In this document: positions 1 through 64,000 of the stretch, piece after piece
Numbering within the stretch: the stretch's first letter is position 1
Layout: each line of letters begins with the position of its first letter
NCBI RefSeq assembly: GCF_038025025.1
Contig: NW_027117351.1
Location: 124,001 to 188,000, forward strand
Direction: 5' to 3'
Origin: Phyllosticta citribraziliensis
Lineage: Eukaryota
DNA: 64,000 nucleotides
Notes under the pieces: generated by a model
What the model saw: the letters and a program-made list of their open reading frames with translations, nothing else
Database searches by the model: none
Told to the model about the DNA's origin: nothing
Translations under genes and position numbers: made by a program

Positions 1-1460
1 GTCTCGACGAGTCGGAAATGTCGAATAATCGCCGCTTGGCGGTATCTTTTTCAGAGAGCAGCTTTGCCAGAAGCTTCTGATTGGATTCCGTGTCCGGGTC
101 AAAATCAAAATCGTCCCGAAGGACTTCCACCATCAAAAGATACGGCACGCGCTCAGCACTGTTCAAACTCGTCGCCTCGGCCGGGTTCAGTCGCACGATC
201 CGATGATGCTTACTCTGCGCGGCCGATCCACCCTCGAGAGTCGGGGGACAAATCAGGGGGATGTCCACTTCGGCTGGGAGGTCCTGCGCAATGAGAGCCA
301 GCTCGGCCCGCAGCGCACTCAGGCGCGCAGGTTTCGGCACGACGACCAATCTGTTGGAAATATCCTCCAACGCGCTCAGAAATTGTGTCTCGCTGCGAAA
401 GTAGTTTGAGCGCAGAATGTGCATTTTTTGGGCTCTAGAAAGACCGCTCGGACTAACATGTCTCGAATCGTGGGAATGTCGGCGAGTGGGTTTCTGGAGC
501 CAGGGCGCGAGACCCGCCGTGGCTGGAGGCGTCGGTATTGGGGATATGTTCTGGCTTCGAAAGTCTGGGAGGGAAGCAGAACTCAGTCGCGCTTCAGCGT
601 TGGTCGCTTTGAGGATTTGTGTAGATGGCTTCGGGAGGTTGCGCTTAGCCAAAGGCTTTGGAGGAGGGCCTTCCAATTCGAGCACCGGCAGCTTCGTGCG
701 CGAGATTGGAGATGTTGGAGACGGCGGGCCTGACGCATTCCGCTCATGTCGAGATCTCCTTTTGGGCGCATCTCCAACCGTATTGCTTCGCGACAATTTT
801 TGAGGCTGGGTCTGGGATGCGTCTGAAATGGTTTCGACCGTCACTCTGGGCTTCCGTGCCTGCGCTACCGCCAGGGGACCGGCATGCCTGGGTAGAAATG
901 GTGCCGCAACGCTGGCGAGTATGATGCTTGACAAGACGGTGATGGGCAAGACGTTGTCCTTGATCCTCTCCCTCCTGGGTACTTCGGTTGCGCCAAAGAC
1001 GATGCTCTGCACCTTGTTGTAAAGCCTGCGACAGGTCTTGAAAGATTCGGACTGGGGGGTCGCAGCGAGGTCGTGAAGGTAGGTTTGAAAGAGCCAAAAG
1101 GTCTGGCGGTCAGCAGAGAAGTTGATGAGGGGGGAGAACGTACCAGCAAGGCAGCATTGACGGATTCTTCGCACAAGTCTATGATGAATTCCTCCAGGGC
1201 CATTGACTCGTTCTCGACGCTGATGAGGAGGTGGCATAGCTGGGGTAGGAAGAATTCAATCTCCTCGTAGGAGAACTGGCGCAACTTGGAGCACAGGGCA
1301 TAGTGAATGCCAACGTGGTCCGCATAGCGACTGATGGAGTTAGCTGGAGGACGAAAGTTTATTGCGGGGGGGCGACGGACGAGAGGTAGGCTACGCTGAG
1401 TGAGGGATCATTGTTGAAGTGATCCGACTCGATGAAGCGCTCCAACAGGCTCCAGCTCAT
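1..1460 (-). CDS. PIK1: Phosphatidylinositol 4-kinase (PI4K III-beta type), 5' part; runs off window start
   Basis: Spliced translation MSWSLLERFIESDHFNNDPSLSVAYLS-RYADHVGIHYALCSKLRQFSYEEIEFFLPQLCHLLISVENESMALEEFIIDLCEESVNAALL-TFWLFQTYLHDL matches the Pik1 N-terminal helical (LKU/PIK) domain. GT-AG introns at 1331-1380 and 1103-1143. Confidence 0.93.
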
Positions 1461-1944
1461 CGGGAACAGCTCATCAGACGTGCGGCGGCGTAGGGGGAGG
1501 AGTGGTAGCGGGCATGGAAGGGCATGGCATGGCTTGCTTGGCCACCGACGGCCGGCGGAAGGTGCAAGGTATCCATCGGCGCTTCGGCGACTTCACCTCA
1601 ACCTCGTCGACCTCGACGACGACCTACCACGACCCGCCTCGCTCTCTCGTCCCATTTCTCGTGCAAAGAAACCAGAAAAAGCAGTCCTCTCAAAATCTCC
1701 CGCGACAAGATGCCTGCGGCGACGCCTCCGCCGACGCCTCCGCCGAACGCCTCCTGCGACACGACCCTCGCAAAACAACCCAACCTTCTCGTCAGGCACC
1801 GTGCAAGCCCAAATGTGACGGATCGATTGTCGTATACTCTGTCTACGGACCTGGTTGGCGGTTCTGCATCTCATCCAGTCTGCAGCTTGCTTTTGCGGGT
1901 GCCAATTCCACCATCCCCGTCTTGTTTGCTTCTCCCAAAACGCC

Positions 1945-2952
1945 TCATGTCCGCGGCCCCATTTCGTCCACGGCCCTCGCAAACTCGTCAGTGCTGCTCA
2001 AAAAGCCCCAGGTCTTTGCAGCATTGTACTCGATGCACTCCTGGCTGAATCCGGGGCTCGTCGTCCCGGCCCCGTCTCCCAGCAGCACACAGTCATAACC
2101 CTTGCTAAACGCGTCGGTTAGCGTCCCGCTGACGCATTGATCAGTATTGACTCCTGCGAAGAGCAACGTTCGGATCCCTTGGTCTTCTAGAAATTCCTCC
2201 AGTGGGCTTGACTGGCCCCACATTCCAGACATCCGATTCTTGTGGATCCACACGTCCGGCGTCGAGGGCAGTCTACTTCCCTGCCGGTACACCTCGTCGA
2301 GTGGCGGGTAGAGTGCTGCGTTCCATGTATCCCGCATCAAGAGGCGGCCGGCGTCGACTTGTTTGCCAGAATCCATCACCACAGTGCCGCAAGGCGAGCC
2401 CAGTCCGCGATAGATGCGCCCGTCCTTGCCGTTCTCGAGGAGCACGCTACCTCCGAGGTGTCGCGTGTCACCAAACTTGTCGACAGCGATCCCGTTTGGC
2501 TGTTCCTCAAACGGGCTGGCCGGCACTGTCTCGAAGGCCTCGAATCCAAAGGCTCGCTTGACGGCTGGTGGCATGGTCTTGACGTCCTCGTCCGTCAATC
2601 CCCAATTGAGCCAGACCACTCTCACGCCAGCCTTGCGCGCCGCGGGAATTGCATTATTCACAAGGCTATCCGCGGCAGCGTGGCCGGGACCCTTGCTGCG
2701 GCCAAAGGCTTCCGAAAGAAAAAAGTTTTGCATGTCGATGATGACCAAGGCCGTCTTGGCAGGTGAAAGAGTTACCGAAGACGTCGTCGTCTTGAGATTC
2801 AAGCCAGGTTTCGCGCCATGCTCAGTGTGTGTGAGGTCGAAGCCATTCCGTGACGAAAAGAGCCAGAAATTGTCGGCATTTCCAATGACAGCGCGGCGTT
2901 GCATGATGAGGTTTTGGTGAGACAGGCGCGACGAGTGCGGACTTGAACTCAT
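1945..2952 (-). CDS. Isochorismatase/cysteine hydrolase family protein
   Basis: Single ORF with TALVIIDMQNFF, HKNRMSG and LLFAGVNTDQCVSGTLTDAFSKGYD, giving the D-K-C catalytic triad. The true start may be the second Met (MQRRAVIG, ~2904). Confidence 0.92.
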   Translation of the reverse strand: MSSSPHSSRLSHQNLIMQRRAVIGNADNFWLFSSRNGFDLTHTEHGAKPGLNLKTTTSSVTLSPAKTALVIIDMQNFFLSEAFGRSKGPGHAAADSLVNNAIPAARKAGVRVVWLNWGLTDEDVKTMPPAVKRAFGFEAFETVPASPFEEQPNGIAVDKFGDTRHLGGSVLLENGKDGRIYRGLGSPCGTVVMDSGKQVDAGRLLMRDTWNAALYPPLDEVYRQGSRLPSTPDVWIHKNRMSGMWGQSSPLEEFLEDQGIRTLLFAGVNTDQCVSGTLTDAFSKGYDCVLLGDGAGTTSPGFSQECIEYNAAKTWGFLSSTDEFARAVDEMGPRT

Positions 2953-4888
2953 TCCAAAGTGGGATTGAGTTTCCTATCTTGCCTAGACGGGCGCTATCGA
3001 TGAGGGGTAGACATGTTTGATAGAGCTGCCAGACTTTTCAGACATGTCACTGACTGCATTTCTGCCACTGTCATCTACTCTTGAGATTTGAATACAACTT
3101 GGGACTTGTGGGAGTGGGAGAGGTGGTTCTTCGCTCCGTCTCACGTGATGACAACTCTCAACCGCCTGGTTTCGTCGAACATGTCAAGTCGACGACACGG
3201 GCCATGATTGTTTCTTCGGGGCGTCGAGGCGTATCCTTCGAGCTTGCGCTGACCGATGGCTGGCCTGCGCAATGACGGTCATCACGTGCGGCGAGGGCCA
3301 AGAGGGAGGACATGGACGGCGAGAGGTCCGGGCCCAAAAGCAACACCACACACCCACCTGCGCTTGCAGGACAGGGCAGGGCATGCACGTCGGCGGCAGG
3401 CATGCGGTTCAACACCATGTACCACGTCCACGCCACAGCCTCCTGCCGGTGCAATCCACTACCCGGGGGAACCACCCTGCCGGTCCAGGGTACGCCAGGG
3501 ATCTGACAACGTCCCGACTTTCCCAAATCCAATGGTCACACCTTGCCTGCCCGTCTTTCGTTGCGCCATCTTCACCTCGGCCATCTGCCATTCTCGACCT
3601 GTCGTACGGCTTCCTCCCCCGAAATTCAAGACTCCTTTCTTTTCCCATGGCCGCATACTGCTCAGGCATACGCGGCTCTCTGCGTGTGAAACCAGGTCGT
3701 AAAAAACGATCCTTCTTCGTCGATCACCCTTGGTCGACTCGAAACATCTGCATCCTACCCTTCGGCTTACCGGCTGATCTACCCCAGAGCTGGCTGGCGT
3801 TGATGCCTGACTGGGGTCCTCCCTTTCTTTGCCTCCTCCCTGTCTTCCAGGCTCGCGGTCAGGGCGGTGAAAAGGAAATGATGAGATGGTTGCTTTGCAG
3901 CAGCGCTACTAGCAGCGGCAAACTCCTCTGCATCCACGTGGTCTAGCCCAAGGGTGACATCATGAAAAGCCCAAACCGTCGTCATGATACGCACCGTGGC
4001 CAGCGCGTCGAGCAATCAACAGCCCTGGTGGTACCACGGTATAGTCCTGGGCTCTTGATTCTTGAAGACTGCCCTGCGAACCGTGGCTGACGCCATGGAC
4101 CCTGAGAGGGTGTTGATTCAGTCCCTGCGGAAGATCAGACCGTTGCAGCAATGTGACCGTTGTGGTGATAGATCGAGGCAAGCCTTTGTGTTCAGAAAAC
4201 CACCTCTGGACACAACCTGGCAAATTGACCAAACGTTGGAGCAGCAACTTGACGGCTCGATGCATATTGGAAACTCGCTTGGGTGGCTGATAGCGACCCT
4301 CTCTTCCAGACCTCTAATACGGCTAGCTGCAATTGCCAACGCATGTTGTCTGCAGACCGCCTCTTTTGCTGCTCTCATTGTTGTACCATGTTGGTTTCCA
4401 GAAGGATGGCTGCCCCCCATACCTCAGCTTCGCGGTCTCCGCCGCAGACCGATCGTGAAGACGCAAAGAAAAACGAGATCGCGTTGATCTGCGCTTACCG
4501 GATCCGATTAGGTTGAATTAGAAGCACGGTGTCTTGCTATTGTGGGCGAAATGTCCGAGTTTCTTCTTCAAGCAGCCCTGACAGGATCCACTGAGGATGC
4601 GCCGAGCGCCGTGCTCTCTTCCTGCAGACGAGGGGATATGCATCTTTATTTTTCATTTTTTATTTTTCCCTCGAGATTTGCGATTTGCGCGCCCTAACTC
4701 CAAATTGTTACACAGACCTTGATGGGACCATTCAATGCCTTGGGCAAGGTCGTGTGAGGCACTGTGGGTTCGTTGGCAGATTTAAAAGGCAGGTAATAAG
4801 GCACCGGTCCAGCCTCTCTTCTCCAAGTCCAAATCTCCATCTTCCCTGCCTTCCAAACATCTCCACTTTTTTCACTACCATCCTCGCC

Positions 4889-5713
4889 ATGACTGCTCTC
4901 CGGGCAATCCTCAATGAGACAGCGCCGGCGTCATCTAGCCCGGCCTCCTCGGGCTCAGCCGGCCGACGCACTAGCAATTCTTCAAGCTACTATTCGCCTG
5001 CAACAACATACTCTGGTCTTCCTTCTCCAGTCATGAGTCCCATGTCTCGCGGCCTCGAGAGAATGTCTCTCGACTACGTTGCGCCAGGAAGTCGACCATC
5101 GTCTGGCCCCGTCTCATCTGGCTACGCTGCCCGCTACGAACAAGAATACGGCCACCACTCTAGAAACTACCACGCACAATACGCCAATGCTTATCCCCCA
5201 CAGGGAGCAGCAAATTGGGCATCAGTCAACGGCGCACGCCATAGGCCCAGCACTGCCGAATCTGGCAGTGGCCACAGCCCCACGAATGAATCCGACTACG
5301 ACCTGGATGGCTACTACGTGAGGTCTTCGACTGCCTCAAGCTCCCAAAGCGAAAACGCGCGGCGCGATCCTCGCCACGCCTACGGAGAGGAAGAGCGCGT
5401 CTTCATCATGGTGTGCGCCATCCTCAAGGGCATGTCCTGGAAGGAAATCGAGAAGCAATTCCGCGTTCGATTCCCTCCCGGAGGCAAGCGCCGCCACCCA
5501 GAGCCTGGACTCTGGAACACGTACCCCGATAGAGCCCGCACAGCCGGTGGGCTGACCTGCGCTTACTACCGCATTCGCGAGCAGTGGGGCATCGAAAAGG
5601 TTCGAGGCGTACCGGACGACCTCAAGACCGACGTCAAGGGCGTGGTGAGGGAAAGAGTGTTGATGATGAGCCAGTTTCCGGATCTCCAGGAAATGGCCAA
5701 CCGCTGCTGCTAG
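4889..5713 (+). CDS. Fungal hypothetical protein, Ser-rich N-terminus plus C-terminal putative Myb/SANT-like HTH
   Basis: ATG at 4889 in good context (cgccATG) within the 4685-5713 ORF. The C-terminal PRHAYGEEERVFIM...MSWKEIEKQFRVRF...RTAGGLTCAYYRIREQWG has HTH-like aromatic spacing. Confidence 0.75.
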   Translation: MTALRAILNETAPASSSPASSGSAGRRTSNSSSYYSPATTYSGLPSPVMSPMSRGLERMSLDYVAPGSRPSSGPVSSGYAARYEQEYGHHSRNYHAQYANAYPPQGAANWASVNGARHRPSTAESGSGHSPTNESDYDLDGYYVRSSTASSSQSENARRDPRHAYGEEERVFIMVCAILKGMSWKEIEKQFRVRFPPGGKRRHPEPGLWNTYPDRARTAGGLTCAYYRIREQWGIEKVRGVPDDLKTDVKGVVRERVLMMSQFPDLQEMANRCC

Positions 5714-8700
5714 TTTTTGTTTCGGTTTTCTTCTTGGGTCCACTTTAATATCTTCTTGCATCGAAGAGTGTACTGGAGTTGTCTGTTTTTCACCTGGATC
5801 ACGCCCGTCATGTCAGCGTGCGCTCAAGATTCCCCTACTCTCTTGGTAATGCTGTTCTGGGGCTGGCGACCTGGAATAGAATGCCGACTCGGCCCACGAA
5901 ACAAAAAAAGGAGTTGTACGGTCTTTTCTCTCCACCTTCCAGTCTTTCTTCCCTTCAGCACTGTTACATTTGGGCTTAGCTTGAATATTACATTTGCATT
6001 TCCTCAAAATCTGCTGTGCTTCATGCCACGTTTTCTGTTCTTCACAAGATGCTCCTGCTGCGACACCACATTTTTTGAATATTCAATCTAGTCGATGAGA
6101 CCCTGAAGATCTTCAGATCAATTTTGTCATCCCCGAGAGTTCCTCGCCATCCAGACAGGATCATTACGCAGCGGCTGACCACCTACCAGGTACTTGGTGA
6201 GACATGGCTCCCCGAGATGATCTGCCCGGCCTCCGTCAAGAAACGCCGGGGCTACTGATGTTCAGCCATCCGAGTGGTGGGCGGTTCTCCACTTGGTGGG
6301 TGTGGCTGCAGAGTCTCCGGGTTGACCGATCAATGCTTCACGCTCGTCCACATCAGGAAAAAAGTGCGCCGCTGTGCCGATGGATGTAAGAGAATCCCCG
6401 TTCATTCATTACCTGCAGGCCTGAAGCATCTACAATCCGTGGAGGCTTGCGGTTGATCTGGGCTTTATAAGGAGTTCAAGGCCCCATCCCCACGACGGTG
6501 GATTTACAACCTGAAAGATTCTGGACCAGTCATTATTCATTCTTGGAGAACTCGATATCGGATCAAGAAGTTAACAATTCAAACAGTCAGGACTACCTGA
6601 GAATTCACCGAACGAAAAAATCCCAAGTCTGTCGACGACTGCCACACGAAGATCGCCAAGTAGCATCCAAGCTGCTACATTCTACGCGCATCGTACCCGA
6701 AAAGACTGCACCGCAACTTGTCTCATTAGGCACCATACTTTGCAAGAATTGACTGCATTTCAGAGACACTCGGTACCCAATTGCAGCCACAGGACAGATA
6801 CGAAGTGATGTCGGCTTCGATGCAACGGTTCGCCAAAACCCCTGAAACGAACATTCCTGAGATGGCGGCTAGCCTACGCATGATGCAACCCTCGAAAATT
6901 TTCATGGCTCGATTCCGTCGTCAGAGGGATCCCTTCTCCTCATTTCGCGGCTTGTCGTGGTCGAGGTCGCAGGTGGGAGGACAGAAAGCTTGTTCGACGG
7001 AGCTTGCTCCGTAGGAAATTCTGACATCACCGCGCATGGGGAACATGGCTGTTGCAGCCACAATGACCACGTTCCCTTCCCGTGTTCGCCAGTACTCGCA
7101 CGACGCCTCGCGTACCCATACATCCAAATGGGCAGATGGGCCTAGATCGAATCCAACGATTGGACCGGAAACGATGCGCACTCAGTACAACTCTGCCGTT
7201 GTTTTACACCTGCAGACCAGTGACGGGCGCTTTCACACTCCCAAGGGATGCTGCGGTGCGTCGAGGGCCACGGCCGGCCTAGAACGCTCCAAATGGCTAC
7301 GAATGTAGGATCTACAATGTTGTGGCACGGATGATCGTCGCCAAACGAGCGTTGGGAGCTCTCTCCATTCCGACCCGCCTCAAAGACCGTCATTCTTGGT
7401 TGCTGTCGCGGTGGGAAATGAAAAACTCGATCAAGGCACGGCGGTCAGCACGCCATGCGTACACGCAGCGTCCACGGATTCCGGAGCTTGTTCCTTTTCC
7501 TTCGGGTACAGTACAGGGCTCTTCCAAGGCAGTTCTACCCTACGTCATTGATCGCGTCCCGCCCGTCTGACCTCGCGGGCGCCTGCCAATCATCAAACGC
7601 CTGGCTGATCATATTTCGTCCCGTCTGGTCACTTTCTTCCTCTACAGAGATGAGGGTCCAGTTCGACCGAAAGGGCCGATCGACGTCCGTCACACGGACT
7701 CTCCCTCCCTTCCTCCACACTCGCTTCGCCCGTGTCCTGGTTTGCTCGGAAAATGCAGCCGAACCAGTACCAATCAGCCAAATCGCATGCACGGCGGCAA
7801 CGCCGCACGCACATAAGGCTACATCGTTGTCGCAGTCTGGTGTGTACATGACCAGGATCATGCGCATGCCCCCCGTTTTTGGTTCAGGGTCCGCCGCCTC
7901 ACTATTATCGGTCAATCATGGCAGTTCGACAGCAGTCTTCGGCCTGCTTGCTCGCTTGCCGGTAAAATTGGGCGCGACCCGCCAGCGAGGCTCTCGTCGG
8001 ACGCGCCATGACAACCTACACCATCACCCCATGCGGTTTTGATTTTTCCTCTCCCATACATGCGCGTCAGCTGTCAGCGGATTCGTCCACGCGGCCCAGC
8101 TCTCCCTCTCCTTGCCTCGAGGGATTCGTATACAGAAAACTGCTCCTGCTTGCTGCCAGCCCGGACTGGGCTCCGTTCGCTGTTTGACATGCAGGTCGGA
8201 CAGACTTGCAGAGTACGAGATGTATTTTGTTTTGTGAGATTCAGCCCGCCTGCATGGATCTGTCTTGGAGGCGAGGGGAGCGAGGCTTTGGACGTCGAGA
8301 CAGTTGATGGCGGGCTTTCGAGGTCGAGTGACTGTCTGGCAAGAAGACTGAATGCGCTTTAAGTCTGTTCGTGGGGCTCATTGCTTGTTTTGCGGCCGAG
8401 GGGGGTCCTACCCACGCCTGGTGGTCCAGATCATCCCCTTTGGGCGGTTCTGTCTGAATCATGAACCCTCGCAAGTCCCGCACTCTCTCACAGACATGCG
8501 GTAATGTCATGATGCTCTCCGACGCCACCAAGTCTCTCCCTTGTCCTCTCTGACACGCCACGCCTGCTAGTTACCTTTGTTCCATTTCACAGCATGCCCG
8601 TTCCGCCGCGTACTCACCACCCCGACTCAACCAAAATAGGATGACTTAGCAGCGCGCAAGCAACAACTCATAGCTGGAAAGGGGCGCTCCCCATTCGCTT

Positions 8701-11700
8701 CGTGTGGTGGTGCATGGCATATCTGTGTGCCAGTCAATCCACCTACCCAGCTCGCACAAGATCAGGAAGGACGAAACGAGCGGCGGCTATCTACCTACTG
8801 ATGCCTGTCGTCTGGACTGCTTCCTTGCCAGCCTTGCCTCACCGGGGACTAACCACCTCCTGTTGCTGCGGCCTGCCCGAGTCCCAATCACACACGCGAC
8901 CTACATGCTCTTTCCAAAGTGGGCTGCTTCCTACGTCTGGACACTGCGTCTGATCCGTCTACCTGTCTACCTGTCTGTTTGTTGTCTGTACCTCCTCACC
9001 TACTGCGGCGTCAACGGCGGCCATTTCCAGTCGAGTCGAATCCAGTCCCTTCACTCTGTTCCTCCGTCTTGCACGCACAAAGCCTCTCTCCAACCCCTCA
9101 AGCAAGCGGACCAACAACCCCGTTCGCGTCGTCGCCGCGCTGCCCCTCCTACGTATGCACTCCGTATGTACACTCCGTACACAAACTAAACAGACATGGA
9201 TGCTGCTCTCCATCCATCCATCTGCCCGCATAAGTGCAGCAAGACGTACATAGACTTTCCAACACACAGGATCTCGCACACCCCCTTCCTGTCGCGCAGC
9301 GCAGCCCGGCTGGCTGGCCGGCGCGGTCGTGCATCCACCCCTCCGTCCTTCCCAGTCCTGACGTGCCCGCCTCGCTTTTCCCGCTCGCCCTGACTGGCTT
9401 GCCCTGCATCCTACATGGACATGCCTGTACATACTGTGCAGTGCATACCGCTGCCTGCGTGCATCAAACAACAGCGCAGCAGCGGCGGCGGCCAAACACG
9501 TCGACCATGTGTGTGGCCTCGAAACAGAGTATGTAGCCAAGTTAGCGTTCCGAGACGGGCGTTCTCGACGCCGCTGATCTCCTGGCGTGGATCCTCTTCC
9601 AATGAGTGGTTGACGGATTGACTGACTGACTGGCCGACGGACGAGGCTACGACGTTAACGCGGGGTGGACTCTGGAAAGAGCTCCGCATGCAAGTGAGTG
9701 CGGTAGTCGCTTTGGAGAGAAGGAAGGCACTCGGCCAACCACTTTTATTGCTCTGCATCAAAAAAGGCATACGTCAGACTCAAGACTGTCCCATATCACC
9801 TCTCTGTCCATCTCCTCGTCTTCTCGTTGTCGAAATGGTTCTTGCAGTTCCGCATTGGGTGGTGAAGGGATGGCCGTGCCATCCATGTTAGATGTACATC
9901 TACATGTACATGGTGTGGGGTGGATCTGTCTATATGTATTGTACATTAGTTGCGCTCTCCCCTCGCATGAACCACCACCACCCGCTGCTGCTGTTCAAAA
10001 TAGGATTGTAGTTTTGGTGTTTGGGCTGGGTTCGTTTGGCGCTGATTCGCTGCTTTTCCAAATGACATGCTGCTCGCTGTCGTCGACTGGGTTGATCGCT
10101 GACTTTCAAGTGCTCGTCGACTGTCCAAAGGGGGGTTTGGCCAGTCTCCCTCTGCGAGTGCGGTGTCTGTCACCTTTTCCGAAAGGCTTCACCTCACCAA
10201 TCACTCACTCACCACCGCCACCCTCCATTCCAACAGGCCGGCCGGCCGCCTCACCCCCTCGCCGCTCATGAGTGGCTCACCGTCCAGCCGGCCATTCGTC
10301 CGCTCGGCCAGTCAGACAGCCTCGACTCCAGGCAGGCAGTCAGCGCGGCGCCGGCCGTCCGCGCGATGGTACCTGTCACATTTGTCTCGTTGTGGCGTTT
10401 TTGCCGCCTGACGTGCCGGTGTGTCGGGCCGGGGCGGGCGCGGGGGCGCGGTGGGTGGCGTGGCGTGCTGACACGGCGTGAGGGACGTGAATGGTGGGCT
10501 GGATAGATTGCTGGATGCGGGTTGCTATTGGTGGGTTAATTGGTTGGTCGTCAACGTCGGCGGACGTGTGGCCAGTTTGTCGACCGAGGGACAGGATGGA
10601 GCATCGCGAGGGAAGGGAAGGAGGGAGGAAGGAAGGGTTTGCCAGCCTTGAGAGAGCAGATGGCGTTGGTGGTTTTGCAGTCAACGAGTCGATCGGTCAG
10701 TCAATCAATCAGTCTATTGAAGGCGAAGTTGGAATGACAGCAAAGACGCAGGAATCAGGAGCAGCAGCAGCGTTGCCCTCTGTCGTGACCATGGCAGCGT
10801 GCGTTGACTCGAACACGCACCACAGCACGTGTCACCTAGCCAACAGGAAAGACGACACTGAAAGCTCAGACTCGGGGCCAGGGCCGGAGCCGGGCTCGGG
10901 TGTAAGGTTGCTCGGACGAGGGAGAGACGGAGAGGAGGAAAAGTGATCGTGTGAAAGATGGGCGGGCGGCGAGGAAGGCGACGACAGAGGTACCTCATCT
11001 ACCGTTCCTTGGTTTGATTCCCTTTTCACCTCTTTTTCTTAAGCGAGAGCAAACCGGACAAGCAAGAGGGCGCAATCACCACAACCAGCAGAGCAGTAGC
11101 AGAGGCAAAGGCAAAGATGATAGAAACAAGCGACAAAACAAGAGTCCAACAGTCAAACAGACAAAGGCTGTCTTCATTGCTGCCCCATTACCGTCATCCT
11201 GACTCCATCTTTCTCACAGTCCTCCATTCTTGCGTGATGTTTCTTTGGTTCTTCATTCTGTACTCAGTCTTTTTTCTTCTCCTTTTTTGATTTTAGTCAC
11301 CTGCATCCCACGCTTCATCAATCTGAGCTACTCCCTCCATCTCCAAGGCCCGTTAGTTACAAGTTAATTAGTCCATCAGTCAACTGTTCGTTCGTTCCTT
11401 TTCTTCCTCGTCACCGCATGGCAGAATGGCGCAGATTCGCGACAAAGGCATATTATGGTACAACAAACAAACGATGGATCGATAAGAGAAAAATCCACAC
11501 TCTGCAACAAGCACCAAAACAGCCAGTAGTCAGTCAACCAACACCTCAAACAATCAGATCCCCTACACATCAATGGAGAAAGCAACATCGACTGTAGATG
11601 CTGGTCCTTCTCTCCCCTCTCCCCTCCCACAAGCCCGCGCCTCCATCACCACGTCCCCCATCCCCGATCCCCACACGATCCCAGATGCCCACGTCCCAGT

Positions 11701-11996
11701 CTACCTTTGTACCTACATCAGACTACCCCCAGATCGCCAGCAGATCTCTAGATCGTGGGAGAAGGTGCTGCATGCAAGTGTGTTTGACGTCTTTTTGTGC
11801 GCCTACCTGAGAGGGTGGAGTGGGAGATGAGAAAGATATACATGGATAGTTTCCGTGCTGTTTGTTTGTTGTCTATTGCTCTTCTTCGTTCTTCTTCCTC
11901 TCTCTCTCCGATTCTCTCTGATCTATGTGATGGGGAAGAGCAGTGTGTGTACGTCTGCCCGTCTACGATCCTATCTACCTCTCTTTGTCTCTCCCT

Positions 11997-13571
11997 CTAC
12001 CTCTTCAACCACCCAGGCACAGCAAACGGCCTTCGCATGCGCTCCTCGTCCTCATCACTCCACACAGCATCATCAGGACTGTCGCCCCATCCATCGCCAA
12101 CCCCATCACTGTCGACACCATCAGCGCCTCTAGCATCCCACTCCTCGTCCTCAATCCTCCCGAGGCCCTTCTGCACCCTCGCTGCCGCTCTCTCCCCATC
12201 ACTGTCTTCTCCCATCACCTCATCATCGTCGTCTTCCTCCTCAGGATACTCATTCCCACGCCAATCCTCCGCATTGCTATCCTCATCGTCGGTGTCGAAC
12301 GCATCCTCGTCATCGGCGTCACCGCCCGCACCGTCGCCGTCCGCGTACGCCTCCCACAGCGGCTCGTCGTCGGCGCGGATGATGAGCAGCCCGACCGACG
12401 GCGGCAGCGGCGCTGCCGGGATGCTGGTCATCGTTGCTGCCGTCGCGGCGGACGAGGCGGCGTGGTGGAGCACCGTGTCGGCTGGTCCGGTCGATAGGAT
12501 GTACGTGTCGTACACGTAGTCGCCGTCGCCGTCGTCGTCGGAGTCTGAGGAGGTGTCGCTCGCGTCGAGGGACGACGGCTTGGCGTCGATGTCCATGGCG
12601 CTTGAGGAGCCGGCGGCGGTAGGTGGGTTGCGCGCGCGGTACCGCGGCGTGGGCTTGGGCTGGAACTTGAGCTTCTGGGGCGTGGTCGACGTCGTTGGCG
12701 TGCCAGGCTGCTGTTGCTGGAAAGAGTTGACGTTGGAGGCACTGGCAGGCTGCTGCTGCTCCGCCGACTCTACTTCGTGGGCAAACCTTTGCATGTCGGC
12801 CAACAGGCCAGGGTCAACGGCATTGGAACTGGCACTGGCATTGCTGGCGGCAACAGTGTTTGCGTTTGGCTGTTGCTGGTGTTGCTGGGCTTCACTGACA
12901 GAAGCAGTAGCAGCGTGCGGCTTGCGAGGCGTGCTCACTGCCGACGACCTGCCCGGCCGCTTCAGCGATGAAGGCTGCTGCTCAGGTCCCACAGGAGCCG
13001 TCTGTCCGTCCTGCTCCCGCGCCCTCCTGGCGACCCACTCGGACACGGCAGCGCTGATTTCATCCGACGACCGCCGCTTCTTGGGCTTGGACTCTACGAG
13101 CGTGGCAACGTTCTTGCGCTTCTTCTTGACGACGCCGCCGGCCGGCCCTGTCGTCGAGCTGGCCGAGCTGGACCCAAGCGAGGCCCTGGCCAGATGGAAC
13201 CGGCGCGTAGCCTGGGGGGTTGGGAGAATCCTGCGGCCGCTGCTGCTGGTGGGACCCAATGTACGCGAGCTCCCGCTGGCGCCGCCGGCTGGCAAGCCAG
13301 GAGAGGCAGCGGCGGCGGCCGGGTCAGTTGGCGCCTCCCCACTGGACGACGAGAGCAGTGACTGCGACTGGGACGCCGTGGTTTCAGAGATGGGCTCCTG
13401 GACGTCCTGGACGCGCCGGAAGATGGCCTGGGCCTGCTGGTCATCATGGTCCTCGGTGTGACGGCGCCTCTTGGAGTCCTCTTGGGTGTGGACGTGCAGC
13501 GTGTCGACAGGCTCGTCCTGGCGCTTGCGTTTGATGCGCACCGTCTGCGGCAGCAGTGGAGGGTGGGACAT
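11997..13571 (-). CDS. IWR1: RNA polymerase II nuclear import factor Iwr1
   Basis: N-terminal PQTVRIKRKRQDEPVDTL, plus Iwr1-domain motifs DYVYDTY and DEDSNAEDWRGNEYPEEE; 524-aa ORF. Confidence 0.9.
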   Translation of the reverse strand: MSHPPLLPQTVRIKRKRQDEPVDTLHVHTQEDSKRRRHTEDHDDQQAQAIFRRVQDVQEPISETTASQSQSLLSSSSGEAPTDPAAAAASPGLPAGGASGSSRTLGPTSSSGRRILPTPQATRRFHLARASLGSSSASSTTGPAGGVVKKKRKNVATLVESKPKKRRSSDEISAAVSEWVARRAREQDGQTAPVGPEQQPSSLKRPGRSSAVSTPRKPHAATASVSEAQQHQQQPNANTVAASNASASSNAVDPGLLADMQRFAHEVESAEQQQPASASNVNSFQQQQPGTPTTSTTPQKLKFQPKPTPRYRARNPPTAAGSSSAMDIDAKPSSLDASDTSSDSDDDGDGDYVYDTYILSTGPADTVLHHAASSAATAATMTSIPAAPLPPSVGLLIIRADDEPLWEAYADGDGAGGDADDEDAFDTDDEDSNAEDWRGNEYPEEEDDDDEVMGEDSDGERAAARVQKGLGRIEDEEWDARGADGVDSDGVGDGWGDSPDDAVWSDEDEERMRRPFAVPGWLKR

Positions 13572-13810
13572 GTCTAGGCCTGGACACGCCGGCGGCCCTT
13601 CCCCCTTGGTGAGTTGCAGCTCGGCTCCCTCTCGTAAGTGCTACTCCTTCGGACGCGCAATGCGTTGGGCAGGTGGTACGTGTCCCCGGGCGTGGGTACA
13701 GCAGCAAGCAGGCAGTCGCAAGGCTGCTCAAGCCGACTGGAGGCAGGCAGGGTGATCTGCAAAAGACCAGTCAGGAGACGGCAAGGCAATCACGCAGAGA
13801 AGGAGTGAGG

Positions 13811-13835
13811 CTGGCCTGGCCTGGCCTGGCCTGGC
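13811..13835. repeat. (CTGGC)5 microsatellite upstream of IWR1
   Basis: ctggcctggcctggcctggcctggc read directly from the sequence. Confidence 0.85.
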
Positions 13836-15567
13836 GCTGGAGATTGCGCAAAGCAGATAAGGGAGGTCAAAGCGAAAGGGATGCAGCCGTCTGTCGGGTA
13901 GAAGGGAAAGAGACTTGAACTGCATACAAGGGGCTTTGCACCACTTGGCGGGAAAATGGGAGGGAGTAGAAAATGACGAGAAAAAGCAGACTAGGGGCCC
14001 CAACGTGGAGCAAGGTGGAGAGAAGGTCTGGTCAGGGTCCATGACACATGGTGGCCCAAAGGAGAAGGGCTGAACTAGGGCATATAGTGAAGTGAAGAGA
14101 GGCGCGGGAAAAGCTTTTTGACGGTGGTACCGAGGCAGCCGGCCGCGGCCACAAGGGGAAAATTGGACCAACCTTGATCTGCACGGATTAAGCAGCTCGC
14201 GTGGAGGCCGTTGCGAATGAACGAGTCAGCGAGCCGGGGATGGTGGAGAGCGATTTGGGGGAGCACGCTGTTTGGTGGCGAGGTGGGAAAGCGACGACGT
14301 CGGAGACACCGGCGGAGGAGCCGACGGGGGGCGGGGCGCGCGGCGGAGAAGGCTTGGCCGGCGGAGGACGGTCCGCGCCGGAGGAATTCAGGGTCCAACG
14401 ACTAAAACAACGACAACAACCAACAATCCAACCAACACAACAACGACAGATGCTCACCGCATCTTCTCCCAGACCCGTCACGGCATCCCATCTCTCTCGC
14501 CGAGGACGGTCCCGGCCCAGAAGGTGCGGCTCGTCCGTATTTGGCGTCGGCCATGGGCAATGACGTCGCTGCGCCGCGGAGGCGGTCGTCATGTCCGACC
14601 CGTGCATGCACCTTGCAATCAAGGCAGCGCCAACACGGAACACCACCTCGTGTGCATCGTGATTTCTCCCATCATCAGTGATCCATTCTCTCCCAGGTCG
14701 CCGGCCTCCATCGTGATTCCTCCGTTCATCACTGATCGCGCTCGTATCGTCCAGGCCCCAGAAACGCATCCACGGCCGCACACAACACAATATTGCCCCA
14801 TGCATCCATCGCACCATGATCCGCTACGCGAGCGGCGCACGCTGTCGTCATTCACGTCCCACGCACCCCCATGCCGTACGTCATCCCGAGGACCCCTAAA
14901 ATAAAACAGAAAAACAATGCAAAGGCTCGCAGCGTTCTAGACCGACCCCGACCAACGCTCATGACGTAGCCCGATCAGCAAAACAACAATTCTAGACGGC
15001 GTCGAATTTTGACACTCGTGTGTTGGCCCTTGCCATCCTAGATCCAAGCCAATGTCGCGTCGAACCACCGCCGGACCGTGTGCGCGACCATCGTCGACTG
15101 CTGGGGGGTTTGGCGTTGTCCCGTCCATTTCCGTCGTGTCCACCTCGACCTCCTCTGATCATTTTTCCATGGCCACTCCCTTGCAAATTCAAGTGTTCAG
15201 TCTCCACTCATTCTTGCCAACAGAAGGCGCAAAGTGGATTGTTCCAGTCCATCCCTATTCCATTCTCGACAAAGAAATGGGGCAACGGAGATTTGATGCT
15301 CGAAATCGTTGACCATTGTCCAGTCCATCTCTATTCTCTTGTCGACAAGAGGCGCAGAATGGATTGTTCTCCGAACCATCACCTCGTTAGCCACACCATG
15401 TTGAGCCCAACCCAAGTCTCCAGACTCCAAATGTCAATGATCCAGAAAACACCTGTGCCACATCTTCAACACTCTAGCAGACCATTCTAGGAACGCCATG
15501 CGAATGCCCCCTCAGCCAACGACTCCAACTTGACCTTTTCTTCCATCCACTGACAAACACCTCTCAT

Positions 15568-16958
15568 CTACAACAGCAACGCCGCAACCGCAAAACTCGA
15601 CAAGCTGCCCGCCGCCAGACCAGCAACCAGACACAGCCCCATAAACGCGCCCGCCGCCTCTCGTTCGTTCACATCGACCCACTCCGGCGCCCCAATCATA
15701 CAAGTACTGCCAATGAAGCCGTTGGTGACGCCAAAGCCCATCTGCACAACGACGAGGTAGAAGAAGTCGCTCTTGACGGCGGCCCCCGCGCCCCCGACAT
15801 TGCACAGCAGGTACAACGGTACGAAGACGATGCGTGCGACCGAAAGACCAAAAACGGCGCGCGGCTTGGACGTTAGCGACAGCGCTGGCACGGCGGGCAG
15901 GATGCGCCCCAGCAGGTCGCCAATGTTCCAGAACAAAAAGGCGAGCGGGATGAACGACGCCGGCTGCAGCAGTCGCGGCGCCGACTCTGTCGGCCGCACG
16001 CTGCGGATTTCTTGCGTAAATACCGGGAATACCATGGTGACGGCAAAGTCGAGAAAGACGGCGGCGGCCAGCCAGAAGAGCTTGCGGAAGAGGGTCAGCA
16101 GCGGAACCGTCTCTCGAAGCGACGCCGTCGACCTTAAGTCTTCAATGCTTTCGGCCATGCGGCTAGCTCGCCGTTGGCGCGACACCAGGTAGGAGAAGGC
16201 GACAAAGGTGATGGCCGAGACAAAGGTGGCCGTCATGAAGTAGGCAAAGGCCGACTTGCCCGATTCGCGCTCCACGTCGCCTTCGTTGACGCCAGGACCG
16301 TTTGGGATGGACAGGACCGAGATGATTTGCGCGGCTGGGGGCAGCACGCCCGCGACGCCTTGGCCCGCCATGATGGCCTGCGTGTACTCCTCGCGGCCAA
16401 ACCCCGAGACGTAGGCAAAGATGCCGTTACCGCAGAGCGAGCTCGCGAACGACGCCGCCGTGACCATGATGACCATGAACGCAAAGTACCCCTTGGCCGA
16501 GATGTCGAGAAAGTGCCGCGTGGAAATGGCCAGCAGAGTAAACGTGACTACATTGATGACCAGCGCGGCGCCGATGCGTTTGGGATACGACGCCTTGGCC
16601 TGCATTTTGGCCAGCAGCAGCATCGAGCCCAGGTTGACGACGGTCGAGACGGACAGCTGCGTCGACTGAAAGGTGTGCAATATCTTCTCGTTCGACTTGA
16701 AGCGGCCCTGAAAGTACGGCCCGGCAGCCAAAAACATGTTCCTACCAGCTTCAGATCCTGCTGCAATTCGCGGTGAAGGGAGTCTTACCATGCCCACAGC
16801 ATTGCCACCCCCAGGAGCAGGAATATCGAGTACTCCAGCCATGTAAACGACTTCTTCTCGTCATCCTCCGGCCGTTCTCCATCCTGGGCGACGGAGCCGC
16901 CCTCCAGCGGCTCGTACGCCTGCTCTTCCTGTCCGAACAACTTGCGCATGCGATCCAT
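15568..16958 (-). CDS. FUN26: Equilibrative nucleoside transporter (ENT/SLC29, Fun26-like)
   Basis: Exon 1 MDRMRKLFG...YSIFLLLGVAMLWAW joins through a GT-AG intron (16742-16788) to NMFLAAGPYF. ENT motifs GQGVAGV, TMVFP, WNIGDLLGR and GVTNGFIGS are present, with many TM helices. Confidence 0.9.
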
Positions 16959-17719
16959 CGTGGGGTGGTAGATGTGGGGCGGGGAGCGGTCGGTGAACGT
17001 CACCAGCGGCGAACAGCGGTTTGGTGGAGGTAGCGGTTACCTCCAGGTTGGTCGGAGCATAGGTGCGCAGGAGATGGGTGTCTTCAGCCAGGGCGCGTCG
17101 GCATTGCGGGAGGGCTGGCGTTGCTCGTGTGATGGAGTGTTGAGGTCACGATGGGCGGCTTGAGGGTCCCACGGCGCCTGGCCGGAGATAAGGCACGGGC
17201 CAATCAGCGAGCGGCAGTGTCATCACTACTCCTGTCTTCCAACGTCAGTTTATTATGTAGTAGTGAGCAACTTGGCTTTACATGTGAATGCTCTGTTCAT
17301 TCTCTACCTCACCATTCAATAGTTTTATAAAGGAGAAGAGTGCCTCATACTACTCGACTGGGCCTTGACTTTATTTCTTTTATAGTCTAAAGAGTGTTTT
17401 TTGAAAAGGGTAGGTTTAAAGTACACACTCCTTAGCCTTCTTTTTCTTGTTTCTCGCCTTCATAATTCTCTCCTCCGCTAACTTTTCCATTCCCATTGTT
17501 TGCGTCCGCCAACCAATCTACCTACCGAGCGAGGATGCAGTAAAAAGTGGAATAGAGATGTTGGCAGGGGATGTAATCATGTATAGACGTGAAGTAAAAT
17601 GATTTCCCCGAGGATTGATTGCGTCTTTATAACTTTTGTTGAGCCTTCTATGTCGAAACCAATTTGAACCACCTGAAACCCCCATCCCTCGTGTGTTTAT
17701 GAAACTTCGCCGACCCTTC

Positions 17720-18715
17720 TCAGTGCTTCGGGCCGTTGACGTTCTTGACGCCCTGGCCCAGCTGGCTCGCCACGACCGTAGCTTCCCGAATGGCCCTGGC
17801 GACGTGACCCCTGACTGCGCCCTCCTCCAAAGTCATCAAGCCGCCAATGGTGCAGCCGCCGGGAGTCGACACCTGATCGCGCAGGACGGCCGGGTGCTTG
17901 TTCTCCTCGAGCACCAAGCCCGTCGTGCCCCTCATGGTCTGGGCAGCCATGAGCTGGGCCTCCTTGCGGGGGATGCCCATGGCGACGGCGCCGTCGGCCA
18001 TGGCTTCGAGAACCAGCGCGACAAACGCCGGGCCGGAGCCGCACAGGGCGGTCGACGCGTCCATCAGGTGCGGCGGCAGCAGCACGACGCGGCCGATGCG
18101 GTTGAAGATCCACGTGACGAGGGCCGTCTGGTCGTCGGACAGCGGCGGCGTGGGCTGCGAGATGACGGTCATGGACTGGCGGACCAGCGACGCCGTGTTG
18201 GGCATGACGCGGACGACGCGGCAGGCGGTGCCGTCTTGCGGGATGCCGTCCGGGTAGATGGCCTTTTCAATCTGCTCGACGCTGACGCCCGCCAGGATGG
18301 ACATGATGAGCTTGCCGGCCAGCGCCTCGCGCATGCCCGCCTCGGACAGGATGTCGTGGAAGATGTGCGGCTTGCACGCCAGCAGGAGAATGTCGGCTTT
18401 TTTGGCGCCCGACAGGTTGTCTTTGACGAAGACTTCCAACGGCCGGTTGTACTTGCCCAGTGCGGATTGGATGGCGGCGGGTGCGCCTTCCCATGCATCG
18501 CAAGCTACAAAGTTGGTCGGCAGGCGATTGGGGACAACCTCATCCGAGCTGGTGGAGGGAGCAGTTGGGTTGCTAATGGCCCCCATGATGCCGCCGAGAA
18601 TGGCATTTCCCATGGTTCCTGTTTGTGTTGTCAATTGAGAGTTGTAAAAAATTAACCGAAACATACCGCATCCCAGAACGGTGAGGGTGAGACCAGTGTC
18701 ACTGTCGGTAGACAT
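17720..18715 (-). CDS. PRO3: Pyrroline-5-carboxylate reductase
   Basis: Rossmann motif VLGCG|TMG across a 48-nt in-frame intron (18619-18666); also LLACKP, VRVMPNT, ALCGSGPAF and VSTPGGCTIGGL. Confidence 0.96.
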   Translation of the reverse strand: MSTDSDTGLTLTVLGCGMFRLIFYNSQLTTQTGTMGNAILGGIMGAISNPTAPSTSSDEVVPNRLPTNFVACDAWEGAPAAIQSALGKYNRPLEVFVKDNLSGAKKADILLLACKPHIFHDILSEAGMREALAGKLIMSILAGVSVEQIEKAIYPDGIPQDGTACRVVRVMPNTASLVRQSMTVISQPTPPLSDDQTALVTWIFNRIGRVVLLPPHLMDASTALCGSGPAFVALVLEAMADGAVAMGIPRKEAQLMAAQTMRGTTGLVLEENKHPAVLRDQVSTPGGCTIGGLMTLEEGAVRGHVARAIREATVVASQLGQGVKNVNGPKH

Positions 18716-18940
18716 GCTGGCGATTGGATTGTTTTGTTTGGTGGAAGTCCGGGAAATGGGGGAGGAAAAGTATGCCGGCACTTCGATAGCAAGACGAGTT
18801 GATGTTGACGTTAGGGCGAGTCATAAAGCGTGGGGTTTTGGGGCCGACGCCAACCGGACCGCGACTCGCGTCAGCCAGCCGCATCACCGTCGACGAAGCT
18901 TCGTCCTCCGCCTTCTCGCCGCAACCACTTCCTCTTCGCA
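18716..18940. promoter_or_regulatory. Short divergent intergenic region between PRO3 and CTK3
   Basis: Head-to-head start codons 225 nt apart; a shared promoter is inferred from geometry only. Confidence 0.5.
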
Positions 18941-19735
18941 ATGGCGGACCCCTTTGAAGTGCGCATGCGCTTCACCAGCCAGCTGCAGCATCTCAATGCC
19001 TCGGTCACCTCGGCGCAAAAGGCGGCAAACTATGCGCTCAAGTATCGCGACATGGACGAAGATCTGCACTCGTGCATTTTGGAGCAGTTGGAACGGGTGA
19101 GCTCTTTCTTCGTGTGAAGTCCCGCCTGCTGACGGACTAGAATAACATGAACAACCGGGCAAACATCATGTACTTCATCGAGCACCTTTGCGACCTGGCA
19201 ATCCGCGAAAACCACCCCGAATTCGTCCGCATGATGCAGCGCGACATGGTGCGAGTCGTGGATGCGGTGGCTCCGAGCGACGGATCTGGGGCAGCAAATG
19301 TCAAGGTCGTCCGCAGGGTATGTCTCTTTCGCAGAGGTAATGATCGAAGCTAATGGACAGGTGCTTGCTGGGTTGGCGCAAAAGCAGGTCCTCGTCCCGC
19401 AGACCGTCTCCGAGCTCGAAGAAAGCCTCAAGGAACGCGACACCTCTGGCGCCCACGCCACCCTCTCCCCTTCGAACGGCGCACCTGGCAGCGGAAGACA
19501 TACACCTCGCGGAAATGGTGCCATACGGTTAGACAAGAGGCAAATCGAACAGAGAATCGAAGAAGACAGAGAAAGACACAAGAGACTGAGAGAAGTCATT
19601 TGGCAGGTGGATGCAGAGAATGACGGCGAGTTTGAAAAGCTGTGGGAGGAAAGCAGTGACATTGGGGAAGATGACTTTACAGCAGCCGAGGAGGATGCGG
19701 CAGAGAGGAGGCAGGCCATCGAACTGGAGTCTTGA
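18941..19735 (+). CDS. CTK3: CTD kinase I gamma subunit
   Basis: MADPFEVRMRFTSQLQHLNAS...DEDLHSCILEQLER-NNMNNRANIMYFIE...QRIEEDRERHKRLRE. Introns at 19097-19140 and 19318-19360. Confidence 0.93.
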
Positions 19736-20024
19736 TGCGGCAGAGGAGGCAGGCCCGGATTCTTGAAGAGCTGGGGTGGATCTTTTGAAATCATGGCAAG
19801 GCGTACTGGCGTCACGTTTGACGGAAAATGCATGGCAGCGGCGTTCAGAGCGTGGGATCGCTCAGGTGGATTTGGATTTGAGAAATTCTAGCCAGGGCCC
19901 AAGATACCCACCGGCTATTGACCGTATTTGTACACTAGTCAGGCCGTCTATTGAACAGCCAAAACACCTCGACCGCGCCTTTGCCTGTCCTCTGCGCCGA
20001 GCCGTCTTTCATGACCGAGATCCC

Positions 20025-20617
20025 TTACTCCATGACAACCACCGCGCCCAAAGCCTTCATGGTCTCGATAATCTTCTCACACTCGTCCTTGGGCACGTTC
20101 TCCTTCATTTGCTTGGGCGCGCTCTCGACAAACTTCTTCGAGTCGACCAAGCTCAGGCCCAGCATGCTCTTGACTTCCTTGATGACCTTGGGCTTCGCGC
20201 CGGCGTCGAAGCTCTGGAGCTTCAATGTGAATAGCGTCTTTTCTTGCGCTGCTGGAGCAGCCTCCTCCTCCTCGGCAGCGGCCTCTGCTGGTGCGGCGGC
20301 GGGAGCAGCGGCAAAGCCGCCAACGGGCATGTCGGGAATGTTCAGGCGGGTCTAGACAGCAGGCGTGAGCGGTGGTACCAATTGAGGCTTCGACCGAATA
20401 CCTTCAGGGTAGAGACGAGGTCTGCCGTCTCCAACAGGGTCAATTGGCTAATCTGGTCGACAATGTTGGCGATCTTTGGGTTGGCGGGTGCGGCGGCGGG
20501 CTCTGTCGACTGCCATCTCCGAGTGACGCGGGCGACGCTGGAGGTGGAGGCGCGGACGGACGAGACTCGAGCGGAGCGGGCGCAGGCGCGCAGGGCAGAC
20601 TGGCAGGCGAGAGACAT
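20025..20617 (-). CDS. MNP1: Mitochondrial ribosomal protein bL12m (L7/L12)
   Basis: Arg/Ser-rich presequence, IVDQISQLTLLETADLVSTLK, Ala-rich hinge and KPKVIKEVKSMLGLSLVDSKKFVESAP. Intron at 20352-20401. Confidence 0.94.
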
Positions 20618-20805
20618 GATGGGGTGGGTTGGAGTGGGTTACTGACGCGGTAGTGGTGGTCAACTCCCGCGGCCTTCAAAATCTCAAGGCCAGCGCCGCC
20701 TAATCGGGTCTAGCGTCCTCTAACATCTTTGGAAATTTCCGTCGCCCACGACTGCTCCAAAACAAACCTGTCGCCCACGACTTTTGCTCCTCCACTCGAG
20801 CGGCC
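20618..20805. promoter_or_regulatory. Divergent promoter region MNP1/MDN1 with duplicated 13-bp element
   Basis: 188-nt head-to-head gap; GTCGCCCACGACT occurs at 20741-20753 and 20770-20782. Confidence 0.55.
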
Positions 20806-23800
20806 ATGATGGAGTGTGCCTGGGGTCTTTCTGCGCTTCATGCGCTTCGCAATCTCCCAGAGGAGCTGAGATATTTGCTCCGGAACACCTCCAACCGGGA
20901 ATTCATCGCGGACCTTGCTCGAGTCTCTCTGGACCCACGATACACCGACTACCTCTTCACGCTATTCGAGCCCCTCTTCGTCGAAGTGCGCGGCGTCTGG
21001 ACCGCACAATACCCGCCGGCCCAGGTCATTCCCGCCTACGCAAGAATATTGCCGTTTGCGCCACACCTGTCCGACCACGCCGAAGCTGTGTGCAACGGCG
21101 TTGGGGATGCACTGGCATGCGGCGACATCTCCCTCCTCCTTGGACTATTTAGACTTCTCATTTGCGACACGGAAACCTTTGCCAAAACGATACCACCTCT
21201 CTCTCTCCATCCACTTCTCGTACACCCAAACCTTCCGATCCGATACCTTGCCGTCCGATGTCTTTGTTTATGCCTGAGAGCCGCAGACGCGGCGATGGAG
21301 GACATGATTTCAAAATACGTGGGAAAAGAGGCCGTTCTTGGTGAATGGGAGGGAAAGAACATAGACTACCGCTTTCTTGGTCTGTGGGAAGAGAGAAGGC
21401 ACAAGGATCTGTCCAAGGCATTGGAAAGCGCACAGGAAGAAAGAACAGACTACGAGCCTACTGGCATCAGTCGCGTCATTACTGGCAAGGACCTCGGACC
21501 TCACACTGCTGAAATCCACGGGGTTCTCCTGCCGCGCTCCAACGGTGCTTCCTCGCCTGGGAATGAGCTTGTACCAACCACCACGACCATTCAAAACCTC
21601 ACTTCAGTAGCCCGACAACTGATACGACCCGGACCTCTGCTCATGACGGGTCTCGCAGGATCTGGAAAAACCTTGATTGTCCGCCATCTCGCTCGGGAGC
21701 TCAACAAGCTGGAAACCATGGTCACTCTCCACCTGAACGAGCAGAGCGATGCCAAACTTCTCATTGGCATGTACACCACTGGCACGACCCCCGGCACTTT
21801 CAGCTGGCGCCCCGGTGTACTCACCACAGCTGTCAGGGAAGGGCGCTGGGTCCTGATAGAAGACTTGGACCGCGCCCCGAACGAGGTCATCAGCACACTT
21901 CTACCGCTGATCGAGTCTGGCGAGCTGCTCATTCCAAGCAGGGGCGAGGTCGTTCGAGCAGCAAGAGGATTCAAGATCATTGCAACTCTGCGGACGACAC
22001 TAAACTTGCGAGGCGAGGAAATCGTGCCTGGCGGTAGCATGCTGGGCAGTCGTTTCTGGAAGAGAGTTCCCGTCCAAATGCTGCCGGAAGAGGACCTCGG
22101 CCAAATCATTCGCCAAGGATACTCTCGCGTACCCAACGCCCTGGTGCCCCAGATCATGAGCGTCTACTCGAGCCTCCGCAAATTGTCCAAAGAAAAGTCC
22201 GTCGCCGCAAGCAAGTCGGGAATCATACGGCCTGTGACCTCACGCGACTTGTTCAAATGGTGCAGTCGGATCGACGCCCGAAATCTCGACAATGTATTTT
22301 TGGAAGCGGTCGATTGTCTCGCTGGCAGCCTGGAACAAGGTGCCGTAAGAGACTTGATCGTTGCTTGCATAGCACGGGAACTGCACGTTGACCCGCAAAA
22401 GAGGGATCACCTCCTCTCTCAACGCCCAATCGCCTACAAACCCTCGGCGGATGACCAAAACAGCCAAGTAACCATTGGACGCATCTCATTGCGACGCAGC
22501 CAGCGAAAGAAGCGCAGAAACGCCAGGCCTTTTGCTGCCAACGAGCATACTCGGCGTCTGCTGGAGAAGATTGCCGTCGCTGTTGGTCACGAGGAGCCGC
22601 TTCTCTTGGTCGGTGAGACGGGTACGGGAAAGACGACGGCAATCCAGCATCTTGCGGGAGAGCTTGGCCGAAAGCTCGAGGTCTTCAACTTGTCGCAGCA
22701 GAGCGAGAGTGGTGATCTCCTCGGTGGCTTCAAACCGGTCAACACTCGCAGTCTCATGGTCCCGATGAAGGATCGATTTGATGACCTGTTCCTCTCGACT
22801 TTTTCCCAGGAAAAGAATCGTCTTTTCCTCGACCAACTCAACGAGCACATGTCCAAGGGAAGGTGGAAGGTCGTCTGCAAGTTCTGGCAGCAAGCTCTCA
22901 AGATGGTCGAAGCAGCTTCTCCAAAGGAGGCCCCAACGATGGATCTCGACCAACCGAAGAAGAAGAAACGCAGAGTCGAATCCTTCAACCGCACCGAATG
23001 GGACAGTTTCGCCAACGACCTGAAGCTACTGGAATCGCAGGTGGCCAACAAGTCGAACGCTTTCGCTTTCAAATTCATGGAGGGCAACATCGTCAAGGCT
23101 GTACGGAATGGAGATTGGGTGCTACTCGATGAAATAAACCTGGCAGCACCAGACACGCTCGAGGCTTTGGCGGACCTTCTCACTGGAGGTTCTGGCGGCA
23201 AACCCTTCATCTTGCTCACAGAGACCGGCAATGTTGAGCGCATCGAAGCTCACCCAGACTTTCGCGTCTTCGCTGCCATGAATCCTGCGACGGACGTCGG
23301 AAAGAAAGACTTGCCCATGGGAATTCGTTCTCGCTTCACTGAACTCTACGTGGAGAGCCCCGACCGCGACTTGAAGAGTCTTCAGAGTGTCGTGGAGACC
23401 TACCTCGACCAATACCTCCACAATGACAGGAAGATCTCGACCGACGTGGCCAATCTGTACCTTTCCATTCAAACTTTAAACAGCGAGAACAAGCTGGTCG
23501 ATAGCGCCAACCAAAAACCCCACTTCAGCTTGCGTACGCTTACGAGAACCCTCATTTACGCACTCGACACGGCGCCGTTGCATTCCTTGCGAAGAGCCTT
23601 GTACGAAGGATTTTGCATGAGCTTTTTGACCTTCTTAGACAAGTCTTCCGAAGACTTGGTCGCTGATGCAGTGGTCAAGCACTTGAAGCCTGAGCTTCGA
23701 TCGCCTCTGCGGAAACCAGCCGACAAGGACCGAGATTACGTTCAGATCCGCCGGGACGACGGTAGGAATGCCCAAGACCTGCGCAAAAAGGGAATCAGCA

Positions 23801-26800
23801 AGTCCAAGGACGACGCAAAGTTCGAGGAGTGGCTCAACAATGCACAAAAAGATCCCCTTTGGCTTCGAAAAGGCAACTTCTCCATCTCGGATGAGGAACA
23901 CTACATCATCACCAACTTTGTTTGGAGAAACCTGACAAACTTGGTTCGCGCCGCATCCACCAGACGCTTTCCCGTCCTCATCCAAGGTCCCACATCATCA
24001 GGAAAGACCAGCATGATTGAGTATCTCGCCAAACGCTCTGGCAACAAGTTTGTCCGCATCAACAATCACGAGCACACGGATCTGCAGGAATACCTCGGCA
24101 CCTACATTTCAGGCAATGACGGCAAGCTCCAATTCCAGGAAGGTGTTCTAGTCAAGGCTCTCCGCGAGGGACATTGGATCGTTCTTGACGAACTGAACCT
24201 GGCCCCAACCGATGTCTTGGAAGCACTCAATCGCCTGCTCGACGACAACAGGGAACTCTTGATCCCAGAGACCCAGGAAGTCGTCAGACCGCATGAAGAT
24301 TTCATGCTATTTGCCACCCAGAACCCTGCCGGACTTTACGGCGGCAGAAAGACTCTTTCGCGTGCGTTCAGGAATCGATTTCTGGAGCTGCATTTCGACG
24401 ACATTCCCGTCAACGAGCTGAAATTCATCTTGGAGCGGAGGACCCAGCTGCCTCGTTCCTGGTGTGACCACATCGTCAACGTTTACCGAGAGCTTTCTAT
24501 TCTACGTCAGACCAACCGTCTCTTTGAGAGCAAGAGTTTCGCAACGCTCAGAGATTTGTTCCGATGGGCCATGCGCGGACCCGAAACCGCACAACAACTA
24601 GCCGAACAAGGCTACATGCTTCTAGCTGAACGCGTCAGAAAGCCCGAGGAACGATTGGCTGTCAAGCGAGTCATTGAAAAGATCATCAAGCAAACCAACA
24701 TCGACGAAGCCGTTTTGTACTCGCCGGATCGGACCCCAGAGATTCGCACCTACGAAGAAAATGTCAACTCTGACGGCGTCGTGTGGACGAAGGCTATGCG
24801 TCGACTTTACGCTCTGGTTGCGAATGCCCTACGTTACAACGAAGCCGTGCTTCTCGTCGGTGAAACTGGCTGCGGAAAAACCACGGTTTGCCAGATGCTT
24901 GCCGATGCCTTTAAAAAGCAGCTCTTCATCGTCAACGCCCACCAAAACACGGAGACGGGAGATTTGATTGGCGCTCAGAGGCCAATTAGAAATCGTGCAT
25001 TCCTCGAGGACCACCTCGCGCGAGACTTGCGTGCTGCTCTGGCTGAGACTGGCACGGGCTTGGAGACCCTCGACGAAATGTTGCGCGTGTACGAAAAACT
25101 ACTCAAAGAACAGCCCGACTTCATTGGCGAAGAAGTCAAACGATCCATTCACGCACAGCGTATCAAGTTGAGCTCTCTCTTCGAGTGGGCCGATGGAAGT
25201 CTCGTCACGGCCATGAAGTCGGGCAACTATTTCCTGTTGGACGAAATCTCTCTCGCCGACGATTCTGTTTTAGAACGCCTGAACAGTGTCCTCGAATCCT
25301 CTCGCTCTCTTCTCCTCGCCGAAAAAGGACCAAATGACTCTTACGTCAAAGCATCCCCTGGATTCCAGTTCCTGGCAACCATGAACCCTGGCGGAGATTA
25401 CGGCAAGAAGGAGCTTTCCCCGGCTCTGAGAAACCGTTTTACGGAAATCTGGGTTCCCGCTCTCACCGACCTCGACGACATTACCCAAATCGTCAAGGCC
25501 AAACTGGCGCCTCCAGCGATGCAGTACGCCGAAACGATTGTCGCTTTCTCGCAATGGTTCAACGAAAAGTACAACACTTCGGCTGCGTCTTCCATCTCCA
25601 TCAGAGATACCTTGGCGTGGGTCAGTTTCGTCAACCGCTGTGACCCTCTCTTTGGTGTCGTTCAAGGTGCAGCAATGGTTTTTGTGGACACCCTCGGTGC
25701 CAACCCCGCGGCTCTGCTTGCCATATCACCAGCCAACCTCGACAATGAAAGAGCAATGTGTCTTGAGAAGCTCAGCGAGCTGGTCGGAGCCGACGCCAAG
25801 GAAATTTACTTTGCCCCAACAGAAATCAGCACTTCCGACTCGTCACTCTCCATTGGATCATTCTCTGTGCCTCGGAGTGGTTCGGGTGCGTCAGATCCTT
25901 CCTTTTCCATGAAGGCACCGACGACCAAATCCAACGCGATGAGAGTGCTCCGCGCGCTACAACTCTCCAAGCCTATTCTACTCGAAGGCAATCCTGGTGT
26001 CGGCAAGACATCCCTCGTCACCGCCATTGCCAAAGCTGTTGGAATACCTCTGACGCGCATCAACCTGTCAGAGCAAACTGACTTGATGGACCTGTTTGGT
26101 TCGGACGTCCCTGTCGAGGGAGCTCAAGCAGGAACCTTTGCCTGGCGCGACGCGCCTTTCCTCAAGGCCATGAAGAATGGCGAGTGGGTCTTGCTGGACG
26201 AGATGAACTTGGCTTCCCAGTCTGTCCTCGAAGGTCTCAATGCCTGTTTGGATCACAGAGGAGAAGTGTACATTTCTGAGCTCGACCAAACCTTCCACCA
26301 ACACGCTGGATTCCGAGTATTTGCTGCACAGAATCCTCACCACCAAGGAGGTGGACGAAAGGGTCTTCCAGCCTCCTTCGTCAATCGATTTACCGTCGTG
26401 TACGCAGACGTGTTCCGACCCGACGACCTCGCCTTGATCTGCAAACAGCAGTTTCCCGCTTGTCCAGAGGACGTCGAGTCGCTCATCGCCTTCATTTCTC
26501 GTCTCGAAGAAGAGGTCGTCAACCGCAAGTTTGGCTCTCTGGGTGGTCCTTGGGAATTCAACCTTCGAGACACCCTCCGGTGGCTGCAGCTCCTCACATC
26601 CTCCCAAGGACTGCTTCCTGCTGGTGCCTCGAGAGACTTTCTCGACACCATTGTCACTCAGCGGTTCAGAACCGACTTGGACCGCAGAATGGCCATTCAA
26701 CTATTCGACAAGTGCTTCCCCGAAACAGGCAAGCGCAACCGCTTCTTCCACAACATTGGCAAGGACCACATTCAGGTAGGCTTGGGAATGCTCCCCAGAA

Positions 26801-29800
26801 ACCCCGTATTGCAGCCCCTCCGCTCCTCGTTCGAGACGAGAAAATCAAAGCTCTCGGTCATGGAGTCCATGATGATTGCCGTCCAGCTCAACTGGCCCGT
26901 CATTCTAGTTGGACCACCAGGCTCCGGCAAGTCGAGTCTCATTCGACACCTTGCCGCCGCCGTAGGCGCCGAGCTCGTCGTCAGCTCCATGAATGCAGAC
27001 ATTGACGCCATGGACCTGGTCGGTGGATACGAACAGATCGATCCGTCCCGGGCCGTGATGCGCTTCTTGGAAAGGCTAAGTGTTTTCTCTCGAACTTCCG
27101 TCATCTCCCATCTCGTTTCTCACCAGCCGTCATCTCAGCTCGATCTGTTGCTTTCACTTTCTCGTCTGTCTTCTTCGCGGGTGGACCAATTGGACTTTGG
27201 TGCGATTCGAGAACTACTGACAAAGCTCCCTGCCTCCGACGAGTTACTCGCAGAGCTCAATCTGGTAGAAAAAGAGGCCAAGACAGTCGACCAAGCTCGC
27301 TTCCAATGGGTCGACGGGCTCCTCGTCCAAGCACTGGAACAGGGCAAGTGGCTCATCTTGGACAATGCGAACCTGTGCAGCAGCTCCGTTCTCGATAGGC
27401 TCAACTCCCTGCTCGAGCCGAATGGCTACTTGAGCATCAACGAGCACAGCACCGACGATGGAGAGGCAAAGATTGTGTTGCCGCATCCAAACTTCCGCAT
27501 CTTCATGACCATGGATCCCAGACACGGCGAGCTGAGTAGAGCCATGCGCAACCGCGCCATTGAGATCTTCATGATGTCGGATGACGAGCCTGAAAAGGGG
27601 CTCTACGCCTTCCGGCTAGAGTCTTCATTGTACAGGTTCCGCCATCTGGAACTCCTCGGCGATGCATCCAGTGACATTCTCACTCGTACCAGTCTGGATC
27701 ACTTGGGCCGAGATGATTCTGCCAAGCTAGCTGCCTTTTACGAGCAAATTTCTGCAGGCTTGATCAATGTCCGCGACTTATGCAGTCTGCAAGAGCAAAT
27801 GCCCTTCTTTTCCCACCTCCCCCAAGAGTGGATGTCTCGAGCAAACGAGCTTGTCGCAGCCCAAGCGAAGCTGATCGGGGCAGGGGACGACTTTCAATCC
27901 GCGCAGGTCAGTGACCTCGCTCCTGTTTCCATAAAACAGATGCTGATAGTTGCGTGCCTTATGTAGACAATGAATCCGTTGAACAACCAAGCGCTCGTCT
28001 ACAACCAGTGTGCTCCCAACTCCTACTGGCTGGCTGCGTTGTTTGAACTCTGCCAGGATCTCCACAAAATGCGCGAGTCGCTTCGCACCGTCGAGGAGGC
28101 GTCGAGTAAGCTCAAGATCAAGGATAGGACGAGGCTGGGACGTAGCTTGGTGCCCTCGAAAGCCTCCAAGGCGCGCGACGACTTGGCCGGCGTTGGCCCT
28201 TTTTTGAAAACCACGTGGGAGAGCCTTGCCAGCTGGACTGAACAAGTCTTGCGCGAAGGCGTCGACGACGGTGCCGCTCTGGAGTCGATAAAAGTCGTTT
28301 GCCAGTTCTGGAACGACCTGTACCGCCTCACGAATACCGCTGCGGTCGACGAAGCCGTCTTCCAAGTCTATCTGGCAATCGGCCAGGAATGCCTCCAATC
28401 CTTCCAATGCTTGAGCAGCCAATCCGAACATCTGCTCGAAGCTCTGCAAAACGCATTCCACGGCCTTAAAATGGAAAGCCAGCTCCGCACCGGCCTGAGC
28501 ATGGAAGTCCTGTGGCAGCGCTTCAAACCGCACACGCCGCCCACATACGACGGGCTGCTTGGCCTGCTGAAGCTGGAGGGCCTGGCGGACAGGTTCGACG
28601 AGGCTGTGTGGAAGGTCGACGTGCCGCTGGCGGAGCTGGCGAGGGTCAGGATGAGTCTGTCCAGTGCTCTCGAGCTGGTGTCGACGCGCAGTGTCCCTGC
28701 CGAGGAGCTGGTCGCTGATCTCGAGACCGCCATTGACGAGCTGGAAAAGAATGTCCCCGAAGGTCGCGAGCCAATCAGACCGTTCTTCGAGGACGCCTTT
28801 GAAGGTCTCTGCCAATATGCTGATCTCGTTGATGCACAGAATGATGGCACAATGGCGCTCGCAACGCTTTTGGCAAGGCGGCCGACGAGGGCAGCTTCAA
28901 ACGACGTCAACGAAGTTCTAAACGGCAGACTATCTCAGTACCTTGGAGGCAACAGCGACGCTGGTCCCATTGCTGTCAGACAGTCTTACCACGTCCATCT
29001 CCTCGAGCATTTTGGTACCGTCGGCGATGCTTCCCTTTCCCGGATGAGTCTACTCCAATCGGAGATGCAAGTCCTCGGCCAGGCGCTTGCTCAGCAGACC
29101 GGAAACATGATGGTCGATCAGACGGCGCTTCTCGACAGGCTCCACCGGGGTCTGTTGCAGGAAATCTTCACGTCCCATGCCGACCTCCTGCAGGATGGAA
29201 CCCCTGTTTTGAAATCGGATCTGTCCGACAACCACTACTTCCACACGGCCCTCCGCCTACTCCAAGACAGCATCTCTTACGTGTCGTCCCAGAATGTTGC
29301 CCCATGGCAAGCATGGATCGCGCTCGCGATTGGATGTCTCTGGCTGTACGTCCCGGACAAACCCTTCGACCCGGCGCTCCGTCCGCTCGTCGAGCGTGGC
29401 CTGTTCGGATCGAAACGCGAAAGCCTTCTCGCCAGCCTGTCAGCTCTTCGCCACTTTGAACAAGCATTCAGCGGACGCGAAGACAACCTGCGCACCCAGC
29501 TCATCCAGGACGACATCGAACGGATGGGCGCGGAACCGTCGGTCCCCCAAATCGCCCGACCGCCCACCTCCGAACTCGCACAGCTGTCTGGCGAGTTTGG
29601 CAATCTGCTGAGGATCCTGGATGGCTTGGTCAGGGCGATTGAGAGTGGCGATGGCGAGTTTGTCAAGGATCCGACGCTGGAAATCAACATTGGGCAAGTG
29701 GTCAAGAGGTTGAGCGAAGGCTATCGTGCGTACGACGACATTACGGGACCTGCTGTCGCATTCTTGCAGTGCTTGAGGGTCGGAGTCATTCTGGCGGAGG

Positions 29801-32800
29801 ATCGGCAAAGTGTGGATCCGACAATGACTTACCTGGTCGCTCACACCCCCTTCATGAATCGTGGAGGCGAGCTCCTCTCCAAAGACTTTGAGATCCTGCA
29901 GCCCCGGAACAAGGTGGCTGATCTCCGCTGGCACGCTCTCAACGCCCTAGCCGTCACCGCAAGCATCGAACCGGACCGCATCCTGCCAATCCACGAGCGA
30001 ACGACCGTCCACGACATTTTCGTGAGCTTCTACACGCAGTGGAAGGAGAAGCTGGAGGCCGATCAAGAAAAGGCGGCCGAGGACACAGGTCTCTACAAGT
30101 TCAAGGGCGACCAGGATGTCGAAGAAGAGGCGACCGAGGAAGAGCTGCGGGCCATGTTCCCGGACTTTGAGCAGGAACCAGCATCGAATCCCGAATCCCC
30201 GCAGGAACTCACCCGCAGACTGGCTTCGGCCCATGCCGACATATTCATCCACAAGACTCGACCGACCGACAAGATTCGCAGTCTGATGGACAAGGCCGTC
30301 CAGGCAATCAGCCGCGGGCAAGTCAAGAACGCTGGCGGACAGGATGGCCTCCACGCAACTCTGCCGGCGATATTCCTGACGTTGCACCAACAGAGCGAGG
30401 ACCTCCTGCAGGACACGCCATCCAGCCGGCACTACAACTTTTACACCGACGCCAACGTCGGCGAGGCCAAGAAGCTGATCGAGCTGATTCACCGCGTCCA
30501 GAAGCGGTTCCGCCAAATTCGCGACGTATGGCCCGAACACGCCACGCTGAGCGACGTCCTCTTCCTCTGCGACGAGTTGCTGGCGTTCAAGCACGTCGAG
30601 CCCGTTGCCAAGTTCCTGACCAAGGGCGAGAAGCTGCACGCGGCCATTTACCAGTGGCAGCAAGTCGCCAGCCGCGAGTACAGCGCCGCGACCCTGTACA
30701 ATGACGCGACGAACCTGCTAATCAGCTGGCGGCAGCTGGAGCTCACCACCTGGGCCAAGCTGTTCGACATTGAAACCGAGAGGAGCTACGAGGACGGAAA
30801 AGGCTGGTTCTTTATCGCCTTTGAGACGGTCGTCGTGGCGGCTGAGAGTCTCGGCGATGCGGCGTCGGTGGATGACCACGCCACCCAGTTGCTCAAGACG
30901 CTGGAGCTCTTCGCCCTGAGCACGACTGCCGGCCAGTACTCGTCTCGTCTGAGGCTGCTCGAGCAGCTCCGCGAGCACGTGGCCCTTCGGGAGATGGACG
31001 TGCCGTCCATCAAGCCAGTCCGCACGGCGCTCGACAACTTCATCCGCTACTTCATCCGCTACGAGCAGCCCGTCCGCGACATGGTGGCCAAGGGGCGCGT
31101 CGATCTGGAAAAGAAGGTCAAGGAGGTCATCAAGCTGGCCAGCTGGAAGGACCGCAACATCGACGCGCTGCGGCAGAGCGCAAAGACGTCGCACAACAAG
31201 CTCTTCCGCCTCGTGCGCAAGTTTAGAGTCTTGCTCAACCAGCCCGTCCAGTCGGTTCTCTTGCAAGACTTTCCAGAGGGTCCAAAGATGACTTCCACCC
31301 ACACGCAATCGCAAGCCGTTGAAGTCAACCTGGCGCCCGAGACTCTCGCCCTGTGCGAATACGTCCCGAGCTGGGCGACGCGTCCGTCTCGCTTCAAGGA
31401 TGTCCACGCCACGGTCCGCTTGATGCACAAGATGGCCAGACCGCGCGGTCCCAACGGACCGTCGCACATTGGCGAGTTTTTGGAGCACCTCGAGACGTCC
31501 ATGGCCGAGTTGCAAAAGGCGACACCATCCACGCTGACCGAGGAAAACAAAAACGACGTCAAGCACCTCAAGTCGCAGAAGCGCAAACTTTTCACCGACA
31601 CACTTAAAGTAATTCGCGAAATGGGCTTCCGCTCGCACGTCGGCGGCGACGTGCTCGCAAAGCAAGACTCGCTGGCGACGGTGCTCGCGCGCTTGCCAAA
31701 CATTCCTCCGTCGACGGCCGAGTCGTACCTGCACAGGACGCTCAATCTGATGCAGCAGGTCCGCGACATCTCGAGGGAGCACTCGGGCGACTTGACAAAC
31801 GCAGACGTGGCGCGCTCCGTGGCCAACTTTGAGAGCATGCTGCACACGTCCATCAAGCAGCGCGAGGCACTCTCCAAGGCCCTCGAAGACGAAGCGTTGC
31901 TGGGCCGCACCATGGAGCAGATTGATGCCCTCTCGTCCAACTATCCCGACGCGACGACGCAGCGCTTCGATCTGCCGACGGCGACTGTGGCGTGGGTGCC
32001 CCCGATGCTGCGCGTAGGTGCGCAGATTGTTGCCGCGCAGGCAAAGCTCGGCAAGCTGGCCGTCGACGATGTCGTTCAAGGCCTCGACACGCACGCGTCA
32101 GCGATTCAAGATTTGCTCCAGGAGGTGTCGCAATTACCTGCCTTGCCCAAGGGCATCGCCTGTACAGCCCACGAAACCATGGCCACGCGCATCGGGTCCG
32201 CGCTGGACGAAATCCGCTCCAAGATTTCGCAGTGGCAGCGCGACTTCCCAGTGCTTGACTACATCCTCCAGCGCATTCTGCCCTGGTTGCAAGTCCCCAC
32301 CTCGGCCAATGGTATCGTAGGCGCCACCACGAGCATTCCAGACGTCAGCAACAAGGTGTTCGCCGCGCTCGACGCCGTGCTGGGCTCCATGCAAGACGTG
32401 GAAAAGGCGCACGACGCGATCCCCGAGTCGGTCGAGCTGCCGTCGTGGCTGGTGTCGGAGAGCAACGCGCTGGCCGCCAGCTGCAAAGCGCTGCACGCCG
32501 CCAGCATCGACAATGCTCTGCGCGCTGCACTGAACTCGCTGCATCAGCTTCCTGTAGACGAGTTGAAGGCCGCCGGAGCCATGGTGACGGCGCTGGCCCC
32601 CATCGTCGCCGAGTATCGCGTCACGCAGCGCGACGCCATCGCGCGGTTCGGCCAGTTGCACGAGGCTACGTGCCGCATGAACTATCGACTGGCGAAATCG
32701 TTCATCGTCGTCGGCACGCGCGGGTTCTGCACGCCGTCGGAAGCGGCGGACCAGCAAGGCGGGCAGTCGGACAAACTGGAGGGCGGCACGGGCCTGGGCG

Positions 32801-35271
32801 AGGGCGAGGGCGCCGAAGACATTAGCAAGGACATTGGCGAGGACGAGGACATGACAGAACTTGCCCAAGACAAGGGCGAGAAGGAGGACGAACGCGACAT
32901 TGAGGACGAGCAAGACGCAGTCGATATGGGTGAGGACGAGATGGAGGGCCAGATGGGAGACGCGCCGGAGAAAGAGGACGAGGAGGGCGACGAGGAGAAG
33001 GAAGGCGAGGACGACATGGAGGACGAGACGGGCGAGGTCGACGACTTGGGGCCCAGCACCGTCGATGAGAAGATGTGGGATGAAGGTGGCGACGAGGATG
33101 ATAAGGATCGCGAGGCCGAAGACACAAAGGGGTCGAAGGACAAGGAAGAGAATGCCGCGGCTGCAGAAAAGGAAGGCGAGAAGAAGAGCGAGGGAGAGGA
33201 AGCTGCGGACGAAGAGGAAGAGCCCGAGCAAGGCGCAGAGGAGGAGGAGCGCGTCGGTGGTCCAGAAGAGACTGAGCAGATGGACCCGCACACGGAGCAG
33301 GGAGAGACGTTGGATCTGCCCGAAGACCTCAACTTTGATGAAGACCAAAAGTCGCAGGCTGATTCAGACGGCATGGACGACATGGACGACATGGACGACG
33401 CCATGGAAGAGGAAGGCCCCGCGGAAGGAGAGGAGCAGCAAGCCGAAGAAGGGGCGAACGAGGAAGACGCCCCTGCCGAACTCGACAACGAACCCGAAGA
33501 GGCCCCTGGCATCGACGACGAGAACAAGGAGGAGCAAGCGGTGGAGCCTGAAGAGAAGCAAGAGGAGGAGAATAATGAGCAACTCAAGGGCACCGATGAG
33601 ATGCAAATCGAAAAGACCGAGGACGACGCCGCCGCAGAGACTGGAGTCGGCCTCGATGCCAACGACGACACCTCCAACGACAAGGACGAGTCGAGCGGCG
33701 CCCAGAGAGAAGAGGGCGCAGAGGGCGACTCGGCCGAAAACCAGCAGGCTGAGAGCGAGGAGCAGGGCGCCCGTGGCAACGCAGCTCAGCAAGACGCTGT
33801 CGGCCATGACGACGAACTGCAAGCCGCCGAAGAAAGCCAGCCGTTCAAGAAGCTGGGCGACATGCTCGAAAAGTGGTACAACCAGCAACGCCAGATTCAA
33901 AACGCTTCGAAAGAGGAACGCCCTCAACCACAAGAAAAGGACGCCGACATGGCCGATGGCGACTTTGAGCACCTCCCCGACGACGACGCCGAGGCCGACG
34001 CGCAGGCTTTGGGTGCGGCGGAGGAGGACCAGGCCAAGGCGCTGGACCGCGAAATGGCCCAGGACGTCAACGAAAAGGCCGAGCTGCCAGAAAATCTCCC
34101 GCAAGAGGTCTCGGAGCAGGAGGCGAATCAAGACGAGGACGTCCAGATGCAAGACGCCGAGCCGGCGCTCAAGGATGCGCCTGAGGAACAAGAGCAATCA
34201 AACGGACAGCCCAACGCCTTTGTTGGCGAGAAGCGCGAGCAGCCCGACGCCCACTTCGAAGACGACCTGCAAAACCCGCTGGGCGACGAAAGCGACGCCG
34301 AGATCGAAGAAGTCGAGCACTCGCTCTCCACCACATCGCTCTCAGAAGACTACCCGCGCAGCGCCGAATCCGCCCGCGCGCTCTGGCAACACCACGAGGC
34401 GACGACGCGCACGCTGTCGCAGTCGCTCACTGAGCAACTCCGCCTGATCCTCGCGCCTACCCTGGCCACAAAGATGCGCGGCGGCCACCGCACGGGCAAG
34501 CGGCTCAACATGAAAGCCATCATCCCGTACATCGCGTCGCAGTACAAGCGCGACAAGATCTGGCTGCGGCGCTCGCTCCCATCCAAGCGAGCCTACCAAA
34601 TCATGCTGGCGCTCGACGACTCGCGCAGCATGGGCGACGCCGGCACGTCCGCCCTCGCCTTCGAAACGCTCGCCCTCGTCTCCAAGGCCCTGTCCCTCCT
34701 CGAAGCCGGCGACATGTCCGTCGTGCGCTTCGGCGCCGACGTGCGCGTCGCGCACCCCTTCGACGCCCCCTTCGGCAGCCAGGCCGGCGTCGACGTGTTC
34801 CGCCAGTTCGGCTTCGGCCAGGACAAGACGGACGTGCGCGCGCTGGTCGAGGCCGCCATATCGCTGTTCCGCGACGCGCGCGCGCGCGCCTCGGGCGCCG
34901 CCGCCGAGCTGTGGCAGCTGGCCCTCGTCATTTCCGACGGCGTGTGCGGCGACCACGAGTACGTCGCCAGACTAGTGCGGCAGGCGCAGGAGGAGCGCAT
35001 CATGATCGTCTTTGTGGTCGTGGATGCGCCGGGGGGAAGCAAGACAAACCAAGCCGCTTCCCCTAGCGAGAGTGGTGCAGGCGAGGCAAAGGGCAGCGTG
35101 CTGGATCTGCTGGACGTCCGGTTTGAGGACGGCAAGCTGATCAAGCGGCGCTACATGGACTCCTTTCCGTTCCGGTGGTACGTCGTGGTGCGTGACGTCA
35201 AGGAGCTGCCGGGCGTGCTGTCGACGGCGCTGCGGCAGTGGTTCGCGGAGGTTGTTGATACGGCTTTTTGA
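20806..35271 (+). CDS. MDN1: Midasin (Rea1) AAA+ ATPase, 60S biogenesis, ~4800 aa
   Basis: Six Walker A motifs (GLAGSGKT, GETGTGKT, GPTSSGKT, GETGCGKT, GNPGVGKT, GPPGSGKS), long linker, D/E-rich tail and C-terminal MIDAS (LALDDSRSM). One intron (27907-27966) joins the two large ORFs. Confidence 0.98.
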
Positions 35272-35479
35272 GGTGTGGTGGGCAAGAGAGAGTAGAAAAG
35301 AAAGTGACGGCGTTTGGGTGGTAGACTTGACAGGTTTTGATTTTGCAACTTTTTGTATGAGGCGTCAAAAGGGGAAAAGTGTTGGTTTTTACATATGATG
35401 TGTTTGTAGGTAGATCACTGTACATACAACATACACAGGAATTTGCAACTCGTCCCCTTTCCCTTCCCCCCGCCTCACC

Positions 35480-36902
35480 TCACCTCCACACCCCCATCTT
35501 CGCCACATAATCCCGATACGCAGCAAACAGCATAATGGCAAAACTCTGCGCCTCCGGGCTCTTCGCCGCAGGGACGCGATCGCCCCACCCCAGCGGATTC
35601 ACCACCTGCCCCTGCCCAACAATACCAGTCGCGCGATCCACGACGGCGTCGACGGCTTCCCTCTTGCGATGCGCCCACGCTGCATACCGCTCGGGCGGGA
35701 ACAGCGCCGCGTCGAGGACGACCACCCGGTACGCGGCGGCAGCCAGCAACGCGGTGCCGGCCGCGTCGCCGAACCAAGAGGAGTCGTTGAGGTAGTTGCG
35801 TAGGAGGGGGGAGGGCGGCGAGGCGGCATCGAGGCAGATGGCGGCATCGAGGATGCGCTTGATGGTCGAGGCGAGGCGGGACGTGTCGAGTTCGGGAGCG
35901 AGGAAAGGGCGCGCGCGGTATATGGTGGCGAGGACGCGCGCGGCGCCGTGAGCTGCCCATGCGTTGCCGGTGCTCCAGAGGCCGGGGTCTGCGTTGACGG
36001 GGCCGACGATGTGGCGCCAGAGGCCGGCGGGAGAGATGGAGGAGAGGGGGGTGGGTTCTTGTCGTATGCTCTTGCGTTTACTCTCGCCGGTCTCCCCCCC
36101 TGACTTCCCCTCTTCCTCTTCCTCCTCCTCTTCGCCCCCTGATCCACCACCACCGCCGTCATCCCCACAAGCACACCCTACTCCCTCGACGGCAAGCACT
36201 TCGCCATACAGCTCCACCTGCCGCCCCGCCTCTGCCAGCGCCGCCGCATCGCCCGCCGCAACGGCGTAGTACGCCAGGAAAGGCGGGACCATTGAGACGA
36301 AGTCGGCCCATAGCTCGGCGTAGCCTTCGCGGTGCGATATGGCGCCGTTGGGCCAGCGCGGGACGGTCTGGACGAGGTGCTCGTACTGCCGTTGGGCGGC
36401 GGCGTGGTAGCTGGGTGTGACGGCGCCCAGGAGTACGGCGGAGACGCCGAGGGAGGCGGGGTCTGCGGAGGAGCCTGCGCGGGTGTAAGTGAAGTTTTGA
36501 TGATTATACAGGGAGATCTGGTGAACGAGAACGGGTCGGTTTTCTGAAACAGAAAAACGGCTGACAGGGGTGCAGCGAGCGCAACGAAAAGGGGGCGCAA
36601 ACAAAACTCCCACAACCACCACCCCCGCAAAAAAAGAACGAAAAGCCATACCGTCACCATCAGCCAACGTCACGTTATCCAGATAAATATGCCTCAAGGC
36701 ATATCTTAACCCAGCAACATCATTCGGATCCGTCCGCGGAACAGACGCATTTGGGAAAGGGTCGTCCGCAAAGACGGAGTACAGCGGGTCGTACCACTCG
36801 AGGAGCGCCTGCGACAGCGTGCCCCACTCCCAGCTGTGCGTGGCCAGCAGCTGTGCTTGCCCAATGAGCTGCGTCATGTATGGCGGCGGGGCGACGGCCA
36901 TG
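35480..36902 (-). CDS. Six-hairpin glycosidase, GH105/GH88-like
   Basis: Motifs HSWEWGT, ADPASLG, NGAISHR, ELWADFVSMVPPFLAYY, WSTGNAWAAHG and SPEAQSF. In-frame 177-nt GT-AG intron at 36475-36651. Start codon uncertain. Confidence 0.85.
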
Positions 36903-37942
36903 TTGGTTGTGGTGAGGCGAAGGGAGAGGTGGAGGTGGACGCCCGTGGTCAGGGGCTTGGGTTTAGTTGTGCAGGAGATGGAAAGTTGCAGAGGCGTCCA
37001 TGAGATGCGATGGTATTCTTGAACCGCTGCCCTGAACACCTTGCCCAGGCAAATACGTCCCTACGCAGCGAGCTGAGCCGAGCTGGACTGAACGCACACC
37101 CGTCCAGTCGGCATGCCAGCATCCGAATGAAGGGCCGCGACTGGACGCGTCTCCGATCAGCGCTAGGAACCAGAAACAAACGACAGGGCTCACCATCCCG
37201 TACCGTACCCGGAGTAGAGTGCGCCCTGAAGTGTGCAGGGTTTTGTGGGGGAGGGACAGCCGCCCCCGGTTTAGCTATTGCCTGTTCGGGTTTAAGCGCA
37301 ACTGCTTGTCTGCCGCGCTTGTCTTGTCCGCAGCGCAGGCCAACTGAACTTGAACTTCACCTCGTGAGCACCTACCGTACGCATGGACATTTGCGCCGAG
37401 GAAAGTTGATGATTAAGACGTCTCGCGCTTGCACCTCGACCTGACGTTGAGCAAGTGTTCTTCAGACTGATGATTTTTGCTGTCCATTTCCATCCAACGA
37501 GACCGTCCTGCCTCGAGTACCACTTCACCCACTGTTCTCTGCCGGCCTCCGCTTATCGCCTTTCCAGCCGTTCATGTTTGCCGCAAATATGAAGATGCAA
37601 CAAGAAAGAGACGAGAAGACGGAAAAGACGACAGGTACATTAAACATGAAGATGTACTGTAAACACTATTGCCGCCGTCGCCATACGTGCTAGCATACTG
37701 AATAAGTGGATAGGTATCGAGCAGTGTAGGAAAGAAGGGAGGTAGGGGGGAATGAAAAGAAACCAGGTAAAAATGCCTTGGGATGGACGCAGGCTGTACT
37801 TTCCAGCGCAGTCGTTTGACCAAACCAGACCCTAAGCGTCCAGTCCATTCGTATGCGAACCCACTTTCCCTTGTGCGCCGCCAACGCCATACGACCAAAT
37901 GACAGAGATTCGAAGACGCCGCATCATCTAGAGATGCACGAA

Positions 37943-39723
37943 TCAGTACTCCTCCTCCAACTGCGCCTGTCCCTTGACATCCTTTTTCTTCGCCCCAGCC
38001 TTGTCCTTGTTTTTGTAGTCTTTGCACTTGACGCTGACGATGCTCTGCTGGACGGGCCCGCCCTTGGGGTCAGCCTCGACGACGAGAGCGGTGAGCTTGC
38101 CGCCGCGCACGCAGCCCGAGTCGATGCCGCGCGAGTGCTTGCGGATGTTGAGGCCGCGCTTGGAGTCGTGGCCATAGACGATCGTCACTCGGTTGTCTGG
38201 GTTGGGCACGTGCGACATGAAAAAGTTCCAGTACTGAGTTTCGGGGTTAGCTGGATTCGGAAGGTGGGCACGCGACACCGTCAATGGTGGACATTTGCTT
38301 ACCTTGTCCCACGGTGCGTAATCGCGGCCCTCGCTTGGCACCTTGGTCTCCAAATCTACGCTTCGCATGTTCATCACCTGGTATGGGTCTTGTCGCTCCA
38401 GCTCGATTCCCGGGACCAAGCCGGCGTGCGCCACGACCACTTGGCCCATTCCGGGCAGCGTTCCTACGCGCAAGATGACCGGACATTGCTGCAGCCATTC
38501 AATCTGCTTGCCGTTTAATGACCGCGCCAAATTCTTGTCCTTCTTTGCGCCCGCGTTGCGCACTTCGTCCTCGGACAGCGTCTTGCTGCTGTTGGCGTCG
38601 GCGAGGGCCATTTTGAGCGATTTGTGAGTGAGGAGGACGCGATCTTCGTGGTTGCCGCGCACGCACGAAGCCTGCATGTCACGCGCAAAGTCGACGACGC
38701 CCGGCGAGTCGGGACCTTTGCTGACCATGTCGCCGGTGAGGATGAGGTGATCGGAGGTGGGGTGGAAGTTGACTTTGGCGAGGAGGTCGACAACTACGTG
38801 TGTTAGCAGTCGAAAAGTAAACCATTTGAACGCTTACGCTCGTCCTTGCAGCCATGCACATCGCCCACAAAAACAAGGCGCTGGTTATCTGCAGCAGAGC
38901 CAGGCAGCAGGCTCGGGTCTAGTTGTTTGACGTGCACCATGTCGTCAAAAGACGGGCGCGCGTTCGATCCGTAGACGCCCCAGCGCGCAGAGCCAGACAC
39001 AGCCTGGGCGAAGCTCGATTGTTCGTGCCAATATGGTTGGAGTAACCAGCGCCAGCCCAGCCAGGCAGCCACGAGAAAGCCAAGACCTATGCAGACTGTG
39101 CGCTGGACGCGGCGAGGGACGCGACGGGAGCTGTGGACGAGGAGGGTGATGACGGCGGGCGTGTACCAGTTGCGCTTCTCGGCGTAGAAGAAGTCGTCGT
39201 CGTCGCTGTCAGAGTGGAAATTCTTCTGCCACTCGTTGGTGACCATGTCTATGAGCGGGCGGCGCTGCTGGTGGTTCTGCCATTCGCGACCTTGGGCTCC
39301 AGCGGCCAGCGGAATGTCGTCATCGCTGTGGGCGTAGGAGCGGTCTTTGTCGCCAGCCATGTAGTAGGCGTCGATCGTGTGGGGCGCGGGGGAGTGGTGA
39401 GAGGCGGGAGTGGAGCGGCGGAAGCGGGCGGGATATGCGCGTGCAGGAGGACGAGAGTGTTGATGGCGTTGTTGTCGTTGTCGGGGAGAGGGAGCGGGAC
39501 GGCCGTCAGGCAAGCTGCGATGTGCGTGGTGGTAGCGGGTTTGCTGCGAGCGCGAGCCTGCTAGCGGCGCGGCATCCAGAGAGAAGGGGGTTTGAAGCAG
39601 AGACGCCGTGTCGCTTGGGCGGAACGAGTTGGCGGGATGCTGGCGAGGGTGGTAGTAGTCGTCGTCGTCGGACGTGTCCGAGTAGTAGCGATTGAAGTCG
39701 TCGTCGTCGTTGTCGTTGGCCAT
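37943..39723 (-). CDS. Calcineurin-like metallophosphoesterase with a TM anchor (Ppn2/YNL217W-like)
   Basis: GDVHG, GDMVSKGPDS, VRGNHED, VAHAG, VYGHD and GIDSGCVRGGKLTA motifs; single TM (VCIGLGFLVAAWLGW). Introns at 38794-38837 and 38234-38302. Start could be a later Met (~39360). Confidence 0.88.
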
Positions 39724-40564
39724 GGTGGTGGTCGACTGCGGTGGCCCCAAAAAGTGGAGCCTCGTCTCGAATTAGAAACACGTCAGCGTCCGTGAGCCTC
39801 AAGACGACAACCTAACCTCCCAAAAGCAATCTGCAACGACAAAAGCGAGCGTCAGGGTCAAATGCTGTGGGTTGGGCTGGATGGAGTTGGCCTGACGTCG
39901 CCGATGGTCCCGTTCCAACTGAACCACGGCTCCCGTCCGCCAAGCCAGGGGCACCAACGTGCCAGAACCCAGCCACCCACCACTCACGTCCGCCCGTTGT
40001 TTCTTCAGGGACTTGCCCTTGCTCCCTATGTTGGACACGGTACCGCATTCCTGGTTCTCAACGCTTCACCGATACCAAACCATCAAAGAGCCGTCGGGCA
40101 TCAGACTCGAGGGGCTCCCCATCCAGGCCAGAACCTGCTTGTAGCCTCAATATTCAACATCTGCCCACTGCTTGGAACATGTCCCTTTTCACCATTCACA
40201 CAGGTCCTGATTCCTGTCTTCTTCCGGGTCCTCTCCGCAACATTTCAGTCACAATATCCCTGGAAAATCAACGGCTTGGGCCTCAACCTCTGGTCTTGAC
40301 GACCAGACCTTCTTAATCTTTAGACATGTCTTGATTCTTCCACATGAGAAATAGCTCGAAAATCCTGTCAACCGGAAGATATTATTTCGTAATAGTAAAA
40401 GAGTTGCTCAACAGGCCGAAGCTGCGCCATGGATCCAAATCGACATGTTCAATGGAACAGCTGTCCATGGATGAGCAAAGAGTAACTCGAATCATGGACC
40501 CCACGCTTGTGTATGTATGAAAGTCAACGTGAATTTAGCGTACGAGCTCACGACCTGTCGCCTC

Positions 40565-40570
40565 TATAAA
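40565..40570 (+). promoter_or_regulatory. Candidate TATA box for the 40713 gene
   Basis: TATAAA about 145 nt upstream of the ATG, followed by a pyrimidine/CA-rich leader. Confidence 0.45.
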
Positions 40571-40712
40571 TTCGAGTGAGCCCCTTGGTCCCTGTGCATC
40601 CTCATCAGCCCTTCACACGAGCTTTTCTCCACTCACTTAGCCATCAAAACTACACAGTCTTTCCAGCGAGCTCCCAAGCACTACCACAAGCGAAATTTCG
40701 ATCACAATCGAC

Positions 40713-42650
40713 ATGGACACTTCCACGATGACCGGCAATGACATTTCCAGCAAGGTTCAAAGCCAGTCATGCAGCGAGGATTCAACTGAAGTGGCATTGC
40801 AGACGGAAGAAATGTTCGATGAAACATCTAGCCAGGCATCGGACGAGATATCCAGCCAATCATCCGACGAGGCGTTGAGCAGAAGCTCGTCAAGGACGAG
40901 TATGACCATCCATGATGCCGAGGATGAGGCAGAAGATGAAGAAAGTCAGGATTCGGATACGGATTCGGATACGGATTCGGATGGTACCGATTTCGACTAC
41001 TCCTACTACCACGACCGCGACTATGACAGCGAGGAAGAAGGAGAACATTATCGCGTGTACGATGACGACTACGTGGAACCAGAACTGCAGCACCCGCGCT
41101 GCATTTACCAAGACATCCGGTCGCGCTGCCTCGACATCAACCAGCAGAATAAGCTCTCCAGCGCCGCCGGCCTCGAGCTTCACAATCTCATGACCGATGC
41201 CCTCGCCAAAAACAAGATGCTTTTCGAATTCCGGCAGGCTTCACAACCATGCCGCACCCCAGACATGGCACAGGAGCAGTGGGAGCAGCAATTATCGACC
41301 ACGTATCGACGGCAAACCCAACTGCTACTCGAAGCTCTCGAAGCCGACATTGCATACTTCCGCAAAGCCCTCCGCGAAATGGTTCAAGCGTATTTTGAAA
41401 ATTACAATTCGAAAGACCCGCCGAGCACGCACGACTATGAAGAAGAAAGGGAGCGCATACACCACGAGGTCGGCGACACGCGCGCAAACATTCTCGTCGT
41501 CAGGCTCCGCGCTGACCGGCTTTTGGAAAGATTCCTCGATCTTTTCCGCCGCAAAACCCTAGTCAAAGAGGAAGACTGGGCCTGCGTTGATCAGCTCATC
41601 CCCACGTGGCGCACTCCGCATACAAGCGGTGGCAGACTATGTTCCAATGACTGGCCTGAACGGGTAACGCGGACCAACCAGGAGCGGCAAAGGACGGCCA
41701 GCGAGGCTTTTGCGCAATGGGGCTGGGAAAGAGCAAGACGAGTAAGCCGCGGTGTTGAAAGAGGCTGGTTAATGGGCCAGCGATTCATACCACTGGACGA
41801 GGCTTTCGTCGACTCTTTCATTCCCCCCTGTCTCTCGGAGCCCCTTCTCCAACACCTGTTCGGAGGCGCCGCCCCAGACGTGCGCAGCCCGGAGAACATG
41901 CTTCCGGACATTCCACTCGGCGTTCTCACAGGCGTCATGGCACCGGCCATAGCAAACGACGAGGTCCTCGACGCCAAGGGCGACAGAATAGTCATCCCAT
42001 TCGCCAGCAACAGCAGCGACAAGTGGATACACACCTCCCTGGTCAGCGACAACCTACCTTGGCTGTACACAACCGACGCGACCTTTCGCTTGAAGGAGTT
42101 CGGCACGCGCGCGTACCCTCTCAACCCGGACCGCCGCTGCGCTTTCCTCCACCTCCTCATCAACATGTTCCACGTGCGCCGGTGGGAGGAGGAATTGCCC
42201 CCGAACGAGGGGTGGTGGGCGCCGTGGCACGACCACGTCGGCGAGATGATGAAGAGCGAGCGCTGGGGGGCGACAGCATCACGACTACGGCGGTCAACGG
42301 TCCTCCAAATGGCCTCGACCATCGGGCACATCAGAGACTTTGGCGCCGAGTTCAAGGGCGGCATCGAGGAACCCAACGACGCAGGTGCCGACACCGATGC
42401 CGAGCTCGACATGCTCATCACCAACATCGTCGAGGAGCACCTCTTCCCGTCGCCGGCCGTCGTCTTCCCCGACGAGTCCAAGTACGAGCGCCTCGTCTTC
42501 GGCGAGACGGACATCGTGGCGGAGATGCAGCGTCGGAGGGCGCATTTTTGTGCGGCGGGAGCGCCGGGTGCGACCGTCAAGTGTGTTTTTGCTCACGGCA
42601 TGACGACTTACTGGTCCAGGAGGGGTTCGGAGTTGAATGTCCACTGGTAG
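40713..42650 (+). CDS. Orphan hypothetical protein, 645 aa, acidic/Ser-rich N-terminus
   Basis: Long uninterrupted ORF with C/G-ending codon bias and an upstream TATA-like element; no motif I recognise. Confidence 0.8.
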   Translation: MDTSTMTGNDISSKVQSQSCSEDSTEVALQTEEMFDETSSQASDEISSQSSDEALSRSSSRTSMTIHDAEDEAEDEESQDSDTDSDTDSDGTDFDYSYYHDRDYDSEEEGEHYRVYDDDYVEPELQHPRCIYQDIRSRCLDINQQNKLSSAAGLELHNLMTDALAKNKMLFEFRQASQPCRTPDMAQEQWEQQLSTTYRRQTQLLLEALEADIAYFRKALREMVQAYFENYNSKDPPSTHDYEEERERIHHEVGDTRANILVVRLRADRLLERFLDLFRRKTLVKEEDWACVDQLIPTWRTPHTSGGRLCSNDWPERVTRTNQERQRTASEAFAQWGWERARRVSRGVERGWLMGQRFIPLDEAFVDSFIPPCLSEPLLQHLFGGAAPDVRSPENMLPDIPLGVLTGVMAPAIANDEVLDAKGDRIVIPFASNSSDKWIHTSLVSDNLPWLYTTDATFRLKEFGTRAYPLNPDRRCAFLHLLINMFHVRRWEEELPPNEGWWAPWHDHVGEMMKSERWGATASRLRRSTVLQMASTIGHIRDFGAEFKGGIEEPNDAGADTDAELDMLITNIVEEHLFPSPAVVFPDESKYERLVFGETDIVAEMQRRRAHFCAAGAPGATVKCVFAHGMTTYWSRRGSELNVHW

Positions 42651-44152
42651 AATCTGCTTTGAGAGAAATGCTAGCAGCTTTGTGTTTTGCGAACGCCGCG
42701 CCTTGCTCCAGCACAAGTGAAGATTCCTGTGACAGTGGCCGATGGAGAGGGAGGGCAGTTCGATGGTGCCGGTGAGGTATAGACGGAGGGAGTATCAGTG
42801 TGGTCAGTCAGCCCCTCTGGAGGCTGCTTCATTGTTTGTCGTCGCCGCGAGCTAACCACTGTGAGGCGACAAGGCAAACACGCATTTTTGAACTATATAA
42901 TTTTCAAAAGTTGACCTTCTTTCACCGAACCCTCGCTCTTAGCGCCAACGTGAATTTCGTCTATGGACTGCAGCCATATGAGCTAGCACAAGTGCGAGTT
43001 CGAAGCGCGTGGTTCGCAATCTTTTTGCCGAATTTTTTGCCACTTGTCTTTCTTTTTGGGCTTCAGTCTTTTTAACACAAGGAGCGCTTTGGTGAGTGTT
43101 ACGAACTTTCCTAGCTAGAAGTGATTGTCTTGGAATTGCGCAGTGTTCTTACCGCATCTCGACCCATGCTGAAGACACGAGAAGCTTCGTCCGACCACCA
43201 ATTCGTTGCACAACCTTCCAGCTCAGTGGAATGGCACGCTGTGGGAGCGTTCGGCACCTGGTGATACCCTGCTTGGTGTTGAGTCTGCTACATGCCTCTC
43301 TAAACTTGGCTTCGAAGCTATGCGTCGGGCGCTCCCGCCCAGAGCACCGACTTGGGCACTTCTTGCGACATTTGAATTTCCTGACGCCGCCTAAAATTGC
43401 TCGCACTGTCGCGCTATCACAAAATGGAGTACATTCACTGGCCGCACTGGCCGAAAGCATGCAACACATGGTATTGATATTGAGTATCTGCTCACCGATG
43501 GCCGGTCCCTCTCCTTTCCTCCAATTATTTTCCATCGATAATCACATTGTTCTGAGTAACAAATCCAATTCAAAATAATCGTCGGTGGAGGTGGCGGCGG
43601 CTTTGCTTACGGTGTTTGGGCCTTGACGCGGCGGCGACAGCGAGGGCCATAGACATGGATCTGGCGCGCTCACGGGCAGGCTTTTGTAGCGGCAAAAAGA
43701 CATGTCGCATGAGAAGGGTTGCCCTGAAAGCTGCTGGATGCGATGGTGGACGTGATGGGGGGTCCTGGGGCTGCGCGATGGTACTTCAAAGCCCGCAAGG
43801 CATATGTAGGCGCTGGATATTTCCTTTCTGCCTTCATTGTTGATCCGGCCCAAAAAGTCCGCCTACCGGCTTAACACTTTGCTTTGCGCCCTTAGTGTTA
43901 ATCCGGTCAAAAAAGGCCGCACGCCGGCGCGCTGCTGCCCCGACACACTGTATGCGCTGGACCATTGCCCATCTCCGACCCCAGACACAACCCGCCTGGA
44001 TTCGACCTGTCCACCTTCTTCTCTCCAACCTCTCCACATCGTCCTGCCTTTCTTTTCGCATTACCACCACCGTAGGCATTTCAGACTCTGAATGCTCCAG
44101 CACCATTCTCAGAAGAAACGCTCACCACATTTGCAGTGACACGCACCTCGTC

Positions 44153-45636
44153 ATGGCAAGGACCAACAGGAAGGAAGAAGCCCTTCGCCGGCTGCGCGCA
44201 ATCGGCATCGACAACCTCATCGATGACGGTATCAAGCCGCGCGAGCGCCCCGACCCATCGAGGCCCAAACTCAGACTCAAGGTTTTCCACAGAGAGACAC
44301 CAATTCTTGCGCTTGAGGATTACGACAAAAATCTCATCCTGGCCCTGGACGAACTGGTGCAGATGCTCAATGACGACGCTAGAGTCAAGCGGCTGCTGCA
44401 CACGGCAGTGCGCACACGTCACCACAGCCACCTGTCCCACAAGAATGTGCGCGAGATTCTGTTTTCCGATGTCTCCGCTGTCCTCAAAGCCCATCGAGCT
44501 CGTGCAAATCAACTTTCGCGCGAGCGCAGTGCGGAACTTGCGCCACAAGAACAACGCCCGAGCGGGGCTGGAAGACGCCCAGATGCGCTGGATTCTGCGC
44601 ATGCTACGGCTGCAGAGGAGCTGGATGTTGACGACCATGGCGGCTACGACGTCCAAGGCACTGAAAATTTGTTCGATGAGGAAGATATGATGCAGGATGC
44701 CGATGAATATGGCGGCTATGCCGATGTCCAAGACAATGGAAATGTGCACAATGAGGAAGAGATGGCGCAGGATTCTGAAGAACATGGCGGCTATTCTGAC
44801 CTCGAAGACACTGCAAATGTTTATGATGAGGAAGAGGTGGTACAAGTTGGTGGGCAATGTGATCCAGGCACGCTCGAAGAAAGTCAGGGGGAATACCACG
44901 ACACAGTAGACGCTCATAACGAGCCATGCACGTCCGATGTCAACGACAGCGGCAACGAGGACCACGTGGTGACGATGGACGCCCAAGACAAGCCAGGCGT
45001 GACAACAGTGTTGACTACCTTCATCAACGTTGAGGAACCAGAGCCTGCTGTCAAGTACACAGACATCCAAGCCTTCATGGCGAGGGAGGGAGTTACGTGG
45101 CCCGACGTCTTCGGGTTTCCAGAAGACAACTCCAACTCCGACTATCGCTTGGACTTCGTCGCCATTTCTGTCCCTGACGAGGACGACCCGGCGGCCGAGG
45201 CTGCTTACAAGCACACTGAGTTGCTCGCCCAAAAGCTACAGCATCTTAGCAGTCACGACTCCCTTGCAGAAAGGATGGACTGGCCTATACCCCAGGTACC
45301 GGAGTCGCACTTAGAGGCTGCGTTCAACGAGGCCAAGGATGCGGCGCGCCAGGCCATGCACGAGGCTATGCGAGAGAACGGTAGCAGGGAAGCCTGCGAA
45401 AAGTCGAACGAGTGTATGATTGCCTATGACAGGGCCGAATTCGAGTGGCATCGCAACATGACGGCCCGCCTGGTGCAGATGGAGCAGTAAGTTGCCGGTT
45501 TCTTCCACCTCACCACTTTATCGCTATGATACTGATACTGACTGCTTGCGTTTTGTACAGCAAATGCGCTCATTCAGAGCACGGCTTTGTCCTTTCGCCA
45601 AAATGGAGGGAGCTTTACGAGTCTGTCCTTCCCTGA
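44153..45636 (+). CDS. Tandem-array family member 1 (~469 aa), unknown function
   Basis: Begins MARTNRKEEALRRLRAIGIDNLIDDGIKPR. Phase-2 intron 45487-45560 (GTAAGT...TACTGAC...CAG); 76-nt exon 2 encodes HKCAHSEHGFVLSPKWRELYESVLP*. Confidence 0.85.
44630..44845 (+). repeat. Three imperfect ~72-75-nt coding tandem repeats in member 1
   Basis: DDHGGY-DVQGTENLFDEEDMMQDA / DEYGGYADVQDNGNVHNEEEMAQDS / EEHGGYSDLEDTANVYDEEEVVQ. Confidence 0.85.
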
Positions 45637-47478
45637 GCCCCTGACTCAGCGCGGCTCTCCGAGTCCTTCATGCTACGCTCTGCAGAGAATGCAAGGGATG
45701 GACGTTTGGGCTCACAGGGAGCATTCATGCGCGTCAGACTACATGTACAGCAACGGAGGATTCGTACGCCGGAAGATGGGACATGGAAACTTGTGCTTGG
45801 AAGGCGAGCGGCGGTCAAGGATTGGACCAGAATTACAAAACAAAAGAGCAAAGGGACTTTGTCCGTGATACAAGGTCCTACATGCCTTTCTAGAAGAAAC
45901 TCGCGATCACAAAGCGCAGTACCCCTAGTAAATTGATTCCTTGTTGCTTTGACACTTTGCACTTCCAGTGATTGGGCTGTTTGATTACTAGCTCCACTTG
46001 TTCCTTTAGACTTGCGAAGTTTCTATCGTAAACCGTGGCATGCAATGGGCATCTTTCGCCCGTCTTCTTTTGGCAAGTCTTCCCGTCACTTCAGGTCGAA
46101 CGTTCGAAATCGAATGTCCCCCAGCATTCGCTTTGTCATGTGTTCCGCAATCGAAAGCTTGCGGCGGGGGTAGGCCTATCCATGAGGAGGATAAGGTAGT
46201 TTTGTAACTCGGCCGCGGGGATCGAGGGGCTTCCGGAAGACTCACTGTTTGTTTCCAGGTGGAATAACACCAAAGCTGCTCGCCCTCTTTGTCTCACCAT
46301 TCTGATCTCGATGCTTCCAGTCAATTGCTTATCATATCTAAGCAGCAGGACCTCATCGACCACTCCGGTCATTGCGGCTTCGTGCAGTCCCGCAATTGGC
46401 GTTGGTACCGCGCCTCCTACCGGCCAATCCGTAGCAGCAGTACATGGAAAGCTCTCAATGGAGCCTCGAATATGGTTTCGAGCTCTTTCATCTTACTTTA
46501 TCAGCTTCTCGTTGCTGAGCTGGAAGAGCATGGAACAACGAAGTCGTCATGGTGGGTCGAGGGGCTTCTGGAACACTGACCAAATTCAAGACTACGACAA
46601 AAGAGAAACATTAACCTCCTCAAGCATTTGTTTCTCTAATGCAAAAGGGTCGGCTTGATGTAGAGCGCAAAACGCTAAGGGACAAAAAATAAAGAACGAA
46701 AGGGCAAAAAGGAAATGCAGACCACGCAGTTCAAACGCGCTTTGGGACGCTTGAAGTTCAGCAGGTTTCCACACCGCCATGCCAGGTTTTCACACCAGCT
46801 CCGATGGCTCACTTAGTACGTGCCACCCTACGCGGTCTTTGGGATAAGACTCGTATTTTTGGTTTACAAACCCCCCGAAAAGGGGTCGGCCCACCATTAG
46901 GAATTTGCGCCATTGGTGTTTAGCTGCTTGAATGTTGACTTTCCCTGCTTTTTTGGACTGCTGAGAAATTCCTGCGTACATCGTACAGATACTTGCACAG
47001 CACGTTCCATCTAAGCGGTGCAGCCTCCATGGACGCGTCGTGGCACAGAGGTTTACTCAACACGTCCTGCTTGACGCGTCCCACTCAGCATGCCGTCTAA
47101 AGTTACATTTCGCTGAACGAGACGCGCTTCGCAATTTGCTGGGTGTGTGGTACCAAATGAAGATGTTTAGCCCAAATCAAATGCCTTCATAAATCGATGA
47201 TCAGTAGCCGGGAGCGATTCTTCGCCTGAGCAGGCAGCAAGAAGCAGTAATCCAGCTGCCAGTGCAACTGCGGGAAGAAAATTCCCCATCAGCCCTCGAT
47301 CTTGACTTTTCTTCCGCACCTGGTCCGTCGCCTTTTCAACTTCAACCAACCTCGCAGACCTTACGCGTCCCGACCACCTGCATCGCCTTTCATTTGCCCT
47401 TGCATCACCTCTTACATCCAAAAGTCTACGCGTAAGTCTGTTCCTCATTGCCTCTCGTGCTGCCCTGCTGTCTGAAGC

Positions 47479-48797
47479 ATGAAAATGACCTCGATTGCAG
47501 CGACAGACCACGCCGCGATGCCAAACTTGCCGGGGGCTGCGCGGGCGTCAGCTCTACGTCGACTCAACGCAGTGGGAATCGACAACCTGATTGACGACAG
47601 CATCAAGCCACGCCAGCGTTTGCAGACGGCGGCGCGACGCATAAGGGTCAAGCTGTCCCAACCCGACGCACCCGTTATTTCGATGGACGAATATGAGGAA
47701 GATTTGATTTTCATCCTGGATATACTGGCGCAGACCACCATGGACTACGACCAGGTCAAACAAGATCTGGTAGTCGAAGTGCGCTCGCGCCAACTCTCTT
47801 CCGGGCTCAACCCGTTCAAGAACGTCCGCGAGCTTCTGGTGTCGGATGTCAAAGAGGTGCTCAGGACTTACCGGGGCTGGGAAGGCCAGCCCAATGGCAC
47901 TCGAAAGAAGCGTAAAAGTCTGGAAAACGCGGCATCATCCTCTCGAAGATTGCGCCCACGGCACCGGTCAAGCCCTTCAGAGAAGGGAAAGGGCGAGAAC
48001 GATGCTGAACTTGACGAAATCGACATCCAGGAGATAGCTGAGGTCCAGAATAAGCCAAATGAGCCCAATGGAACCCCCGCTCTTCACGAGCATGGCCAAA
48101 CGCAGAACGAGCCCGACGAGTTGATGAGGGTCACCGTCTTCTATCCTATTCGCGAGACAGCGGACGCCCAGGATGACGACACGTCCCTTTCTCTCGAGAA
48201 TGTTCTGGGCCTTGCCAATAGCGCGGGCAATATGCTACATCGTACCGCCGCCAACACACGCATCAACTTCAAAGTCCTACCAGTCCAGTCCACCGACGCC
48301 GCTGCCGCCGACGCCGCATTTGGAAAAGCCGATAAACTCGTCAAGTCGCTGACACATCTTCAAAACTTAGTCCCGACGACCGGAGAGGTCATGCAGGTGC
48401 CTACGCGCAAAAGTCCTGAAGTACACTTGATGGCGGCCGTGTCTGAGGCCTGGGACACAGCGCGCCAGGCTATGCATGAGGCGGCGGCACTGAACCATCA
48501 GGACAATGATGCGGAGCTGGACCGGGCCAGAGAGGCGCACGCACAGTATGAGCGTGCCGAGTTCGAGTGGCGTCGTAACATGATGGCGCGGCTGGCACAG
48601 ATGCAGCTGTAAGTTGGTCATCAATTTGCCTCGTCCCCTTCCGTTTGCCTTACAACCGCTGCCGTCTCCGCCGCCAGCACCACTTCTGGCGAATGTGTGC
48701 TTACTATTTGCTTCTTTGTAGCAACAATGCGAATGCAACGAGCGGCCTTGTTCTTTCGCCCAAGCTCAAGGAGCTTTTCGAGCCCGTCCTGCTCTGA
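47479..48797 (+). CDS. Tandem-array family member 2 (~401 aa), unknown function
   Basis: ALRRLNAVGIDNLIDDSIKPR...KNVRELLVSDV and C-terminal YERAEFEWRRNMMARL. Intron 48609-48721; 76-nt exon 2 encodes LNNANATSGLVLSPKLKELFEPVLL*. Confidence 0.85.
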
Positions 48798-49879
48798 GCC
48801 CTTGCCCTGCCGACGTCTCTGAATATTCCTTGTGTTCAAGAGGAAAGGAAAAACATACTGTACGCTCACGAAGTACTCATGCGCATCTTACCAGAGGTAC
48901 GAGAGTAAGATCACAACGTGTCGACATAGCAAGTAAGCAAGCAGCAAACAAAGTGCACCGAAGGAAGCAGCAGTAACGATGGAATGGGCCGGAAGCAACA
49001 AAGAAAATTGTCAAGAGGGGTTTGCTTGTTCACAATGACATCATGGGCAGGGGAAAACAAAGGAATATGGCGAGGGGCTTTGATTGTGCACAATGGAATT
49101 GCAGTGGGGGCTACGATTTGCCCTCTTCTTTGATGGGGTCTTTGCTATGGTTCAGCTAGGTAGACACCTCACGATCCAAATCAAATCTTCTTTCACAAAG
49201 TCTCGAGACACTCATTGTGTTGCTTTCCGAAAGCTTATCAAGGTTGTACTTGCGTTTGGATGCTTCTAAGCGTGCCCCCTGAGCACCTAGATGTCTGGAC
49301 ACCTACTTCACTCCTTTGCACTCTGTAGCCTGTATGTGTCCTGCTACCCAAAGCCTCGGAAGAGATTCCTTTTTTGCGCCGTGCTTGTCCTTCAACTCCT
49401 GCCTCCCATACTGCATCTTCTCCCCCTTGTCTTTTGTGTCGGAATATCGCAGCAGGCTGTTGAAAGTACTCAGTGGCTCACCAGTGCCGCCGAATTCAAC
49501 AATCCCTGAAGTTCTTTTGCTGCAAAGACGAGAGAGATTAAAACATCGTAGTCGTTTTTGTGAAAGCCAACGCTACATTGTTCGACAGACGTAATTCAAA
49601 TCAACCGTATGGCCAGACCTGCAAGCCCGAGGTTTCCTGCGGTCTCTTACTTGACTTTAGCCTCCTTTTCAAACGATATCTCGGAAAATATTGCGCTGGA
49701 CTTACTCTTGGCTCGCAGTCCACGTTGGACTGCTCACAAGGACATCCAACCTCCCGCGCCCTCATGGTCTAGAAGCGCTTCTCAAAGAGCCTCAACATCC
49801 GCACCCGCAGAACCATACAGTTCCTCCTCCAGCAGAGCATCGACCAACCTTCAATGCAAAAGTGACAAGATGGGTACAA

Positions 49880-50347
49880 TCAGAGCAAGCGCCCCCGAGC
49901 CCGCATCACTTTCCGCGGGCGCTGGCACGCGTGCAAACGCGGCTCATCTCCCTCATCGCACCTGCGCTTCCGCTCCGCCGCCCTCGCAAAATTATGACGA
50001 CCAATCACGGCACCCAAATCCCTCGCCATGACCTCACGCACCCTCTGCTGCGGGTGCCGCGGATCTTCCTGCCTGGCGCGCACCTCGGCGAGGACCTGCC
50101 GCTTCAATTCCACCGAGTCGCGCATGATGCGGTGCAGGGTGTCCAGCTGGTTGATCAGCTTCGGCGGGTACGCCTCCAGCAGCAGGATGCCAGTTTCCTT
50201 GTCGTCGAGCAGGGCTTTCTTGTTTGGCCGCGCGGCGTTGGGGGCATGGCGCGGTTGGATGCTGCTGTCGAGGAGGTTTTCGATGCCGATGGCGCAGATG
50301 CGGGCCAGGGCGTCTGCGAGCTGGCGCTGCTTTTGGAGGGCTGTCAT
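49880..50347 (-). CDS. Tandem-array family member 3 (155 aa), N-domain only (truncated gene or pseudogene)
   Basis: ALARICAIGIENLLDSSIQPR...ETGILLLEAYP...RVREVMARDLGAVI, then a basic patch and a stop. No C-terminal exon found downstream. Confidence 0.7.
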   Translation of the reverse strand: MTALQKQRQLADALARICAIGIENLLDSSIQPRHAPNAARPNKKALLDDKETGILLLEAYPPKLINQLDTLHRIMRDSVELKRQVLAEVRARQEDPRHPQQRVREVMARDLGAVIGRHNFARAAERKRRCDEGDEPRLHACQRPRKVMRARGRLL

Positions 50348-51129
50348 GGTGGGTGGAGGACGCGGCTTTTGGTTTGTCAGTGAAGTGTTTGGCATTTGCT
50401 GGAAGATTTGGGGGGCGGGCGAGAGAATGGGAGGACTCGCCCGGGCGAAGAGGTGAATGGCACAAACTGGAGACGGCGGAAGGGTTCCAATTTCCAAATG
50501 GTCGAGGTCGCGAGACGTTGGCTTGGTCAAAGTGTGGGTTTGATGTTGGAGGCCGGCGGAGCAAATGTCAACAAGTTTTCGGCCTCGAGAATCAAATCCA
50601 TTTTGACACAGCTTACTGGGGGCTCAATTTTCACACCGATTGTGTTAACTGTTGCCCTCCCAAAGAGACTGCTCTGATCCTATCACCCCATCCATCTGTA
50701 ACCAAGTCAAAGCCCTCCAAAAGCTGAAGTACTCCCATGATGAGCTTCACCACCTTGTACAGCCGCTGAAAGCGTGAAGTCCCCGCCAAGTCTCTCTCCG
50801 GCCTCATACCGGTCTCCCTTCTAGCTGACTCTCCCGAAATGGTGTATCCGAAACCCGGAGCCCATTGAAATTGCTCACACGCGTAGCTTGTCCATTTCCA
50901 GTGGCCGGAGTCCTCGTCTTGAATGCTCCCTGTGATCCACCGCTTGCCCCTTTCGCGTAGGAGAGGAGAATTCGGTGCTGAATGTACGAGTTTGGAGGAT
51001 GTAGAGGCACAAAGTAAGACTCTCTGACGTGTCTGCAATGAATATCAGCGCTGTTGGTGTACGATTTTGGGGTGGAGCACGTACTTTTGGAAAGAAGGCG
51101 TGAACTTTTCACAGGTTCTTGTGATAATC

Positions 51130-52110
51130 TCACTGATGCTCAGCATTTCCAGTGTCTGGATCCTGACTGCCAGAGCAACAAGGCAGCGGAGATTCGAAGA
51201 TCTGCCTGAGCTTTTCGCTGAGGACGAGTCCCGTTTCCACGTTCAACTTCTTGCTTCATTCATATATTAGCCTCGCACTGCAATTGGATTTGTGCCTTCT
51301 GTCTCACCATTCGTAAATAGCCTGGTCGGCAAGATTTCTGAACATGTAGTGCTTGTAAGCATGGGCTTGCAGCCGTCGGAAGTCGTCAAAGCCCGCGTCT
51401 TCGTATCCCATGAAATGGAAGTCCACGAAGGCACGCATGAACAAGCGGAAAAGCTCGTTGCGGTCTTGTTCACCGCAGAAGAGCGCAGCAATGTTGGTGC
51501 CTGGGGTAGTGGCTGTGTTCCTCATCTGTTTCAGCAACACCAAGATTTCTGACAGGGTTATTGGGAGATCTCCGAAACGGCTGACGATCCTGGGACCATT
51601 GAACGCTCCAATCTGACCATCTCCATTCATGACAGTGCCTTCTCCATCGGGACCAGGCTCCTTGAGATCCACCTTTTTCTTGGGACGGACAGGAAGGGAA
51701 AATTCAGCCGCGCGTTTCCTGCTGTCGTTGCTTGGCGCCTCGCGGCTGAGCATGGTCTTGGCCTTGCCAAAGTCTCTCAGAAGGACTTGGATGACCAAAG
51801 AGACCTGGCCGCTGGAGCTCTTGCGTTTATTGACGGCGGCTCTCAGAGTAGCTGTGGCTTTGTCGACGGAGCCCGCCTGCTTCACGAGGCTGTGGATGGC
51901 GGAGAGTATGCCTTGCGGATATTCGCGTGGCTCGAGGATGCGCGTGTCAGGTTGTCCGTAGCAGAGGAAGCACTTGGGACTGGAGACGTCTGGAGGTTGG
52001 CGCGGGCGAAAGTCCTCGTCCAAGAACGTCGCGATATCGATGGTGTCGGCTTGAATCTGCTGCAAGACACGATCCACCTCGGTATGGTCAGACGCCATTG
52101 ATGGATCCAT
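51130..52110 (-). CDS. Tandem-array family member 4 (~308 aa), unknown function
   Basis: DIATFLDEDFRPRQPP...TRILEPREYP. Intron 51254-51307; exon 2 encodes CKKLNVETGLVLSEKLRQIFESPLPCCSGSQDPDTGNAEHQ*. Confidence 0.83.
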
Positions 52111-53111
52111 GTGTGCTGGATAGATGCGAGAGTGTGAGTACGCTGGTTGGCGAAAACTTCAGAGGTTGGGTGAGCGTGGGCGCAAAATGCCGAGCTGTCT
52201 GGCGACGGCCGAGCACCGGAGCAGGCGGTGGTGATGGAGGATAGGGAGGCCTGTGCGCCGGTTCGCTTCCGGTGCAGGTGACGTCAGTGGTGATTGCCAG
52301 GGTACACCTACCTGGTACCTAGGCAGTTAGTAGTCACGTCTTTGCGCGTGTCCTCTCCTACTGTAGACAACAAGGAATCACGCTCTGCACCTTCTTCAGG
52401 TAGTCACCTGACAGTCACTCGACATTGGAGCCACTCCCATCGGCCCCCTCAGAAACCTGTCATCGCCTTTTCTCTAGTTAGATCTCCCGTGCGTTTCTGC
52501 TTCGATCCGGCTCGCACACCGAAATTGCTACTCTACAGGTCACCTCGAAGGAACCCCTCCTACCAACAGACCATCCCAATTTTCACCAAAGCAAAGACCA
52601 TCGCCTCCTCTCCACTTCTCCAAGCCGAATCTCTCCATTCTGACCAACACAAAATCCAAATACCAAGCGGGCTCCTGCTGAAGCGTAGACCCAATTTCAT
52701 CTTGACCTCTTTGTCCACGAATGCTCCCTCAACGCCGACATGCTTCTTTCCTGGCGTTGTACGGCCTTTCAAAGCGTGGAGCCTCCGCAAAATATCTCTC
52801 CAGTCTCGTATCGATCCCTCTATCAGCTAATCTCCCAACCTTTGTACACCTGTAGCTCAGAGTTCGATTGTGCCGTTGTTGACTGCTCCTTGTGCGCCAC
52901 CACATGGCTCGTTTCGGGCTGGAGAGGGGGTTTTGGTGCCAAATTTATGATTAAAAGGATGAAAGGCTTCCATGGTGTATCTAGACTGAAGGTCAGCGCT
53001 GGTTCTGGACGAATTAGTGGTGTAGGAGCGTACTGGCTCCTAAAGTAGTCTAGAGGAGTCCGGAAACGTTTGCCCAAAGTCCGAAACTTCTCGTAGGGTC
53101 TCATTATTTCC

Positions 53112-54032
53112 TCACTGGGGCTTAATTTGACTGCTCTCTTTGGCCTGATTGTTGGCACAGCACTGGAGTGGGGTTTCGAAGATGTTCCGGAGCGGTTTGC
53201 TGAGGACCAGTCCTGTTTCCTCACTCAATTTCTTGCTTTTTTGAATCATTAGCCGCTTCCTCTGGCAGAAGTGCTATCCTTTGACTTACTAGAGCTTGGA
53301 GGCCTCGTTAGCAAAGAGTTTGAACTGCCAATGCTTACGAGAGTGTGCCTCAGTGCCTTGCCGAATACCGAATTCCTCATCCTGAATGCTTGAGGCCCGA
53401 AGGATGGTCGTGCAGTTTATATGGAGAGCGTAAAGCTCAGATTCGCTCTGCTCACTGTTGAAACGCCTGGCAACCTCAGGTCTCGAGGCAGGGCCCTTCT
53501 GCAAGTTGCTCATTATCCTCAGTGTTTTCGCAAGCGCTTCTGGGACATCTTCCATGCGCTTGACGACGCTGGGACAACTCTTTTTGCCGTTGGGAGTGGA
53601 CTCGTTCAGAGCTCTTTGCTTTTGAGGGTGCATTGCTGGCGGCGGGGATTCGGGGGTTGGTTTATCATTGTCGGCAGTTGTAGCGTCATTGAGACTCTTC
53701 ATTGCATTTTTGAAGTCCCTTGGCAAGACCTGTATGTATAAAGAACCCTGCGTCACCAAGCTCTTGCGGTATGCAACCGCAGTCCTGAGAGCCGCCTGGG
53801 CTGCGGGAACAGTACCAGCTTTCTCCACAAGCTCGAGAACACTGAGCAGAGTATCCGTGGGGTATTCACGTGGTTCAAGAATGCGCGTGAGAGGTCGATC
53901 CGAGCGCGCCCAGTGGAAGCATTTGGCGGGATTTGGCAGCTGGCGGGGTCGGAAACCCTCGTCCAAGAATGTTGCGACGTCCTGCAAGATTTCGTCGGCA
54001 GCGGCGTGGTCAGAGGCCGCTGGGATATCCAT
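53112..54032 (-). CDS. Tandem-array family member 5 (~288 aa), unknown function
   Basis: DVATFLDEGFRPRQLP...TRILEPREYP. Intron 53236-53289; exon 2 encodes YKKLSEETGLVLSKPLRNIFETPLQCCANNQAKESSQIKPQ*. Confidence 0.83.
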
Positions 54033-55289
54033 GAGAACGGGCGGCGATTCGGGGTTGCTTGAAGGGTGTGGCCAGGGTGTTGGCTGAAGGTGACAAGAGA
54101 GATGAATTCGCGGTGGGCGTAGGCGGACGCACGATGAGTTGGGATGGCGTGACGGGAGGTACAGTTAGGTACGGTACGTTGTGGAAATGCGGGGTGACAA
54201 TTGCAAGAGATCCGGAGCGTGGTGGGCGTGAGGTGGGCGCAACACCGGACCAGGGCTCAGTTCAGACCGGACAGCGATAGACTTGTGTGCCTAACTTCCA
54301 AGGCAAACATAAAAATATGATCTATATAATGTGTGCAAACTACCATGTTTTCAACGACGATGGGCTTCTACGTCTGCAAAGTTGCGGTAGCGTACTGGTT
54401 GCTTGGAGAGCTCCGTAACCAGTGGCTGCCTTGTAGGAGAGCTCCGCAAGGCAGGAGCCCGGGGTCCAAGTCCCTTACTCGTCAATGCTGGCCAGCATTC
54501 TTTTTGACTTTTTTAACCTCTAAACATCGCTTCGACTCGCTTGTCAAAGCGGGCGAGAGGTGGTGGGTTAGAGTTTGGACAGTCTTGACACTCACCCTGT
54601 GTCAGAATCACTGCGGGCTTATGTGCTGGTGTTCCATTTTGCCAGGTATACTGTTAGCGGTTGTCATCCATTCACTTGGACGTCTTCTGCGTGAAGCTGG
54701 ACAAGGAAACCTGACCGTTGCGGAGCTGCTCGCCAACTCATTGCCAAGCCGTATCTCTGCCAAGTAAACAACACGTAGTGTCCCAAAAGCCTGCTGACAA
54801 TTTATAGCTAGCAGGCCGCGGTGACTTCACAGTCACCTATCGTCGGAGCCACTCCCCCCAGACACTGTTAAACACCCATCAACTGCTTTCTCTTTCGGCG
54901 CTCTACAGCCGTCTTTCTTCGACCACCAAGCTGAAAACCACACAAAACTGACCAAAGAGTCCAAGTATTCCCCGTCTCAAGGTCAGCGCCATCATAAAGT
55001 CCCTCAATCCCTTCTTCGGGCCGCATTTCTTAGCAGGCCGCCTCCTGAAGTCTAGGCCTGCTTCCGTCTTGACCGCTCTGCCCATGAATGCTCCCGCAAC
55101 GCCGGCATGCTTCTTTCTCGGCGTCATAAGGGAACAAGACAAGCCAGCATGACAGGGTGGGATGGCTAGGAGCGAGCCTTCGCAAACCAATCTCAAGACA
55201 TTCGTGGAGGAATCATTAGTCGTTTTCATGAGCAAAGATGCCGAATATTGGGCCAACCTCTTCATTTCGCGGCTCGAAGCTTGCAAGTT

Positions 55290-56322
55290 TCAAGAAGCGT
55301 TGTCGAGCGCACGCGTGGTGCCAGATTTGCCGGCCTTTTCCTCGCCAGCCTTTGCCTCATCATCATAGTCCTCGTCTTCTTTCGTACAGCACGTCATAGG
55401 GCTCAAGAACAGATCTTTCAGCTCGCCACTGATTGTGAGACCCGTCCTGGCATGCAGGCCTTCGCTTTTGGATGCCAGCAGGGTCAGAGCATAGAAGGGC
55501 AAAGAGAAGAGCTCACTAGATGCGCGCAGCAAGCGTGGAAAGCACATGGAAGCGCCAATGCTTGTGCGCATGGAGCGTCGACCTCTCCTTCTCCATAACT
55601 TGCAGTACTTCGTCGTCGTAGTTGGGGTCTGTGAAAGGCGGGAGATGTTCCACGGTGTATCGGAAAGTACTCATCGCAATGGTGAAGTCTGAGAAAGCTG
55701 CGAGCTCGTTGTCCCGGACCTGGACAGGAAAGTCTGGCTTCCCCGGCGCGCTCTTGATCTGGCCGAGAGACTTGAGCAGATGACGAAGCTCGACGGGGAG
55801 CCTTGCAAGGTTGTGGACGACTTTGGGCTTGACGGCCTTGGGCTCAGACGGCCGCTGATGCTTCGGAGTCGGCTCGTCTGGTGCTGGAGACGCGGCGTCG
55901 CGTTTGTTGTTACCGTCGTTATCCTTGTTGCGCAAGGATGCGCCACCAAGGATGACGATGGCGCGATTCAGGTCGTGGGGAAGTAATTCTACTACCAGGC
56001 GACTAGGTCCTCGATTGTTGGACTTGCGTTTTCTGATAGCCTCGCGTACAGCGGTCTGCGCCTTGCGGAGGTCGCCGTTGGTGTGCTCCACCAAAGCGGC
56101 AACGCCCCGGATGACCCCGTGGGGATATGCGTAATCAAAGGGATTGAGAATGCGAGTTGGGCGCTGAGTGTCTAGCAGCTTGCGCTCAGAATTGGTAGGA
56201 TCGGGCGGTTGGCGTGGCTTGACATCTTCGTCAAAGAACGAGGTTAGGTCGACACCTTGCTCTGCGAGGTACTGGCGCACCTCGGCGATGGGCAACTCAG
56301 GAATGCTCTGCGGGGAAGACAT
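55290..56322 (-). CDS. Tandem-array family member 6 (~326 aa), unknown function
   Basis: DLTSFFDEDVKPRQPP...TRILNPFDYAYP. Intron 55465-55516; exon 2 encodes YEGLHARTGLTISGELKDLFLSPMTCCTKEDEDY... An alternative upstream ATG lies at 56400. Confidence 0.83.
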
Positions 56323-57819
56323 GGCTTGGGCTTGACGACTTGAGGTCAGCGGCTCTGCGAAAGCAAAAAAGGAAGAGGTCAAACTACCTGGGCCAGACAT
56401 GCTGCGTTGCGGCCGTCCGTTGCGGGTGTGACGTTTACGCGACGTCGCGACGTGACAAAATAGCACGCCAGTGACAGGACCTGGAAGATTGACGGGCTGT
56501 TTAATGATGGGCGATTTCAGAGAGTGACGAATCCTATTGCAAGGTCAGTTGGGCGGACGGTGGTGCCGGAATAATTGCAACTGAACACCGACTTCCGGTC
56601 GAGCCTCTGGCGAGACTTACCGACGCTGAGAGTCCAAAAAAGCAAAAAAGGATGCTGGCCACCATCGACAACTGTGGGGTTTGACCCACGGGACGCGCTG
56701 GATCTGGGGGAGAGCGAGATCTTTGATACCCCCATTTCCAACTAGACCAGTCGTCCAGTAAAACCTTGTGTACTGGCGGGGGTCTGTCCGGCGTTGTCTT
56801 GGAAGATTGGACAGTTTGTTTACATTATATACCCCACTCTCTGCTTTTCTGACTTCGCAGTATATTCCAGTCTGGTGGGCCCTCTTGCAGTGTTGCACTT
56901 ACTCGCGGTGCTCTAGAGGCCGAGCACTCATCGTCGTAGCCTCAATTTACATCGACGCTTCTTCGCAAGTGGTGTTTCGCCTACAACCGCCGAATCTCAC
57001 ACCTCCAGTGCAATTATTCGCACGCGAGAAATTCTGGAGCCGGCTTGACGTGAAACTCAAACCCCCAGCGCGACTGCAGCATTGTTTGGCGTAAACGGTG
57101 CCCAGCGCTTCTCTTATATCATATCTTGACGCAAGCATCGCAGGTTACTCGCTGCCGTCTCTCGGAACAGTCGGTGGTGAGCTCTGTGGGTTGTCTTGAA
57201 AAATAGGAGCACTGTATGGTCGGCCTATCAACAGCAGCACATTCTTGGTCTTTCCATCGGCGGAGTCTGCGAAAGACGGAGAAGCTCGCTCGTCGTGGGC
57301 CGCCGAGAGGCTCTCTTAGACGACTTGGTGATGACGACGAAGCGTGGAAGGATAAGACAGCGGGAAGAGGGTGTTAATTCTGGTCGTAGAACTTGAGCAG
57401 CACGCGATGGAGACGATCCATCGACGTGCTCTGCCCGAAGAATTTTACTGCTTGACCAAACACAATTTTTGCCTTGGAAATCCCTCACGCTTCTCGACCT
57501 TTCCAGAACCCTGGCTTTTTTTGTCAAACAAGTGAAGTCTTCGTGACAGCGGAAGAAAATAAAGAAAGATTTGGAAACTATTTTGATGAGGGCTGATTCT
57601 ACATTGTGATTCAGCCTAGTGTTGGGGTTTCTAGTCTTGAGGTGTGGGCCCGGCTCCGCAATCTATCTAGCACAAACGGGAGAGCCGATGAGGGCACAGC
57701 CTATGGACGCCTGGAGCCTTGAAGGAGGCGACAACGTTGAAGGCACGAAATTGTCCAGGATGTAAGGGAAGGTGATATCATGAGACATCTTGACCGAGCG
57801 TGCGGCGCTCGAGGAGCAT

Positions 57820-58894
57820 TCAGGACGGGACGGACGTGAAGAGCTCCTTGAGCTCGTCGAGAATCGTGATGTCGACCTTCTCATGAAGCTCGCGACTATT
57901 CAACAGGTTAGCACGATTACAAGGCAGCTGCAGGACAAACTTACTAATGTTTGGCAACCCTTTGGGCGAGCAGATTGCGCTTGATGAGGGCGTTGACGTG
58001 CTCCTGCTTGCGTGCACAACGCTCCGCCTGGTCATGCGCCGCCTCGGAGCGCGCATAATCTTCAGCAGCCTTGGTGGCTTGAAGAATCTTGGTGAGCTCG
58101 TTCAAAGTAAGCTTGCCCTCGAGGTCGGGATAAGACTCGGGCGTGGCTTGAAGATCTTCCATATCGTGAAGGCTGCTCAAGTCCTCGGCGAAAAATCGCG
58201 GCAGGCCAGCAAGCATATCCGTGATCGAAGGGCAAGGGCGGTCAATGTCGATGGCGGCAAGCTGTGTCTCGAGAGCGACAGCTGATGCGGCTTGGTTCTC
58301 ATCTTCGTTGGTGTGCGCCATCTCCTTGTCATCGTCCACCTCGTGCTTCATGGAAAGGTTCCACCTCTGGAGATTGACCGGATCCTGAACATTGAGGCGA
58401 TTAACTTGACGTTCCAGTCTCTGCGGGCGCATCTGGCGCTTGGAGCGAGGGGTCTCCTCTGCATCCGAGAGACGCTCATCGGCAGTGCGCTTGCGTCCTG
58501 AAACGCTCGAGTTGCCATGAAGATATCCACCGATGACCTGTCCAAAGTCCTTCTCGATGACTTCCTTGATTTTAGAGATCATCCCGCCCATGGCCCTCCT
58601 TCGCTGGACTGCATCGAGCAGGCTGGCCTTCACATCTTGCGGAGTCTTGTTCTTGCACTTTGCAATGTGCACGAGCTTGTCCAGAAAAACGACGACGCTG
58701 GCTGGGTATTCGCGTAACTCAAGAATGCGAGTTTCATGCTCTGAAATACGCAGCCTGTGCTGAGGTTTGCGGGGGTTGGATGGGGCGCGTGGCTGGATCG
58801 ATGGGTCGAGTATTGTGTCGATGCTTAGATCTTTCAGGTTCGCCAGCGCCGCGTCGACCTGAGATTGTGGCGGCGGCTGCTTTGACTTCGCCAT
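57820..58894 (-). CDS. Tandem-array family member 7 (~341 aa), unknown function
   Basis: ALANLKDLSIDTILDPSIQPR...ETRILELREYP. Intron 57896-57944 (GTAAGT...GCTAAC...TAG); 76-nt exon 2 encodes YRELHEKVDITILDELKELFTSVPS*. Confidence 0.85.
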
Positions 58895-59200
58895 GTTGCG
58901 TGTTGCTGGTGACGCGTTGAGGTTGTGGTAAAGATTGGCGTTGAGTAGCGATCAGAAGAGATTGGAAGATTGGGCGCGTAGTCTGGCAGAGACGCAGGGT
59001 GATATGAGGAGAGGAGCGGCGTGGGCGGAACGTGGCGTGCCGGAGGTGGTGTTGGCCGCAGGAAGAGAAAGGTCGCCTGCAGATGCCTCAGGCAAAGCAA
59101 ACCAGCGGACCTGGGATTGACAGAACAGTGAACAGCGAAGCAGGAACTCGACAACGGACTTGATTCTCGTGCTGGCCCTCCTTGCCCTTGCATCTCAGCA

Positions 59201-60466
59201 CTAGGAAAGCCTTTCTCTTACTGAAGCAACAATGTCACTCAGGCCTTTCAGACGCTCTTCTCGATTCTCGCCCAAATACAATGCAGCCACCGGCCAAGCG
59301 TGTATTGAACCTTCTTCTTCGTGCAACTTGACGCGTGCGCCAGCGCTCCCGAGGAGTGCTATCAGGTCACGAATTTCCGGGCCAAAGACCTCCTCCTTGC
59401 CAAACAAAATTACCCAGCCATGAGCGGGGCTCGCTCTCAGCCATCGCCGAAGATCCTTCTCTTTACCTGGAGACACCATAGGATCGTCGATCGAGATTTT
59501 CGTGCCAGCGTATTGTCGCCCGTAGAGATGAAGAGTTTCAGCATTCAGGTAGTCGCTGCTGGTGTCGCGGTCCTTTTCAGACACGAGCGTGACCCAAGGA
59601 GAAATCAGAGTGGCCAAGCCTGGCAATTGTGCCTGATGTTGAGGATGGTCCGCCAAATAGAGGAGGAGGCTCAAAATCAAAGTTCCACCAGCAGAGTCCC
59701 CGCCGACGCAAACCCGAAATGGATTCTTGACGACAGAGAGAACGTGTTCGTAGCCAGCGAATGCTTCTTGAATCTGCGTAGGGTAGACGGCATCCGGGAC
59801 CAACGTGTACTCTAGAGCAAACAATGCAGGATTCTTGAAGCCTGCTTCTTTGAGCAAAGCTACCCATGCGAGCAGGAACTCCATGTAAAAGTAGCTCGAA
59901 CCCATGGCAAAACCGCCTCCTGCGAGACGTCAGCTTCATCTTTGGCTCTAGGAAAGATGATTACCATGGAGGTAGAAAATTACTACGTCAGGCTCGGCAG
60001 TCTCGTCGACGGTCAACCAAACGCCCGAAAACCTCTTCTCTTTCACTTCACGCCATGCGATGGGCGAGCGAAGGTAGCCATGTCTCAGCATCCGCCATCT
60101 CAGGAAAGGAAAAGAGACGGGTTTTGAAAAGAATACACGACCGATAGGCGCAGGCATAAAGGCGAAAGCGTATCGAACATATCGTATGACAAAGTCCTGA
60201 AACGGGGTGGCCCTCTGGACGAAAGGGGACCTGGACCGGAGGGGCGTCAAATATCGCTCTCGAATGAATTGGTATGGTACAATGATGGCTGTCTTCAATC
60301 AACTTCTCATGGTCTAGACTGGGGTGGGGCATGAAGTACCCAGGTGTGGAATAGCAGGCAAAAGCCAGGCAGCAAGGTCGAAAATACCAACCTCGAGTAG
60401 AAGTTGGGGCGCGAGAAAGATCAAAAACACGAGGCAATCGAGATAGGAGATTTGACTGAGAATCAT
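59201..60466 (-). CDS. Alpha/beta hydrolase, HSL-like (Say1/steryl acetyl hydrolase-like) with N-terminal hydrophobic segment
   Basis: FYLH|GGGFAMG spans intron 59920-59964; nucleophile motif GGDSAGG, LISPW and HAWP are present. First intron at 60289-60339. Confidence 0.9.
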
Positions 60467-61031
60467 GTTGTTTACATGGAAGGATGTGAGAAGAAGCGCG
60501 ATTCAACAAGAGTTGAAGTCGAAAGAAGCGCAGGGCGGATCAACGTTTGTGACGCTGGCTGGCCGCTAGAATGAAACGAAGGAATTTGAAAGCCGGCTCC
60601 CGAGTGGTCCAGATTGAGCCTTTTTGTCCAATACCGGAATGAGTCTACGGATGCAAACGATTGGCGGAGGAAGGGAGTTTGTTGTTGGGCATGGGATGAG
60701 GTGAGGTTGACCAGTCACGTGGATGCGCCGGGGCCCGAGAAACGTGACCAGGAAATCTGCAGCGCCAACCCAACCTTTAGCGCACTACTCTACCATCACC
60801 GTCAAACCAGACAACTGCAGGACACGACAGTAGGGTGGCGCGCCCTTCTCTCCTCGCTCTCAACCGACCACATACCCTGCGCCCTCGCTTTGCTTCGATT
60901 GCTCCACCTGTCTCAATGCGCTGAGCCTTCCCCGATTTCCTGGCTGTCTGGCGACACCTTGCGCGATTCCAGATACGAGCCGTACACGCGCGACTCTCGC
61001 CACGCGCAGCTCGACTACGCGTCAGGAAACC

Positions 61032-64000
61032 ATGGATCTCGCGAGGTATTGGCAGTCTTCACCTCCGCTAGGTTGGATGCTAACAACGCCGACAAACAGC
61101 TCCCTCACGCAGGAAGAAATTCCTATCAAGCTCCGATGCGCAATCTGCAACAAACTCGTCATCAACGCCTTCGGCCTACCCTGCTGCGACCAATCCATTT
61201 GCGAAAACTGTACGTGGCGGCCAGAGGCTCGCGCGTGAGCTCCTTCGCTTACTTTGACAGGCCAATCGTCGCTGCCCGATTCCTGCCCCGTTTGCTCCCA
61301 CAGCCCTCTCTCCGGCGACGACTGCAAACCCAAGAAAAACCTGCGCCTCACCGTCAAGGCATATCTCAAGTCTGAGGAAAAGAAGAGGGACAAGGAACGT
61401 TCACTGAGTATATCGGGCAAACCTGGCACTCCCGTTACACCGGGCGGCACAGCACCATCGATAGTGCAATCAGTCGAGCAATCGGACGCACCAAATGAGG
61501 CGATACCGGCGCCCAAAGATGACGCTCTCGGACAAGATGGCAATGTAGGCGGTGCCGTTCAAGCGCACGACGTCAATGTCGAAACCGCACCGGGCGCCCC
61601 ACTTCAAGTATGCTTGAACCATCCTTTTCAGCCTACTTGCTAACATGTGGCAGGGCGGCGAGGATCAAGAACATGCGGAAGACTCAACTGACCAAGAACC
61701 GAAAGCTGCGGAGCCAAGCGCCGAACAAGGCAAAGATCAAGACGCTCAAGAGCAAATTGATGGCGCCCAAGATGCCAAGGGCGAAGAGCAGAATGCAAAC
61801 TGGAGCGGCGGTGCAAACGACGCACAATTCAACGGCAACTATGGATTCGACCAAAACCAAGCCGCCTTTGCAGGTGTCAACTGGGGCCCCGGCGGCTTCA
61901 ATCCCATGATGATGAATGGCATGCCCGGCATGCAAAACGGAAACTGGAACAGCTTTGGCATGATGGGTAAGTCGTCAGTCCAAACTCGGCCACTCTTTAC
62001 TCATCCACGACAGGCATGCCTGGCATGGGGGTGGACCCGATGGCCATGTCCCAAGGAATGTTCGGAGGCTTTGGAGGACAAGGCATGGGCATGAACGGGA
62101 TGAACATGGGCATGGGCTACGGCGGAGGGTACGGTGGCGGATGGAATGGACAGCAGATGAGTGGCAATGACTTTGGTGGCGCAAATGCTGGCTATTATCC
62201 CGGAGGTGGATATAATCAACAATCGCACCAGCAAGGGCATTTCCCTCAGATGAATCATCGTCAACAGCAGTTCGCAAAGAATAATTTCCAGAACCAGAAT
62301 CGTTTCCCTGGGTCCGGCACGTTTGGTCAGCAGCAGCAACCACAGGAAACCACTGGTCAGGTCCAACAAGGGGAAACGGAAGGCGCTGGCCCGGACGACG
62401 GTCAAGAGAAAACCGACGGTGCAGACCAACCAGCTGGTCAAGACGGTCAAAATGACGCCACCGACGCGCCCGACGCTGCAGAGGAGACGTTTGTCCATCA
62501 GCTCCCGGTGGGCATGCAGCGCCAGAACACTGCGGAAACCGCCCCCGCCGATTCGAATACGCCGATTCCTACGGACTCTCATCAAGACGAAAACGAGCAC
62601 GAAAATCCACCTCCCGAGACGGCCCCGGACCAGAATGACTCTGCCGGTCAAGGTGCAAGTGATACTAACACGGCAGAAGCGCAGCGGGAGAATCAGGTAG
62701 ATGAGCCAGAACAACCTGAGACACCTGCGGCCGAGACGGCGACAGGTCAAGAAGATCAGGAGATTCAACAGTCCACAGAAGGATTCCATCCGCCATTCCA
62801 GCCGAATCCCATGGGCGCTTTCAGCCAAGCTGGTCCTATGGGAATGAACATGCCCATGGGACCGATGGGGCCGATGGACCCTTCGTACATGATGGGCGGC
62901 CTTCACGGTATGCCACATGAGTCGATGGGCTGGAATTCTCATTATGACTTTGGAGGGCGAGGAAGGGGCCGAGGGTTTGGACGCGGCGGATACAACAATT
63001 TCCGAGGCGGTTTCGTTGGTCGTGGAGGTCCTGGATTTGGCAACAGTGGTGCCTTTAGCGGCGAGGTCACGGTCCTTGCTGGCGGTGAACCCAAGGGCGT
63101 CGGTGTAGAGGGCGCTCCAACCGGACCCAGAGCCATGCGAGAAGGCCTACCAAACACGGGTGCGAGCGGAAGATTGAGAAGCGGTTTTGGTTCTAGTGGT
63201 CCCGGACGGCCAGGCTGGACGCCTTCGGGGTCTGCCGCTCCAACGTCTATCAAAAGGTGAGTGCTTCTTGTCGTTTGACATTGGCGTTGTTCTGACTGGA
63301 ATAGCAAATCGCCCGAAAGAGACCGTTCTCGTTCCCAGTCGCGGCCAAAATCGAGGTCGAAAAGTCCCCACAGATCCCGCTCACGTTCACCTCGTCGGCA
63401 CCGCAGACATCGTCATCGGTCCCACAGCGCTTCCGAGGAGACGGACCGCGAGCGACGCGACGACAAACGACGCCATCGCCGTCGTTACGAAGACGAAGAG
63501 GACGAGGCGTCCTACGAGGAATCTCGCTACGGTGGACACAGCAAGGACCGCACCAGGGAGCCCTCTCTCGAAGACTCGTCCAGGCACCGCAGCAGGAGGG
63601 ATCGCGAAAAGGAAAAGGACCGCCACCGCTCTTCTCGTCACCGCGACCGCAGCCATGAACACCGCAGGCATCGCCACCGCTCCAAGACGCCAGTCGACGA
63701 TGAAGCCAGCGTCGTCAACGGAGATGACTTTTCGAGCGAATCTGGCCGTCGCGGCAAGCGTGACAAGTACCGCGACCGCGACAGCGACTACGAGAAAGAG
63801 CGCGAGCGCAGAAAGGAAAAGGAACGCGAGAGGGAGCGCGAAAAAGAAAAGGACCGCAAGCGCTCGCGCCGTGAGCGTGAACGGTCGGCTTCTCCTTCGC
63901 GCGACCATGACGACTACGAGGATGAGGATCGCCATCACCGCTCATCGCGCCGTCGCCGCGAAAAGGAAAAGGACAGGGCAGCGCGCAAGGATGAGCAAGC
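61032..64000 (+). CDS. RING-finger protein with Gly/Met-rich, RGG and RS/RE-rich regions; runs off window end
   Basis: Spliced MDLASSLTQEEIPIKLRCAICNKLVINAFGLPCCDQSICENCQSSLPDSCPVC. Introns at 61046-61099, 61210-61260, 61608-61653, 61967-62013 and 63257-63304; last visible exon SKSPERDRSRSQSRPKSRSKSPHRSRSRSPRR. Confidence 0.85.

Follow-up and report, generated by a model that had tools for sequence, protein, structure and literature searches.

A tandem array of seven diverged paralogues in Phyllosticta citribraziliensis represents an undescribed family of probably nuclear modular proteins

The 64,000 nt window of the genome of the citrus-associated fungus Phyllosticta citribraziliensis analysed here (contig NW_027117351.1, positions 124,001 to 188,000) contains, at 44153-58894, an array of exactly seven paralogous genes, m1 to m7, belonging to a real gene family that is undescribed and an orphan. 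The first two are encoded on the forward strand and the remaining five on the reverse, such that the two groups converge at around 49 kb (Table 1). We consider it about an even chance that the array arose long ago by the tandem expansion of a family of soluble, non-enzymatic modular proteins that are probably nuclear. A full member is composed of a helical N-terminal domain (N-domain) of around 115 aa with a long conserved extended loop; a basic patch resembling a nuclear localisation signal (NLS); a fast-changing disordered linker; a helical C-terminal module (C-module); and a short amphipathic tail, GLVLS..LK.LF..VL, from its own mini-exon behind a phase 2 intron. By pure inference, the conserved N-domain and tail would dock the proteins onto one or more shared nuclear partners, whilst the divergent linkers and C-modules would give each paralogue a separate output, making them sub- or neofunctionalised adaptors or co-regulators, and not enzymes, toxins or secreted factors. 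Retention of the last intron would lead to an immediate stop in translation, and thereby to a tail-less form; m3 is a truncated copy having the N-domain only. We infer the nuclear location from sequence patterns, and docking and any part in regulation are likewise proposals; what is new is the classification and not a demonstrated mechanism.

Table 1. Positions within the window of the array genes, the genes flanking them and a conserved non-coding block
Feature	ORF (from ATG)	Full extent	Strand	Structure
m1	44153-45490	44153-45636	+	469 aa; exon 44153-45486, phase 2 intron 45487-45560, tail exon 45561-45636
m2	47479-48612	47479-48797	+	399 aa from annotated start 47485; exon to 48608, phase 2 intron 48609-48721, tail exon 48722-48797
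m3	49880-50395	49880-50395	-	171 aa ORF; N-domain and basic patch (RKRR) only
m4	51304-52110	51130-52110	-	304 aa from annotated start 52098 (ORF start 52110); exon to 51308, phase 2 intron 51254-51307, tail exon 51130-51253
m5	53289-54032	53112-54032	-	288 aa; exon 53290-54032, phase 2 intron 53236-53289, tail exon 53112-53235; corresponds to P0014
m6	55516-56400	55290-56400	-	5' intron 56331-56387; predicted phase 2 intron 55465-55516, tail exon 55290-55464
m7	57944-58894	57820-58894	-	341 aa; exon 57945-58894, phase 2 intron 57896-57944, tail exon 57820-57895
Metallophosphoesterase gene, flank of array		37943-38833		
Abhydrolase_3 gene, other flank of array		59201-59905		
m5-m4 intergenic block (conserved, non-coding)		52674-52836		

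The N-domain is common to all seven members, the paralogy of which is far beyond chance. In an all-against-all BLASTP comparison, 17 of the 21 member pairs reached E<1e-3, the strongest being m4-m5 (138 bits) and m1-m2 (90 bits); the pairs falling short (m2-m5, m2-m6, m3-m5 and m3-m6) are each joined through other members, and m7 links both subgroups at 51-59 bits. Identity of the other members to m1 is 20-38%. The invariant columns of the seven-sequence alignment are D, P, R, Y, L, R and D, and the N-domain motifs can be written as D..[IF].PR, [ED]T.IL...EYP, V..R and REV...D. A profile built from 53 family N-domains matched seven of the 1271 six-frame ORF pieces in the window, all at E<=1e-25, with the best non-member piece at E=1.6, and tblastn using all 74 proteins collected as queries gave no match in the window outside 44-59 kb. 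A further family protein, P0041, is encoded elsewhere on the same 808 kb contig. ORF coordinates, BLASTP and the profile thus confirm the seven ORFs and shared domain of the original prediction, as well as the intactness of frames in such diverged paralogues, which are open over 171-445 codons. The proposed division into two subfamilies stood only in part: in the tree, m4, m5 and m6 form a robust group (support 100/97), as do m1 and m2 (94/92), but m1, m2, m3 and m7 do not group together, m7 placing weakly beside m4, m5 and m6 instead and m3 representing a separate lineage.

Although the ORFs had been placed correctly, a shared feature of their 3' ends had been missed. Six members extend past the apparent end of the ORF, with a phase 2 intron at the apparent stop followed by a last exon of 76-175 nt encoding the conserved tail GLVLS..LK.LF. 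The spliced translation equals the deposited protein model in five members, including m1 (P0012), m4 (the first 304 aa of P0011) and m7 (100% identical to P0009); the annotated protein for m2 is P0008. The m1 protein has an N-domain (aa 1-119) and a very acidic linker holding three 25 aa repeats (44647-44871), after which come a C-region that is helical and its tail, GFVLSPKWRELY. Six instances of the tail pattern were found in the six-frame translated window, each just 3' of a member, and none in 30 shuffles; as the pattern was derived from the same six tails, this count only shows the absence of extra copies. Neither the helical C-region nor the tail is recognisable in m3, which is hence a truncated member; its relative P0015, 88% identical, stops at the same residues, and a search 3' of m3 for a relic of the C-module gave matches at chance level only, the lowest E being 0.065. 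Directly past the m3 stop there is, in frame, a faint 'WRRN..LRLFE' string.

The truncation of m3, the fusion of m4 with m3 in the annotated model P0011, and the absence of the tail exon from the deposited models P0013 (that of m6), P0016 and P0040 might all be ascribed to decaying, non-functional ORFs or to an annotation artefact. This is scarcely credible given the seven open frames, the residues invariant across old paralogues, the confidently predicted fold, the conserved intron position, the existence of orthologues at 85-88% identity and the intron-less contigs described below; for six members it is already contradicted.

Sequencing run X1, provided with no growth stage, was taken to represent RNA on the basis of the intron-less joints in its contigs, which carry no expression levels. 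These contigs skip five introns, with CT..AC ends and no mismatches. Cover is complete over m6 and m7 and partial over m2 and m5, through small contigs at 47569-47933 and 53729-54071 respectively, whilst cover of m3 (a 46 nt piece, 50249-50295) and of m1 and m4 (none) is not informative on expression. The contig spanning 54552-60288 skips 56331-56387 and 56533-56619. Contigs from both X1 and a second run, X4, skip the tail intron of m7, and the predicted tail intron of m6 is unspliced in the single contig over it, the same X1 contig at 54552-60288. More speculatively, the N-domain and tail could form a new, Dothideomycete-born nuclear regulatory module, in which combinatorial adaptors are switched between tail-less and tail-bearing forms by keeping or removing the last intron; we think it unlikely that either this, or a new type of conflict locus unlike known drive and incompatibility genes, would prove to be the case.

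None of the seven members has a Pfam match at or above the gathering cut-off, and no family was found for any of them. Searching 47 relatives at E<=10 yielded 43 weak Pfam families, of which the 25 listed each occur in a single relative, with none recurring. The original prediction had likewise recognised no named domain or enzyme motif, and no confident match to a well-characterised family was found in Pfam or by Foldseek against the PDB. The N-domain is nevertheless predicted to fold confidently: in the AlphaFold2 model of full-length m7 it has a pLDDT of 95-98, as compared with less than 50 for the linker and 55-82 for the helical C-module, and when modelled alone it has a pLDDT of 88.6 and a pTM of 0.79. 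The predicted fold is a small helical bundle with a conserved extended loop of around 30 residues (m7 aa ~29-58). Foldseek found no PDB match at E<=1e-3 for either the full m7 model or the N-domain model, and in VIA-align the full model drew generic helical hairpins, aligned to its residues 223-341, with a best Z of 6.5. The best structural likeness of the N-domain has a Z of 5.7 (2i5u_A) and is to helical bundles of the AAA+ lid or DnaD-like types, a Z below 8 being noise for helical models according to the structure comparison tool. A control-free prediction of a two-copy m7 complex scored 0.00, which is evidence neither for nor against such a complex.

These likenesses might be read as indicating fast-evolving parts of a core machine acting on chromosomes, for instance in replication, at the kinetochore or in cohesion, with the N-domain as a small protein-protein docking bundle. 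The lids of AAA+ proteins (Rpt1-6/PAN, FtsH and Ycf2) are similar in size and helix arrangement, with ~72-77 of ~75 residues aligning to N-domain positions 18-129, but at a Z of 4.3-5.6 and an rmsd of 3.2-3.6 Å, which is below the noise level; the best superpositions are with 8xkv_A (Z 5.6, an FtsH/Ycf2 lid) and 5ln3_I (Z 5.2; Rpt lids are at around 5), having an rmsd of 3.3-3.6 over 73-77 residues and Foldseek E values of at least 0.6. Identity to these lids is 6-17%, and they have no counterpart to the conserved loop. Furthermore, whilst in AAA+ proteins the lid comes after a P-loop ATPase core (Walker A/B) of the same chain, the array domain starts no more than 30 residues from the N terminus, and no AAA-type Pfam family occurs in the seven members or among the 25 families listed for the 47 relatives. 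The DnaD-like domain 2i5u_A (74 residues aligned, rmsd 3.3) and the N-terminal domain of the Pol alpha B-subunit, p68 (2keb, 4e2i and 8b9a_B; Z 4.0-4.7, 71-73 aligned), are likewise small helical bundles, theirs mediating protein-protein interaction; however, neither likeness is significant, identity is 8-10%, there is no PDB sequence profile or Pfam match, and the protein context is different. The best hit in a PDB sequence profile search, to FAF1 at E 0.021, lies in the linker, and no sequence link to a solved chain was found. One branch of the family, typified by P0053, is short and well conserved across Dothideomycetes including Elsinoe and Myriangium; it suggests that the ancestral form had a conserved role in the cell, which would suit such a machine. 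Seven diverged paralogues are rarely tolerated by machines of this kind, though, and with all the likenesses weak we regard this origin as fairly improbable.

The nuclear location included in the favoured reading, an old expansion of modular proteins, is probable on the basis of sequence patterns. Across the seven proteins, Kyte-Doolittle hydropathy averaged over 19 residues peaks at 0.71-1.47, the usual threshold for a membrane segment being around 1.6; by this measure no hydrophobic stretch suited to classical secretion is present anywhere in them. With its maximum of 1.47, the hydropathy bears out the original observation that no signal peptide is recognisable, and likewise indicates no membrane segment. 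The basic patch reported after the N-domain proved to be family-wide, in that 50 of 63 proteins of the family have a basic cluster after the domain, where shuffles would give 26.6, which fits a nuclear protein; in many relatives it reads KRK.RADSP, and hence includes a Ser-Pro site. However, only m2, m3 and m4 of the seven match an NLS pattern in the patch after the domain, the mono- and bipartite patterns used being consensus sequences. The post-domain sequence is KKRK..RRLR (bipartite-like) in m2 and RKRR in m3, and m4 has the bipartite-like RKR..KKK; m1 and m5 match neither pattern, m7 does so only with a longer spacer, and the matches in m6 fall inside the N-domain. When composition shuffles were run, 16-127 out of 500 trials produced a bipartite match. 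The N-domains have pI values of 6.1-10.4, and linker charge also varies, being very acidic in m1 and basic in m5 and m6, so no single 'activation domain' story applies.

NLS-like patches, disordered regions and a narrow distribution, in a plant-associated fungus, might alternatively be expected of unconventionally secreted effectors aimed at the host nucleus. This is highly improbable: the proteins have neither an N-terminal hydrophobic signal nor a cysteine-rich small-protein character (247-469 aa), they are encoded among housekeeping-type genes, and their relatives are spread across several Dothideomycete orders.

Among 1.84 billion representative proteins, the family has just 47 matches. 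Every named relative is from a Dothideomycete, with Elsinoe and Myriangium among them and several orders represented, and the family appears to be restricted, as far as names show, to this class, to which numerous crop pathogens and endophytes belong. Hence the anticipated lineage-specific expansion is taxonomically narrow, but not strictly confined to P. citribraziliensis. Word-indexed protein searches matched 3, 1 and 21 proteins; an alignment of the m1/m2 type gave 290 matching stretches in JGI metagenome contigs, none of them confirmed, and the ESM Atlas had no usable match for whole m7 or its residues 1-130. Orphan families like this one are frequent in fungal genomes. In the tree, which draws on representatives of less than 50% identity, every member or pair of members has separate nearest relatives, which implies that the duplications are old.

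The array is present in a sister species (organism B), contigs of which match it at about 92-97% DNA identity, cover 29 of 30 bins of the region and differ by 93-124 changed letters and 21-52 gaps per 1.5-3.2 kb; one contig spans both m4 and m5, and further contigs fall on m2, m6 and the 3' portion of m7. Four of the five listed organism B differences within the m7 coding sequence are synonymous. When m7 is compared with its P. citrichinensis orthologue, identity is 92% in both the N-domain (108/117) and C-module (109/119), but 77% (74/96), plus indels, in the linker.

It had been suggested, from the divergence of an array with intact frames, that these genes constitute a genetic conflict system, such as drivers and suppressors, allorecognition or chromatin and transposon defence, diversifying in an arms race. 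Like the array, the Spok, wtf and HET/NLR genes are multi-copy, diverged and lineage-restricted, and both the fast-evolving linkers, with indels between sister species, and the truncation of m3 could be accommodated by such a history. However, HET, NACHT/NB-ARC, HeLo, kinase and nuclease domains are without a Pfam match at E<=1 in the seven members, and do not figure in the list of Pfam families obtained with the 47 relatives (E<=10), whilst the several transmembrane helices of wtf proteins have no equivalent in the array given the hydropathy values above. The old duplications, the conservation of the folded parts, the predominantly synonymous m7 differences and the intron-less contigs over m6 and m7, from a run of unstated growth stage, also argue against conflict, as do the sister-species contigs over all seven positions, the collinearity of which differs from known drive and incompatibility genes. 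Nor is the setting that of a transposon or an AT-rich, RIP-like region: GC content across the array is 0.52-0.55, and the six other ORFs (five between members and one just upstream) have no Pfam match and no transposase, in agreement with the original prediction. Conflict is consequently unsupported, rather than refuted, and we consider it decidedly unlikely.

In layout only, the array is analogous to the TLO/Med2 genes of Candida albicans, a lineage-specific, multi-copy set with a conserved N-terminal docking domain of around 100 aa preceding variable regions; however, the TLO copies are subtelomeric, whereas those of the array are in internal tandem, and no Med2 match was found by Pfam in the seven members or among the families listed for the 47 relatives. 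The N-domain is of wider interest as a confidently foldable domain with no Pfam model, no significant match to a solved structure and no paper on the family amongst the listings and abstract openings returned by a full-text literature search. Defining it would permit the annotation of dozens of 'hypothetical proteins', and the array may offer a tractable case of old tandem paralogue divergence, combining conserved docking parts with free-running linkers.

The metallophosphoesterase and Abhydrolase_3 genes were located on either side of the array, as originally described. Rfam gave no match in 42-61 kb, and where intergenic blocks are conserved, their small ORFs have neither a consistent frame nor a Pfam match. 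Halves of the block at 52674-52836, which separates m5 from m4, are found again at 55041-55124 (80%) and 50755-50835 (73%), which shows that the duplicated unit took in intergenic DNA.

The tandem array of seven paralogous genes (m1 to m7) put forward in the original prediction was recovered as seven ORFs, called under the standard code with an ATG start, between positions 44153 and 58894 of the window. BLASTP of all seven against one another gave E<1e-3 in 17 of the 21 pairs, including 138 bits for m4-m5 and two blocks of 90 and 74 bits for m1-m2; m7 bridges both groups, with 59 bits to m3, 59 to m4 and 51 to m1. The pairs m2-m5, m2-m6, m3-m5 and m3-m6 had no significant match, and are connected via other members. 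An alignment shows the same residue in all members at seven columns (D, P, R, Y, L, R, D), all within the first ~120 residues, where the common N-terminal domain (N-domain) lies. When the window was divided into 1271 six-frame ORF pieces and searched with a profile of 53 N-domain sequences, exactly 7 pieces reached E<=1e-25 and the best of the others had E=1.6; tblastn with all 74 collected proteins gave no match outside 44-59 kb. The array is a real, correctly delimited feature, and on these comparisons its copy number in the window can be taken as seven, neither more nor fewer.

Features of the array, its flanks and the matching contigs of run X2 (window coordinates; tail, residues encoded by the last exon)
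Feature	Position	Strand	Description	Tail
Midasin/Rea1	20704-35271	+	two long open frames, 2420 + 2434 codons; AAA_5 and midasin lid domains	
GH88-like ORF			weak; upstream of array	
Metallophosphoesterase	37943-38833		upstream of array	
Orphan ORF, 645 aa	40713-42650	+	directly upstream of array; no Pfam family	
m1	44153-45490	+	ORF listing, ATG	GFVLSPKWRELYESVLP
m2	47479-48612	+	ORF listing, ATG	GLVLSPKLKELFEPVLL
m3	49880-50395	-	ORF listing, ATG	
m4	51304-52110	-	ORF listing, ATG	GLVLSEKLRQIFESPLPCC...
m5	53289-54032	-	ORF listing, ATG	GLVLSKPLRNIFETPLQCC...
m6	55516-56400	-	ORF listing, ATG	GLTISGELKDLFLSPMTCC...
m7	57944-58894	-	ORF listing, ATG	DITILDELKELFTSVPS
Abhydrolase_3/Say1-like gene	59201-59905		downstream of array	
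Spacer block	52674-52836		non-coding; sequence similarity	
Spacer block	55041-55124		non-coding; sequence similarity	
Spacer block	50755-50835		non-coding; sequence similarity	
X2 contig	46828-48588		100 changed letters, 21 gaps	
X2 contig	51176-54382		spans m4 and m5; 93 changed letters, 49 gaps	
X2 contig	54476-56236		124 changed letters, 52 gaps	
X2 contig	56611-58134		123 changed letters, 21 gaps	

Six members have a phase-2 intron, 49-113 nt long, whose splice donor (GTAAGT or GTGAG) produces the apparent stop of the ORF; beyond this intron, a last exon of 76-175 nt encodes a conserved tail. The spliced translations equal the deposited proteins P0012 (m1), P0008 (m2), P0014 (m5) and P0009 (m7), and that of m4 equals the first 304 aa of P0011. 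A tail pattern has six matches in the six-frame translation of the window, each just downstream of a member on the same strand, and none in 30 shuffles; as it was derived from the same six tails, this shows only the absence of further copies. The member m3 has no linker, C-terminal helical module (C-module) or tail; its relative P0015, at 88% identity, ends at the same residues, hence the truncation is probably common to both. P0015 has a separate gene model, not joined to another, and the 532 aa P0011, which extends from m4 across the spacer into m3 (49880-52110), is likely a merged model of the two.

Contigs of four sequencing runs were compared with positions 42000-61000. One 5843-nt contig of run X1, marked 'RNA?', matches 54552-60288, spanning m6 and m7, with zero mismatches, and skips 56331-56387, 56533-56619, 57896-57944, 59919-59963 and 60289-60339. 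All five skips have CT..AC ends, corresponding to GT..AG introns on the minus strand, hence we take the contig to be cDNA. It confirms the tail intron of m7, which is skipped in run X4 too, and the 5' intron that m6 has in its deposited model; the sequence of the predicted m6 tail intron (55465-55516) is retained in it. Retention of the last intron would yield a tail-less form. X1 also has small contigs over m2 (47569-47933) and m5 (53729-54071).

As originally reported, no named domain could be recognised: Pfam gave nothing beyond noise for the seven proteins (E>=0.06), and for 47 relatives searched at E<=10 it gave 43 families, of which the 25 listed were each matched by one member only. A profile search of PDB sequences had a best E of 0.021, the ESM Atlas provided no usable match, and no publication on the family was found in the text open to a full-text literature search. 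In an AlphaFold2 model of m7 built with 47 aligned relatives, residues ~10-125 have pLDDT 95-98, the linker <50, and the helical C-module (224-337) about 55-82. Modelled alone (pLDDT 88.6, pTM 0.79), the N-domain has helices at 10-21, 25-28, 65-80, 85-101 and 114-126, with a long ordered loop (29-58) bearing the invariant P-R. For neither model did a Foldseek search of the PDB find a match at E<=1e-3. VIA-align against 48,161 representative chains gave Z>=5 for two chains only, and the values for DnaD-like 2i5u_A (Z 5.7, rmsd 3.3, 74 aligned), an FtsH/Ycf2 AAA+ lid (Z 5.6, rmsd 3.3, 77 aligned) and the proteasomal Rpt and FtsH lids re-aligned as Foldseek candidates (Z 4.3-5.2) all fall below 8, which is ordinary for such models. 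The predicted N-domain is best described as a small helical bundle with an AAA+-lid-like arrangement, a description of shape and not of relationship.

The highest 19-residue hydropathy of m1-m7 is 0.71-1.47, with no hydrophobic segment, hence there is no sign of a membrane helix or, in agreement with the original prediction, of a signal peptide. The basic patch proposed to follow the domain holds family-wide: 50 of 63 family proteins have a basic cluster, often KRK.RADSP, between -10 and +70 residues from the end of the domain (26.6 expected from shuffles). Within the array, however, this patch has bipartite NLS-like patterns only in m2 and m4 and RKRR in m3; m7 has one like these whose spacer is too long for the pattern used, the matches in m6 fall within the N-domain, and m1 and m5 have no NLS-like pattern there. 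The linkers vary widely, being basic in m5 and m6; that of m1 (post-domain pI 4.2) carries three acidic 25-aa repeats with Tyr/Phe/Met, encoded by three tandem 75-nt repeats (44647-44871; 79% and 60% identity to the first).

A profile of the seven N-domains matched 47 of 1,835,955,588 representative proteins at E<=1e-3; 31 of them also passed E<=1e-10, and 7 passed E<=1e-30. The m7 protein matches P0009, 'uncharacterized protein J3D65DRAFT_149278 [Phyllosticta citribraziliensis]', at 100% identity and P0010 from P. citrichinensis at 85%. Other named relatives come from P. capitalensis (P0032), P. citribraziliensis itself (P0041, elsewhere on the same 808-kb contig), Elsinoe australis, E. fawcettii, Myriangium duriaei, 'Dothideomycetes sp. 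NU457' and 'Dothideomycetidae sp. 11243'; all that carry names have Dothideomycetes genera or labels, the genera being ones we take to belong to that class. One Elsinoe relative is named 'Start control protein cdc10', a name no analysis result backs. P0017 (44-169 and 220-343) and P0042 (3-123 and, weakly, 255-341) have two N-domain copies in one chain, which may be a genuine tandem-domain architecture or the result of merging the models of neighbouring paralogues.

A tree of 53 N-domain rows was built, leaving out the duplicate window ORFs (P0001-P0007), the truncated P0039, P0040, P0049 and P0052, and matches spanning <80 profile positions. Of the two subfamilies originally drawn by eye, 4/5/6 stands, grouping with P0016, P0019 and P0023 (support 100/97), but 1/2/3/7 is not one group: m7 joins P0010 (100/97) and then P0020 (95/85), this clade lying weakly beside 4/5/6 (81/96). 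The clade of m1 with P0021, P0024 and P0025 pairs with that of m2 with P0026 and P0018 (94/92), and m3, with P0015 (100/99), is weakly placed beside them (85/19). In this tree each member, or pair of members, is joined by relatives of its own, orthologues or further paralogues, at <50% identity, hence the duplications are old.

Run X2 carries a different organism label, B, a sister species. Its contigs cover 29 of 30 bins, hence the array is present there too and collinear where contigs span. Four of five listed X2 differences in the m7 coding sequence, a tiny, pre-selected sample, are synonymous; the other, T148A, agrees with the P. citrichinensis protein. Between m7 and that protein, 108/117 N-domain and 109/119 C-module residues are identical, as are 74/96 in the linker, where 8 more positions are gapped. 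The best-supported reading is that the N-domain, basic patch, C-module and tail are constrained, with the linkers running free. Genetic conflict, originally suggested for the array, is a possible reading that gains no support from the age of the duplications, the collinearity, this conservation pattern or the domain content. The array is best read as an old tandem expansion of modular proteins that are soluble, non-enzymatic and probably nuclear. Their family, restricted to Dothideomycetes on the evidence of its named relatives, is new both as a protein family and as a domain. The conserved parts may dock to shared partners, with the variable parts yielding paralogue-specific output. Fungi commonly have orphan expansions of this sort.

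GC content is 0.52-0.55 over the array, with no AT-rich block, and six small ORFs within or around it have no Pfam match. The 645-aa ORF upstream, whose N-terminus is acidic and Ser/Asp-rich, is unrelated to the family by tblastn and the N-domain profile; its 3' part (42000-42845) is overlapped by X1 and X4 contigs. The m6-m5, m5-m4 and m4-m3 spacers contain blocks of 80-96 nt with 73-80% identity to one another, hence whole units were duplicated, spacers included. These blocks are conserved better than much of the coding sequence, and may have a regulatory role or be untranslated exons.

In the m1-m2 spacer, each of the four runs has contigs that match ~180 nt (46699-46882) with one shared set of differences, and at least some of these contigs run into unlike sequence on both sides; X1 depth is high. 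Rfam gave nothing for this stretch at E<=1, and it is probably the copy of an element or small gene that lies elsewhere. Another dispersed element is possibly present at 54402-54505 in the m5-m6 spacer, where a high-depth X1 contig runs on into unlike sequence and a joint in X2 switches strand. The match of one X4 contig (depth ~399) is confined to 48385-48585, 200 nt of the m2 C-module, with differences mostly G>A and unlike sequence on both sides, suggesting a diverged partial copy of this module elsewhere in the genome of the X4 organism.
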